Shown here in pieces: positions 1 to 64,000 of a stretch of DNA of 64,000 nucleotides. Below the pieces are notes generated by a model. That model searched no databases, had not been told where the DNA came from, and was given only the letters and a program-made list of their open reading frames with translations. The position numbers and the translations under genes are program-made. Location of the stretch: positions 402,318,001-402,382,000 of the forward strand of contig OZ024741.1 in the NCBI GenBank assembly GCA_964016885.1. The letters run 5' to 3'. How positions within the stretch are numbered: position 1 is the stretch's first letter; each line of letters opens with the position of its first letter. The DNA comes from Eledone cirrhosa (taxonomy: Eukaryota).

Positions 1-60
1 ATTTTATCGACCCCGTAAGGATGAAAGGCAAAGTTAACTTCGGCGGGATTTGAACTCAGA
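1..60 (-). mobile_element. tRNA-derived SINE family B fragment (cut by window edge)
   Basis: Reverse complement contains B-box GAGTTCAAATCCC plus the body GTTAACTTTGCCTTTCATCCTTACGGGGTCGATAAAAT, seen in many other copies in the window. Confidence 0.8.
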
Positions 61-81
61 TATATATATAATATATATATA

Positions 82-420
82 TGGAGGCTCATGGAGGCTT
101 AGTGGTTAGAGCATTGACCTTGCAATCGAAAGGTTGTGAGTTCAATTCTCAGACCGTGTGATGTGTTGTTTCCTTGAGCAAGACACTTTATTTCACATTG
201 CTCCAGTTTACTCAGCTGTAGAAATGAGATGATAGGGACTGGGGTCTCTATCATTCCACTGTAAAGTGGTCGTGGAGGTGCCACGGCAAAAAAGTACCCA
301 GCACTCACTGTAAATGAGGTTGGTGTTAGGGAGGGCATCCAGCTGTAGAAATCAAGCCAGCATCAGTTCCCGTCCCACCCTTGCAAGCAGGGAAAAGTGG
401 ACGTAAAATGAAATGAATAT
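82..420 (+). mobile_element. tRNA-derived CORE-like SINE, family A
   Basis: A-box-like GGCTTAGTGG, B-box GAGTTCAATTC, CORE-like CCTTGAGCAAGACACTT and an RTE-type 3' tail; near-identical to copies at 13628, 14592 and 27355. Confidence 0.85.
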
Positions 421-502
421 ATACATATATACACACACAAACACACGCACGTATGAGATGAGAGGATGTATATTTTCTTAACATTAAGTGAACACGTTTT
501 CG

Positions 503-533
<31 letters not shown>

Positions 534-619
534 ACTCCCCCTTCCACCCTATTTTAATACTCTGAAGGGTGTAAAAAACATGTTTGGAGTTTTGTTTATT
601 TACATGCCTTTGCTGTTAA

Positions 620-890
620 ATTATGTGTATATGTATATATGTGTGTGTATATATGTGTGTGTATGTATGTGTGTGTGTATATATATATGTGTGTGTGTGT
701 GTATATATGTTTGTGTGTGTGTTCTTGTGTATGTGTGTGTATGTCTGTATGTGTGTGTATCTATGTGCATATCTGTGTGTGTGTGTATGTATGTGTGTAT
801 CTGTGTGTGTGTATGTACCGTGCCACTTTTACCATACTGTTTGTGTGTGTGTGTTCTTGTGTATGTATGTGTGTGTACCGTGCCACTTTA
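620..890. repeat. (TG/TA)n compound microsatellite
   Basis: Direct dinucleotide repeats. Confidence 0.95.
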
Positions 891-1274
891 ACCATACCCC
901 CCCCCCCCACCTTTCACTACTACTCTCTGCCTGGCTGAGGTCACAGTGATTGAGTGAATATTACAGTGGAATGTACTCAATACATGGTGTTAAAATGTTG
1001 GCATTAGGAAGGGCATCCAGCCATAGAGACTCTACCAAAACTGAAATCTATGAGAAGGATGTGGTCATCTTATCTGTTTAGTTCCAGAACCTGACAAACT
1101 CCCCAAACTATTCCAGCTTGGAAAACCAATGTCCAATGTATGATGATGTATATAGTACAGAAATGGCTATATAGTTAAAGCGGTCATGAGACAATCGTGT
1201 GCTTCTGGGTTCCGTTCTACTGTAGTATCGTGGTCAAGTATCTTCTATTATATCCTCAGGTTGACCAATGTCTT

Positions 1275-2105
1275 TTAACTCCAGCCATCATACAGTCTAC
1301 CCTTTATTCTGAGAGAGAAATCATTTGTTGTCAGCAGAGTTACTAGCTCCCTAAACTTCTAACACCCTGTTCTTAATCTATCTACTACACCTTCAGATAA
1401 TTCTCCCCAAAGGCTGATTATATCACCAAGGTAATAAAAGCTGTCAAAAATATCTTGGGGTCCTCCTGGGCGATTTGTTCCATGTGTGCTCTTAATTCTC
1501 TTTTCTTTTTTACAACTGCTGTAATGTTTGCCTTCTCTGTTATCTTGCCTGTAATCTCACTACATCTTTTGTGGATCCATAGATTACACTGTGTGTATCT
1601 CACACAATTTCTGCCCACCACTTTTTGATGTATCAAATAGAGCCATTTCCTTGATGTTATCAAAGTCCTGTCTTCTTTCTTATTTATTAAGACTTTAGTT
1701 TTCGCTAAGTTTGCTTTTATATCTGTTCATTCTAGATTTTTCTTCCATGTCTCGAATTTTCCTCTAACTCTTCCATAGATTCAACTATAAGGACTAGATC
1801 AGCATACAAGAGCTGCCATAGACAGCCAGTCACAAACTCCTCTGTTATGGTCTGAAGAACAATAATAGACAAAAGTGGATTGAGGACTGAGCCCTGGTAG
1901 ACCTCCACCTCCACTTCAACTTCATCACTGTTCTTATTACCTACATTTATCTTACTAGTTGTACTTCTATACATGGGTTCTATGACCCTCATGAACCATT
2001 CATCTACACCTAGCTTCCTTAGTGTCCACCAGATTACAATGTGAGGGATCTTGTCAAAGGTTTCCTCTAGATCAATGAATGTTAGGTATAAAGACTTACA
2101 TTCAT
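1275..2105 (-). mobile_element. Degenerate RTE LINE RT fragment
   Basis: Broken frames give LYLTFIDLEETFDKIP, QGSVLNPLL, LLYAD and WIHKRCS, homologous to the intact ORF at 16513-19614. Confidence 0.85.
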
Positions 2106-2379
2106 AAAGCACTTAAACATATATATACATCTGTATCTCTATGCATATAAAACACCTGTAAACACACATAGTTATTGCTGGTACTCATTTTTATCTAAGT
2201 ATAAGTGAAGTGAAGTGTTTGCTGAAGAACACAACACACAACCCAGTCCAGGAATTGAACCCACAACATTATGATCATATCTAACACCTTTGCCACTAGG
2301 CCATGCACCTTTGTGCTAGTAGTGTAATACTAAATTTAATGAGATCTGATGGTAACTCTCTTTCAGTGTACGAAGGAGT

Positions 2380-2975
2380 CCTAGCTTATTTCTTGCATCC
2401 TAGATGTTTATTAAAGTATAGATATTGAGCCTAGCTTATTTCTTGCATCCTAGATGTTTATTAAAGTATAGATATTGAGCCTAGCTTATTTCTTGCATCC
2501 TAGATGTTTATTAAAGTATAGATATTGAGCCTAGCTTATTTCTTGCATCCTAGATGTTTATTAAAGTATAGATATTGAGCCTAGCTTATTTCTTGCATCC
2601 TAGATGTTTATTAAAGTATAGATATTGAGCCTAGCTTATTTCTTGCATCCTAGATGTTTATTAATGTATAAATGTTGAGATAAGCTTATTTCTTGCATGC
2701 TACATGTTTATTAAACTATAGATGTTGATGGCATTGAGCCTAGCTTATTTCCTGCATCCTACATGTTTTTTAAAGTATGGCTGGTGAGTATGTTGATCCT
2801 AGCTTATTTGTCGAAACCTAGATATTTATTAATGTATAAATGTTGGGTATGTTGAGCGAAGCTAATTTCTTGCATCTTACATGTTTATTAAAGTGTAAAT
2901 GTTGGGTATGTTGAGCCTAGCTTATTTCTTGGAATCTAGATATTTATTAAAGTATAGATATTGAGGATGTTGATA
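2380..2975 (+). repeat. 50-bp minisatellite
   Basis: CTAGCTTATTTCTTGCATCCTAGATGTTTATTAAAGTATAGATATTGAGC recurs at 2381, 2431, 2481, 2531, 2581 and 2631, followed by degenerate longer units. Confidence 0.95.
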
Positions 2976-4462
2976 TAGAAAGATAGATAGATAATTGTAT
3001 GCAGCATAGCTGTCAAGAAACTAAGTATTCAATCTGAAGCTATCTGGAGATCACAGAAGGTGTCAAAAGACTTGTTTAACAGGTGAAAGCAGAGTGAGAA
3101 CAGACAAAGAAGAGCAGTAATTGAAAGGTTTGAGCTTTCAGTCTGCACACTATAAGTGATGTCAATGAAGGTTAACAGAAAGTGACAAGTATGTAAATGG
3201 ATTTGATGCTATCTTATCTTAAAGTCTTAAAGCACTGACAAAACTTAATGTAGAAATTATTAAAGCATTCTTATCATGTTGTGTTAAGAAGTCAAACTTA
3301 TCAACATAGTTGAAAGTCAAGAAATACATACATATATCCTGTAGCATTCTAATGAAGTTATAATGCATTTGATATATATTGATAACTGGCAATCAAGACC
3401 AGTTATAGAACTGAATCCATTAAAAACTATCTTCCTATTTGCATGCTAAAATCTAATATGTATTTTCAATTTCAAAACTGTAATTATAAATTCTTTATAT
3501 TTTTTTATGGTCATTTTTCCTCCCTATTTAATTATTTAAAAAAAGTAGTATAGTTAATGTGGGTTCGTAACATATTGGTGTTCTTCTGGGCAGGTTGTTG
3601 GTCCTCTGCAGAATAGTCAGGTGATGTGGCTACCATCTTGGCAGCGAGCCAACAAACCATGGGTCACTGTAGGTCTGGAAACTCCCCAGGAGACTGGCCC
3701 GCTTAAGGTGGCCCTACCACACAAGCCCCTTTGCCATGACCAGGCCAGCTTAGGATGGATTGCTGGCTTAGGATGACCCTGGCCTCATCGAGCAATAATA
3801 ATAATAAGGTAGTTAATATGAAACATTGTGAGGTATGTAATGATTAAGTTTCAGAAAGCTGGCTTTTTCAAATTTATCAGACATTTATTAAATTTTTAAA
3901 ATTTAATAAAAAATATTTTTTGATTTAAATTTTTATTCTTATATTCCCTTATCTCTGTCTATTTTGTTTTTGTGTCTCAACTGTAACAAGTACTAGATAC
4001 TTCTCCTAGTCTGTTATGGCTTACTAGCTCTATACGGACGTTTAAATTAATTAAATAAATAAATAGAAATCTTGCCAAACAGAAGGTTGGGGGAGACCCT
4101 TAGTTATATCAAGGATACAACAATCTCTCCTGTGCACTTGGTAGAACATGAGACTGTACATAAGCGAGACACAAATCCCTGGCCTATCTGGGGGATCAGT
4201 GGCCCCACTTGCTACCAGGGAAAGCAGACATTAAAATGACAATGATGGTGGTGAAATAAATATTAGTTGGCTGTTGTATGTTGTTTTAATTGAAACACTT
4301 AATGTTTCAAACCCTTGCATTTGTGTGGATTCTCAATCGTGAGGTTGTGAGTTCATATCCCGGACCGGGTGATGCTTTATGTCTTTGAGTACAGAACTCT
4401 TACCACTAGACCACACACCTTAACAATATTATACAGTTTTTTATATATATATATTATATATA

Positions 4463-4612
4463 TAGTTATGTAATAAACAAGATAAGATAATTATTTCATT
4501 TACCAGAGGTTTCACGAAGACAGACAAGCCTAGCAGACATCTGCCAGGCTCGTCTGTTTCGTGAAACCTCTGGTAATTGAAATAATTATCTATATTGTTT
4601 ATTACATAACTA
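4463..4612. repeat. ~150-bp fold-back palindrome, probable Penelope pseudo-LTR remnant
   Basis: Left arm AGTTATGTAATAAACAA...TACCAGAGGTTTCACGAA is the reverse complement of right arm TTCGTGAAACCTCTGGTA...TTGTTTATTACATAACT; flanked by (TA)n. Confidence 0.8.
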
Positions 4613-4724
4613 AAAAGCTCTGTAGCCTACATAGAGCACTCTTTTCCTTTACCTTTCCTATGGAAATACTTTATATATATATATACTGAATCTAGTGACT
4701 TAGATATTAGATTTTCTGGCAAGT

Positions 4725-4895
4725 TTGCTGGATAACATCCATGAACTTGGCTGGTCTCGCTTGGGGATCTGGCCAGATCAGTTGGAGATGGTTGCTTCTG
4801 ACAGGACCTGCTGGAAGGAGTGTCTGAGAACTCTGCCTCCTTGACCCTCTCAGGAATATGTGAGTGAAGAAAAAGAAAAAGGAGAAAGAGAAGTT
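4725..4895 (+). mobile_element. RTE (Rex3/Expander-like) LINE 3' end fragment
   Basis: Translates LDNIHELGWSRLGIWPDQLEMVASDRTCWKECLRTLPP with a purine-rich tail; second copy at 44620-44886. Confidence 0.7.
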
Positions 4896-5861
4896 GCCAT
4901 CCTAACTTGTCTGATGCTTCTCAGAGATTATGGCTTCTAATCTCTATTATCTATTTGTATTGTAACAAATCTGAAGTGATTAAGAAAACTAAAATGAAGA
5001 ATTTCCAACACAAACTTTTCTGAAATCAAATATTAACTTTAGACCAGATTACATTGAAAGATTAATAACTTAACTTAGTCAATATCATATTAAGAAGAAA
5101 TAGCAAAAATTATGAAGCAAAAGTTAATTTTCTGTTTTTGCTTATGGAAAATCTAGACTAGCAGCTCGCTACTACTGAAACAAATTTAACCCAATGACTT
5201 CTAGAATTATTACCAAAATCTCTTATACAATGGTAATTATTTTTCATAACAGAATTAATAAGAGTGAGAGAGAGAAAGAGAGTGTGTGTGTGTGTGACTT
5301 GAGGGTGAAAGAAAGAGGAACTTGAGGGAGAGAGACAGAGAGAGGGAGTTGAGATTGAAGGAATGTGATAGAGAAGCATTATATATGTGTGTATATATAT
5401 ATATATAGAGGGGAAGAGAGAGAGAGACTTGGGAGAGAAGGAAAGTAATAGAGAAGAAGCATCATATATCAATTTTATTTTAAGATATAATCGTATTTAA
5501 ACAAAATAATACTATATAATGAAGAAGAATAAAATGTAATATTAATGATATATGAAAGAAAACTAAGACAACATTGTAGAATGTTGTGTAGTCAGTGGAG
5601 TATGAAATCAGATGAATTCATGGCTAGAAACAGTCTAGTTGTCATGTAAAAGACAACATACATGTGCATGTGTATATATAGAGGGAGAGAGATAGTGATG
5701 CATATTCATATATATATATCTTATGAATATATTATGTATGTATATATATATGCATGTGTGTATATATATATATGCATGTGTGTATATATACATATGCATG
5801 TGTGTATATATATATATGTATGTGTGTATATATGCATATGTATGTATAAGTATGTGTGTAT

Positions 5862-8318
5862 ATTCTTCTGGTTTTATAATTTCACAAAGTTTTACCAATA
5901 GAGAGAGTCGGTTTCTAACATAGACACAAGAATCTCTCATTGGAATTTACACAACATCAACTAGGTAGATATGTATGTATGCATGCATGTGTAGATATGG
6001 ATGTTATTGTATGTGTGGATGTGTATGTTTTGAGTTGTATGTGTGCATTTGCATCTGTACATGTGTATATGCAGTTATTAGATGCAAAATTTTTGGAATG
6101 TTTTACATATTTTTACTGTTCCATTAATGGATTGTACTTGGAGTTTCCTAACTAGTTGTGTTCTTTCTGTTCCTGTGAAGCCTAGCTTCTCAAGATTTGT
6201 ATTGAGGCAGTTACTAACATATCCCAGTGCCCCAATAATCACAGGCATAAATCTGAAGGTGTAATCAGGGTGGAGTATCTGCAGATTTCTCATCAGTTCT
6301 GCATAAATATTCTCCTTTTCACTAATCTTTGATATTATATTGGCATCTGCTGGGCAGCTAATTTCCACTACTGTGCATGTTTTCTTCTCCCTGTCCCATA
6401 TCATAATATCTGGTCTGTTATGCCTGCATTTTATTGGGGTTTTTACTGGAACATTCCACCAGTACTCTGTCATATTATGTACATGGATGTCTTCCACATT
6501 GTTGTAGCTTTTAATGTGTTTATTATCGGGGCTATCTTTTTTACGAACTGCATTGTACAGTGTTTTGGCCACTACATCATGCCTCATAGGTAGATAGTAC
6601 CGCGATGACATCTCTGGGCAGTTGCTGATGACATGGGTGATATCTTCGATGTTAGTTCTGCAGAGTCTGCACTTGTTATCACATCTAGGTGTTTTGCCTG
6701 CATCCCTATCTCTTTTGTGAATCAGGTATTTCGTGCTAATCTCCTGTTCTTGGATTGCAAAAGCGTATCCTTCAAAGTGGGAGTCAATATAGCGGTTCTT
6801 GGTCCAAGATAGACTACTTTCCTTATCTATATTACTCTCACTCTGGAGCTTCCGGGCAACATATCCATGCATGATTTTTTGCTGATAGGCATGCAGTTTT
6901 TCATCCATGGATTCACTGCGATACTGCTGAGCGACATTCCTGGGTGTGTTTTTGATTATCACACAAGGAATATCTCTCGAGGAGTTCCTTCCCAACTCTC
7001 ATGATCTTATCCGTTTCATGCAGATAGACGTGCTTGAGAAACGGGCTCCTACGCTTCGAGGTTCGTAGATGTTGTCGGTGAGATATGATGCGACATTCAA
7101 ATGTTGTCTGGGCTAATGTTAGGTCTCTACCTCCCTGCTTACGTTTCAAGTAAAGGCAGTCTATGTCACTGTTGATGTGGAAGTTTCCGGTGTTATTCAG
7201 TATTTTTCGAGTTCCAACATCAACTGTTCGGATTTCGTCTATTGTCCAATTGAGTATTCCAAACGTTGGTGTTAGGACAAGCACAGCAAACACATTGTGA
7301 GCCACTGTTTTGTTTTGTGCAGAGAGTTCCGATGACCAGATCTTTCTTAATCGGGTGTAGTATTCCCTGGTTACGCGTTCTTTATTACAGATACCATTAT
7401 AGGATATGTTCTCATCTATCCCCAGGTATCTGTAGCAGTCCTCATCAGATATCAGTGAAACAGTTAGACCATTGATGACAATCTTGCTAGATTGGGTTGT
7501 TGTTTTTCCCCGCTTTACAGTCATGTATGAGCATTTATCTTGGCCAAACTCCATTCCTATATCCTTTGAGAACGTTGTAACCAGGTCAAGATTTTTCTTC
7601 ATCCCATCCATGTTCTTGGCATAGAGTTTCAGATCATCCACAAAGAAGTTATGGGTTAGGTTCGTATTTCTGTCCTCCTGTGAGCCAATGATGTATCCCT
7701 CACATTTCTTGAGCAGAAAGGACAAGGGGTTTAATGACAAGATGAACAATATCACAGAGAGACTGTCCCCCTGAAATATACCCCTGCAATATTTTATTTT
7801 ATCAGTGATAATAGAGTCCTCCCTCTCTGTCTTTAACCTTAGGATAGTAGCCCAAGAAGAAGACAGCCTCTCTATGGCTCTGACAATAATGTCTGGGACT
7901 TTAGCAAGTTGGAGGGCCTCTATCATCCAAGAGTGGGGAACAGAATCGAAAGCTTTCTTGTAGTCCAGCCAGACTGTAGTCATATTCCTCCTCAGTTGTC
8001 GCACCTCTGACATCGCAGTTTTGTTGATTAGGAGTTGTTCAGCACATCCCCAAATCCCTTTCTTTCCAGCTGCTTGTTCATCTGTGATGATGTTATTATT
8101 TTCACAGTGATCTTGGAGGAATAGGTTTAGGCAGGCTGTATACATCTTATACATCAGGTTCTGGCATACAATGGGTTGGTAGTTTTTTGCCAAGTGGGTG
8201 TCTTTGTTCTTGGGGACCAGTAACGTTTGTGCTAATGTCAACCATTCTGGTATAAGTGTATCTCTCTTAAGAACTTGTTGGTAGAGGTCAGTAAGATATC
8301 TCCGATAGAATATTAGTT
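5862..8318 (-). mobile_element. 5'-truncated R4/Dong-clade non-LTR retrotransposon (RT plus restriction-like endonuclease), one frameshift near 6913-6995
   Basis: RT motifs WLDYKKAFDSVPHSW, RGIFQGDSLS, FVDDLKLY and YRYLG; C-terminal CCHC knuckle CRLC..H..C, RHD, and PD-(D/E)xK-type motif RPDI..VEISCP..EK..Y..IIGALG. Lies between TA/TG microsatellites; 3' boundary approximate. Confidence 0.9.
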
Positions 8319-8932
8319 ATATATGTATGTATGTGTGTATGTATGTGTGTATGTATGTATGTATGTGTATATATGTGTGTGTGTATATATGTGTGTATGT
8401 GTGTGTATATATGTATATATATGTATGTGTGTATATATCTATATATGTATGTGTGTATATATCTATATATGTATGTGTGTATATATATACGTAAGTGTGT
8501 ATATATGAATATATATGTATGTGTGTATATATATGTGTATATATGTATGTGTGTATATATGTATGTGTGTATATATATATGTATGTGTGTATATATGTAT
8601 GTGTATATATGTATATATATATATATGTAGGTGTATATATATATGTATGTGTATATATGTATATATATGTATGTGTATATATGTATATATATGTATGTGT
8701 ATATATGTATATATATGTATGTGTATATATGTATATATATGTATGTGTATATATGTATATATATGTATGTGTATATATGTATATATATGTATGTGTGTAT
8801 ATATATATATGTATGTGTATATATGTATATATGTGTATGTGTGTATATATATATATGTATGTGTGTATATATATATATGTATGTGTATATATATATGTAT
8901 ATATATATGTATGTGTATATATGTATATATAT
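8319..8932. repeat. (TA/TATG)n microsatellite
   Basis: Direct low-complexity repeats. Confidence 0.95.
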
Positions 8933-9258
8933 GATAAATGGAATAGAATGAAACGAAATTTCATTTCTCACTCTTAGTACGGCACTTACTTAAATGTAAG
9001 TATGTATGTATACGTACATACATATATGTATACAGACGTACAGTAGCATGTATATATATACACTGTATATATATACACAGTAGCATGTATATATATACAT
9101 GCTACTGTACGTCTGTATACATATATGTATGTACGTATACATACATACTTACATGTATATATATGTATATATATATATATATGTATGTGTGTATATATGT
9201 ATATATATATATGTATGTGTGTATATATGTATATATATATATGTATGTGTGTGTGTAT

Positions 9259-10393
9259 ATCATCATCATCATCACCGTTTTACGTCCGTTCTTCCACGCT
9301 AGCATGGGTTAGACGGGTTGTCCTGTTGTGTGCAGTGTCTGGTCGGCTGACCATGCCTTGCTCATACAGGAACTGATTTGGCTTGATTTCTACAGCTGGA
9401 TGCCCTTCCTAACACCAACCTCATTTACAGTGAGTGCTGGGTGCTTTTTCGTGGCGCATACACGTCCACTTTACAGTGTGGGCTGGGTGCTTTTTTGCCG
9501 TGGCACCTCTACGACCACCTTGCGGTGGGGTGTGTGGGGGCATATTGTCTATATGCTTCAGCTTGTACCCATGGGAGGTAGGGTACTCTGTATTACTGCG
9601 TGACGCCAGAAGTCACGGTCGTGTGTCATTGCCTTTGAGAGGTGTAATTGGGTAAGGTCAGCTTTTATCACCTCATCCCAGATCATCTTGGGTCTCCCCA
9701 CTCCGCGGTTTCCATCAACTTCTAGTGCTCTGCACCTTTTTATGCAGCTGTCATCCTTCATACACATCACATGTCCATACCAGCGCAACCGCCTCTCCTG
9801 CACACAGAATTTGATTCCTCTTATGCTCAGTCTCTCTCTCAATTCATTTATGCTTTGTCGTTCACGTATATTACTGTTACACATCCATCGGAGCATGCAG
9901 GCTTCGTTTCTCTCCAATCTACGTAAGTCTTCCACCTTCAGCGCCCAGGTCTCACTACCATGCAACATTGATGTTCGGATACACGCATCATACAGTCTGC
10001 CTTTCATTCTGAGGGAGAAGTCTTTTGCAGCTAGCAGTGGTAGTAGTTCCCTAAACTTCTTCCATCCCGTTCTTACCCTAGTTATTGTACTTTCTGAACA
10101 CCTACCTCCGCTGCTAATTCGGTCACCTCGGTAGCAGAAGCTGTCTACTGTTTCTACAGAGCTCTCCCAGAGATTGGTGGTACTTGTTTCCTGTGGCTGT
10201 TTGCTGCTTGCTGTCTTAACACAGCTGCTGCATGTGAAGCCTACATTCTTAATTAAGCTTCCTGAGATCCCGCTACATCTCTTGTGTACCCATTGTTTGC
10301 ATTTGTGGCAGAGAATGGAGTTCCTACCTACACCTTTCTTACATACTGTGCAAGGCCTGAGGGGATCTGGGTTCTGTTTTCTCGTCTGTGATT
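9259..10393 (-). mobile_element. 5'-truncated RTE LINE (second subfamily)
   Basis: ORF 9558-10007 reads [23 protein letters not shown]; PHD-like cysteines upstream; 3' UTR and (GAT)n tail at ~9259-9275. Confidence 0.9.
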
Positions 10394-10394
10394 A

Positions 10395-10670
10395 AAATGA
10401 TTAAAATTTAGCTTCGTTTATTACTGCCATATATATTTCAGTGACAGCCATCTGTCATGACTCCAGTTCCCCAGTGAATTAACAACCCAACAAGGAACTG
10501 GGCATATCAGAGTATTGACAATATCATACACCTAAACAACATATGTACTTGTCTATACCATACTAATTCAAACTGCCTGAAGAGGTCACAGCCAAAGATG
10601 GCTGTCACTGAAATATATATGGCAGTAATAAACGAAGCTAAATTTTAATCATTTGACTTTTATTTAACTT
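10395..10670 (+). mobile_element. Penelope-like pseudo-LTR remnant with inverted partial copy and hammerhead-like motif
   Basis: 59-bp inverted repeat (10395-10453 vs 10596-10654); ACTGC-CTGAAGA-stem II-GAAA-TATATAT-GGCAGT followed by AATAAA. Confidence 0.7.
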
Positions 10671-11691
10671 TATTTTATATGTATATATATATATATGGGT
10701 GTGAATATATATAGATATATATATGTATAATAATAATAATACTATTTATAGTTATGTATTATAGTTATGTATAAACAACCATAAACAGGAAGGTCAGTAA
10801 TTTCTTAATTACCTTAATACCAGTAAGAGAAATAGCTCAATGTATAAATATCAGTTGTTTTACAGAGCAGTTAAATAAATAAATTATACAATTATCAAAG
10901 TTGTGTTCAAATTATTTAATAGCTGACAATTGTTTCTTCCAAACTCTCGTTTGCACATATAATTACCCTCCTATCCAACTGAACAATAATATAGATGCAT
11001 ATAAATTGATGTTGTGAGCAACAGTTTCGTATTTACAGGGTGGAATGGATGTGACATATATTACGAGAATTGTACAATAATTGTACAAACATTCAAATTC
11101 AAATCAAAATTAAAATTCAAATCAAAATCAAAAGCACGGAGTGGAATACATGCAACAGTTAAAACAAGGGAATAGTCCAAATATTAAAGAGGCATTGAGG
11201 AAGCAGTTTTGAGAAAGGAAGAGTACGATAACAAATCATATGCAGGTGTGTGGAGTTGTGACTGTGTAAGTCATATACATGAGAAGGAGACAAGCAAAGC
11301 TATTATGCATATATAGATGAATAAATACTTCAGTTGAAGCAAATATGTTAATGTATTAGAGTCTATGGTGGATGTTGAATGTTGATAGTGTTCGAATTAA
11401 TGTGTGTTGAGAAACATACAGTTTTTGAACACTTTTCCATGACATATGTTGAATTAAATTTCAGTTAATGTTTATATTGAGTGTTTTAAGTTAGTTAGAG
11501 CAATGTATATGACTTACGCAGTCACGCTATCCACACACCTGCATATGATTTGTTATCGTACTCTTCCTTTCTTAAAACTGCTTCCTCAATGCCTCTTTAA
11601 TATTAGGACTATTCCCTTGTTTTAACTGTTGCATGTATTCCACTCCGTGCTTTTGATTTAGATTTTGATTTTAATTTTAATTTTGATTTGA

Positions 11692-13506
11692 ATCATCATC
11701 ATCATCATCATCATCGTTTAACGTCCATCTTCCACGCTTGCATGGGTTTGGACGGGAGTTTTCCCACTTGAGGCAAGAGTCGTTGTCTTGCTCGCATAGG
11801 ACTGTCTGGCAGGTTTTCTACGGCTGGATACCCTTCCTAACACCAACCACATTTACAGTGTGGAACTGGGAGGTTTTTACCGTGTTGCCTACACGGCCAC
11901 ATTACAGCGTGGACTGTGTTTACACGATCTCATTTGTTTCGGCCTGGATGTTGTGGCACCAACATAACTTTACATTGAAAGGGACGGTGTGGATGGGGTG
12001 GGGGTAGTGGGACGGGGGTGTATTTTGTTAGAGATGCCTACTGACTGTAGTAGGTTTTACTTTGTATTTAGGCAAGGCGGGTCTTCTCTATTACTGAGTA
12101 CCGCCAAAGATCTCGGTCCAGTGACATTGTCTTGGAGAGGTGTAAGTGTGTGAGGTCGGAATATATCAGGTTGTCCCAGGTTTTTCTGGGTCTGCCTACT
12201 CCGTGACTACCGTCTATTTTTATTGCCCTGCACTTTTTTATACAGCTGTCGTCTTTCATGCGCATCACGTGACCATATCAACGTAGCCTTCTCTCGAGTA
12301 AACATCTGATCCCTCTTATTTCTAATTTTTCCCTTAGTTCGTTAATGCTTTGCTGTTCACGTATATTACTATTACTCATCCAGCGGAGCATGCAAGTTTT
12401 GTTCCTCTTTAGTCTGCGAATATCCTCTGCACACAATGCCCAGGTCTCACTGCCATGCAACATTGCTGTTCGTATGCAGGCATCATACAGCCTGCCTTTC
12501 ATTTTTAGGGAGAACCCTTTAGCGGCTAATAGTGGTATAAGCTCTCTGAATTTTTTCCATCCAGTTCTGACTCTAGCTACTCTACTTTCAGAGCACCCTC
12601 CCCCACTGCTGATTTTATCACCCAGGTAATGGAAGCTATCCACTATTTCTATAGAACCCTCTGTGCAATTGAAAGAGCTAGTATTTTGTGGGCACTTGCT
12701 GCTACTTATTGCACCAGAGCACCAGCCACATGTAAAATCTATGTTCTTAGTTAGCTTACCTGTGATCCCACTACATCTTTTATGCACCCATACTTTGCAT
12801 TTGGGACATAAAATAGAGTTTCTACCTTCGCCTTTCCTACACACTGAGCATGGCCATTTCCCGGATGGGACCGGCGCCCTATTTTTCTTCCTACAAACTA
12901 GAACTTTAGTCTTAGCCAGGTTAATTTTAAGGCCTTTTGATTCTAGGCCATGCTTCCATGTTTGGAATTTCTTCTCTAGTTCGGCCATTGATTCAGCTAT
13001 GAGGGTTAGATCATCTGCGTATAGGAGTTCCCATGGGCAGCCGGTCTTGAACTCCACTGTTATAGCCTGAAGGGCAATAATAAATAGTAGGGGGCTAAGA
13101 ACGGAGCCCTGATGAACATCAACTTTTACGCTAAACTCTTCACTATATTCGTTGTTAATTCTAACCTTGCTGACTGTTTCTTTATACATGGCTTGTATAG
13201 CTCTCACAAGCCATTCATCAACACCTAGTTTTCTAAGAGCCCACCAGATAATGGAACGGGGGACTCTGTCGAAGGCTTTCTCCAAGTCGACAAAAGCTAA
13301 GTATAGGGGTTTACTTTTAGCTAGGTACTTCTCCTGTAGTTGTCGTACAATGAAAAGAGCGTCTGTGGTACTTTTGCCTGATACAAACCCGAACTGCATT
13401 TCATCTAGATCAATTCTCTCTCTGATTAGTTGTGCTATTACTTTTTCCGTGACCTTCATGACCTGGTCGATTAATTTAATGCCTCTATAGTTACTCCTAT
13501 CTAGAT
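11692..13506 (-). mobile_element. 5'-truncated RTE LINE, close sibling of the intact copy at 16447-20123
   Basis: RT and PHD-like region nearly identical to the intact ORF; premature stop at 12278; (GAT)n tail at ~11692-11715. Confidence 0.93.
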
Positions 13507-13627
13507 GTTTGTACAATTATTGTACAATTCTCGTAAAATATATGTCACATCTATTCCACCCTGTAAATACGAAACTGTTGCTCACAACATCAATTTATAT
13601 ATATCTATATTATTGTTCAGTTGGATA

Positions 13628-13965
13628 TCATCATCATTTCATTTTACGTCTGTTTTTCCCTGCTTGCAAGGGTGGGACAGGAACTGATTCTGGCTTGATT
13701 TCTACAGCTGGATGCCCTTCCTAACACCAACCTCATTTACAGTGAGTGCTGGGTGCTTTTATGCCGTGGCACCTCGACGATCACTTTGCAGTGGAATGAT
13801 ATGGATCCCAGTCCTATCATCTCATTTCTACAGCTGAGTAAACTGGAGCAATGTGAAATAAAGTGTCTTGCTCAAGGAAGCAACACATCACCCGGTCTGA
13901 GAATTGAACTCACAACCTTTCGATTGCAAGGCCAATCCTCTAACCACTAAGCCATGTGCCTCCAT
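13628..13965 (-). mobile_element. Family A SINE with long target-site duplication
   Basis: Full SINE flanked by TATCTATATTATTGTTCAGTTGGATA at 13602-13627 and 13973-13998. Confidence 0.9.
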
Positions 13966-14134
13966 TTAGATGTATCTATATTATTGTTCAGTTGGATAGG
14001 AGTGTAATTATATGTGCAAACATTGATAATGCTCCGATGACTCCAAACGAGAGTTTGAAAGAAACGATTGTCAGCTATTAAATGATTTGAACACAACTTT
14101 GATAATTGTATAATTTATTTATATATGATATATA

Positions 14135-14172
<38 letters not shown>

Positions 14173-14182
14173 CATGTGTATA

Positions 14183-14225
<43 letters not shown>

Positions 14226-14244
14226 GTGTATATAAATGTGTGTG

Positions 14245-14275
<31 letters not shown>

Positions 14276-14356
14276 GTATGTGTGTGTATATATATATATG
14301 TATATATATATATGTATGTGTGTGTATATATATATATATGTATATATATATGTATG

Positions 14357-14393
<37 letters not shown>

Positions 14394-14396
14394 GTA

Positions 14397-14429
<33 letters not shown>

Positions 14430-14507
14430 ATATATACACACACACATATATATACATATTTATATATATACACACACACACATATATATACATATATATA
14501 TATACAT

Positions 14508-14591
<84 letters not shown>

Positions 14592-14593
<2 letters not shown>

Positions 14594-14928
14594 GGAGGCA
14601 CATGGCTTAGTGGTTAGAGCATTGGCCTTGCAATCAAAAGGTTGGGAGTTCAATTCTCAGACCGGGTGATGTGTTGTTTCCTTGAGCAAGACACTTTATT
14701 TCACTTTGCTCCAGTTTACTCAGCTGTAGAAATGAGATGATAGGGTCCCTATCATTCCACTGCAAAGTGGTTGTGGAGGTGCCACGGCAAAAAAGCACCC
14801 AGCACTCACTGTAAATGAGGTTGGTGTTAGGAAGGGCATCCAGCTGTAGAAATCAAGCCAGAATCAGTTCCCGTCCCACCCTTGCAAGCAGGGAAAAGTG
14901 GACGTAAAATGATGATGATGATGATGAT
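14592..14928 (+). mobile_element. Family A SINE
   Basis: A/B boxes, CORE-like body and (GAT)n tail; sits inside a TA microsatellite. Confidence 0.9.
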
Positions 14929-15056
14929 AACACACATACATATATTTATATATACATATATATATATGTGTGTATGTATATATATATATGTATATATATA
15001 TATGTATATATATATATGTATATATATATATGTATATATATATGTATATATATATG

Positions 15057-15087
<31 letters not shown>

Positions 15088-15348
15088 GTATATATATATA
15101 TGTATATATATATATGTGTGTGTATATATATATGTATATATATATGCCTGTGTGTATGTATATATATATGTGTGTGTGTATGTATATATATATGTGTATG
15201 TATATATATATGTGTATGTATATATATATGTGTGTGTGTGTGTATGTATATATATATATGTATGTATATATATATGTGTGTATGTATATATATATGTGTG
15301 TGTGTGTGTGTATATATATATATGTATATATATATATGTATGTGTGTG

Positions 15349-15379
<31 letters not shown>

Positions 15380-15660
15380 GTATGTGTGTATATATATATA
15401 TATGTATATATATATATGTATGTGTGTGTATATATATATGTATATATATATATGCATGTGTGTATATATATATATGTATATATATGTGTATATATATATG
15501 TATATATATATATGTGTATATATATATATGTATATATATATATGTGTATATATGTATATATATGTGTATATATATATGTATATATATGTGTATATATATA
15601 TGTATATATATGTATATATATATATGTATATATATGTATATATATGTGTATATATATATG

Positions 15661-15702
<42 letters not shown>

Positions 15703-15762
15703 TGTGTATATATATATGTGTATATATATATGTGTATGTATATATATGTGTATATATATATG
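14929..15762. repeat. (TA/TG)n microsatellite
   Basis: Direct low-complexity repeats. Confidence 0.95.
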
Positions 15763-16170
15763 GGAGATGACCCCTTAGCCTTTGTCAAGGCAGAATTCTA
15801 GGAGAAGGAAAACTCTAATATAACACCTGCAACCCTGATGGTATCCAATGATGTTGACTTGTTCTTCTTTTTGGTAAATATCATCTTGGTTAAGAGAGTG
15901 GGACTGGCTTTGTGCAGTGCCTTTGCTCACTGTAAAAGCTTCACGGCACAGGCATTGCTTTGTATCTGGAGATCTCTCTGCACTTGTCGTCACATGGTAC
16001 CATGGGCCCAGCACTATGTGTCAATAATTGTCACAGGTGTAGTGTTTGTACCAGAGTTTTCAAGTCGCTGGCTGGACTAAAAAGTCACACTCGTTCAGCG
16101 CATCGGTAGGGGTTCTCCTACATGGATATAAAGTAGTGGCCGTACTCGAAAACGAGTTGGCAGCCACCAT
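15763..16170 (+). mobile_element. Probable RTE 5'UTR-like segment joined to a LINE 3' end encoding a C2H2 zinc finger
   Basis: CTAGGAGAAGGAAAACTCT resembles RTE 5'UTR motifs (from recall); the 3' part encodes [23 protein letters not shown]-stop and is followed by (TA)n. Confidence 0.5.
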
Positions 16171-16446
16171 ATATATATGTATATATATATGTGTATATAT
16201 ATATATATGTGTATATATATATATATATATATGTGTATGTATATATATGTGTATATATATATGTATATATATATATATGTGTGTATATATATATGTATAT
16301 ATATATATATGTGTGTATATATATATGTATATATATATATATGTGTGTATATATATATGTATATATATATATATATGTGTATATGTATATATATATATAT
16401 ATGTGTATATATATATGTATATATATATATATATGTGTATATATAT

Positions 16447-19400
16447 CCAAAGATAAAGCCAAATTCACCTCGTGGACGAGAATGCAAGCACTCCTCCTTG
16501 TTTCGGCCCAGGATGGCTAACATAACCCCATCCCCCCCCGCGCCCCACCGCTCCCACCCTCCAAACGCAATCCAAAACTTCAGAGTTGGTACCATGAATG
16601 TAGGCACCTTAAAGGGTCGCTCTAACGAGGTTGTAGAAATGCTTGAACGTAAGGAGGTCGATGTTTGTTGTATTCAAGAGACCAGGTGGAGGGGAGGGTT
16701 GGCTAGATTCATCGTGGGTAAAGAACGATGCTATAAGCTTTTCTGGGTGGGAAATGACAATGGGTTGGGTGGGGTAGGAATCATGGTAGCAGAAAAGTGG
16801 GCAGATAAGATAATAGACGTAAATAGAGTGAACGACAGAATAATTAAAATAAGACTTGTCCTCAATAAAACTACGGTGACAGTAATATCTGCGTACACAC
16901 CCCAATCCGGACTGCCCCGCGCTATAAAAGACAGATTCTACGAGACACTGATGCTCGCTACCTCCCAAATAACCGACAGTGACTATATAGTTATTGCAGG
17001 CGACCTAAATGGTCACGTTGGACAACATTGTGACGGCTATGACGGAATCCATGGAGGCTATGGGTTCGGTACTAGAAATGAGGAAGGCTCCAGAATCCTG
17101 GAATTCTGCGACGCAAATAACTTAACTATCTGTAACACTAACTTCAAAAAACGAGACAATCACTTGATCACCTATAGATCGGGGGAACACACAAGCCAGG
17201 TAGATTATATCCTTACCAGAAGACGTGACAGAGTGTCTGTTGTTAACACTAAATCCCACCCCCATGAAGAATTCACCTCCCAACATAGACTGATAATTAG
17301 CGACCTCATAGTCAGGACGAGACGTACTAGACAGCGGAAGAGGACTATCCTCAGGAGAAAAATATGGAAGCTAAAGGACCCCATAGCCAGAAATAAATTT
17401 CAAAGCATATTACTTGACGCTTTCGACAGTAAGGAAGAGCAATTAGAGTCGTATAATATAGAGGAACAGTGGGAATTCCTGAGAGCAAACCTGCTGACGG
17501 CGGCAGACGAAGTCTGTGGCTGGAGCAGGCCTGTAGGTAGGAGGAGAGTAACATGGTGGTGGAACAGTAAGGTGGAGGAGTCAATTAAGGCCAAAAAGCA
17601 GGCTTGGAAAGTATGGCGGGATGGGGGAAGTAGAGAAGACTATCAAGTGGCCAGGAGGGAAGCTAGAAGACAAGTGTACTTCGCAAGAAGGGAAGCAGAG
17701 GAAAGAAAGTTCAAGCATGTTCTACAACGTGAGGACCAAAAACGTGAGGTGTTCAGGATTGCCAGGCAATGTGTCAAGGAAAACCGTGATATTGTCAGGG
17801 AGAAGTGTGTACTTAACGATGATGGCATACTTGCCATCACCGACGCTGATAAGAAGGTAGCTTGGAAGTGTCACTACGAAAGGCTTCTAAATGAGGAGAA
17901 CAAATGGGAGAAAGACAGTCTCCCCCAGATCGATCCAATAGAGGGACCAGCAGTGTTAGTTGAAGGTAGTATAATAAGTAAGGCAATCAAAGATATGAAG
18001 ACGGGTAAGGCGGCTGGGCCTTCGGAAATAGTTGCTGAGATGCTGAAGGCATCTGGTTCGGTGGGACACACCATGGTCACCCGGATAGTTAACCAAGTCG
18101 TACAGAATGGGGTTGTTCCGAAGGAATGGCGTAGCAGCATCATCGTTAACTGCTATAAGGGAAAAGGAGATGCCCTAGATAGGAGTAACTATAGAGGCAT
18201 TAAATTAATCGACCAGGTCATGAAGGTCACGGAAAAAGTAATAGCGCAACTAATCAGAGAGAGAATTGATCTAGATGAAATGCAGTTCGGGTTTGTGTCA
18301 GGCAAAAGTACCACAGACGCTCTTTTCATTGTACGACAACTACAGGAGAAGTACCTAGCTAAAAGTAAACCCCTATACTTAGCTTTCGTCGACTTGGAGA
18401 AAGCCTTCGACAGAGTCCCCCGTTCCATTATCTGGTGGTCTCTTAGAAAACTAGGTGTTGACGAATGGCTTGTGAGAGCTATACAAGCCATGTATAAAGA
18501 AACAGTCAGTAAGGTTAGAATTAACAACGAATATAGTGAAGAGTTTAGCGTAAAAGTTGGTGTCCATCAGGGCTCTGTTCTTAGCCCCCTACTATTTATT
18601 ATTGCCCTTCAGGCTATAACAGAGGAGTTCAAGACCGGCTGCCCATGGGAACTCCTATACGCAGATGATCTAACACTCATAGCTGAATCAATGACCGAAC
18701 TAGAGAAGAAATTCCAAACGTGGAAGCACGGCCTAGAATCAAAAGGCCTTAAAATTAACCTGGCTAAGACTAAAGTTCTAGTTTGTAGGAAAGAAAATAA
18801 GGCGGCGGTCCCATCGGGGAAATGGCCATGCTCAGTGTGTAGGAAAGGCGTAGGTAGAAACTCCATTTTATGTCCCAAATGCAAAGTATGGGTGCATAAA
18901 AGATGTAGTGGGATCACAGGTAAGCTAACTAAGAACATAGATTTTACATGTGGCCGGTGCTCTGGTGCAATAAGTAGCAGCAAGTGCCCACAAAATACTA
19001 GCTCCTTCAACTGCGCAGAGGGTTCTATAGAAATAGTGGACAGCTTCCGTTATCTGGGTGACAAAATCAGCAGTGGGGGAGGGTGCTCTGAAAGTAGAGT
19101 AGCTAGAGTCAGAACTGGATGGAAAAAGTTCAGAGAGCTTATACCACTATTAGCCGCTAGAGGGTTCTCCCTAAAAATGAAAGGCAGGTTATACGATGCC
19201 TGCATACGAACAGCAATGCTGCATGGCAGTGAGACCTGGGCACTGTGTGCAGAGGATATAAGCAGACTAGAGAGGAACGAAGCTTGCATGCTCCGCTGGA
19301 TGTGCAATAGTAATATACGTGAACGGCAAAGCATAAACGAACTAAGGAAAAAATTAGAAATAAGAGGGATCAGATGTTGTTTACTCGAGAGAAGGCTACG

Positions 19401-20123
19401 TTGGTACGGTCAGGTGATGCGCATGAAAGACGACAGCTGTATAACAAAGTGCAGGGCAATAAAGATAGACGGTAGCCACGGAGTAGGCAGACCCAGAAAA
19501 ACATGGGACGAGCTGATAAATTCCGACCTCACACGCTTACACCTCTCCAAGACAATGTCACTGGACCGAGACCTTTGGCGGTACTCAGTAATAGAGAAGA
19601 CCCGCCTTACCTAAATACAAAGTAAAAACCTACTACAGTCAGTAGGCATCTCTATCAAAACACACCCCCGTCCCACCACCTCCACCCCACCCACACCGCC
19701 CCTTTCAATGTAAAGTTATGTTGGTCCCACAACATCCAGGCCGAAACAAATGAGATCGTGTAGGTGTCACGACAAAAAACACACAGTCCACGCTGTAAAT
19801 GTGGCCGTGTAGGCAACACGGTAAAAACCTCCCAGCCCCACACTGTAAATGTGGTTGGTGTTAGGAAGGGCATCCAGCTGTAGAAAACCCGCCAGACAGT
19901 CCACGCTGTAATGTGGCCGTGTAGGCAACACGGTAAAAACCTCCCAGCCCCACACTGTAAATGTGGTTGGTGTTAGGAAGGGCATCCAACTGTAGAAAAC
20001 CCGCCAGACAGTCCTATGCGAGCAAGACAACCATTCTTGCCTCAAGTGGGAAAACCCCCGTCCAAACCCATGCAAGCGTGGAACACGGACGCTAAACCTG
20101 ATGATGATGATGATGATGATGAT
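16447..20123 (+). mobile_element. RTE-clade LINE with intact ORF
   Basis: Short 5' leader, single uninterrupted ORF, ~480-bp 3' UTR and (GAT)n tail. Confidence 0.95.
16513..19614 (+). CDS. RTE LINE polyprotein (~1033 aa): APE endonuclease, reverse transcriptase, PHD-type zinc finger
   Basis: APE motifs [30 protein letters not shown]; RT motifs [42 protein letters not shown] 16513 is the first ATG after the microsatellite. Confidence 0.93.
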
Positions 20124-20430
20124 ATGTATATATATATATATATATGTGTATATGTATGTAAGTATATATATATGTGCATATATATATGTATATATATATA
20201 TGTGTGTATATATGTGTATATATATATGTATATATATGTATATATGTATATATGTATATATGTATATATATATGTATATATGTATATATATATGTATATA
20301 TGTATATATGTATATATATATGTATATATATATGTATGTATATATATATATGTATGTATGTATATATGTATGTATATATATATGTATATATGTATGTATA
20401 TATATATATATGTATATGTATATATGTATG

Positions 20431-20590
20431 TATGTGTCAATAATTGTCACAAGTGTAGTGTTTGTACCAGAGTTTTCAAGTCGCTGGCTGGACTAAAAAG
20501 TCACACTCGTTCAGCGCATCGGTAGGGGTTCTCCTACATGGATATAAAGTAGTGGCCATACTCGAAAACGAGTTGGCAGCCACCATATAT
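20431..20590 (+). repeat. Second copy of the ~155-bp C2H2-encoding LINE 3' end
   Basis: Matches ~16015-16170 with 2 substitutions that I could see. Confidence 0.9.
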
Positions 20591-20619
20591 ATATATATGT
20601 GTATATATATATATATATA

Positions 20620-20682
<63 letters not shown>

Positions 20683-21085
20683 GTATTGGTAAACGGTATA
20701 GAAAATGCTGACACATTGTTCACAGTTGAAAAATGGTTTAATTAGGAATAAAAGAGTATTAGTGATTGTATGGGTTAGTATTCAGTTGTGGTTTTAAGTT
20801 TTTAAGTTTTTACTGGTTGCGCATTTCTAAATGCTTTTCAAAAATAATTTTGAGATAGAGTGTCCGTGCTGTTTGCTCTGATCTGATTAGTTTTGGGAAT
20901 TCTACCTGTTTTTATGTTAAAAAAATGGCTCCAGCGTTATTTTTGTGTTGCAAAAATGCTTGTGGTCAAAACAATTTTGATTGGTCGGTAGAGGTCATGT
21001 GAATGTAAAAAGTTGATTTTGCGCCAAGACTGTTTTTATGTTAAAATGTTAGAAAAGTGGCTCCAGCAAAAATTATTGGTCAAAA

Positions 21086-21897
21086 TTCCCTACAACTTAG
21101 CCAAGAGAATCTGTACTATAGTCTCCAATAAAAACATCTGCTACTTACGGCTACAAGAACTAAAGGACACACTCATAGGCAGGGACTACCCTGCATCACT
21201 AATTGACAATGGAATCCAACGTGCCCTAAAACTCAGTACCCAGGACCTTAGACACCCTAAAGTAAATCAACCAAAACTAAAAGCTCTTCCATACATCTCC
21301 ACACACAACCCCCTCAACAACGAGGCCTTTGACACCATCCTCCAGAACATCCCTGTATTGAAAAAGGACCATAGAATGAACCAAATTCTACGAACACACG
21401 ATATCATAAAGAGCAAAAGACAATCCAAGTCAATGAAAAACATCTTAACACATGCCAAAGTACTGCCAACCACAACAACGAAACCCACAGTAAAAAAATG
21501 CGATAGACCCAACTGTGGCATTTGCATCAACCTAATAGAGGGTTCGGAATTCTATTTCAAAGATGGACAACGTTTTATAGTAAAACACAATTTCACATGT
21601 GCATCGGAAAATTTAATATATGTATTAACTTGTTCAGGTTGTCGAGAACAATACATAGGCCAGACCAAAAACAGCCTCCGCCAACGCATGACTGTCCATA
21701 GATCCCAAATTAAAATACGGGAATACAGGAAAATACCACTGAGTGAACACATTGATACCTGCGCCGCCCAAAATCATCCCAACTTCAGAATCTTTCCCCT
21801 CTACAAATTTAAAGATAATGCCACCCACACCCAGCGCATCAGCAAGGAATCTTACTTCATTAACAAATACGGACCCCGTCTAAACACTTCTCCCTAA
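21086..21897 (+). pseudogene. Penelope ORF C-terminus (RT thumb/linker plus GIY-YIG endonuclease), 5'-truncated
   Basis: IPYNLAKRI..L..RDYP, Cys motif CDRPNCGIC, NLIYVLTCSGCREQYIGQTKNSLRQRMTVH, ESYFI..LN. Confidence 0.88.
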
Positions 21898-22306
21898 GAC
21901 GAACCCACAACATACACACGTCAACATACATACCTACATCAGCACACATCTCTACCCACATATAAACACAATGACACACGTAAACACACATGCTCTATGG
22001 TGCAATACAAAAAAATATATGTGCATATATATGTATGTATATATGTATATATATATATATATATGTAGTGAAAATATGTGTGTGTGTGTGTATATATATA
22101 TAGTGAATATCATTTCACACCTTTTATTGTTAAGATTGTTGATGTTCTATTAAGAGAACCGATTTTACTGAAAAAATCGAATAATGTACACCATTTTACC
22201 AGGGGGGAAAAAAATACTGGTCCACCCACACACGCACACACACACACACACACACACATATATACACAAACACATACACACGCGTACATCAACATACAAA
22301 GAGACT

Positions 22307-22341
<35 letters not shown>

Positions 22342-22407
22342 TTCTTCGTATAAGACAAAAGCTGAAAAATATCTTTTGACCTTCGAATGACTCTGCTGTG
22401 TTTATGT

Positions 22408-22443
<36 letters not shown>

Positions 22444-22515
22444 ATCTTAATAGCCATTTGACACACATCGCTGGTGGCTATTGTCGCAGCATCGAACACC
22501 TTACTACTACTACTA

Positions 22516-22579
<64 letters not shown>

Positions 22580-23097
22580 TTGTTGTGAAAGAGTCATTTC
22601 TCAATCTTGGCGCAAAACCAATTTTTTATCCACATGACCTCTACCGACCAATCAAAATTGTTTTGACCAATAATTTTTGCTGGAGCCACTTTTCTAACAT
22701 TTTAACATAAAAACAGTCTTGGCGCAAAATCAACTTTTTACATTCACATGACCTCTACCGACCAATCAAAATTGTTTTGACCACAAGCATTTTTGCAACA
22801 CAAAAATAACGCTGGAGCCATTTTTTTAACACAAAAACAGGTAGAATTCCCAAAACTAATCAGATCAGAGCAAACAGCACGGACACTCTATCTCAAAATT
22901 ATTTTTGAAAAGCATTTAGAAATGCGCAACCGGTAAAAACTTAAAAACTTAAAACCACAACTGAATACTAACCCATACAATCACTAATACTCTTTTATTC
23001 CTAATTAAACCATTTTTCAACTGTGAACAATTTGTCAGCATTTTCTATTCCGTTTACCAATATATAATAACTTGTGTGTTACACCTCTATTCTTTTA

Positions 23098-23109
23098 ACT
23101 ATATATATG

Positions 23110-23156
<47 letters not shown>

Positions 23157-23157
23157 G

Positions 23158-23194
<37 letters not shown>

Positions 23195-23267
23195 GTATAT
23201 ATGTATATGTATATATGTATATATATATATATGTATATATGTATATGTATATATATGTATATGTATG

Positions 23268-23330
<63 letters not shown>

Positions 23331-23351
23331 GTATGTATATATATATGTATG

Positions 23352-23386
<35 letters not shown>

Positions 23387-23391
23387 GTATG

Positions 23392-23424
<33 letters not shown>

Positions 23425-23497
23425 GTATATATGTATATATGTATATATTTATATATACATGTATGTATATATATACATGTATGTATATATATATATG

Positions 23498-23529
<32 letters not shown>

Positions 23530-23545
23530 TGTATATATGTATGTA

Positions 23546-23579
<34 letters not shown>

Positions 23580-23757
23580 TATATATATATATGTATATGT
23601 ATATATGTATGTATATATATATATATGTATATATATATGTGTATGTATATATATATATATGTATATATATATGTGTGTATGTATATATATATATATGTAT
23701 ATATATGTGTGTATATATATATATGCGTGTATGTATATATATATATATATGTATATA

Positions 23758-23807
<50 letters not shown>

Positions 23808-23811
23808 TGTG

Positions 23812-23875
<64 letters not shown>

Positions 23876-24060
23876 TATGTGTATATATATATATATTTAT
23901 ATATGTGTATATATATATATATATATGTGTATATATATATATATATGTGTATATATATATATATATATGTGTACATATATATATATATGTGTGTATATAT
24001 ATATATATGTGTGTATATATATATATGTGTGTATATATATGTGTATATATATATATATAT
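23098..24060. repeat. ~960-bp (TA)n-rich microsatellite
   Basis: Direct low-complexity repeats. Confidence 0.95.
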
Positions 24061-24071
24061 CAGGAATCATC

Positions 24072-24124
24072 GGGATTCCTGATGATTTCTAATGAATGAA
24101 ACAGTTCTAGTCCTGTAGAATCTC
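24072..24124 (+). ncRNA. Type I hammerhead ribozyme motif (Penelope-associated)
   Basis: Stem I GGGATTC/GAATCTC, core CTGATGA, stem II TTC-TAAT-GAA, GAAA, stem III CAG..CTG, GUA cleavage triplet. Confidence 0.75.
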
Positions 24125-24284
24125 ATCTATATTAAAACTTTTATACTCTGCTATGTATTGAGTACCTTACTTACTGTGGTTACCTCCGATTCAACCCGGA
24201 ATAACGTATATAATTATATATATATATGTATGTGTGTATATATATGTATATATATATATGTGTATGTATGTGTGTATATATATG

Positions 24285-24317
<33 letters not shown>

Positions 24318-24655
24318 GTGTATGTATGTGTGTATGTATATGTATATATATATGTATATGTGTATGTATGTGTGTATATATATGTATTTGTGTATATATA
24401 TGTATATATATATATATATGTATATATATGTATATATATATATATGTGTATATATGTATGTATATATGTTCACGTATATATGTGCATGTATGTGTGTATA
24501 TATATATATATAGATTTATGTATATCTATATGCATGTGTGTGTATATATATTATATATATATATGTGTGTGTTTACATATATATGAAAACAAATATGTAT
24601 CACTCTCTCTCTTTCTCTCTGTATATATATATTTATGCATAGAGAAAGAGATGCA

Positions 24656-24717
<62 letters not shown>

Positions 24718-25014
24718 TAATATATAATATATATATATACTTATATTTATGTCTCATCTTTTTCTTTGTACACTTTGGTTTGTTAAGATTCAAACAAAAA
24801 TATAATTTTACCATTGTTATTTATTTGAAAAAAAAAAATAATAATTTTTTTAAAACATTATGTAACTTAAAAGGATTTGAATTCAAACAATGGACAAAAC
24901 AAACTACTCTTACATCAATAATAATAACAATGGTTTCCTATTTTGGTATGATGCCAGCTGTTTTAAGGGAAGAAAAAGTTGATTATATCTACCCCAGTAT
25001 TTCATTGGTACTTT

Positions 25015-25220
25015 CATCATCATCATCATCATCATCATCATCGTTTAACATCTTCCATACTAGCATGGGTTTAGACGGGAATTGTCCTACTTTAAGCAAG
25101 AATGGTCGGGTGACCGTGTCTCGCTCGTATAGGACTGTCTGGCAGGATTTCTACGGCTGGATGCCCTTCTTAACACCAACCACATTTACAGTGTGGACTG
25201 GGAGGTTTTTACCGTGTTAC
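25015..25220 (-). mobile_element. RTE 3'UTR fragment
   Basis: (CAT)n tail and homology to 19950-20120. Confidence 0.75.
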
Positions 25221-25349
25221 CTACTTTATTTTATTGAATTCAAAGTCAACGTTGGTAGGATTTGAAACCAGCACATAGAGGGACATAACAAAATACTGTA
25301 CTGTATTTCATCTGATTCACTAATGATTCTACCAATCATTCCCTCCTCT

Positions 25350-25910
25350 ATAATAATTGTTTCTACTTTTGGCACAAGGCCAGCAATTATCCCAGTACAT
25401 TACAGGTAGTTTATTTTATCGACCTTGTAAGGATGAAAGGCAAAGTTGACCTCGGCAGGATTTGAACTGAGAGAGATAAATACCAGAAATGAATACCACG
25501 AAGCATGTTATCCTATGTTGTAAAGACTCTGCCATTTCACCACCTATATATAATAATAATAATGGTTTCTTATATAGGCACAAGGCCTGCAATTTGAAGG
25601 AAAGGGAAAAGTCTATTAAATCAACCCCTGTGCATAACTGGTACTTTATTTTATCGACTCTGTAAGGATGAAATAATAATGGTTTCTTATATAGGCACAA
25701 GGCCAGCAATTTTGGGGGAGGAGAAAGTCGATTAAATCTACCCCAGTGCGTGACTGGTACTTTATTTTATCGACCTCCCCGTAAGGATGAAAGGCAAAGT
25801 TAACCTCGGCGGGATTTGAACTCAGATCATAAAGAGCCATAACTCTATGCTGCAAAGCATGGCGTCTGACCTTCTACAGATACTGTCAATCCACAATAAT
25901 AATAATAATT
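25350..25910 (-). mobile_element. Cluster of family B tRNA-SINEs
   Basis: Repeated GGCACAAGGCC...TTTATCGAC...GGATGAAA bodies, two with GGATTTGAACT, joined at (TAA)n tails. Confidence 0.8.
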
Positions 25911-26344
25911 TAGGAGAGATGGTCACCATTTTAGAAGGCTGCGTTGTTTTTATGATTTAGAGGGGAGTTTGTTTCCCTAGCTTGGCTGGTAGAACATCTC
26001 TACTATTTGTTGTTAGGTGTAGGTACACAATAAAGCAAAAAAGAACATACCTCGAGATTATATATACATGAGCATTTTAATCAGAGCAATTAACAAAACA
26101 GGTTATCATATCAGTTGTTCCTTGATTGGTAATTCGTAATTATCATTAATTGGCGGTCTTCAATTATCCCGTGACCGCATGGTGTGCTATCGCTGTTTTG
26201 CCACCGTGAAACGCGTCTGTTCGCCTCAAGAGACAAAAGCCGAAGAGAGAGTTTATTCAGCTACTGACGTCAGAACTAAGGGCAGTTAATCGACTGCCTC
26301 CAAAGTCAAAGCTAGGTGGCGTGATCTTCTACAATAATAATAAT

Positions 26345-26670
26345 AATTTTCAAGAAAGAACTGAAGATGATTGAGAGATATGAACAACTAGCATGGAGGA
26401 TAAAACATCTGTGGACAATGACAAGAGGTTGAGGTGATCCTAGTCTTGGTGCTTGGTACTGTGAACACCAGAATTGAAAGCTTTTTGGAAAAGATTGGGG
26501 CCAGCATTGGGGTCGGGCCCTTAAGGAAAACAACTCCTTGGAAATGCTAGGATATCCAGAAAACCCTCTTGACAATTGAAGGTGCCGCCTCAGTCCACTG
26601 GTTGTGGACAGCTGGCGCCATAATTACATCACCGGCAACAAATGCTGCGTGACCAGATAATAATAATAAT
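26345..26670 (+). mobile_element. R4/Dong-like RLE retrotransposon 3' fragment in (TAA)n
   Basis: Degenerate KELKMIERYEQLAWRIKHLW..VEVI..LG..GTV; (TAA)n on both sides. Confidence 0.65.
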
Positions 26671-27115
26671 TGTTTCTACTTTTGGCACAAGGCCAGCAAT
26701 TATACCAGTTTATTACTGGTACTTTATTTTATCGACCTCATAAGGATAAAAGGCAAAGTTAACCTTGGCGGGATTTGAACTCAGACCATAAAAGGACATA
26801 ACTCTTCGCTGTAAAGCATGGCGTCAGACCCTCTACCGATACTTCCAATTCACCGCCATTGATAATAATGCATTGATAATAATCACCGCAGATGATAATA
26901 ATAATAATAATAATGATTATTTAGGCACAAGGCCAACAATTTGGGGGGAGGGGAAAGTCAATTAAATCTCTCCCAGTATGTGACTGGTACTTTATTTACT
27001 GATTCTGTAAAGACGAAAGACAAAGCTAACCTGGATGGGATTTGAACTCAGAACGTAAAGGACTGTTAATCTATGCTGCAAAGCATGGTGTCTGATGCTC
27101 TACTGATTACTACCA
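26670..27115 (-). mobile_element. Two family B tRNA-SINEs
   Basis: Family B body and B-box on the minus strand. Confidence 0.8.
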
Positions 27116-27354
27116 TTTCTCTTATTGGCCACAAGGACCCATGATGGGGACAATACATACAGCAACAACAACAACACAGTGGGGTTTACATTGAAGAGAC
27201 AACAATAGATACAACACCAACAACAAGAACAACAACACTGCGGTTTACATTGAAGAGACAACAGTAGATACAACAAGAACAATAATATAGCAATAACACA
27301 TAGACAATAACAAATGTTAACAAAATTCAACAAATATACAAATACATGGTTATG

Positions 27355-27690
27355 TGGAGGCACATGGCTTAGTGGTTAGAGCATTGGCCTTGCAATCGTA
27401 AAGTTGTGAGTTCAATTCTCAAACCGGGTGATGTGTTGTTTCCTTGAGCAAGACACTTTATTTCACATTGCTCCAGTTTACTCAGCTGTAGAAATGAGAT
27501 GATAGGGACTGGTGTCCCTATCATTTCACTGTAAAGTGGTCGTGGAGGTGCCACGGCAAAAAGCACCCAGCACTCATTGTAAATGAGGTTGGTTTTAGGA
27601 AGGGCATCCAGCTGTAGAAATCAAGCCAGAATCAGTTCCCATCCCACCCTTGCAAGCAGGGAAAAGCGGACATAAAAATGATGATGATGA
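27355..27690 (+). mobile_element. Family A SINE
   Basis: Near-identical to 14592-14928. Confidence 0.9.
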
Positions 27691-27864
27691 CAACTCTATT
27701 ACTTAATTACATAAATATTTCACATGAAAGAGGCTGAATTGTGAGAAAGCTAAGTACGAGGGAGATGAAATAATTACATTAGTATCTTACTAAGTGTGTG
27801 TGTCTTGATGTTCTTTCTTGTTCACTCCCTGCTTTCGTCTCTCTTGCTCTCCTCATCTCTTATT

Positions 27865-28072
27865 ATTATAAGCAAAAGGGCAGTGGATTGGCAGTATCGG
27901 TAGAGGGTCGGACGCCATGCTTTCCAGCATAGAGTTATGTTCCTTTATGTTCTGAGTTCAAATCCCGTCGAGGTTAACTTTACCTTTCATCCTTATGGGG
28001 TAAATAAAATAAAGTACCAGTAATGTACTGGGTAATTGCTGGCCTTGTGCCAAAAGTAGAAACAATTATTAT
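27865..28072 (+). mobile_element. Family B tRNA-SINE
   Basis: GGCAGTATCGGTAGAG..GAGTTCAAATCCCG..CTTGTGCCAAAAGTAGAAACAATTATT. Confidence 0.85.
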
Positions 28073-28074
28073 AA

Positions 28075-28372
28075 GCAAATGGGGGCCCACATGGTGGCTG
28101 CCCTGTGGTCTGGCAGAATAAAGAAGACTGGAGGATGGAGAGGGAAATGCATTGGAAGAGCCATTCCAGCTCACATGACTCACACCTGCAGGTAGCCAAC
28201 TCTGTGCCGATGGTGGTGAGTAGGGAGGTGGGCCAAGGACACCAGAAGTCTCCACTGCTATGGGCTCGACTGCAAACCTGTCGGAGAGCAACTGATATTT
28301 GGAGAGTTTACCCTCCTTGGCCAAAAGTGCAGCAGAACCTAGATTAGTCGCAGACTACACCAGGTTACCACT
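28075..28372 (-). mobile_element. CRE-like RLE retrotransposon C-terminal fragment
   Basis: AKEGKLSKYQLLSDRFAVEPIAVETSGVLGP..ELEWLFQCISLSILQ; related copies at 30880, 35445 and 40020. Confidence 0.65.
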
Positions 28373-28729
28373 AGAAAAAGTGAGGAACAGTTTGACAATA
28401 GACTAAACATCACTTTAAGGCCATTACAAAACCCTGGATTCCTCTGTTACTTTTGTGAAGGTAAATGGCTTTGTGGCTAGAGAATTGGATTAGCAATCAT
28501 CAGGTTGCAAGTTCATTTCCTGGACTGGACAATACATTATGTCCTTGAGCAAAACACTTTATTTCACGTCGCTTTTTCTGCCAGGGGTTATGACTGGTAG
28601 ATAGTATCAGCAATGGAAAGATCAATGGAAACCTTGTTTTCTTGGTTTGATTTGATGCTTTTCACCTCACTTGGTGAGTGAATGAGATCTGGGATGTGAA
28701 TGTGATCTGGGATCTTGACAATTGTTTCA

Positions 28730-29060
28730 AGAAAGACTCTGTTAGCCACTGGAAGTACCTTTTTCTAAATTCTTTCCTCTTGTTTAGAAAAGATTAGTCA
28801 GATTCGACCCCTTCATCCTTATCAATCTCATAGCTCTCACTCATCTCTCATAAAACATAATAGAAAGCAGTTCTTCTCTCACTACACCCTCACCTTCCTC
28901 TTCAAGGGGAACTTAAAGAAGTTGATGAGGGCTTGACTGGCAAAGAAGATTCCTATGTTCAAACCTTTTAAACATGTCCACCATACAACTTATATCATGG
29001 CTACCAGGTAGAGGAAGACTTACCTTGTCTCTCTTCTGAAGGAAGGTGGAAGTTCTATTT
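28730..29060 (-). mobile_element. Degenerate Tx1/L1-like fragment
   Basis: 28870-28950 is similar to 49270-49345 (CACCCTCACCTTCCT..AAGAAGTTGATGAGGG). Confidence 0.5.
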
Positions 29061-29317
29061 TCCACTATAGATCCAGCTGATAATAATTGTTTGACACAAA
29101 CAACTTTACAATGTACTGGCATAATTATTGGCTACGAGAGCCCAATACAAACACTATAGTAATAATTGTTTCTACATTTGGCACAAGGCCAGCAATTATC
29201 CCAGTGTATTACTGGTACTTTATTTTATCGACCCTGTAAGGATGAAAGGCAAACTTAACCTTGAATAATAACAATATGATGATACAATAATAATAACAAT
29301 ATGAAGTAACAATTATG

Positions 29318-29560
29318 GTTTCTTTATTGGCCACAAGGGCTAACATGAAGAAAAACATTAGAGACGGTGCAGGACGATACAGGACGGTGCACGACGGGAC
29401 GGGACAGGACAGGACGGTACAGGACGGTGCACGACGGTACAGGACGGTACAGGATGGCACAGGACGGTACAGGATGGCACAGGACAGTGTAGGACGATAC
29501 AGGACAGTACAGGACGATACAGGACGGTGCAGGACGGTGCAGGACAATACAAAGTGGGTT
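29318..29560 (-). repeat. Tx1-type 3' tail containing a 10-bp tandem repeat (GGACGGTACA-like)
   Basis: Starts with TTTATTGGCCACAAGGGC as at ~48908, then decamer repeats. Confidence 0.7.
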
Positions 29561-29998
29561 TTGGCCGTGTAAAAAAGTTATAACAAGACAGAACAATAAC
29601 AATAATATGATACTGCTGATGATGCTGTAACAATGATGATGATAATATGCTGCTGCCGATGTTTTAAGAGAATATTGAAGTAAAAGCTGCGGTGTTAATC
29701 CTGTCTGAGAGGAGTTGTGTGGAATAAGGTTTTCTTTTATTTCAACATAATTATAATTGTTTCTACATTTGGCACAAGGCCAGCAATTACCCAGTACATT
29801 ACTGGTACTTTATTTTATAGACCCTGTAAGGATGAAAGGCAAAGTCAACCTCGGCGGGATTTGAACTCAGATCGTAAAGGGACGTAACTATGCTGGAAAG
29901 CATGGCGTCCCACCCTCTACCGATACTGCCAATCCATAATTATAATGTTCTCTTTAAAGTTGGAATGGCTGACATATTTAAGAAAGAGAAAAAAGAAA

Positions 29999-30195
29999 AT
30001 CACCATCATTGTCATCATCATCATAGCCATCATCATCATCATAGCCATCATCATCATTGTCATCATCATAGTCATCATCATCATAGTCATCATCATAGCC
30101 ATCATCATCATTGTCATCACCATCACCATCACCATCACCATCACCATCACCATCATTGTCATCACCAATATCATTGCCATGATCATCACCATTTA
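29999..30195. repeat. (CAT/CAC)n trinucleotide microsatellite
   Basis: Direct triplet repeats. Confidence 0.9.
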
Positions 30196-30879
30196 ACATC
30201 AGTTTCCAATGCCAGTGTAGGTTGGATGAGTCATTGCAGAACATGAGTACTTAACTGGAGCTGGGATGACAGAACCCTTCAGTTAATTACACAGAAACCT
30301 CCCTTGTGCTGGTGCCATGATAAAATGGACCCAGTTCATTTTGTAAAGTGCATCTAGTTATAGAAACTATGCCAAAAAAAGGGTTGGGAGACCCCTTCAG
30401 TTGTTTCAATAACAAAACCTCCTCTCTATGTTGGTGCCATGATAAAATACACCCAATACTCTCTGTAAAGAGGCAGGTGATAGGAAGGGCATCCAGCTGT
30501 AGAAAGGGTTGGGAAACTCCTTCAGTTGTGTCAAAGACATAATGACCACCGTAGTGCTGGTACCATGATAAAATACACTCAATAGAATGTGGGACCATAT
30601 GTAAGTGAAATGCAGACACCTGGTCAACCTTGGAGGTGAGTAGCCCCACTTCAGCTCTGAGTCAGTCTGTGAAGATTCATCCAACTGTTGCTAACAGGGA
30701 AAGTGGATGTTGATGGTGATGATGATAATGATGATTGAATGAAAGTTATAATAAGGACTTTATAATTTATCTTTCAATTTGTTGATATATTTATTTATGG
30801 CTAGGTGCTTGTAGGTAGTGGTGAAAAGGCTGAGTTAATGAAGTGTTATGCTGCTATTTCATGAGGGAATAGCTAGATT

Positions 30880-31075
30880 TGTCGCTATCAGAACCTTGGG
30901 TGCCCTCGAACCCTGGGCAGCTGACCTCCTCTGTAAAATTGGATCAATAGCAGCCCATCTGAGGAAAGAGCCCCGCAAGGTGTGATGGTTGTCACAGCAT
31001 ATGTTGCTGGTCATTTTCTGTGGAAATGCCTTTGTCATTTTGTCCGTGGGGCACAGCTGAAACACTGCCCTGACC
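30880..31075 (+). mobile_element. CRE-like RLE fragment
   Basis: GTLGALEPWAADLLCKIGSIAAHLRKEPRKV..LLVIFCGNAFVILS, homologous to 35445-35650. Confidence 0.5.
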
Positions 31076-32099
31076 TAGGTGTAGAGTCTGTCACTCCCTC
31101 CCCCATTCTTTCTTCCTTTGTCTAATAGTCCTTGTTTTTCCTCTCCTTTTCTTCTCAATCATGGTATTTATAGTCCTTTCCAAAGCTACTCTCTTTTTCT
31201 CTGTTTAACTCTACTTCAAAATTAAATTTTTTCCAACAATAAAATAAAAAGTATTATTTTGTAAAAGACTTTCGGCATGGCACTAACCTGTAAACATCTT
31301 AGTTCACCTAACTCTTAGAAATTCCAGACCGAGATATGTCATTTGTAATTCACCGACTGGATAGGAGAAGAGTTATCTGTTATCAGAGAGATAAGAAGGT
31401 ACTGCTCTTTAAAACGCCTATAGGGTTTTTAGATTAAATAAAGAAGGATTTGGTTGTTAAATAGATTCAGTGAATTTTCATGAAGTCGACCTAAATTATA
31501 CATTATCAGAGTGAAGGTAATTTGTACCAGTTGTGGTGGAGACTTCTGGTGTTCCCTACTCTGCTGATTTCCTCCACAAAATTGGAAAGACAGCAGCCCT
31601 GTGAGGTAGGGTGGTTGTTGTAGTGGGTGTGGCTGGCCATGTTCTATGGCAATGTCTTCACCACTTAGACTACGGTGTAGAGTGTGTCTCTCTCTCCCCT
31701 CTCTCTTCTTCTCTCCCTCTCTTCCTCTCTCTATTTCCCTACCACCCTCTTCTCATTCTCCCTTCCTCCCTCTCTACCCCGGCACCCCCCCCCCCCTTCC
31801 TTCATTGCCTGATTTTGTTTATTCTTTTCTTTTTTTTTTTGCTTCATATAAATATTATTATTATTATTTGCCCATAAACCTCTGTTTCACATTACAATGT
31901 AGCCAGTTGTTCAGTTAGATGGTTTATATTATACTTGTGTTTGGGAAGGTGTAAAGTCTGTCTTGAGGCCAGAGGCTCATCAGGCTGGTGTTTATCCTGG
32001 TTTCCATGGCTTTAAGTGACTGAGAGTACAAGACTTCCCCTGGACTGGATGCCAGTCCATCACAGGGTTAAATTAGATCCATATCGATATCCATAAGGA

Positions 32100-32345
32100 T
32101 ATTCTAGATCCATAACAAGATCCCAGACCCACAATGAAATCCTGGATCCATAACAAAACTTAGAATTTCATTATGGATCCACAACGAAACCTTGGATCCA
32201 TAGTGAGACCTTAGATCTACATCAAGATCCAGGACCCACAACAAGATCCCAGATCCATAACAACATCCTGGATTCATAATTGGATCCACAATAGGATCCA
32301 CAATAGGATACCCAATCCATAATGAGATTCCAGATCCATAATGAT
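32100..32345 (+). repeat. Degenerate ~19-20-bp minisatellite (GATCCATAACAAGATCCCA-like)
   Basis: Periodic GATCCA motifs. Confidence 0.7.
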
Positions 32346-32615
32346 AGGTTTTTAAAATGTCCTAAGAAACTCTGTATATCAATATGGTGCCCCTACAACT
32401 CACCCAAGAGTTACATGGCCTTACCTTACCATAAACCATTAGTATACATCATTATACCATAAACCATTAGTATACATACATTATTCCCTCTAGCTTCTGT
32501 TCTGAATACTCTCTCTAGTCTTCCTTTTCAAACTTATGTTTTCTCAGTGTGGGAACATATGTAAGCATATAAAATCATTGATTGCCTTAACCCTGGCTAG
32601 CAGAGAAGAGGGACA

Positions 32616-32889
32616 TTAACCCTTTAGCATTTACATTACTCTATATTTACTATTGTATTTTCATGGTAAAAGCTTTATCTCACATAATATCAAATCTACG
32701 AGATTTTGATGTTATTTATTTTGAGAACAATACCTTAACATAAGTATGAGTAGCTGATTATATCCAGTTTGAACAGAAAGAGGTGAGAAAATTCTGGCTT
32801 GATATGAGTGACCAGTTACAGCTGGTTTGAAAAGCAAATGGTGAGAGAATTCTGGCCAGATATGGCTGGTTTAAATGCTAAAGGGTTAA
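32616..32889. mobile_element. piggyBac-type MITE
   Basis: TTAA on both sides and TIRs CCCTTTAGCATTTA / TAAATGCTAAAGGG; no ORF. Confidence 0.85.
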
Positions 32890-33300
32890 ATGATGATGAT
32901 GATGATTTACTTATTTAGTACTTACAACATTTTAATATAATACCAACTGGTGTATTGGTCATACATTTTCTCTACTAATCTCTATCTTTTATAAAATTCC
33001 ACATAGCATTCCAATGTTTGTCTGACCTGAATCAACAGAACATCCCAAATCTCTCTCAACCAACAGTCTAAAGCAGACCACATATTTCAAGATGTCTTTA
33101 GATAGTTTCTACATAATAATAAACAGATGACAGTGGGTTTGGTCTCAATGTATGGCACCATGGGCAAGTATCTTCTGCTTTAGCCTCAAGCTGATAAATA
33201 CCTTGTTAGTGAATTTGGCAGATGGAAAATGTAATGAAACCTCACATATAAAACACACACACACACATAAACACAAGATTGTGTAACACATATTGTTGTG

Positions 33301-33550
33301 AAGGCGCATGGCTTAGTGGTTAGAGCATCGGGCTTGCAATCGAAAGGTTGTGAGTTCAATTCTCGGACTGGGTGATGTGTTGTTTCCTTAAACAAGACAC
33401 TTTATTTCACGTTGCTCCAGTTTACTCAGCTGTAGAAATGAGATGATAGGACTGGGGTCCCTATCATTAAAGTCACCCAAGACACCTCCACTGAGATATA
33501 CCTTGGAGGAGGCCAGCTGAACCTGCATGGGTGTGAGCTGTAACAACAAC
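33301..33550 (+). mobile_element. Family A SINE head with a different 3' tail
   Basis: tRNA head and CORE-like body, then unrelated sequence ending in (AAC)n. Confidence 0.7.
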
Positions 33551-33859
33551 ATATTGTAATTTGGTGGAAATTCTGAAGATAAATGCTTAAGGACTGTCAT
33601 TACAGTTTATCTTAATGAGAGGTTTAATCACTAAGTATGTACAATGACTCAACAAGTAGCTGAGGCTAAGATCTCATGGCTGCATAAATTCAACAGGAAA
33701 AATGGTCCTTAACTATACCTTATATACAATATATAGAATATTTAACATAAGTTACTTCACAAGAGACCGAGATGTGTTGGTGATTGCTCACCTTGTCCAC
33801 TGCTATTGGACTAAAGACAGTTCTTTGTTTGGTCTTACAATGTATAGAAATTGTAAACA

Positions 33860-34640
33860 CCTCCTTTCACATCTCCCTCCACAACACCAATCTCAAGAAA
33901 TATGGGATCATGGACTGGCAACTCAAGCTGACTGTGGACAAGTGTACGACCATGCATTTTGGGACGGAAAAACCCAGTGCTCACATACTCCTTCCACAAC
34001 ACTAATCTCAAGAAGTCTTCTTGTGAACGTGACCTGCACATTATTGCCGAAAGTGTTTTGCGTTGGCCTAAACACATCTTTAAAATTGTCAAGAAGACCT
34101 TTGTCAGCCACTCAGCTCTCTATTTAAAGCTGTTAATTAGCTATGGTGCAGCCACACTTAGAATTTGCATCACCAATCTGGAACCCCTATCTTGCCCAGA
34201 ATATTGATCTCCTGGGAACTGTTCAGAGACATGCATCCAAAAAATGATTAACCATCTTTCCAACAACAACCCTGAGCACCTTTTTGAATTCCATATTTCT
34301 AACACCTATAGACATGCTTACAAAATCAGAAAGTACAGCTCCCATGACTTTCAGAAACATTTTTTCACATTCAGAGTTGCTGAAGCATGGAACAAACTAC
34401 CTGCATCAGTTATTAGCTGTCGAGACACTGCATCCTTTAAAACTTCCATGCTTCCCAAAATTCACCAACACTACACCTGATATTCCCCCTCCATATACAT
34501 ACATGTGTCTGTGTGTATATCATAACTCATACACTGTTCACTTTCCTGACATTTGTACATTATTCTATGTACTATACATGCAGCTTTGATGAGTTGTAGT
34601 TCACTTGAGCACTGTGTACAATAATTTTCATTATTATTTG
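33860..34640 (+). mobile_element. Degenerate CR1 LINE 3' fragment
   Basis: WQLKLTVDKC, HAYKIRK and KHFFTFRVAEAWNKLP; same 3'UTR as 45686-46370. Confidence 0.85.
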
Positions 34641-35444
34641 TATCTTGTGGTTGGTATATAAATAACTAGTAACAGACAAAAGATTGAAGTCCTTGCTTTA
34701 TATCATCATCATCATACTTTTGCTGCTAGCCAGGGTTGGGCTGGTCTATGTAGACCATGTCAGTACTGAAGCAGGGCTACTGTCCACCAAGACTGGCTGA
34801 GGTGTCTGCATCTTGTTTAAGTACAGTCTTATATGCTATTGAGTGCAGAGAAAAAGCTATCATGTCTTTTGATACAACCGAAGGGTCCTCCCAACATTTT
34901 GTTTGGCAAGCTTTCTATGGCTGGATACCCTTCCTAACACTGACTACATTACAGCATATACTAGGTGCCTTTATTGCAATAATTGTCTCAAAAAAGTATA
35001 AAAAATCCCTCCAGAATGTTCTACTGGTGGAATACAATATGTTAGGACAGTTAAATACATGCCAAGAACTCTCTAGTAAATAGTCAGGCACACTTGTAGG
35101 TAGACAGTATAATTTGATTTAATCTAAGCAGGATATTTGATCTCTAAGCATGTTCAGTGATACAAAAGGTAACCAGTGAAATTAAGAATCAATCCAATTG
35201 AAAAAAAATCAGTGAAATACTTCTAGGATTTTGTTTCTTGATTGGAATGTACCTGATAGTGTGAAGACTTGAAAGTCTTGAGAACATAGGGCAATACATA
35301 TATGGCTGTATGGTAGATATGGTTGTGGCTGTGAGTGCAGGCTTGGTGGTGTAGTTCTGTGGTAGACATAGTTGTGTGGTTGTGAGTGCAACCTTGGTGG
35401 TGTAGTCACAAGAGAGCTGCTAGTGCACATACTTAAATATGGAA

Positions 35445-35650
35445 TGATACGCGATGCCCCCCCCCCCCCCAGCTCCGGAGGACAGGATGGAGAAGCCGTT
35501 TCCCTGGAGGACGGCAACGGAGATGCGCTGGAAAAGCCATTCCAGCTCGCGGGGTTCACACCTGCAGCTGGCCAACTCAGCACCTATGGTGGTGAGTAGG
35601 GAGGTTGCCCAAGGGCCGAGGACACCAGAAGTCTCCACTGCCAAGGGTAC
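35445..35650 (-). mobile_element. CRE-like RLE fragment
   Basis: VVPLAVETSGVLGPWATSLLTTIGAELASCRCEPRELEWLFQRISVAVLQGNGFSILS. Confidence 0.7.
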
Positions 35651-36507
35651 AACAGTGCTAGACATGGTTGTGTGGCTGTGAGTGCAGGCTTGGTGGTGTG
35701 GTTGTGTGCTAGACATGGTTGTGTGGCAGGAATATCTGCCACACAACCACACATCCATGTCTAGCACACAACTACACCACCAAGCTTGCACTCACAACTA
35801 AACAGCTATGTCTGACATTAAATATCATTGTGACACAGTGTAATATATGTGTAAAAGAACTTGAGAATATCAAACATTTTGACATTTGAATAAGCATTTA
35901 ACAGTTAATTAGAACTGTAATCAGCAGTTCTGGTTTCATAATTGCAGTCAACACATTTAATTACCAAATGATGAGAAAAAAATCTCTTAGATCAGTAATT
36001 AATTCAAATCCTGGATAAGAAAACAGCTCTGTTTATTTCCTTAAATATGACTGGTTGTAGGAAACACCGAAAGGTTTTTTTCCCACAATCATCTTTTCAT
36101 ATTTGCTAATATTTTTTAGATGTTGTGTATTGAAATGACATAAGTGGGAAGCACTTGATAAACTGAGTTCATGACCCAAATTTGGTTTTGGTTCTCCCAG
36201 GCTACAGATGGCAATAGAGCTTCATGTATTCTTAACTTCTAACATTCTGTAATGATTTAGCGGAAAATGTCCAGAAAATATTTTTTAATTCAAATGTTTA
36301 TAGTATGTTTACTAGTAAACAGAATATTGTGGAAATTTAGCAGAAAAGGTCTAAAAAGAATTGTTATATTTGGAGAGGGTCATGTCCTAATATTGCCAAA
36401 AAATAGCAAAACACACTCACTGTTTGGTCTGGTTTTCGCTTCAGTATATTTATATAAATAATTTAGCTGGCAATCAATGTTTATTATTGATTAACCAGCA
36501 GTTAAAC

Positions 36508-36870
36508 ATCATCACCGTCATCATCATCATCATTGTTTTACGTCCGTTCTTCCACGCTAGCATGGGTTAGACAGGTTGTCCTGTTGTGGGCAGTAGCCGG
36601 TCGGCTGACCTAGTCTTGCTCATACGGGAACTGATTCTCGCTTGATTTCTACAGCTGGATGCCCTTCCTAACACCACCCTCATTTACAGTGAGTGCTGGG
36701 TGCTTTGTTTCCGTGGCGCCTACACGTCCACTTTACAGTGTGGGCTGCGTGCTTTTTTGTCGTGGCACCTCCACAACCACTTTGCGGTGGGGGGCGTATT
36801 GTCTATATTTTTCAGCTTTGACTTGTACCCGTGGGAAGTCGGGTCTTCTGTATTACTGCATGACGCCAGT
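36508..36870 (-). mobile_element. Short 5'-truncated RTE copy (3'UTR only)
   Basis: Homologous to 9259-9610, with (CAT)n tail. Confidence 0.85.
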
Positions 36871-37074
36871 TAAAATATAATTTATCTAAAAAAACAGGGT
36901 TTTTAAAAAAAATTCAACTGTTTATAGTATATTTACTAGTGGAAATTATAGTTTCTGAACATCGTGGAAAATGTCTTTAAAAAATTTATTTGTTTGCAAG
37001 GTTTTTGATATGAAATCGTGTATTGAAACAGATATTGTTATATTTGGGGTGGGTCATGTCTTAATATTGCCAAT

Positions 37075-37645
37075 AATAATAATTGTTTCTACTTTTGGCA
37101 CAAGGCCAGCAATTACCCATGCTTCCTGAGATTCGCCAACACTACACCTAATATTCCCCCTCCACACACACACACATACACACACATGTATATCATGACT
37201 TATACACTATTCACTTCCCTGACATTTGTATATTATTCTATGTACTATACATGCACCTTTGATGACTTGTAGTGCACCAGAGCACTGTACACAATAATTT
37301 CATTATTATTAGTGAATTGGCAGTATCGGTAGAGGGTCGGACGCCATGCTTTGACGCATAGAGTTACGGCCCTTGCCATTCTGAGTTCAAATCCCGCCGA
37401 GGTTAACTTTGCCTTTCATTCTTACGGGGTCGATAAAATAAAGTACCAGTAATGTACTGAGTAATTGCTGGCCTTGTGCCAAAAGTAGAAACAATTATTA
37501 TTACTTTATTTCATCGACCCCGCCCGTAAAGATGAAAGGCAAAGTTAACCTCGGCAGGATTTGAACTCAGACCATAAAGGGCTGTAACTCTATGCTGCAA
37601 AGCATGGCATCTGACCCTCTACTGATACTGCTAATCCACAATAAT
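37075..37645. mobile_element. Nested cluster: SINE B tail, CR1 3'UTR, SINE B (+), SINE B (-)
   Basis: Direct homology to the other copies in the window. Confidence 0.75.
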
Positions 37646-38329
37646 AAAACACACTCACTGTTTGGTTTGTTTGTTTTTTTGCTTCAGTTCAGTATATATT
37701 TATAGTTTAATAAGTAATTTAGCTGGCAATCAATGTTTATCATTGATTGACCAACAGTTAAGATTATTAATGTAAATATAATTTCTCAAAGTTTCTCAAA
37801 CTTCTTTTGTCACACATGTTTTTTTCTGTGACATCTTCAGTGATTTCCTCCCATTGTGTTTCTATAACGTTTGGTTGTCTCTGTTTGTGCATGTATTTGT
37901 GTGTGCATTCTGTTTGACGTGTGCTCGTGTGTTCATGCTTGAGTCTGCTTGTGTCTATGTCTAAAATAAATGTTTATAGTATGATTACTAGTGGACAGAT
38001 TATTGTGAAAATTTGCAGGATTAAACGTTATACTTTAGAAGGTGTTGTAATTTACTTGTGGCATTGTGTAAAGTCTAGTTTGACAGTATTTGACATTACA
38101 CAGGTTTATAAAAAATTTTCTTTTTCTACTTGCTTGCAAGATGGAGTCGTAGGGGCAATTTTTGGGCATTTTATGCCTGGTGAAGCTCATCTTTCTCCAG
38201 GCTTGAGTACAGCTGATTTCTTCCAGAGAGAGAGAGAGATATGGAAGAATCAGCCCCATTACTGGACCTGTACTCGTTTTATTGACGGAAGCAAAAGTAC
38301 TTAATTGGTACTTTATTTTCCTGACTTCC

Positions 38330-38590
38330 CACAGGTATAAGCTGAAGCATATAGACAATATTCCCCCATCCCCTCCCACTGTAAAGTGGTCGTGGAGGCG
38401 CCACGGAAAAAAGCACCCAGCCCACACTGTAAATGAGGTTGGTGTTAGGAAGGGCATCCAGCTGTAGAAATCAAGCGAGAATCAATTCGCATATGAGCAA
38501 GACAAGGTCACCTGACTGGGTACTGCCAACAGGACAACCTGTCTAACCCATGCTGGCGTGGAAGAACGGATGTAAAATGGTGATGGTGAT
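38330..38590 (+). mobile_element. RTE 3'UTR-derived short copy
   Basis: GGTGTTAGGAAGGGCATCCAGCTGTAGAAA and AACCCATGCTGGCGTGGAAGAACGGA tail. Confidence 0.75.
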
Positions 38591-38604
38591 ACATACATAT
38601 ATAT

Positions 38605-39150
38605 CTGGGACGAGGGGATAAAATCTGACCTTGCACACTTAGACCTCTCTAAGTGTGCAAGGTCACTGGATTGAGATGCAGTAGTACAGAAGACCTGCCT
38701 TCCCTTACGTACAAAGTTAAACCTACAGTCAGTAGGTACCTCTTAACCCAATATACACCCCACACTGCCAACAACAGGACAACCTACAGTCAGTAGGCAC
38801 CTCTTAACCCAATATACATCCCACACTGCCAACAACAGGACAACCTACAGTCAGTAGGCACCTCTTAACCCAATATACATCCCACACTGCCAACAACAGG
38901 ACAACCTACAGTCAGTAGGCACCTCTTAACCCAATATACACCCCACACTGCCAACAACAGGACAACCTACAGTCAGTAGGCACCTCTTAACCCAATATAC
39001 ATCCCACACTGCCAACAACAGGACAACCTACAGTCAGTAGGCACCTCTTAACCCAATATACATCCCACACTGCCAACAACAGGACAACCCATCTAACCTA
39101 TGCTAGCGTGGAAGAATGGACATAAAACGATGATGATGATGATGATGACC
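38605..39150 (+). mobile_element. RTE 3' fragment containing six 61-bp tandem repeats
   Basis: WDEGIKSDLAHLDLSK ORF end; unit ACCTACAGTCAGTAGGCACCTCTTAACCCAATATACATCCCACACTGCCAACAACAGGACA; (GAT)n tail. Confidence 0.85.
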
Positions 39151-39284
39151 CATAAAGGATGACAGGTAAAGTTGATCTTGACAGGAATTTGAACTTGGAA
39201 AGTAAAGAGCCTTAACAAATTCTGCTAAGCATTTGTCCAACATTCTAATGTCAACCCACCATCCTAGTTACTTGACTTATAATT

Positions 39285-39736
39285 GTTTCTGTGCGTACAA
39301 AAGGCCGGTTATATGATGCCTGTGTGAGATGCGCAATGCTGCATGGTAGTGAGACATGGCAGCAACTACAGAGGATATGTGACGACTGGATGTGCAATGT
39401 CAATGTGCGTGAATGACCAAGCATAGATAAGTTGAGAGAGAAACTGGGTATAAGAGGGATAAGTTGTGGTGTGCAGGAGAGAAGACTGAGATGGTATGGA
39501 CATGTGATGCACATGGAGGATGACCCCTGGGTAAAGAAGTGCCAAGAAATACAAGTAGAAGGAAGACGCAGTAGAGGAAGACCACAAAAAACATGGGCGG
39601 GGATGGTGAGAGCTGAAACTCACGGAGATGACGATGAAGGACCGTGACAAATAGAGAGATGCTGTGCTGAATAGAACTCGTCCCACCCTTGCAAGCAGGG
39701 AAAAGCGGACGTATGATGATGATGATGATGATGATG
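39285..39736 (+). mobile_element. Internally deleted RTE 3' fragment (third subfamily)
   Basis: [14 protein letters not shown] and [26 protein letters not shown]; tail CCCACCCTTGCAAGCAGGGAAAAGCGGAC-(GAT)n. Confidence 0.85.
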
Positions 39737-40019
39737 GCAGTGGCTTTCACTCACTGCCTCCGCCCCTCTCGCTCTCCCCATCTCTCACTATTATAAGGGG
39801 AGCCTATGTGCTGGCGGCACTGTGGTCCCGGCAGACAAAATAGTGAAGACCAAATACTAACCAGGCAATGAACTTACTTTGCCTGTAAAAGTACAAAGAT
39901 GGTGATAACCTTTTATAGATATCAGAAAATTAGGACACTACATCTGTATCGTAAGACTGGATAACTTTAAACATTCTCCTGATAGTGCTAGTTTATTAAA
40001 GTTCTGTTGACATCAACCT

Positions 40020-40435
40020 ATGTGACTGCAGCCTTCCCCTCCTAACTCGAGCTGGCAGGGCTGCACTCAGGGGATGGCAAGAAACCAAACGGCATGACCA
40101 AGTTCCGCTGTGGTAAACCCCTCATCTGCAATGCCTCATGCAGTGATACTTTCTCCAGCCGTAACCTGGTGCAGTCTGTGACTAACCCAGGTTCTGCTGC
40201 ACTTCAGGATGATGAGGGTAAACTTTCCAAATATCAGTCGTTCTCCAACAGCTGTCCTTGGCCCTGGGGCCACTTCTCCTACTTACCACCATTGGCATGG
40301 AGCTGGCTACCTGCAGGTATGAGCCCCCCGAAGCTGAAATGGCTCTTACAGTGTGTCTATCTCACCATCCTCCGGGGAAGCACCTCAATTCTGTCCATTG
40401 GGGCCGGCCAGCATGTGGGGCCCCATTTGCTTATA
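40020..40435 (+). mobile_element. CRE-like RLE fragment
   Basis: GDGKKPNGMT..GKPLICNASCSDTF..PGSAA..EGKLSKY, matching the RxDGKRPDG..WD.T..D RLE pattern. Confidence 0.7.
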
Positions 40436-40761
40436 ATAGTGAGAGATGGGAAGAGATGGGGAAGCGGTGATAGTGGGAGTTTGGTTCAATCATGTTCGGT
40501 CCTTGTTAGGAATTTTTTTATTTCAGTGTATATGTAGACACACACGCACACACACACCTTGTGAACAGCTGCTAAACCTTTATAAAAAAGCAGCTACATG
40601 GTTGAGCTGCTAACCTACTTAAAACATATGACCTGCTTATCCTTTATTTAGGTGCCACTGCCATAACTATGAAACTGTGCTGTATCTGAGGCCAGAAGGT
40701 TTTACCCACATTCTCCCATCTAATTACACATACATACACAAATACACACAGGCGTAGCTAT

Positions 40762-40798
<37 letters not shown>

Positions 40799-41016
40799 CA
40801 TACATAGTCACAAACATATACACTAACTTACACACACTCACATGCACAGGCATGCACACACACACATATAAGCTCATACACACACATGCACACCCACTCA
40901 CACATGTGCACATACACACATACACACACATAGATAAACAGACAAATATATATATAGATACAGTGTGTGTGTGTCTGTGTATACACGTGCACCCACACGT
41001 CCAGAGCTAAACACAG

Positions 41017-41047
<31 letters not shown>

Positions 41048-41279
41048 CACACACACCCGTGTGTGTGTGTATATATATATGTGTGTGTGTGTGAACAAGA
41101 CATTGTCACCTGACCCAACTTGCCTCAAATGGGACAGCCCGTCTAACCCATGCTAGCATGGAAAATAGACAGTACATGATGATGATGTTATATGTATGTG
41201 TATATATATAGAAAGAGAGATAGATGTGAGTATATATGAGATATATGCATATATATATGTGTGTGTGTGTGAGTATATA

Positions 41280-41625
41280 TCATCATCATCATCACCGTTT
41301 TACGTCCGTTCTTCCACGCTAGCATGGGTTAGACGGGTTGTCCTGTTGTGGGCAGTGTCCAGTCGGCTGACCATGCCTTGCTCATACAGGAACTGATCTG
41401 GCTTGATTTCTACAGCTGAATGCCCTTCCTAACACCAACCTCATTTACAGTGAGTGCTGGGTGCTTTTTTTTCCGTGGCGCCTACACGTCCACTTTACAG
41501 TGTGGGCTGGGTGCTTTTTTGCCGTGGCACCTCCACTGGGGTGTGGGGTATATTGGCTATATGCTTCAGCTTCGGCTTGTACTCGTGGGAGGTCGGGTAC
41601 TCTGTATTACTGCGTGATGCCAGAG
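41280..41625 (-). mobile_element. Short 5'-truncated RTE copy (3'UTR only)
   Basis: Near-identical to 9259-9610. Confidence 0.85.
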
Positions 41626-42264
41626 GTCTATATATGTGTGTGTGTGTGTATATATATATATACACATATGTATATACATGTACACACATGTTTGTGTGTG
41701 ATATATATCTATATCCATGTGCACGCACATATGTGTGTGTGACACACACACACACTCATGCATTCATGTACTATAGTACTCTACTTCATTTGTTTTGACC
41801 AAACTATTTTGGTATTCACCAGCCTGGAATTGTTGTTCATATTGTTATTATGCTAATGTTAAATATTCTAGACTGAAAGAGGAATCTGATAACAGAAGTA
41901 GTTCACCAAATTACTTCTGAAAAGAACTTTCCATTAAAATATTTGTTCATGTGGCAAATATTTCATAGAAAATTCTTGTCTCATATATAATTTTCCCTAT
42001 ATAATAGTAAAGTTGAATCTGTTGGTTCGGTTCTATTAGATTTCTGTAATGGCTTTTTATATATTTTTTCAAGAAAAGTATATGGTTTAAAAGTTAAATA
42101 GAAAAATTATCTTTTTATTGTTTATATATTAAAATTATTTTTGTGGCTGAAAATTCAACAAGTTGCTTAGCTTAAAATATCAAATGTTGCTAAAAATATT
42201 TATTATTTTCACTTACTTGTGTATGTTTTGGGATATATCTATATTAACTGTTATATTCAAGATT

Positions 42265-42600
42265 GTAAGGTGGTGAATTGGTAGAGTTATTAGAGCATTG
42301 AATAGAGTGCTTTATGGTATTCGTTTTGGTTCTCCGCTCTCTGAGTTCAAATCCTGCCAAGGTCAACTTTGCCTTTCATCCATTTAAGGTTGATAAAAAA
42401 AGTACCAGTCATGTACTGGGGTCGATTCTTTCTCTAATATCTCTTTCTCACTTCCATTCTCTTTCTCTCTGTCCTTCTCTGGAAGAAATCTACTGTATTC
42501 AGACCTGGAGGGGAGATGGGCTCCCTCTGCCAGGTTTAAAAATACCCTAGAAATGTATATCACAGCAGCCCTACAACTCCCTCAGAAGTTATGGGACCAT
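42265..42600 (+). mobile_element. Family B-related SINE with alternative CT-rich tail
   Basis: B-box and family B body; tail shared in reverse orientation with 47955-48215. Confidence 0.65.
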
Positions 42601-44394
42601 GCATTCAAGATTATTGAAAGTCAGAATTTGCTGCTAGTTGTAAATAAGTGAAAAATAATGACTATTGTTTGGGGATGAATTTCACATTTGTACTTGTGTG
42701 TGTATGTGTGTATATATGTAGGTGTGTGTGTGTATGTGTGTATATATGTAGGTGTGTAGGTGTGTGTGTATATATGTGTGTGTGTATGTGTGTATATATG
42801 TAGGTGTGTATGTGTGTGTGTGTAGGTGTGTGTGTATGCTGGGTGAGGAGGGTGCATTTGGACACCCTTTGGGATGAAAACAAAACCCATCAACGGGAGG
42901 AGGAACTCAGGAGAGCCAACGGTCATCCAATAAAGTATTTAAAAACATTTTTTTTGTGGAGTGAGAGATTCCTAGTCTTAATTAAGACATCTCTCTAGGT
43001 GAATGTCATTCTGATATAAAACCTGTGACATTGATGTAGACCAGTTCTACTTTTTGGATAAATACATTTGATGTTCAGAGAGTGGGATTTACCCCGTGCA
43101 AAGCCTTTCATCACTTAAAAAAGCTTCAAGCATAGGCATCGCTTGATATGTGACATTTGTTGTGATGCTTGGTATTGCTGGCCATAGGGAAGTCCCGAGC
43201 TAAAAAGCCACGTTAGTGATGCTCATGCTGAAGTATCCAGTGATGGCATTACTTGAAATTGAGTTGCAGCCATCATGTGTATGTATACTCACATACATAC
43301 ATCCATCATATGTGTGTATATATACATACTCACATACATACACACACACATGTATGTGTGTGTGTATGTATGTGAGTATGTGTGTCAGTATGTAAGTCTT
43401 GATGGAATTGTAGGGGTGCCATTGTGACAAGCAGCAGTCCTAAGGTATTTTATATCTGGCAGAACCCATCCCTTATCCAGGCATAAACACAGTTGATTTC
43501 TTTCAGAGGAGAGAAAGTGAGAGATAAAAAGTGTGAAAGATATATAGAGGAATAAATGACCCCAGTACTAAACTGATCTTTTCGAGGTCAATAGAAAAAA
43601 GTACAAAAGGTAAAGTTGACCTCAGCGTAATTTGAACCCAGAGCGCAGAGAGCTGGAAGGAATACCACAAATAATTCTATCGTGTAGTCTAACAGCTCTA
43701 CTAATTTGTCACCTATTTATATCTGAAGGTGTGTGGCTGAGTGGTTAGAGAATTGGATTCACAATCTTGAGGTTGTGAGTTTAATTCCTGGACGGGCACT
43801 GCATTATGTCCTTGAGCAAGACACTGTATTTCACGTCACTCCTTCTACCTGGAGTTGCGACCAATAGATAGCATTAGCAACTGGAAAGACCAACGGAAAC
43901 ATTGTTTCCTTGGTCCAATTTGACGAAAGTCAATTGTTCCTTTATATCTGTATTTACAAGACATATATAGAAGTATTATATTGTTTAATCATAAGTCAGG
44001 TAACTAAGACGGTTGGTTGGCTTTAGAGTGTTGGACAAAGTTCAAATACCTGTTGAGATCAACTATGTGGTTTCAGTGCTGTAAGGTAAATGCCATTAGC
44101 TCCCGTGCACCTGGGACAGTAATAAATGGACACTAGACCGGACGATTAGTTTTATGACTACTTACAAATAAAACTCTTTTGATACCAACCTGCCTAAAGT
44201 TGATTCTGTTTTATGGTAGAAAATTGACAATTTTAAAGTGTTCATAGCTACATTAAGACTTTCTACCCTGATTTTATGTTAAAAACTTTTGTGTTCCAAA
44301 CCCAAACCCAGTTATGAAACAATTTATTTTACAAGATCTATTCAGGTTCTTTATTTTTTTCCTTCTTCATGTAACTTTATTTCGTTGGCATTTA

Positions 44395-44575
44395 TAATAA
44401 CTGTTTCTACTTTTGACACAAGGCCAGCAATTATTCCAGTATATTACTGGTACTTTATTTTATCGACCCCGTAAGGATGAAAGGCAAAGTTAACCTCGGC
44501 GGGATTTGAACTCGGACTATAAAGCGCCGTAAGCATGGCATCCGACCCTCTACCGATACTGCCAATCCACCGCCC
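44395..44575 (-). mobile_element. Family B tRNA-SINE
   Basis: Family B consensus. Confidence 0.85.
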
Positions 44576-44619
44576 TCATGGCATTTATAATAACATGAGT
44601 TCATTAGTGAGATATTATA

Positions 44620-44886
44620 ATCAGATCTGATATTATGGACATGTGGTTAGAATGTCTTAGGAAAGAATCGCTGGACAGATTTTACGGGCAAAACCAACTG
44701 GCAGGAGACCTAGGGTAGACCTCCCGAGAAAGATGGTTGGATAATGTTCATGAGCTTGGCTGGTCTTGTTTGGGGATCTGGCTGGATCAGTTGGCGACGG
44801 TTGCTTCTGACTGGACCTGCTAGAAGTGTTTGAAGAACTTTGCCCCCACAACTCTCTCAGGGATAAGTGGGAGAAGAAGAAGAAAT
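44620..44886 (+). mobile_element. RTE (Rex3/Expander-like) 3' fragment
   Basis: YYGHVVRM..GRRP..WLDNVHELGWSCLGI with (GAA)n tail. Confidence 0.75.
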
Positions 44887-45166
44887 TATAATCATGGTGT
44901 TTCATATAAAAATAGAATTCATGGAACCTTATAAATATAACATACAAAAATATACAGTCAAAACAAAAAAAAAAATACATCAATTCAACAGTGTCAATCG
45001 GTCATACAGCACAAGAAACATAGGAACCTTCCTCTAATTGAAACACATAAGCAGTGCATTTCATCAGAAATATGGTTACATGTTTTAATATCCTATATTA
45101 TATTTTTCAAAATAAATTTGACTAATATCTTATCAATAATATATGTATTTTTCTTGAACTTTTCAG

Positions 45167-45314
45167 TTTTGTCGTCGAGTTTGCTGTACATGTCGTAAAC
45201 CACCAGCAAAACCTGTGTTTCAAGTGTTGTGTTTGGGACTTTCTGGATCAGGAAAAAGTTCCATTATATATGCCTTAAGTAAAGATTGTGTTGATAAACT
45301 GGAACCTACTGTAG
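45167..45314 (+). CDS. ARL15: ADP-ribosylation factor-like GTPase 15, internal exon (P-loop exon)
   Basis: Pyrimidine tract-CAG acceptor and GTGAGT donor; 148 nt, phase 0 to 1. Encodes FCRRVCCTCRKPPAKPVFQVLCLGLSGSGKSSIIYALSKDCVDKLEPTV(G), similar to human ARL15 CFRALCCKGPPPARPEYDLVCIGLTGSGKTS. Confidence 0.88.
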
Positions 45315-45399
45315 GTGAGTTGGTTTTATTTGTGTTATAAAAACGGGAAAGTGCAGAAGTTGTCAAACAACAGCACCACTATAAGTAAAGGAGAATTCT

Positions 45400-46492
45400 T
45401 TAACCCTTTAGCATTTAAACCGGCCATATCTGGTGTTAAGGTATTGTTCTCAACATAAATAATATCAAAATCTCATAGATTCAATATTATGTGAGGTAAA
45501 GCCTTTACCATGAAAATATAATAGTAAATATAGAGTAATGTAAATGTTATGTAAGATATTATTTAAGATATTTATGTAAGGTAAAGCCTTTACCATGAAA
45601 ATACAATAATAAATATAGAGTAATGTAAATGTTATGTGAGTTATTATTTAAGCTAATTATGTGAGATAAAGCCTTTACCATGAAAGGCCGAGGGTGTCTT
45701 GGCATCACTCAGCAAGACCTTTGTTAACTGCTCTCCAGTCATCTATTTAAAGCTGTATACAGCTATGGTACGACCACACTTGGAATTCGCATCATCAGTC
45801 TGGAACCCCTATTTTGCTCAGAACATTGACCTCCTGGAAACTGTTCAGAGACGTGCAACCAAGCGCATACCCTCCATCAGACACCTACCATACTGTGAAC
45901 GCCTTGCTTCCCTGGGCATGGATTCATTGAAGCTCCGACGTCTGGCAATGGACTTGGTAAACACCCACAAAATTATTAACCATCTCGCCAACAACAACCC
46001 TGAGCACCTTTTTGATCTCCATGTGTCTAACACACATGGACATGCCTACAAAGTCAGAAAACAGCACAGCTCCCATGACTTTCAGAAACATTTTTTCACG
46101 CTTAGAGTTGCTGAAGTATGGAACAAACTGCCTGCGTCAGTTGTTAGCTGCCGAGACACTGCATCCTTTAAAACCCTCATGCTTCCCGAAATTCGCCAAA
46201 ACTACATCTGATGTATCCCTTCCATACACATGCACACATGTGTATATCATGACTCATGCACTGTTCATTTTCCTGACGTTTGTACATTACCCTATGTACT
46301 ATACATACACTTTTGATGAGTTGTAGTGCACCTGAGCACTGTACACAATATTTTCATTATTATTATTATTTTAAAAAAAATACAATAGTAAATATAGAGT
46401 AATGTAAATGTTATGTGAGATATTATTTAAGATAATTATGTGAGGTAAAGTCTTTACTATGAAAATACAATAGTAAATATAGAGTAATGTAA
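45400..46492. mobile_element. piggyBac-type MITE copy with internal ~80-bp tandem repeats, missing right TIR, CR1 inserted
   Basis: TTAACCCTTTAGCATTTA start; internal homology to 32620-32885 and 47611-47831. Confidence 0.75.
45686..46370 (+). mobile_element. CR1 LINE 3' fragment
   Basis: LYTAMVRPHLEFASSVWNP..LETVQRRATKRI..FFTLRVAEVWNKLP with (ATT)n tail. Confidence 0.9.
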
Positions 46493-47606
46493 AGGAGAAT
46501 TCTTTAAACAAAACTTCGTACCAATTAAACCAGTAGAAGTCTTCCTTGAAAATAAAACGATATTTGTTATATTACACAGACATGTATCATGTTGTTATAT
46601 CTAACTGGTGTAATTTCCTTTTTTTGTTACTTTCTCATTATTTATATAACCTTATATTAAATATTGTGTTCACAATACGTAAATCAATATATTTATTTGA
46701 AACATTAACATTTTTTTAAAATCACTCCAGTATAAAATTTGATTGGAATGTCAATTAGATTCGACAATAAAATAGAGATTTTTATTTCTTTAAAATATAT
46801 ATATAATTAAATAAAAATATATATAATAATTAAATAAAAATATATATAATAATTAAATAAAAACAAAGACAAAATTCCTAAAAATGGTATTTAAATTGAT
46901 GCCTTCTGAAGTTTCTTAATTTAGTTTTCATTAATTAGGCAGAAAGTTGTATTTTTTCTTGACAGGTGGGAGGTATAGCCAGGTAATCAATATTTATTAT
47001 AGTTTCTTAATCAATATTTCTATGTTACTTAGATATACCTTATTTGTTAGTTACAGGTAAGAACTTATTGCGTACACCTAGGATTTAATGACATTCTAGC
47101 CATGACCATCACATCTTTGACTTTTCAGATTCATGTATTTTTTTTCTCAAGATGGTAGTTTTATTTGGTTATTATTTCTAGCAGCTCAAAAGACCACATA
47201 GAAGTTCCCTTGACTCACATAGTTAAAGTCTGTTCTGAGCCGAAGGCTCATCAGGCTGGTGCTTAGCCCCAGTTTTTTTGGTATTAAGTGACTGAAAGTA
47301 CAAGCTTTCTCCTGGACAGGACACCACCCTATCTCAGGGTTAATTTCCCAGCTATTGCTGGGGCACAATCTCAGCTGACTGTACTGGAGCAAAAGAAAAC
47401 AACACATCAGTCTATCCTAGATTTGAACCCACAATACTATGATTGTAAGTCCAGCATTCTAACCATTAGGCCATGGAAAGGTAAAAAGCTAAATTTACCT
47501 CCACAGGATTTCAAGTTAAATACAGAAGAACATAACTAAATGTTCCAGTACATCCACCATTGTACACTACAATTCCTCACAAATCATAACCTTGGCTTTT
47601 CTGAAT

Positions 47607-47835
47607 TTAACCCTTTAGCATTTAAACTGGCTGTATCTGGCCAGAATTCTCTCACCTTTTTCTATTCAAACCGGTCATAACTAGTGACTCATACTGATTT
47701 AAAGGTAATGTTCTCAAAATAAATAATACCAAAATCCCATAGATTCCATATTATGTGGAATAATTATGTGAGATAAAGCCTTTAACACAAAAATATTATA
47801 GTATATGTGGAGTAATGTAAATGCTAAATGGTTAA
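47607..47835. mobile_element. piggyBac-type MITE (opposite orientation to the 32616 copy)
   Basis: TTAA-CCCTTTAGCATTTA ... TAAATGCTAAATGG-TTAA. Confidence 0.82.
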
Positions 47836-48444
47836 ACATTTGGGTTTATCAAAATCTCAGTACAGTTTACTAATGGATTTCTTCTGTCTTTATGGATTTG
47901 GCTCTTCTCATCACATGTATGAATGTGTGTGCGCGCATGCGTATGTATGTATGGATCCATAACTTCTGAGGAAGTTGTAGGAGCGCCATATTGATATACA
48001 ACGTTTCTAGGCCATTTTTAAACCTGGTGGAACTCATCTCCACTCCAGGTCTGAATACAGCAGATTTCTTCCAGAGAAGGATAGAGAGAGAGTGAGAGAG
48101 AGAAAGTGAGAAAGAGATATAGAGGAAGAACTGACCCCAGTACTAGACTGGTACTTTTTTATCGACCTCAAATGGATGACAGGTAAAGTTGACCTCGGCG
48201 GGATTGAACTCAGTAAGTCAGAACAAATACTGCTTGGCTCAGTGATTGAGCCCATGTCCATACAATTATGAGCCAAACAACTGAGCCAGTAGACTACATA
48301 CCTCTTACTTCTACTCTCACGTTACATGAACCTTTATGCCACTTGTACCTTCAAATTGTTGTGGTTAAATTGTGGTTAAATTAAATTTAATTAAATTTTG
48401 TTTAATATTATCTAATATGTTTTCTTCTTTTATATATTTTACAG

Positions 48445-48504
48445 GTTTCCTCATAAAACCTTTAGAATTCACTGATTGTATATTTGAAATGAAAGAATTG
48501 GGAG
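48445..48504 (+). CDS. ARL15: ARL15 internal exon (switch region, 60 nt)
   Basis: TTTTACAG acceptor and GTAAGT donor; phase 1 to 1, in frame with the previous exon. Encodes (G)FLIKPLEFTDCIFEMKELG(G), similar to human FSIKAVPFQNAILNVKELGG. Confidence 0.88.
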
Positions 48505-48689
48505 GTAAGTTAATATTTGAAATTCATAAAATTTCATTTATTTCTGTTTAGAAAGTTACAATTGTTTTTCTAACTATTGATCTCCCAAAACAAAAGGTCA
48601 ATATTCTTAAATTGAGTGAGAATTGGGAAAATAAAATAAAGATAAATGTATTTATGGGTTTTATATCGAATAATAATAATAATTATTAT

Positions 48690-48875
48690 TATTATTTCTA
48701 CTTTTGGCAGCAATTACCCCAGTGTATTACTGGTACTTTATTTTATCGACCTCGTAAGGATGAAAGGCAAAGTTAATCTCGGCGGGATTTGAACTCAGAC
48801 CATAAAGGGCCATAACCCTTTGCTGCAAAGCATGGCGTCCGACCCTCTACTGATACTTCCAATCCACTGCCCTTA
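48690..48875 (-). mobile_element. Family B tRNA-SINE
   Basis: Family B consensus. Confidence 0.85.
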
Positions 48876-48899
48876 TAATAATAATAATAATAATAATAA

Positions 48900-51030
48900 G
48901 GATTTCATTTATTGGCCACAAGGGCCGACATGTAGGGGACAATACAAAGACAGGGACAGTGGGGGTTTACAATAAGGTTAAGTAAAGGTGCACAATGGCA
49001 AGACTAATTTAATAATGAAGATATATAAAATAAACTATGTATAAATATAACAAAATAAATAAATTCCCCTATTGGGGGTGGACGACCCAGAGGTGACTCA
49101 GGTACCCCACCAATCCTGAACCACCCTGCGCTTCTAGGGCACCCAGGGAGAGCATCTTTCTCCTCAAGTTAGCTAGCCTATAGGCGCATGGTCAGTGTAG
49201 GCCCATTCACACGGGCCATTCTCGCCACATTCATCCACTTTTTAGCAAATGTACTAGGGGGCAGCACTTCTCTCTCCACCCTCACCTTCCTTTCCAGGTG
49301 AAACTTGAAGAAGTTGATGAGGGATTGGCCGAAGAGAAAAGTGTCTGTCTGCAGTCCTTTTAATCTGGTCCACCATTTAACCTCTTTCGCAACTACCACC
49401 AGACAACTACCACTCTTCCTGACCTAAGGAAGGCCGTGGGTCGATCTTCACTACGGACTCTGCCAATAGCCGGACCCGTCTACATGCGACAGTAGCTGTT
49501 CGACATAACTCCACAAGTCAGTAATGCACGGACATTGGACAAGTGCGTGCAGAACGGTTTCGTCATTCTGTGCGCATCTTGGGCAGGTCCGTCTGACAGC
49601 ACTTCCGTGCCTGTAGAGTTTATCCCGAACCGGCAGTGCCCCCCCGGTAGCACTGCCAAGCGAGGGATTTCTGGAAATTGTCCATCGTCCCCGGCTCGAA
49701 AGTCCTCCGGTACAGACTGGTCAGTTCGACTTCGTCAAGGCCCAAAGCTTCTCCGAGTGCGTCATCGCACTTGCCCACCACTAATCCTCTATAGAACTCG
49801 AGAGTGGAAGTTCCACTGATTGCATTGCCCACTTGGTAGGGGGCAAGTGAGTGCCTGGCAACATTCCAGGTGCCAGTCACCAAGTCTCGGTCTCTTCTTG
49901 ACTCAGGACTGCAGCTCAGTCAAAGAAACGAGCTGCGGAAAGGCCCATCTGATAAACTGTGACCACACCTGTTCACCGTTTAGGCAGAATATCTGGAGAT
50001 GTTGCAGCCTCAGTGCATGTCTGCGCATCATTAGCCACGGCATGCCCAGCCCTCCGCATAGAGGGTGTTGGCAGCGATAGACCGCCTCACCAACGGAATT
50101 TGTCTTCTCCACAAGAATTTGAAGAGGAGCCGTTCCAACTTGACGAGGCGCGGATGGGGGAAAGTCACGACAGTCAGGTGGTAGTAGCTGACGGACGCGA
50201 TGTACGCATTCGCCACCTTCGCGCGACCTTTCAGCGATAGATTCCTTGCAGCCCATTTATGGATGAGACTGGTTACCCTGCTCATTACCTCGTTCCAATT
50301 CTTATCCACCTGGAGGTCTGGCCCGAACCAAGCCCCGAGCAACTTTATCAGTCCATCCGTCCAGCGCCGAACGACGCTGTTGGATGACATGGACTTGCCT
50401 CTCCAGGTTCCAAGCTGCAAGCCCACTGACTTTTCCGGGTTAAGTTTTGCTCCCGTCAACCTTTCATATTCCTCCAATAAGTTGCCAACCACCTCAATTT
50501 CTGAGGTGTCCGACACCCTCACAGTGATGTCTGCATAAGCCGACACAGCCCTTCCACGTCCCGGTTTGAGCGGGCGCCCTGCAACAGCTCCAGCTTCCGG
50601 AGTAAAGGCTCGAGAGTCAATACGTACAGAAGGGAAGAGAGAAGGCACCCTTGACGGACTGATCGGGAGAGCTGAAATGGTTCCGAGAGGTGGCCATTAA
50701 CCTTCACCACTGAGTATGTGTCGTTGTGCAATGCAGCGATTCAGCTTCTGAAGACAGGGCTGAAGCCAGCCTCTTTGAGGACAGCCTCCAGATACCAATT
50801 GTCGACCCTATCGAATGATTTCGATTGATCTAAATTGATCACTGCCCCACCGAAGCCAGGTTTACACCCTACCCTCTCTATGATGTATCGTGTATGGACT
50901 TGGATGGGATTGCACAAGTTTGCGCCTCCCCAACCAAATCCTCGACAACAAGCGCCAATCTCTTTGCTCACACCTTGGCCAAAATCTTAAACACGGTGTT
51001 GAGTAGAGTTATGGGCCTGAAGTTGTCTAA
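48900..51030 (-). mobile_element. 5'-truncated, frameshifted Tx1/L1-clade LINE
   Basis: NFRPITLLNTVFKILAK, LDQSKSFDRV, SVRQGCLLSSLLYVLTLEPLL, AYAD, KLLG, LSLKGRAKV, GGLGMP; (TAA)n at both ends. Confidence 0.85.
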
Positions 51031-51308
51031 TAATAATAATAATAATAATGTTTGATTTGTTTGCAAGCCTCATTGTGTTATGTTTTGTTCTTGATAACCA
51101 TCCTCTATGTTAGAGAGAAACATCAAATTCTAAAAATAAAGATGTTATATTATATTTAGAAAAGGGTTTATATTAATGATGGTGGAAAGAAACTAGGGTG
51201 AAGGATGTGAATGTCCTTCCTTGTATTCTTGAAATTTCTTCAGTAAAGCATAATGTGTAATTAAATGTGTTGTGTAATATAATTTAATACATTTTCATGG
51301 TGAAATGA

Positions 51309-51555
51309 CTGAAGCTTGCTTGGTAGGGTCATGTATCTTGCCACAACTCCTTGAATAAAACCCTTCTTTAGGGCAGAGTCTAGGGTGGGCAAAGGACAGA
51401 CAAACAAAGAATATCCTGGTCCGACAACATCAAAGACTGGACTGGTCAAAACACAGCGAACCTTCTACTCCTGATGGTGAATAGACTGGTGGTGACGGCT
51501 GACTGTGAAAGTGTCTAGAGTGGCACCCCAACGACTGGCTATACCAGTGGAACAT
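51309..51555 (+). mobile_element. Decayed RTE LINE ORF C-terminus running into the satellite
   Basis: LKLAW*GHVSCHNSLNKTLL*GRV*GGQRTDKQRISWSDNIKDWTG..NR (frameshift) WW*RLTVKVSRVAPQRLAIPVE. Confidence 0.8.
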
Positions 51556-54500
51556 CTAGAATGGCACCCCAACAACTGGCTGTACCAGTGGCACATCTAG
51601 AGTGGTACCCCAAATACTGGCTGTACCAGTAGCACATCTAGAGTAACACCCCAACAACTGGCTGTACCAGTGGCACATCTAGAGTGGTACCCCAACGACT
51701 GGCTGCACCAGTGGCACATCTAGAGTAACACCCCAAAGACTGGCTGTACCAGTAGCACATCTAGAGTAACACCCCAAAGACTGGCTGTACCAGTAGCACA
51801 TCTAGAGTAACACCCCAAAGACTGGCTGTACCAGTGGCACATCTAGAGTAACACCCCAACAACTGGCTGTACCAGTGGCACATCTAGAGTGGTACCACAA
51901 CGACTGGCTGCACCAGTGGCACATCTAGAGTAACACCCCAAAGACTGGCTGTACCAGTAGCACATCTAGAGTAACACCCCAAAGACTGGCTGTACCAGTA
52001 GCACATCTAGAGTAACACCCCAAAGACTGGTTGTACCAGTAGCACATCTAGAGTAACACCCCAAAGACTGGCTGTACCAGTAGCACATCTAGAGTAACAC
52101 CCCAAAGACTGGCTGTACCAGTGGCACATCTAGAGTAACACCCCAACAACTGGCTATACCAGTGGCACATCTAGAGTGGTACCCCAACGACTGGCTGCAC
52201 CAGTGGCACATCTAGAGTAACACCCCAAAGACTGGCTGTACCAGTGGCACATCTAGAGTAACACCCCAACAACTGGCTGTACCAGTGGCACATCTAGAGT
52301 GGTACCCCAACAACTGGCTATACCAGTGGCACATCTAGAGTGGTACCCCAACGACTGGCTGCACCAGTGGCACATCTAGAGTAACACCCCAAAGACTGGC
52401 TGTACCAGTGGCACATCTAGAGTAACACCCCAACAACTGGCTATACCAGTGGCACATCTAGAGTGGTACCCCAACGACTGGCTGCACCAGTGGCACATCT
52501 AGAGTAACACCCCAAAGACTGGCTGTACCAGTGGCACATCTAGAGTAACACCCCAAAGACTGGCTGTACCAGTGGCACATCTAGAGTAACACCCCAAAGA
52601 CTTGCTGTACCAGTGGCACATCTAGAGTAACACCCCAAAGACTGGCTGCACCAGTGGCACATCTAGAGTGACACCCCAACAACTGGCTGTACCAGTGGCA
52701 CATCTAGAGTAACACCCCAAAGACTTGCTGTACCAGTGGCACATCTAGAGTAACACCCCAACAACTGGCTGTACCAGTGGCACATCTAGAGTGGTACCCC
52801 AACAACTGGCTGTACCAGTGGCACATCTAGAGTGACACCCCAACAACTGGCTGTACCAGTGGCACATCTAGAGTGGTACCCCAACAACTGGCTGTACCAG
52901 CGGCACATCTAGAGTGGTACCCCAACAACTGGCTGTACCAGTGGCACATCTAGAGTGACACCCCAAAGACTGGCTGTACCAGTAGCACATCTAGAGTGAC
53001 ACCCCAACAACTGGCTGTACCAGTGGCACATCTAGAGTGACACCCCAACAACTGGCTGTACCAGTGGCACATCTAGAGTGACACCCCAACAACTGGCTGT
53101 ACCAGTGGCACATCTAGAGTGAAACCCCAACAACTGGCTGTACCAGTGGCACATCTAGAGTGGTACCCCAACAACTGGCTCAACCAGTGACACATCTAGA
53201 GTGGTACCCCAACAACTGGCTGTACCAATGGCACATCTAGAGTAACACCCCAACAACTGGCTGTACCAGTGGCACATCTAGAGTAACACCCCAACAACTG
53301 GCTGTACCAGTGGCACATCTAGAGTGACACCCAACAACTGGCTGTACCAGTGGCACATCTAGAGTAACACCCCAACAACTGGCTGTACCAGTGGCACATC
53401 GAGAGTAACACCCCAACAACTGACTGTACCAGTGGCACATCTAGAGTAACACCCCAACAACTGGCTGTACCAGTGGCACATCTAGAGTGACACCCAACAA
53501 CTGGCTATACCAGTGGCACATCTAGAGTAACACCCCAACGACTGGCTGTACCAGTGGCACATCTAGAGTGACACCCAACAACTTGCTGTACCAGTGGCAC
53601 ATCTAGAGTAACACCCCAACAACTGGCTGTACCAGCGGCACATCTAGAGTGGTACCCAACAACTGGCTGTACCAGCGGCACATCTAGAGTGGTACCCAAC
53701 AACTGGCTGTACCAGTGGCACATCTAGAGTGACACCCCAACGACTGGCTGTACCAGTGGCACATCTAGAGTGACACCCAACAACTGGCTGTACCAGTGGC
53801 ACATCTAGAGTGACACCCCAAAGACTGGCTGTACCAGTGGAACATCTAGAGTGACACCCCAACAACTGACTGTACCAGTGGCACATCTAGAGTGGTACCC
53901 CAACAAGTGGGTGTACCAGTGGCACATCTAGAGTGACACCCCAACAACTGGCTGTACCAGTGGCACATCTAGAGTGGTACCCCAACGACTGGCTGTACCA
54001 GTGGCACATCTAGAGTGACACCCCAACAACTGGCTGTACCAGTGGCACATCTAGAGTAACACCCCAACAACTGGCTGTACCAGTGGCACATCTAGAGTAA
54101 CACCCCAACAACTGGCTGTACCAGTGGCACATCTAGAGTGGTACCCCAACAACTGGCTGTACCAATGGCACATCTAGAGTAACACCCCAACAACTGGCTG
54201 TACCAGTGGCACATCTAGAGTAACACCCCAACAACTGGCTGCACCAGTGGCAAATCTAGAGTGACACCCCAAAGACTGGCTGTACCAGTGGCACATCTAG
54301 AGTAACACCCCAGCAACTGGCTATACCAGTGGCACATCTAGAGTGACACCCAAAAGACTGGCTGTACCAGTGGCACATCTAGAGTGACACCCCAACAACT
54401 GGCTGTACCAGTGGTGAATCTAGAGTGACACCCCAACAACTGGCTATACCAGTGGCACATCTAGAGTGACACCCCAACAACTGGCTATACCAGTGGCACA

Positions 54501-57500
54501 TCTAGAGTGACACCCCAAAGACTGGCTGTACCAGTGGCACATCTAGAGTGACACCCCAACAACTGGCTGTACCAGTGGTAAATCTAGAGTGACACCCCAA
54601 CAACTGGCTATACCAGTGGCACATCTAGAGTGACACCCCAACAACTGGCTATACCAGTGGCACATCTAGAGTAACACCCCAAAGACTGGCTGTACCAGTG
54701 GCACATCTAGAGTAACACCCCAACAACTGGCTATACCAGTGGCACATCTAGAGTGACACCCCAAAGACTGGCTGTACCAGTGGCACATCTAGAGTGACAC
54801 CCCAACAACTGGCTATACCAGTGGTACATCTAGAGTGAAACCCCAAAGACTGGCTGTACCAGTGGCACATCTAGAGTAACACCCCAACAACTGGCTGTAC
54901 CAGTGGCACATCTAGAGTGACACCCAACAACTGGCTGTACCAGTGGCACATCTAGATTAACACCCCAAAGACTGGCTGTACCAGTAGCACATCTAGAGTG
55001 ACACCCCAACAACTGGCTGTACCAGTAGCACATCTAGAGTAACACCCCAAAGACTGGCTGTACCAGTAGCACATCTAGAGTAACACCCCAAAGACTGGCT
55101 GTACCAGTAGCACATCTAGAGTGACACCCCAACAACTGGCTGTACCAGTAGCACATCTAGAGTAACACCCCAAAGACTGGCTGTACCAGTAGCACATCTA
55201 GAGTGACACCCCAACAACTGGCTGTACCAGTAGCACATCTAGAGTAACACCCCAAAGACTGGCTGTACCAGTGGCACATCTAGAGTAACACCCCAAAGAC
55301 TGGCTGTACCAGTAGCACATCTAGAGTAACACCCCAAAGACTGGCTGTACCAGTAGCACATCTAGAGTAACACCCCAAAGACTGGCTGTACCAGTAGCAC
55401 ATCTAGAGTAACACCCCAAAGACTGGCTGTACCAGTGGCACATCTAGAGTGACACCCCAAAGACTGGCTGTACAAGTGGCACATCTAGAGTAACACCCCA
55501 ACGACTGGCTGTACCAGTGTCACATCTAGAGTGACACCCCAAAGACTGGCTGTACCAGTGGCACATCTAGAGTAACACCCCAACAACTGGCTGTACCAGT
55601 GGCACATCTAGAGTGGTACCCCAACGACTGGCTGCACCAGTGGCACATCTAGAGTGGTACCCCAACAACTGGCTCAACCAGTGACACATCTAGAGTGGTA
55701 CCCCAACAACTGGCTGTACCAATGGCACATCTAGAGTAACACCCCAACAACTGGCTGTACCAGTGGCACATCTAGAGTAACACCCCAACAACTGGCTGTA
55801 CCAGTGGCACATCTAGAGTGACACCCAACAACTGGCTGTACCAGTGGCACATCTAGAGTAACACCCCAACAACTGGCTGTACCAGTGGCACATCTAGAGT
55901 AACACCCCAACGACTGGCTGTACCAGTGTCACATCTAGAGTGACACCCCAAAGACTGGCTGTACCAGTGGCACATCTAGAGTAACACCCCAACGACTGGC
56001 TGTACCAGTGGCACATCTAGAGTGACACCCCAACAACTGGCTGTACCAGTGGCACATCTAGAGTGACACTCCAACAACTGGCTGTACCAGTGGCACATCT
56101 AGAGTTGCACCCCAACAACTGGCTGTACCAGTGGCACATCTAGAGTGACACTCCAACAACTGGCTGTACCAGTGGCACATCTAGAGTGACACCCCAACAA
56201 CTGTACCAGTGGCACATCTAGAGTGACACCCCAACAACTGGCTGTACCAGTGGCACATCTAGAGTGACACTCCAACAACTGGCTGTACCAGTGGCACATC
56301 TAGAGTGACACCCCAACAACTGTACCAGTGGCACATCTAGAGTGACACCCCAACAACTGTACCAGTGGCACATCTAGAGTGGTACCCCAACAACTGGCTG
56401 TACCAGTGGCACATCTAGAGTGACACCCCAATAACTGGCTGTACCAGTGGCACATCTAGAGTGACACCCAACGACTGCACCAGTGGCACATCTAGAGTGA
56501 CACCCAACAACTGGCTGTACCAGTGGCACATCTAGAGTGACACTCCAACAACTGGCTGTACCAGTGGCACATCTAGAGTTGCACCCCAATAACTGGCTGT
56601 ACCAGTGGCACATCTAGAGTGACACCCCAACAACTGTACTAGTGGCACATCTAGAGTGACACCCCACGACTGGCTGTACCAGTGGCACATCTAGAGTGAC
56701 ACCCCAATAACTGGCTGTACCAGTGGCACATCTAGAGTAACACCCCAAAGACTGGCTGCACCAGTGGCAAATCTAGAGTGACACCCCAACAACTGGCTGT
56801 ACCAGTGGCACATCTAGAGTGACACCCAACAACTTGCTGTACCAGTGGCACATCTAGAGTGACACCCCAACAACTGGCTGTACCAGTGGCACATCTAGAG
56901 TGGTACCCCAAAGACTGGCTGTACCAGTAGCACATCTAGAGTAACACCCCAAAGACTGGCTGTACCAGTAGCACATCTAGAGTAACACCCCAAAGACTGG
57001 CTGTACCAGTGGCACATCTAGAGTGACACCCAACAACTGGCTGTACCAGTAGCACATCTAGAGTAACACCCCAAAGACTGGCTGTACCAGTGGCACATCT
57101 AGATTAACACCCCAAAGACTGGCTGTACCAGTGGCACATCTAGAGTAACACCCCAAAGACTGGCTGTATCAGTGGCACATCTAGAGTAACACCCCAAAGA
57201 CTGGCTGTACCAGTGGCACATCTAGAGTAACACCCCAAAGACTGGCTGCACCAGTGGAAAATCTAGAGTGACACCCCAACAACTGGCTGTACCAGTGGCA
57301 CATCTAGAGTGGTACCCCAACAACTGGCTGTACCAGTGGCACATCTAGAGTGGTACCCTAACAACTGGCTGTACCAGTGGCACATCTAGAGTGGTACCCC
57401 AACAACTGGCTGTACCAATGGCACATCTAGAGTGACACCCCAACAACTGGCTGTACCAGTGGCACATCTAGAGTGGTACCCCAACAACTGGCTGTACCAG

Positions 57501-60500
57501 TGGCACATCTAGAGTGGTACCCCAACAACTGGCTGTACCAGTGGCACATCTAGAGTAACACCCCAACAACTGGCTGTACCAGTGGCACATCTAGAGTGGT
57601 ACCCCAACAAGTGGGTGTACCAGTGGCACATCTAGAGTGACACCCCAACAACTGGCTGTACCAGTGGCACATCTAGAGTGGTACCCCAACGACTGGCTGT
57701 ACCAGTGGCACATCTAGAGTGACACCCCAACAACTGGCTGTACCAGTGGCACATCTAGAGTAACACCCCAACAACTGGCTGTACCAGTGGCACATCTAGA
57801 GTGGTACCCCACAACTGGCTGTACCAATGGCACATCTAGAGTAACACCCCAACAACTGGCTGTACCAGTGGCACATCTAGAGTGGTACCACAACGACTGG
57901 CTGTACCAGTGGCACATCTAGAGTGGTACCCCAACGACTGGTTGTACCAGTGGCACATCTAGAGTGACACCCCAACAACTGGCTGTACCAGTGGCACATC
58001 TAGAGTGGTACCCCAACGACTGGCTGTACCAGTGGCACATCTAGAGTGGTACCCCAACAACTGGCTGTACCAATGGCACATCTAGAGTAACACCCCAACA
58101 ACTGGCTGTACCAGTGGCACATCTAGAGTGGTACCCCAACAACTGGCTGTACCAGTGGCACATCTAGAGTGACACCCCAAAGACTGGCTGTACCAGTAGC
58201 ACATCTAGAGTAACACCCCAACAACTGGCTGTACCAGTGGCACATCTAGAGTGACACCCCAACAACTGGCTGTACCAGTGGCACATCTAGAGTAACACCC
58301 CAACAACTGGCTGTACCAGTGGCACATCTAGAGTGACACCCAACAACTGGCTGTACCAGTGGCACATCTAGAGTAACACCCCAACAACTGACTGTACCAG
58401 TGGCACATCTAGAGTAACACCCCAACAACTGGCTGTACCAGTGGCACATCTAGAGTGACACCCAACAACTGGCTGTACCAGTGGCATATCTAGAGTGACA
58501 CCCAACAACTTGCTGTACCAGTGGCACATCTAGAGTGACACCCAACAACTGGCTGTACCAGTGGCACATCTAGAGTGACACCCAACAACTGGCTGTACCA
58601 GTGGCACATCTAGAGTGACACCCAACAACTTGCTGTACCAGTGGCACATCTAGAGTAACACCCCAACAACTGGCTGTACCAGTGGCACTTCTAGAGTGGT
58701 ACCCAACAACTGGCTGTACCAGTGGCACATCTAGAGTGACACCCCAACGACTGGCTGTACCAGTGGCACATCTAGAGTGACACCCAACAACTGGCTGTAC
58801 CAGTGGCACATCTAGAGGAACACCCCAAAGACTGGCTGTACCAGTGGAACATCTAGAGTGACACCCCAACAACTGACTGTACCAGTGGCACATCTAGAGT
58901 GGTACCCCAACAAGTGGGTGTACCAGTGGCACATCTAGAGTGACACCCCAACAACTGGCTGTACCAGTGGCACATCTAGAGTGGTACCCCAACGACTGGC
59001 TGTACCAGTGGCACATCTAGAGTGACACTCCAACAACTGGCTGTACCAGTGGCACATCTAGAGTTGCACCCCAATAACTGGCTGTACCAGTGGCACATCT
59101 AGAGTGACACCCCAACAACTGGCTGTACCAGTGGCACATCTAGAGTAACACCCCAACAACTGGCTGTACCAGTGGCACATCTAGAGTGGTACCCCAACAA
59201 CTGGCTGTACCAATGGCACATCTAGAGTAACACCCCAACAACTGGCTGTACCAGTGGCACATCTAGAGTAACACCCCAACAACTGGCTGTACCAGTGGCA
59301 CATCTAGAGTGACACCCAACAACTGGCTGTACCAATGGCACATCTAGAGTAACACCCCAACAACTGACTGTACCAGTGGCACATCTAGAGTAACACCCCA
59401 ACAACTGGCTGTACCAGTGGCACATCTAGAGTGACACCCAACAACTGGCTGTACCAGTGGCACATCTAGAGTGACACCCAACAACTTGCTGTACCAGTGG
59501 CACATCTAGAGTGACACCTAACAACTGGCTGTACCAGTGGCACATCTAGAGTGACACCCAACAACTGGCTGTACCAGTGGCACATCTAGAGTGACACCCA
59601 ACAACTTGCTGTACCAGTGGCACATCTAGAGTAACACCCCAACAACTGGCTGTACCAGTGGCACATCTAGAGTGGTACCCAACAACTGGCTGTACCAGTG
59701 GCACATCTAGAGTGACACCCCAACGACTGGCTGTACCAGTGGCACATCTAGAGTGACACCCAACAACTGGCTGTACCAGTGGCACATCTAGAGGAACACC
59801 CCAAAGACTGGCTGTACCAGTGGAACATCTAGAGTGACACCCCAACAACTGACTGTACCAGTGGCACATCTAGAGTGGTACCCCAACAAGTGGGTGTACC
59901 AGTGGCACATCTAGAGTGACACCCCAACAACTGGCTGTACCAGTGGCACATCTAGAGTGGTACCCCAACGACTGGCTGTACCAGTGGCACATCTAGAGTG
60001 ACACTCCAACAACTGGCTGTACCAGTGGCACATCTAGAGTTGCACCCCAATAACTGGCTGTACCAGTGGCACATCTAGAGTGACACTCCAACAACTGGCT
60101 GTACCAGTGGCACATCTAGAGTTGCACCCCAATAACTGGCTGTACCAGTGGCACATCTAGAGTGACACCCCAACAACTGGCTGTACCAGTGGCACATCTA
60201 GAGTTGCACCCCAACAACTGGCTGTACCAGTGGCACATCTAGAGTGACACCCCAACAACTGGCTGTACCAGTGGCACATCTAGAGTGACACCCCAACAAC
60301 TGGCTGTACCAGTGGCACATCTAGAGTGACACTCCAACAACTGGCTGTACCAGTGGCACATCTAGAGTTGCACCCCAATAACTGGCTGTATCAGTGGCAC
60401 ATCTAGAGTGACACCCCAACAACTGGCTGTACCAGTGGCACATCTAGAGTGACACCCCAACAACTGGCTGTACCAGTGGCACATCTAGAGTAACACCCCA

Positions 60501-63500
60501 ACAACTGGCTGTACCAGTGGCACATCTAGAGTGACACCCCAAAGACTGACTGTACCAGTGGCACATCTAGAGTTACACCCCAACGACTGGCTGTACCAGT
60601 GGCACATCTAGAGTTGCACCCCAATAACTGGCTGTACCAGTGGCACATCTAGAGTGACACTCCAACAAGTGGCTGTACCAGTGGCACATCTAGAGTGACA
60701 CCCAACGACTGCACCAGTTGTACATCTAGAGTGACACCCCAAAGACTGGCTGTACCAGTGGCACATCTAGAGTTACACCCCAACGACTGGCTGTACCAGT
60801 GGCACATCTAGAGTGACACCCCAACAACTGGCTGTACCAGTGGCACATCTAGAGTGACACCCAACAACTGGCTGTACCAGTGGCACATCTAGAGTTACAC
60901 CCCAACGACTGGCTGTACCAGTGGCACATCTAGAGTGACACCCCAACAACTGGCTGTACCAGTGGCACATCTAGAGTGACACTCCAACAACTGGCTGTAC
61001 CAGTGGCACATCTAGAGTGACACCCCAACAACTGTACCAGTGGCACATCTAGAGTGACACCCCAACAACTGGCTGTACCAGTGGCACATCTAGAGTGACA
61101 CTCCAACAACTGGCTGTACCAGTGGCACATCTAGAGTGACACCCCAACAACTGTACCAGTGGCACATCTAGAGTGACACCCCAACAACTGTACCAGTGGC
61201 ACATCTAGAGTGGTACCCCAACAACTGGCTGTACCAGTGGCACATCTAGAGTGACACCCCAATAACTGGCTGTACCAGTGGCACATCTAGAGTGACACCC
61301 AACGACTGCACCAGTGGCACATCTAGAGTGACACCCAACAACTGGCTGTACCAGTGGCACATCTAGAGTGACACTCCAACAACTGGCTGTACCAGTGGCA
61401 CATCTAGAGTGACACCCCAACAACTGTACTAGTGGCACATCTAGAGTGACACCCCACGACTGGCTGTACCAGTGGCACATCTAGAGTGACACCCCAATAA
61501 CTGGCTGTACCAGTGGCACATCTAGAGTAACACCCCAAAGACTGGCTGCACCAGTGGCACATCTAGAGTTGCACCCCAATAACTGGCTGTACCAGTGGCA
61601 CATCTAGAGTGACACCCCAATAACTGGCTGTACCAGTGGCACATCTAGAGTAACACCCCAAAGACTGGCTGCACCAGTGGCACATCTAGAGTGACACCCC
61701 AACAACTGGCTGTACCAGTGGCACATCTAGAGTGACACCCAACAACTTGCTGTACCAGTGGCACATCTAGAGTGACACCCCAACAACTGGCTGTACCAGT
61801 GGCACATCTAGAGTGGTACCCCAAAGACTGGCTGTACCAGTAGCACATCTAGAGTAACACCCCAAAGACTGGCTGTACCAGTAGCACATCTAGAGTAACA
61901 CCCCAAAGACTGGCTGTACCAGTGGCACATCTAGAGTGACACCCAACAACTGGCTGTACCAGTAGCACATCTAGAGTAACACCCCAAAGACTGGCTGTAC
62001 CAGTGGCACATCTAGATTAACACCCCAAAGACTGGCTGTACCAGTGGCACATCTAGAGTAACACCCCAAAGACTGGCTGTATCAGTGGCACATCTAGAGT
62101 AACACCCCAAAGACTGGCTGTACCAGTGGCACATCTAGAGTAACACCCCAAAGACTGGCTGCACCAGTGGAAAATCTAGAGTGACACCCCAACAACTGCC
62201 TGTACCAGTGGCACATCTAGAGTGACACCCCAACAACTGGCTGTACCAGTGGCACATCTAGAGTGGTACCCCAACAACTGGCTGTACCAGTGGCACATCT
62301 AGAGTGACACCCCAACAACTGGCTGTACCAGTGGCACATCTAGAGTGGTACCCCAACAACTGGCTGTACCAGCGGCACATCTAGAGTGACACCCCAAAGA
62401 CTGGCTGCACCAGTGGCAAATCTAGAGTGACACCCCAACAACTGGCTGTACCAGTGGCACATCTAGAGTGACACCCCAACAACTGGCTGTACCTGTGGCA
62501 CATCTAGAGTGACACCCCAACAACTGGCTGTACCAGTGGCACATCTAGAGTGACACCCCAACAACTGGCTGTACCAGTGGCACATCTAGAGTGGTACCCC
62601 AACAACTGGCTGTACCAGTGGCACATCTAGAGTGGTACCCCAACAACTGGCTGTACCAATGGCACATCTAGAGTGACACCCCAACAACTGGCTGTACCAG
62701 TGGCACATCTAGAGTGGTACCCCAACAACTGGCTGTACCAGTGGCACATCTAGAGTGGTACCCTAACAACTGGCTGTACCAGTGGCACATCTAGAGTGGT
62801 ACCCCAACAACTGGCTGTACCAATGGCACATCTAGAGTGACACCCCAACAACTGGCTGTACCAGTGGCACATCTAGAGTGGTACCCCAACAACTGGCTGT
62901 ACCAGTGGCACATCTAGAGTGGTACCCCAACAACTGGCTGTACCAGTGGCACATCTAGAGTAACACCCCAACAACTGGCTGTACCAGTGGCACATCTAGA
63001 GTGGTACCCCAACAAGTGGGTGTACCAGTGGCACATCTAGAGTGACACCCCAACAACTGGCTGTACCAGTGGCACATCTAGAGTGGTACCCCAACGACTG
63101 GCTGTACCAGTGGCACATCTAGAGTGACACCCCAACAACTGGCTGTACCAGTGGCACATCTAGAGTAACACCCCAACAACTGGCTGTACCAGTGGTACAT
63201 CTAGAGTGGTACCCCACAACTGGCTGTACCAATGGCACATCTAGAGTAACACCCCAACAACTGGCTGTACCAGTGGCACATCTAGAGTGGTACCCCAACG
63301 ACTGGCTGTACCAGTGGCACATCTAGAGTGGTACCCCAACGACTGGCTGTACCAGTGGCACATCTAGAGTGACACCCCAACAACTGGCTGTACCAGTGGC
63401 ACATCTAGAGTGGTACCCCAACGACTGGCTGTACCAGTGGCACATCTAGAGTGGTACCCCAACAACTGGCTGTACCAATGGCACATCTAGAGTAACACCC

Positions 63501-64000
63501 CAACAACTGGCTGTACCAGTGGCACATCTAGAGTGGTACCCCAACAACTGGCTGTACCAGTGGCACATCTAGAGTGACACCCCAAAGACTGGCTGTACCA
63601 GTAGCACATCTAGAGTAACACCCCAACAACTGGCTGTACCAGTGGCACATCTAGAGTGACACCCCAACAACTGGCTGTACCAGTGGCACATCTAGAGTAA
63701 CACCCCAACAACTGGCTGTACCAGTGGCACATCTAGAGTGACACCCAACAACTGGCTGTACCAGTGGCACATCTAGAGTAACACCCCAACAACTGACTGT
63801 ACCAGTGGCACATCTAGAGTAACACCCCAACAACTGGCTGTACCAGTGGCACATCTAGAGTGACACCCAACAACTGGCTGTACCAGTGGCACATCTAGAG
63901 TGACACCCAACAACTTGCTGTACCAGTGGCACATCTAGAGTGACACCCAACAACTGGCTGTACCAGTGGCACATCTAGAGTGACACCCAACAACTGGCTG
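51514..64000 (+). repeat. 41-bp tandem satellite (~300 monomers, continues past the window end)
   Basis: Monomer TCTAGAGTGACACCCCAACAACTGGCTGTACCAGTGGCACA with a few recurrent variants; period 41 (TCTAGA at 51514, 51555, 51596). Confidence 0.97.

Follow-up and report, generated by a model that had tools for sequence, protein, structure and literature searches.

The 41-bp tandem array that occupies the end of the analyzed window (64,000 nucleotides of the Eledone cirrhosa genome, C2:402,318,001-402,382,000) is made from the 3' end of the old LINE copy in which it lies. The doubled end that seeded it was likely inherited from source elements, spread by retrotransposition, and then expanded locally, site by site. 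The usual evidence that a transposon gave rise to a satellite is resemblance between the element and an old satellite; in the present case, a single seed would have been planted at no fewer than ~80 loci at about the same time, which now hold 1, 2, 3, and so on up to 500 and 1,100 units, with most arrays still bounded by LINE body and tail. Such a series amounts to a replicated natural experiment on why a few tandem seeds explode and most do not; with seed sequence and age nearly constant, loci can be compared in local recombination, intron transcription, unit variants, and array length. It also suggests a route by which LINEs that truncate at their 5' ends may scatter minisatellites, the repeat lying in the one part that each copy retains.

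The repeat unit and its parent LINE

The native LINE end at the focal locus (L031) comprises 35 bases (51514..51548, + strand), encoding SRVAPQRLA-PV and including the upper part of the terminal stem-loop, and is followed by the first 6-base junction (51549..51554, +), which has the family form GGCACA and is missing from single-ended copies. Upstream, the decayed ORF end translates as LAW*GHV..KTLL*GRV*GG..SWSDNIKDWTG and continues as VSRVAPQRLAIPVE in the next frame, the frame change corresponding to a short deletion near 51483 in the focal copy. Thus, the decayed ORF end running into monomer-encoded terminal codons, as described in the initial annotation, is indeed present, shifted by one frame. 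Single-ended copies read ...KASRVAPQRLAAPVAGT* in one frame, with the first tail repeat supplying the stop codon, so the final E of the focal terminal codons evidently derives from the junction. Intact proteins of other organisms finish alike (e.g., KASTMAPQRASTPLTG). Judging from these alignments, 35 of the 41 unit bases are the normal single-copy end of the family, and the direction runs from LINE to repeat, because the terminal hairpin is a conserved feature of the LINE. The proposal that the monomer is an RTE 3' terminus therefore holds for 35 of 41 bases and fails for the junction GGCACA, which has no counterpart in single-ended copies; the suggested check of the 41-mer against the family's single-copy end recovered the core in that end.

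The ACTGG/CCAGT hairpin is the terminal stem of the LINE. Two dyads per monomer had been described; this one corresponds to that stem, while the dyad around TCTAGA does not exceed chance in shuffled folds. The satellite monomer itself folds no better than shuffled sequences (DNA z scores of 0.04, -0.31, and -0.30 for one to three units; RNA z score of -0.20), and internal array units keep the upper stem and are missing the closing GGGA. Among the DNA ends of relatives, examined at 11 of 48 related-element loci, six share one layout: a C-run and AC precede a stem-loop, after which come two bases, GG(G)A, and a tail of simple repeats; the stems are 3 to 5 bp long and differ in sequence. The family-majority end folds in the same way, with a z score of only -1.75. 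A terminal stem-loop of the stringent type, with changes on both sides of the stem, is accordingly seen in 6 of the 11 relatives, and the hairpin is, on this comparison, conserved as a LINE feature in intact relatives of other organisms; its binding by reverse transcriptase (RT) is predicted.

RTE elements have a single ORF of ~1,000 aa with an AP endonuclease (APE) and an RT. The closest intact relatives of the family have this layout, being single APE+RT proteins of 1,012 to 1,035 aa (best match, 67% identity over 128 aa), and the APE- and RT-region matches in the E. cirrhosa genome are decayed, with 51 to 64% identity. The 3' end is also RTE-like, with a very short 3' untranslated region, (ATG)n or (ATTG)n tails, and heavy 5' truncation (median body of copies, 230 to 290 bases). 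The clade name rests on this architecture and on C-terminal motifs that we take to be RTE-type, given that 0 of 45 protein matches bear the RTE name; a Pfam search with C-terminal fragments returned nothing useful, and the matches listed (150 of 152, and 47 in a second search) include no intact family member or source element. The family is old, its copies differing by ~15% from the family majority, and single and repeated copies have similar body divergence (15.3% versus 14.2%, p = 0.53).

The focal insertion and the size series

The focal LINE body is decayed, 5' truncated, and ~225 bases long (51289..51513, +), carries C-terminal ORF codons, and differs by 19.7% from the family majority; family alignments to it mostly start at 51297. 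It is preceded by the left copy of a probable target-site duplication (TSD) of 19 bp (51270..51288, +), which may reach ~14 bp further left. Beyond the array come a degenerate LINE tail containing ATTG repeats and the probable right TSD copy of 20 bases, the latter located outside the window at window-extended positions 71945-71964 (+). The two copies differ by one mismatch and one gap, and none of 76 control right flanks aligns as well. Body, array, and tail are thus probably one 5'-truncated RTE insertion, because a LINE-type tail and a probable TSD bracket the array; reading the far end, as had been advised, showed the LINE-type tail and this probable TSD. Across all loci, a TSD was significant in 2 of 70, and TSDs were undetectable in most copies. 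Fold-back (quasi-palindrome) repair at the far end was also considered, since 16 bases of the tail are perfectly complementary to the main monomer, and was dropped because some of these bases match the left flank as well and could be part of the TSD.

The presumed location in an ARL15 intron is supported by Arf-family exons on both sides, on the + strand. The upstream coding exon (45167..45314, +; ARL15-like, AG..GT bounded) is a weak match alone, with ARL15 second (E = 0.035), while the downstream exon (C2:402,479,500, +; 110 kb past the array start) has ARL15 as its best PDB match (E = 4.6e-14). Since the LINE lies on the same strand, the sequence matches support a sense-strand position of LINE and array within an ARL15-like intron.

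TRF placed the in-window part of the array at 51514..64000 (+), with a period of 41, 306.7 copies, and 92% matches, in agreement with the ~300 copies first counted. Adding the following 60 kb of contig sequence takes the array, which contains no N, to window-extended position 71,916, 7.9 kb beyond the window (501.6 copies, 20.4 kb); with ~502 units counted in all, its end is placed at 71,925. Its 498 parsed pieces fall into 91 unit types, with variants interspersed and with large, recent block duplications, and 14-, 27-, and 36/37-base slippage variants are common within arrays. A search of reads covered three RAD runs and two contig sets of a single sample, which may be those of the assembly itself; one contig per set matched 51059-51442 or 51059-51434 with zero differences, neither spanning the far junction.

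The genome has SINE-like repeats that would suit an octopod. A genome search with 51290-51560 gave 676 candidates, of which 40 were scored and 30 fetched; the 29 nonfocal copies comprised 12 with one unit and a tail, 16 with two or more units, and 1 that was interrupted. The exact 20-base junction had 2,207 matches in the whole 3-Gb assembly (control, 0), with 292 in the focal array and 653 in the array of contig C291, which is the largest at 44.9 kb and ~1,100 units, a provisional length because the contig is small and has an 18-kb internal repeat. RTE body lies upstream of it (110 bases at 80 to 84%), joined across a deletion of ~315 bases. By hand count, a lower bound, ~82 repeated loci with 2 to ~1,100 units lie on at least 19 large contigs; nearly all of the ~80 carry the same 6-base junction, and about one-third of the family ends are repeated. 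Strict matched patterns found 46 single-type and 23 repeat-type ends, with 1 of 30 fetched single-type ends proving to be an array and 2 of 23 repeat-type ends not being repeated.

To describe the surroundings of the repeats, 47 arrays picked without regard to body were compiled from junction (14 loci), tail (20), and monomer (15, fetched out of ~21 new places listed) matches, two being shared. LINE body was found upstream of 29 (in two cases beyond a deletion, one of the two being a visual call on 17 bases), only the native start was found in 8, and 10 begin inside the repeats, all of which retain the LINE tail. Although 18 of the 47 have no more than 12 bases of body, they still retain native start or tail, so each of the 47 (hand tally) is marked by LINE body, native start, or LINE tail, and the satellite is not widespread without its RTE, as it might have been had the LINE merely inserted beside it. 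The advised count of other copies ending in two or more monomers thus gave ~80 dispersed loci. Birth of the repeat at the focal site, as initially suggested, conflicts with the junction shared by ~80 loci and with the larger array elsewhere.

In its tens-of-kilobase head-to-tail arrays (20.4 and 44.9 kb), with variants and a higher-order structure of block duplications, the repeat resembles a satellite, but abundant heterochromatic blocks were not seen, the matches being dispersed and most arrays <4 kb in an assembly that may underrepresent arrays. Its fixed position and orientation inside dispersed copies, together with the size series, are those of a transposon-borne tandem repeat, and it behaves as a dispersed, LINE-borne minisatellite with rare arrays of satellite length.

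Origin of the tandem seed and growth of arrays

The junction bears most directly on how the seed arose. Of 388 junction matches, 381 have a 6-base spacer separating the stem from the following unit. A 41-type junction is present at 45 of 47 repeated loci, and the last two bases of the first junction are CA at 42 of these, CG at 2, TA at 1, and TG at none. By contrast, the corresponding native site is a CpG undergoing decay (CG 20, CA 34, and TG 24 of 88). The chance of zero TG in the 28 loci not picked by junction is ~3e-7 (12 of the 45 had been so picked). The first junction base is G in 42 of 45, a count inflated by the many loci picked with patterns containing that G, and T in 3, the native tail having T there. 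The CA excess suggests that most source RNAs already held the junction, since no such excess would be expected if single ends had been duplicated anew; three loci with a minority T-form junction and CG or TG (L008, L014, and L186) could represent separate origins. Moreover, the two units of eight two-unit loci differ by 24 to 43%, while unrelated single ends differ by 20% (three of the eight values being inflated by an indel, and the two distances using slightly different sites), suggesting that the dimers are as old as the insertions. Source RNAs probably had ~2 to 3 units already, because 10 of 47 arrays start within repeats and the median body is near 250 bases (our estimate); such starts are what 5' truncation inside a multiunit RNA would give. 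However, 7 of these 10 were chosen through a tail-like pattern, and as none of the 10 has a clear TSD, subsequent deletions might have produced the same appearance. Reiterative copying at each insertion and later slippage had both been offered as the source of the seed; the derived junction bases argue against the former, and the age of two-unit copies argues against the latter.

The ATG and ATTG tail subfamilies both include repeated ends (16 of 37 and 15 of 27 copies, respectively; p = 0.45), and the body-tail linkage is intact in repeated copies (p = 0.005 and 0.011 at two sites and 0.27 at a third). In a 57-tip tree, the repeated state takes 16 changes versus 19.2 when shuffled (P = 0.078), and repeated ends form no clade. 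Because of this and of their presence in both subfamilies, inheritance of a doubled end needs an extra step, such as conversion or the return of later sources to a single unit, and the simplest repair would be a doubling before the subfamily split with collapse to one unit in some later sources. No body site marking repeated copies survived 160 tests (best p = 0.002). Bodies longer than 710 bases were found in 7 of 40 single and 0 of 47 repeated copies (p = 0.003, with mixed sampling), the longest among repeated copies being 708 bases in the 87 copies measured. A short nonautonomous head common to repeated copies was considered and rejected, as four end at 654 to 708 body bases with nothing common further upstream. 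Among protein-picked loci with a readable end, 46 were single and 9 repeated by hand tally, after 13 of 43 stretches had been dropped as unreadable or ambiguous. A frameshifted C terminus may make repeated sources poorer or nonautonomous, which would fit the long copies being mostly single.

The possibility that RT copies the RNA 3' end repeatedly at each insertion, making the repeat afresh per locus from a single-ended template, would explain the presence of repeats in both subfamilies with linkage intact as well as the old dimers. The best remaining support for it is that, among 37 arrays reaching the native start, 8 have their truncation point no more than ~12 bases from where the unit begins (for an assumed rate of 5%, p = 4e-4, or 0.01 with the 6 clear cases), beside a predicted small hairpin, suggesting a pause at the jump point, though this cluster could also stem from A-rich microhomology with targets. 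In addition, L132 and L136 have only 27-base units in the part read, which one slip at an AGT[G/T]GC microhomology would give. However, to make the common junction, RT would have to jump twice and add a base foreign to the single-copy template, in identical fashion at dozens of loci; no TG decay form occurs in 45 first junctions; and the 39-base product expected from a 3-base GCG microhomology is absent among 388 junction matches. We consequently regard this origin as unlikely. It is likewise improbable that single-ended copies gained their repeats later, through ectopic gene conversion or through circular repeat DNA integrating via the 35-base homology. This would account for the same junction in both subfamilies while the host keeps its body, tail, and TSD, and internal units lie slightly closer than single ends both to the family majority (8.4% versus 11.1%) and to each other between loci (16% versus 20%), but the 8.4% versus 11.1% difference is not significant (p = 0.24), the dimers are old, and the focal array has no long strings in common with other arrays. 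Moreover, one-third of loci would have had to recombine on 35 bases, and longer copies, which offer more homology, are repeated less (9 of 55 versus 23 of 69; p = 0.04, hand tally).

Hairpin-aided replication slippage that duplicated each locus's own single end long after insertion is suggested by the slippage variants common inside arrays and by three short arrays (L124, L072, and L023) that are very uniform, at 3 to 5% within. Independent slips, however, would show the CG, CA, or TG state of each locus and varied spacing, neither of which is seen; the dimers are as old as the insertions and the monomer is not unusually structured, making this a very improbable origin. The opposite order of events, in which the satellite came first and the LINE inserted alongside or captured one unit as its end, has hardly any chance of being correct. 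The 18 of 47 arrays with little or no body upstream would favor it, but they retain native start or tail, at the focal locus, body, array, and tail lie within one pair of probable TSD copies, and the order is refuted by a unit that encodes an ORF end conserved in intact RTE-type proteins of other organisms and a hairpin that is conserved too.

In the inheritance of a doubled end, which we favor, doubling of the LINE 3' end would have happened in source elements on one or a few occasions, the first time putatively when RT slipped while pausing immediately upstream of the unit, and ordinary retrotransposition would then have carried the doubled end to many sites. Each 5'-truncated insertion from a multiunit source would plant a ready-made tandem seed, because the 3' end is the part that all truncated copies keep. 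The complete hairpin, with its closing GGGA, and the tail are on the last unit only, so priming would still begin there, and arrays would expand later, site by site, by slippage and unequal exchange.

Growth of the focal array appears to be local and recent, with most of its length far younger than the insertion. Long strings recur at offsets of, e.g., 19, 24, 68, 110, and 243 units, and four block pairs differ by 0.16, 0.4, 0.95, and 2.7%, compared with ~20% for the body. Unit types are barely common to different arrays: the focal and C291 arrays, the two largest, hold their own variants and have 1 of 91 monomer types in common, and no other fetched array has 100 or more exact bases in common with the focal one. 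The later amplification initially postulated is thus supported as local duplication. It is also possible, though doubtful, that RT reiterated its own terminal hairpin at a pause site and that the tandem-ended RNAs were mobilized as body-less mini-retroelements; if so, a satellite seed would spread by retrotransposition with the enzyme's own recognition signal as its repeat unit. As hints of such elements, we note the arrays with 12 or fewer bases of body (18 of 47) and the lack of any repeated copy with more than 708.

Comparison with known element-borne repeats

Satellites borne by transposable elements are already known in principle; the present case differs in that a LINE's own terminal hairpin serves as the repeat unit. 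Variable tandem units occur in the retrotransposed RNAs of SVA (its VNTR) and in mouse L1 5' monomer arrays, which are internal or 5', in contrast to the terminal hairpin repeated here. In Drosophila virilis, the internal tandem repeats of the transposon Tetris reportedly gave rise to satellite arrays. Central repeats of Helitron/DINE elements likewise give rise to such arrays, according to a review (PMC9659126). Tetris and Helitron/DINE are DNA transposons with internal repeats, whereas our repeat lies at the priming end.

Ogre LTR retrotransposons of Lathyrus sativus, as presented in the available text (PMC7004042), have likewise given rise to satellites, with short arrays at a fixed place in a dispersed retroelement, few of satellite length, and the direction from element to satellite, as in our case. 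Ogre is an LTR element with repeats downstream of gag-pol and expansion mainly in primary constrictions (PMC7004042), unlike the present non-LTR element, whose unit is a coding end with a terminal hairpin and whose focal expansion lies in a gene intron. Among LINE-derived satellites, the main texts of two reviews (PMC9659126, PMC6947457) describe the cetacean common satellite (L1 3' part), chicken HinfI (CR1), PROsat, Pvc20 (L1 ORF2), and the HeT-A-derived 18HT, which resemble ours in having a monomer from a LINE 3' or ORF2 segment. For these, the reviews describe only the similarity of established satellites, whereas our arrays are still inside the parent element, at ~80 loci with 1 to ~1,100 units; the word RTE is not used in either main text. 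Alu-, B1-, and MaLR-derived minisatellites, ascribed in the main text of PMC6947457 to slippage at short direct repeats within copies and later unequal exchange, are also borne by dispersed retroelements, but the present junction looks inherited, and arrays reach 20 to 45 kb. We found no account of the 41-base repeat or of an RTE-terminal-hairpin satellite in the literature covered, although subscription journals, Repbase/Dfam, or supplements could hold one, and the available text of the Octopus vulgaris repeat annotation (PMC13282606) makes no use of the word "satellite."

Stem-loops at the 3' end are described for stringent-type LINEs, including UnaL2, ZfL2, SART1, and RTE in mammals, in the available texts of PMC5135761 and PMC3747384. 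The present family similarly ends in a terminal stem-loop followed by a short simple-repeat tail. In those LINEs, slippage occurs in the short tail repeat (PMC5135761, PMC3747384), whereas in E. cirrhosa it is the 41 bases bearing the hairpin, a putative RT recognition signal, that are repeated.

Loop variants and unit number in the arrays

The hairpin loop of the RTE-type LINE end was changed from CTGCA to CTGTA in the first units of 20 of the 47 arrays, versus 5 of the 40 single ends, and the CTGTA form predominated in most of the largest arrays; it may be either an inherited variant or one favoring expansion. The biggest array seen covered 44.9 kb (contig C291, ∼290,950 to 335,800; fetched loci L312 to L317), with unit lengths of 41, 27, and 14 bases and an internal offset of 457 units, and its RTE body was joined to the array across a deletion. 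Two loci on contig C1, L078 and L079 (441.70 and 442.04 Mb), had common flanks and different unit numbers (∼6 versus ∼8), indicating that they are a segmental duplicate displaying copy-number change of units. Moreover, private body variants were common to L075 to L077 (C1, 432 to 435 Mb), which form a local subfamily or are duplicates.

Far end of the focal array and its host gene

At the far end of the focal array (L031), the tail contained a perfect 16-base complement of the most frequent monomer (∼71,918 to 71,933 in window numbering continued past 64,000), which may reflect fold-back repair or else overlap with the probable target-site duplication. Two ARL15-like exons were found 116 kb apart (C2:402,363,168-402,479,733), and no intervening short exon, as would be expected, was found.

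Other retroelements and tandem repeats

An uninterrupted stop-to-stop frame of 1,160 amino acids with endonuclease, RT, and PHD finger (window 16132-19614, plus strand) belonged to another LINE family, possibly as a young element, and related fragments occurred at 1732-2112, 9558-10391, and 12278-13516 (minus strand). Frames from the remnants of further retroelements, judging from their motifs, are presumably GIY-YIG/Penelope-like (20992-21897, plus strand) and Dong/R4-like (6078-8316), L1/Tx1-like (50031-51020), and CR1-like (45684-46211; all three minus strand).

Smaller tandem repeats had units of 50/59 (window 2380-2973), 61 (38720-39089), 112 (19783-20014), and 116 bases (25555-25792). 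The last two resemble duplicated parts of SINEs; thus, expansion of retroelement pieces into tandem repeats may be frequent here. In addition, a very abundant SINE-like repeat adjoining the focal insertion on the right showed, in reads and contigs, a 41-base step back in its head (L031:8010-8050, window-extended ∼72,010 to 72,050). Therefore, other copies of this repeat carry a tandem duplication with the same 41-base period, unrelated in sequence to the array.
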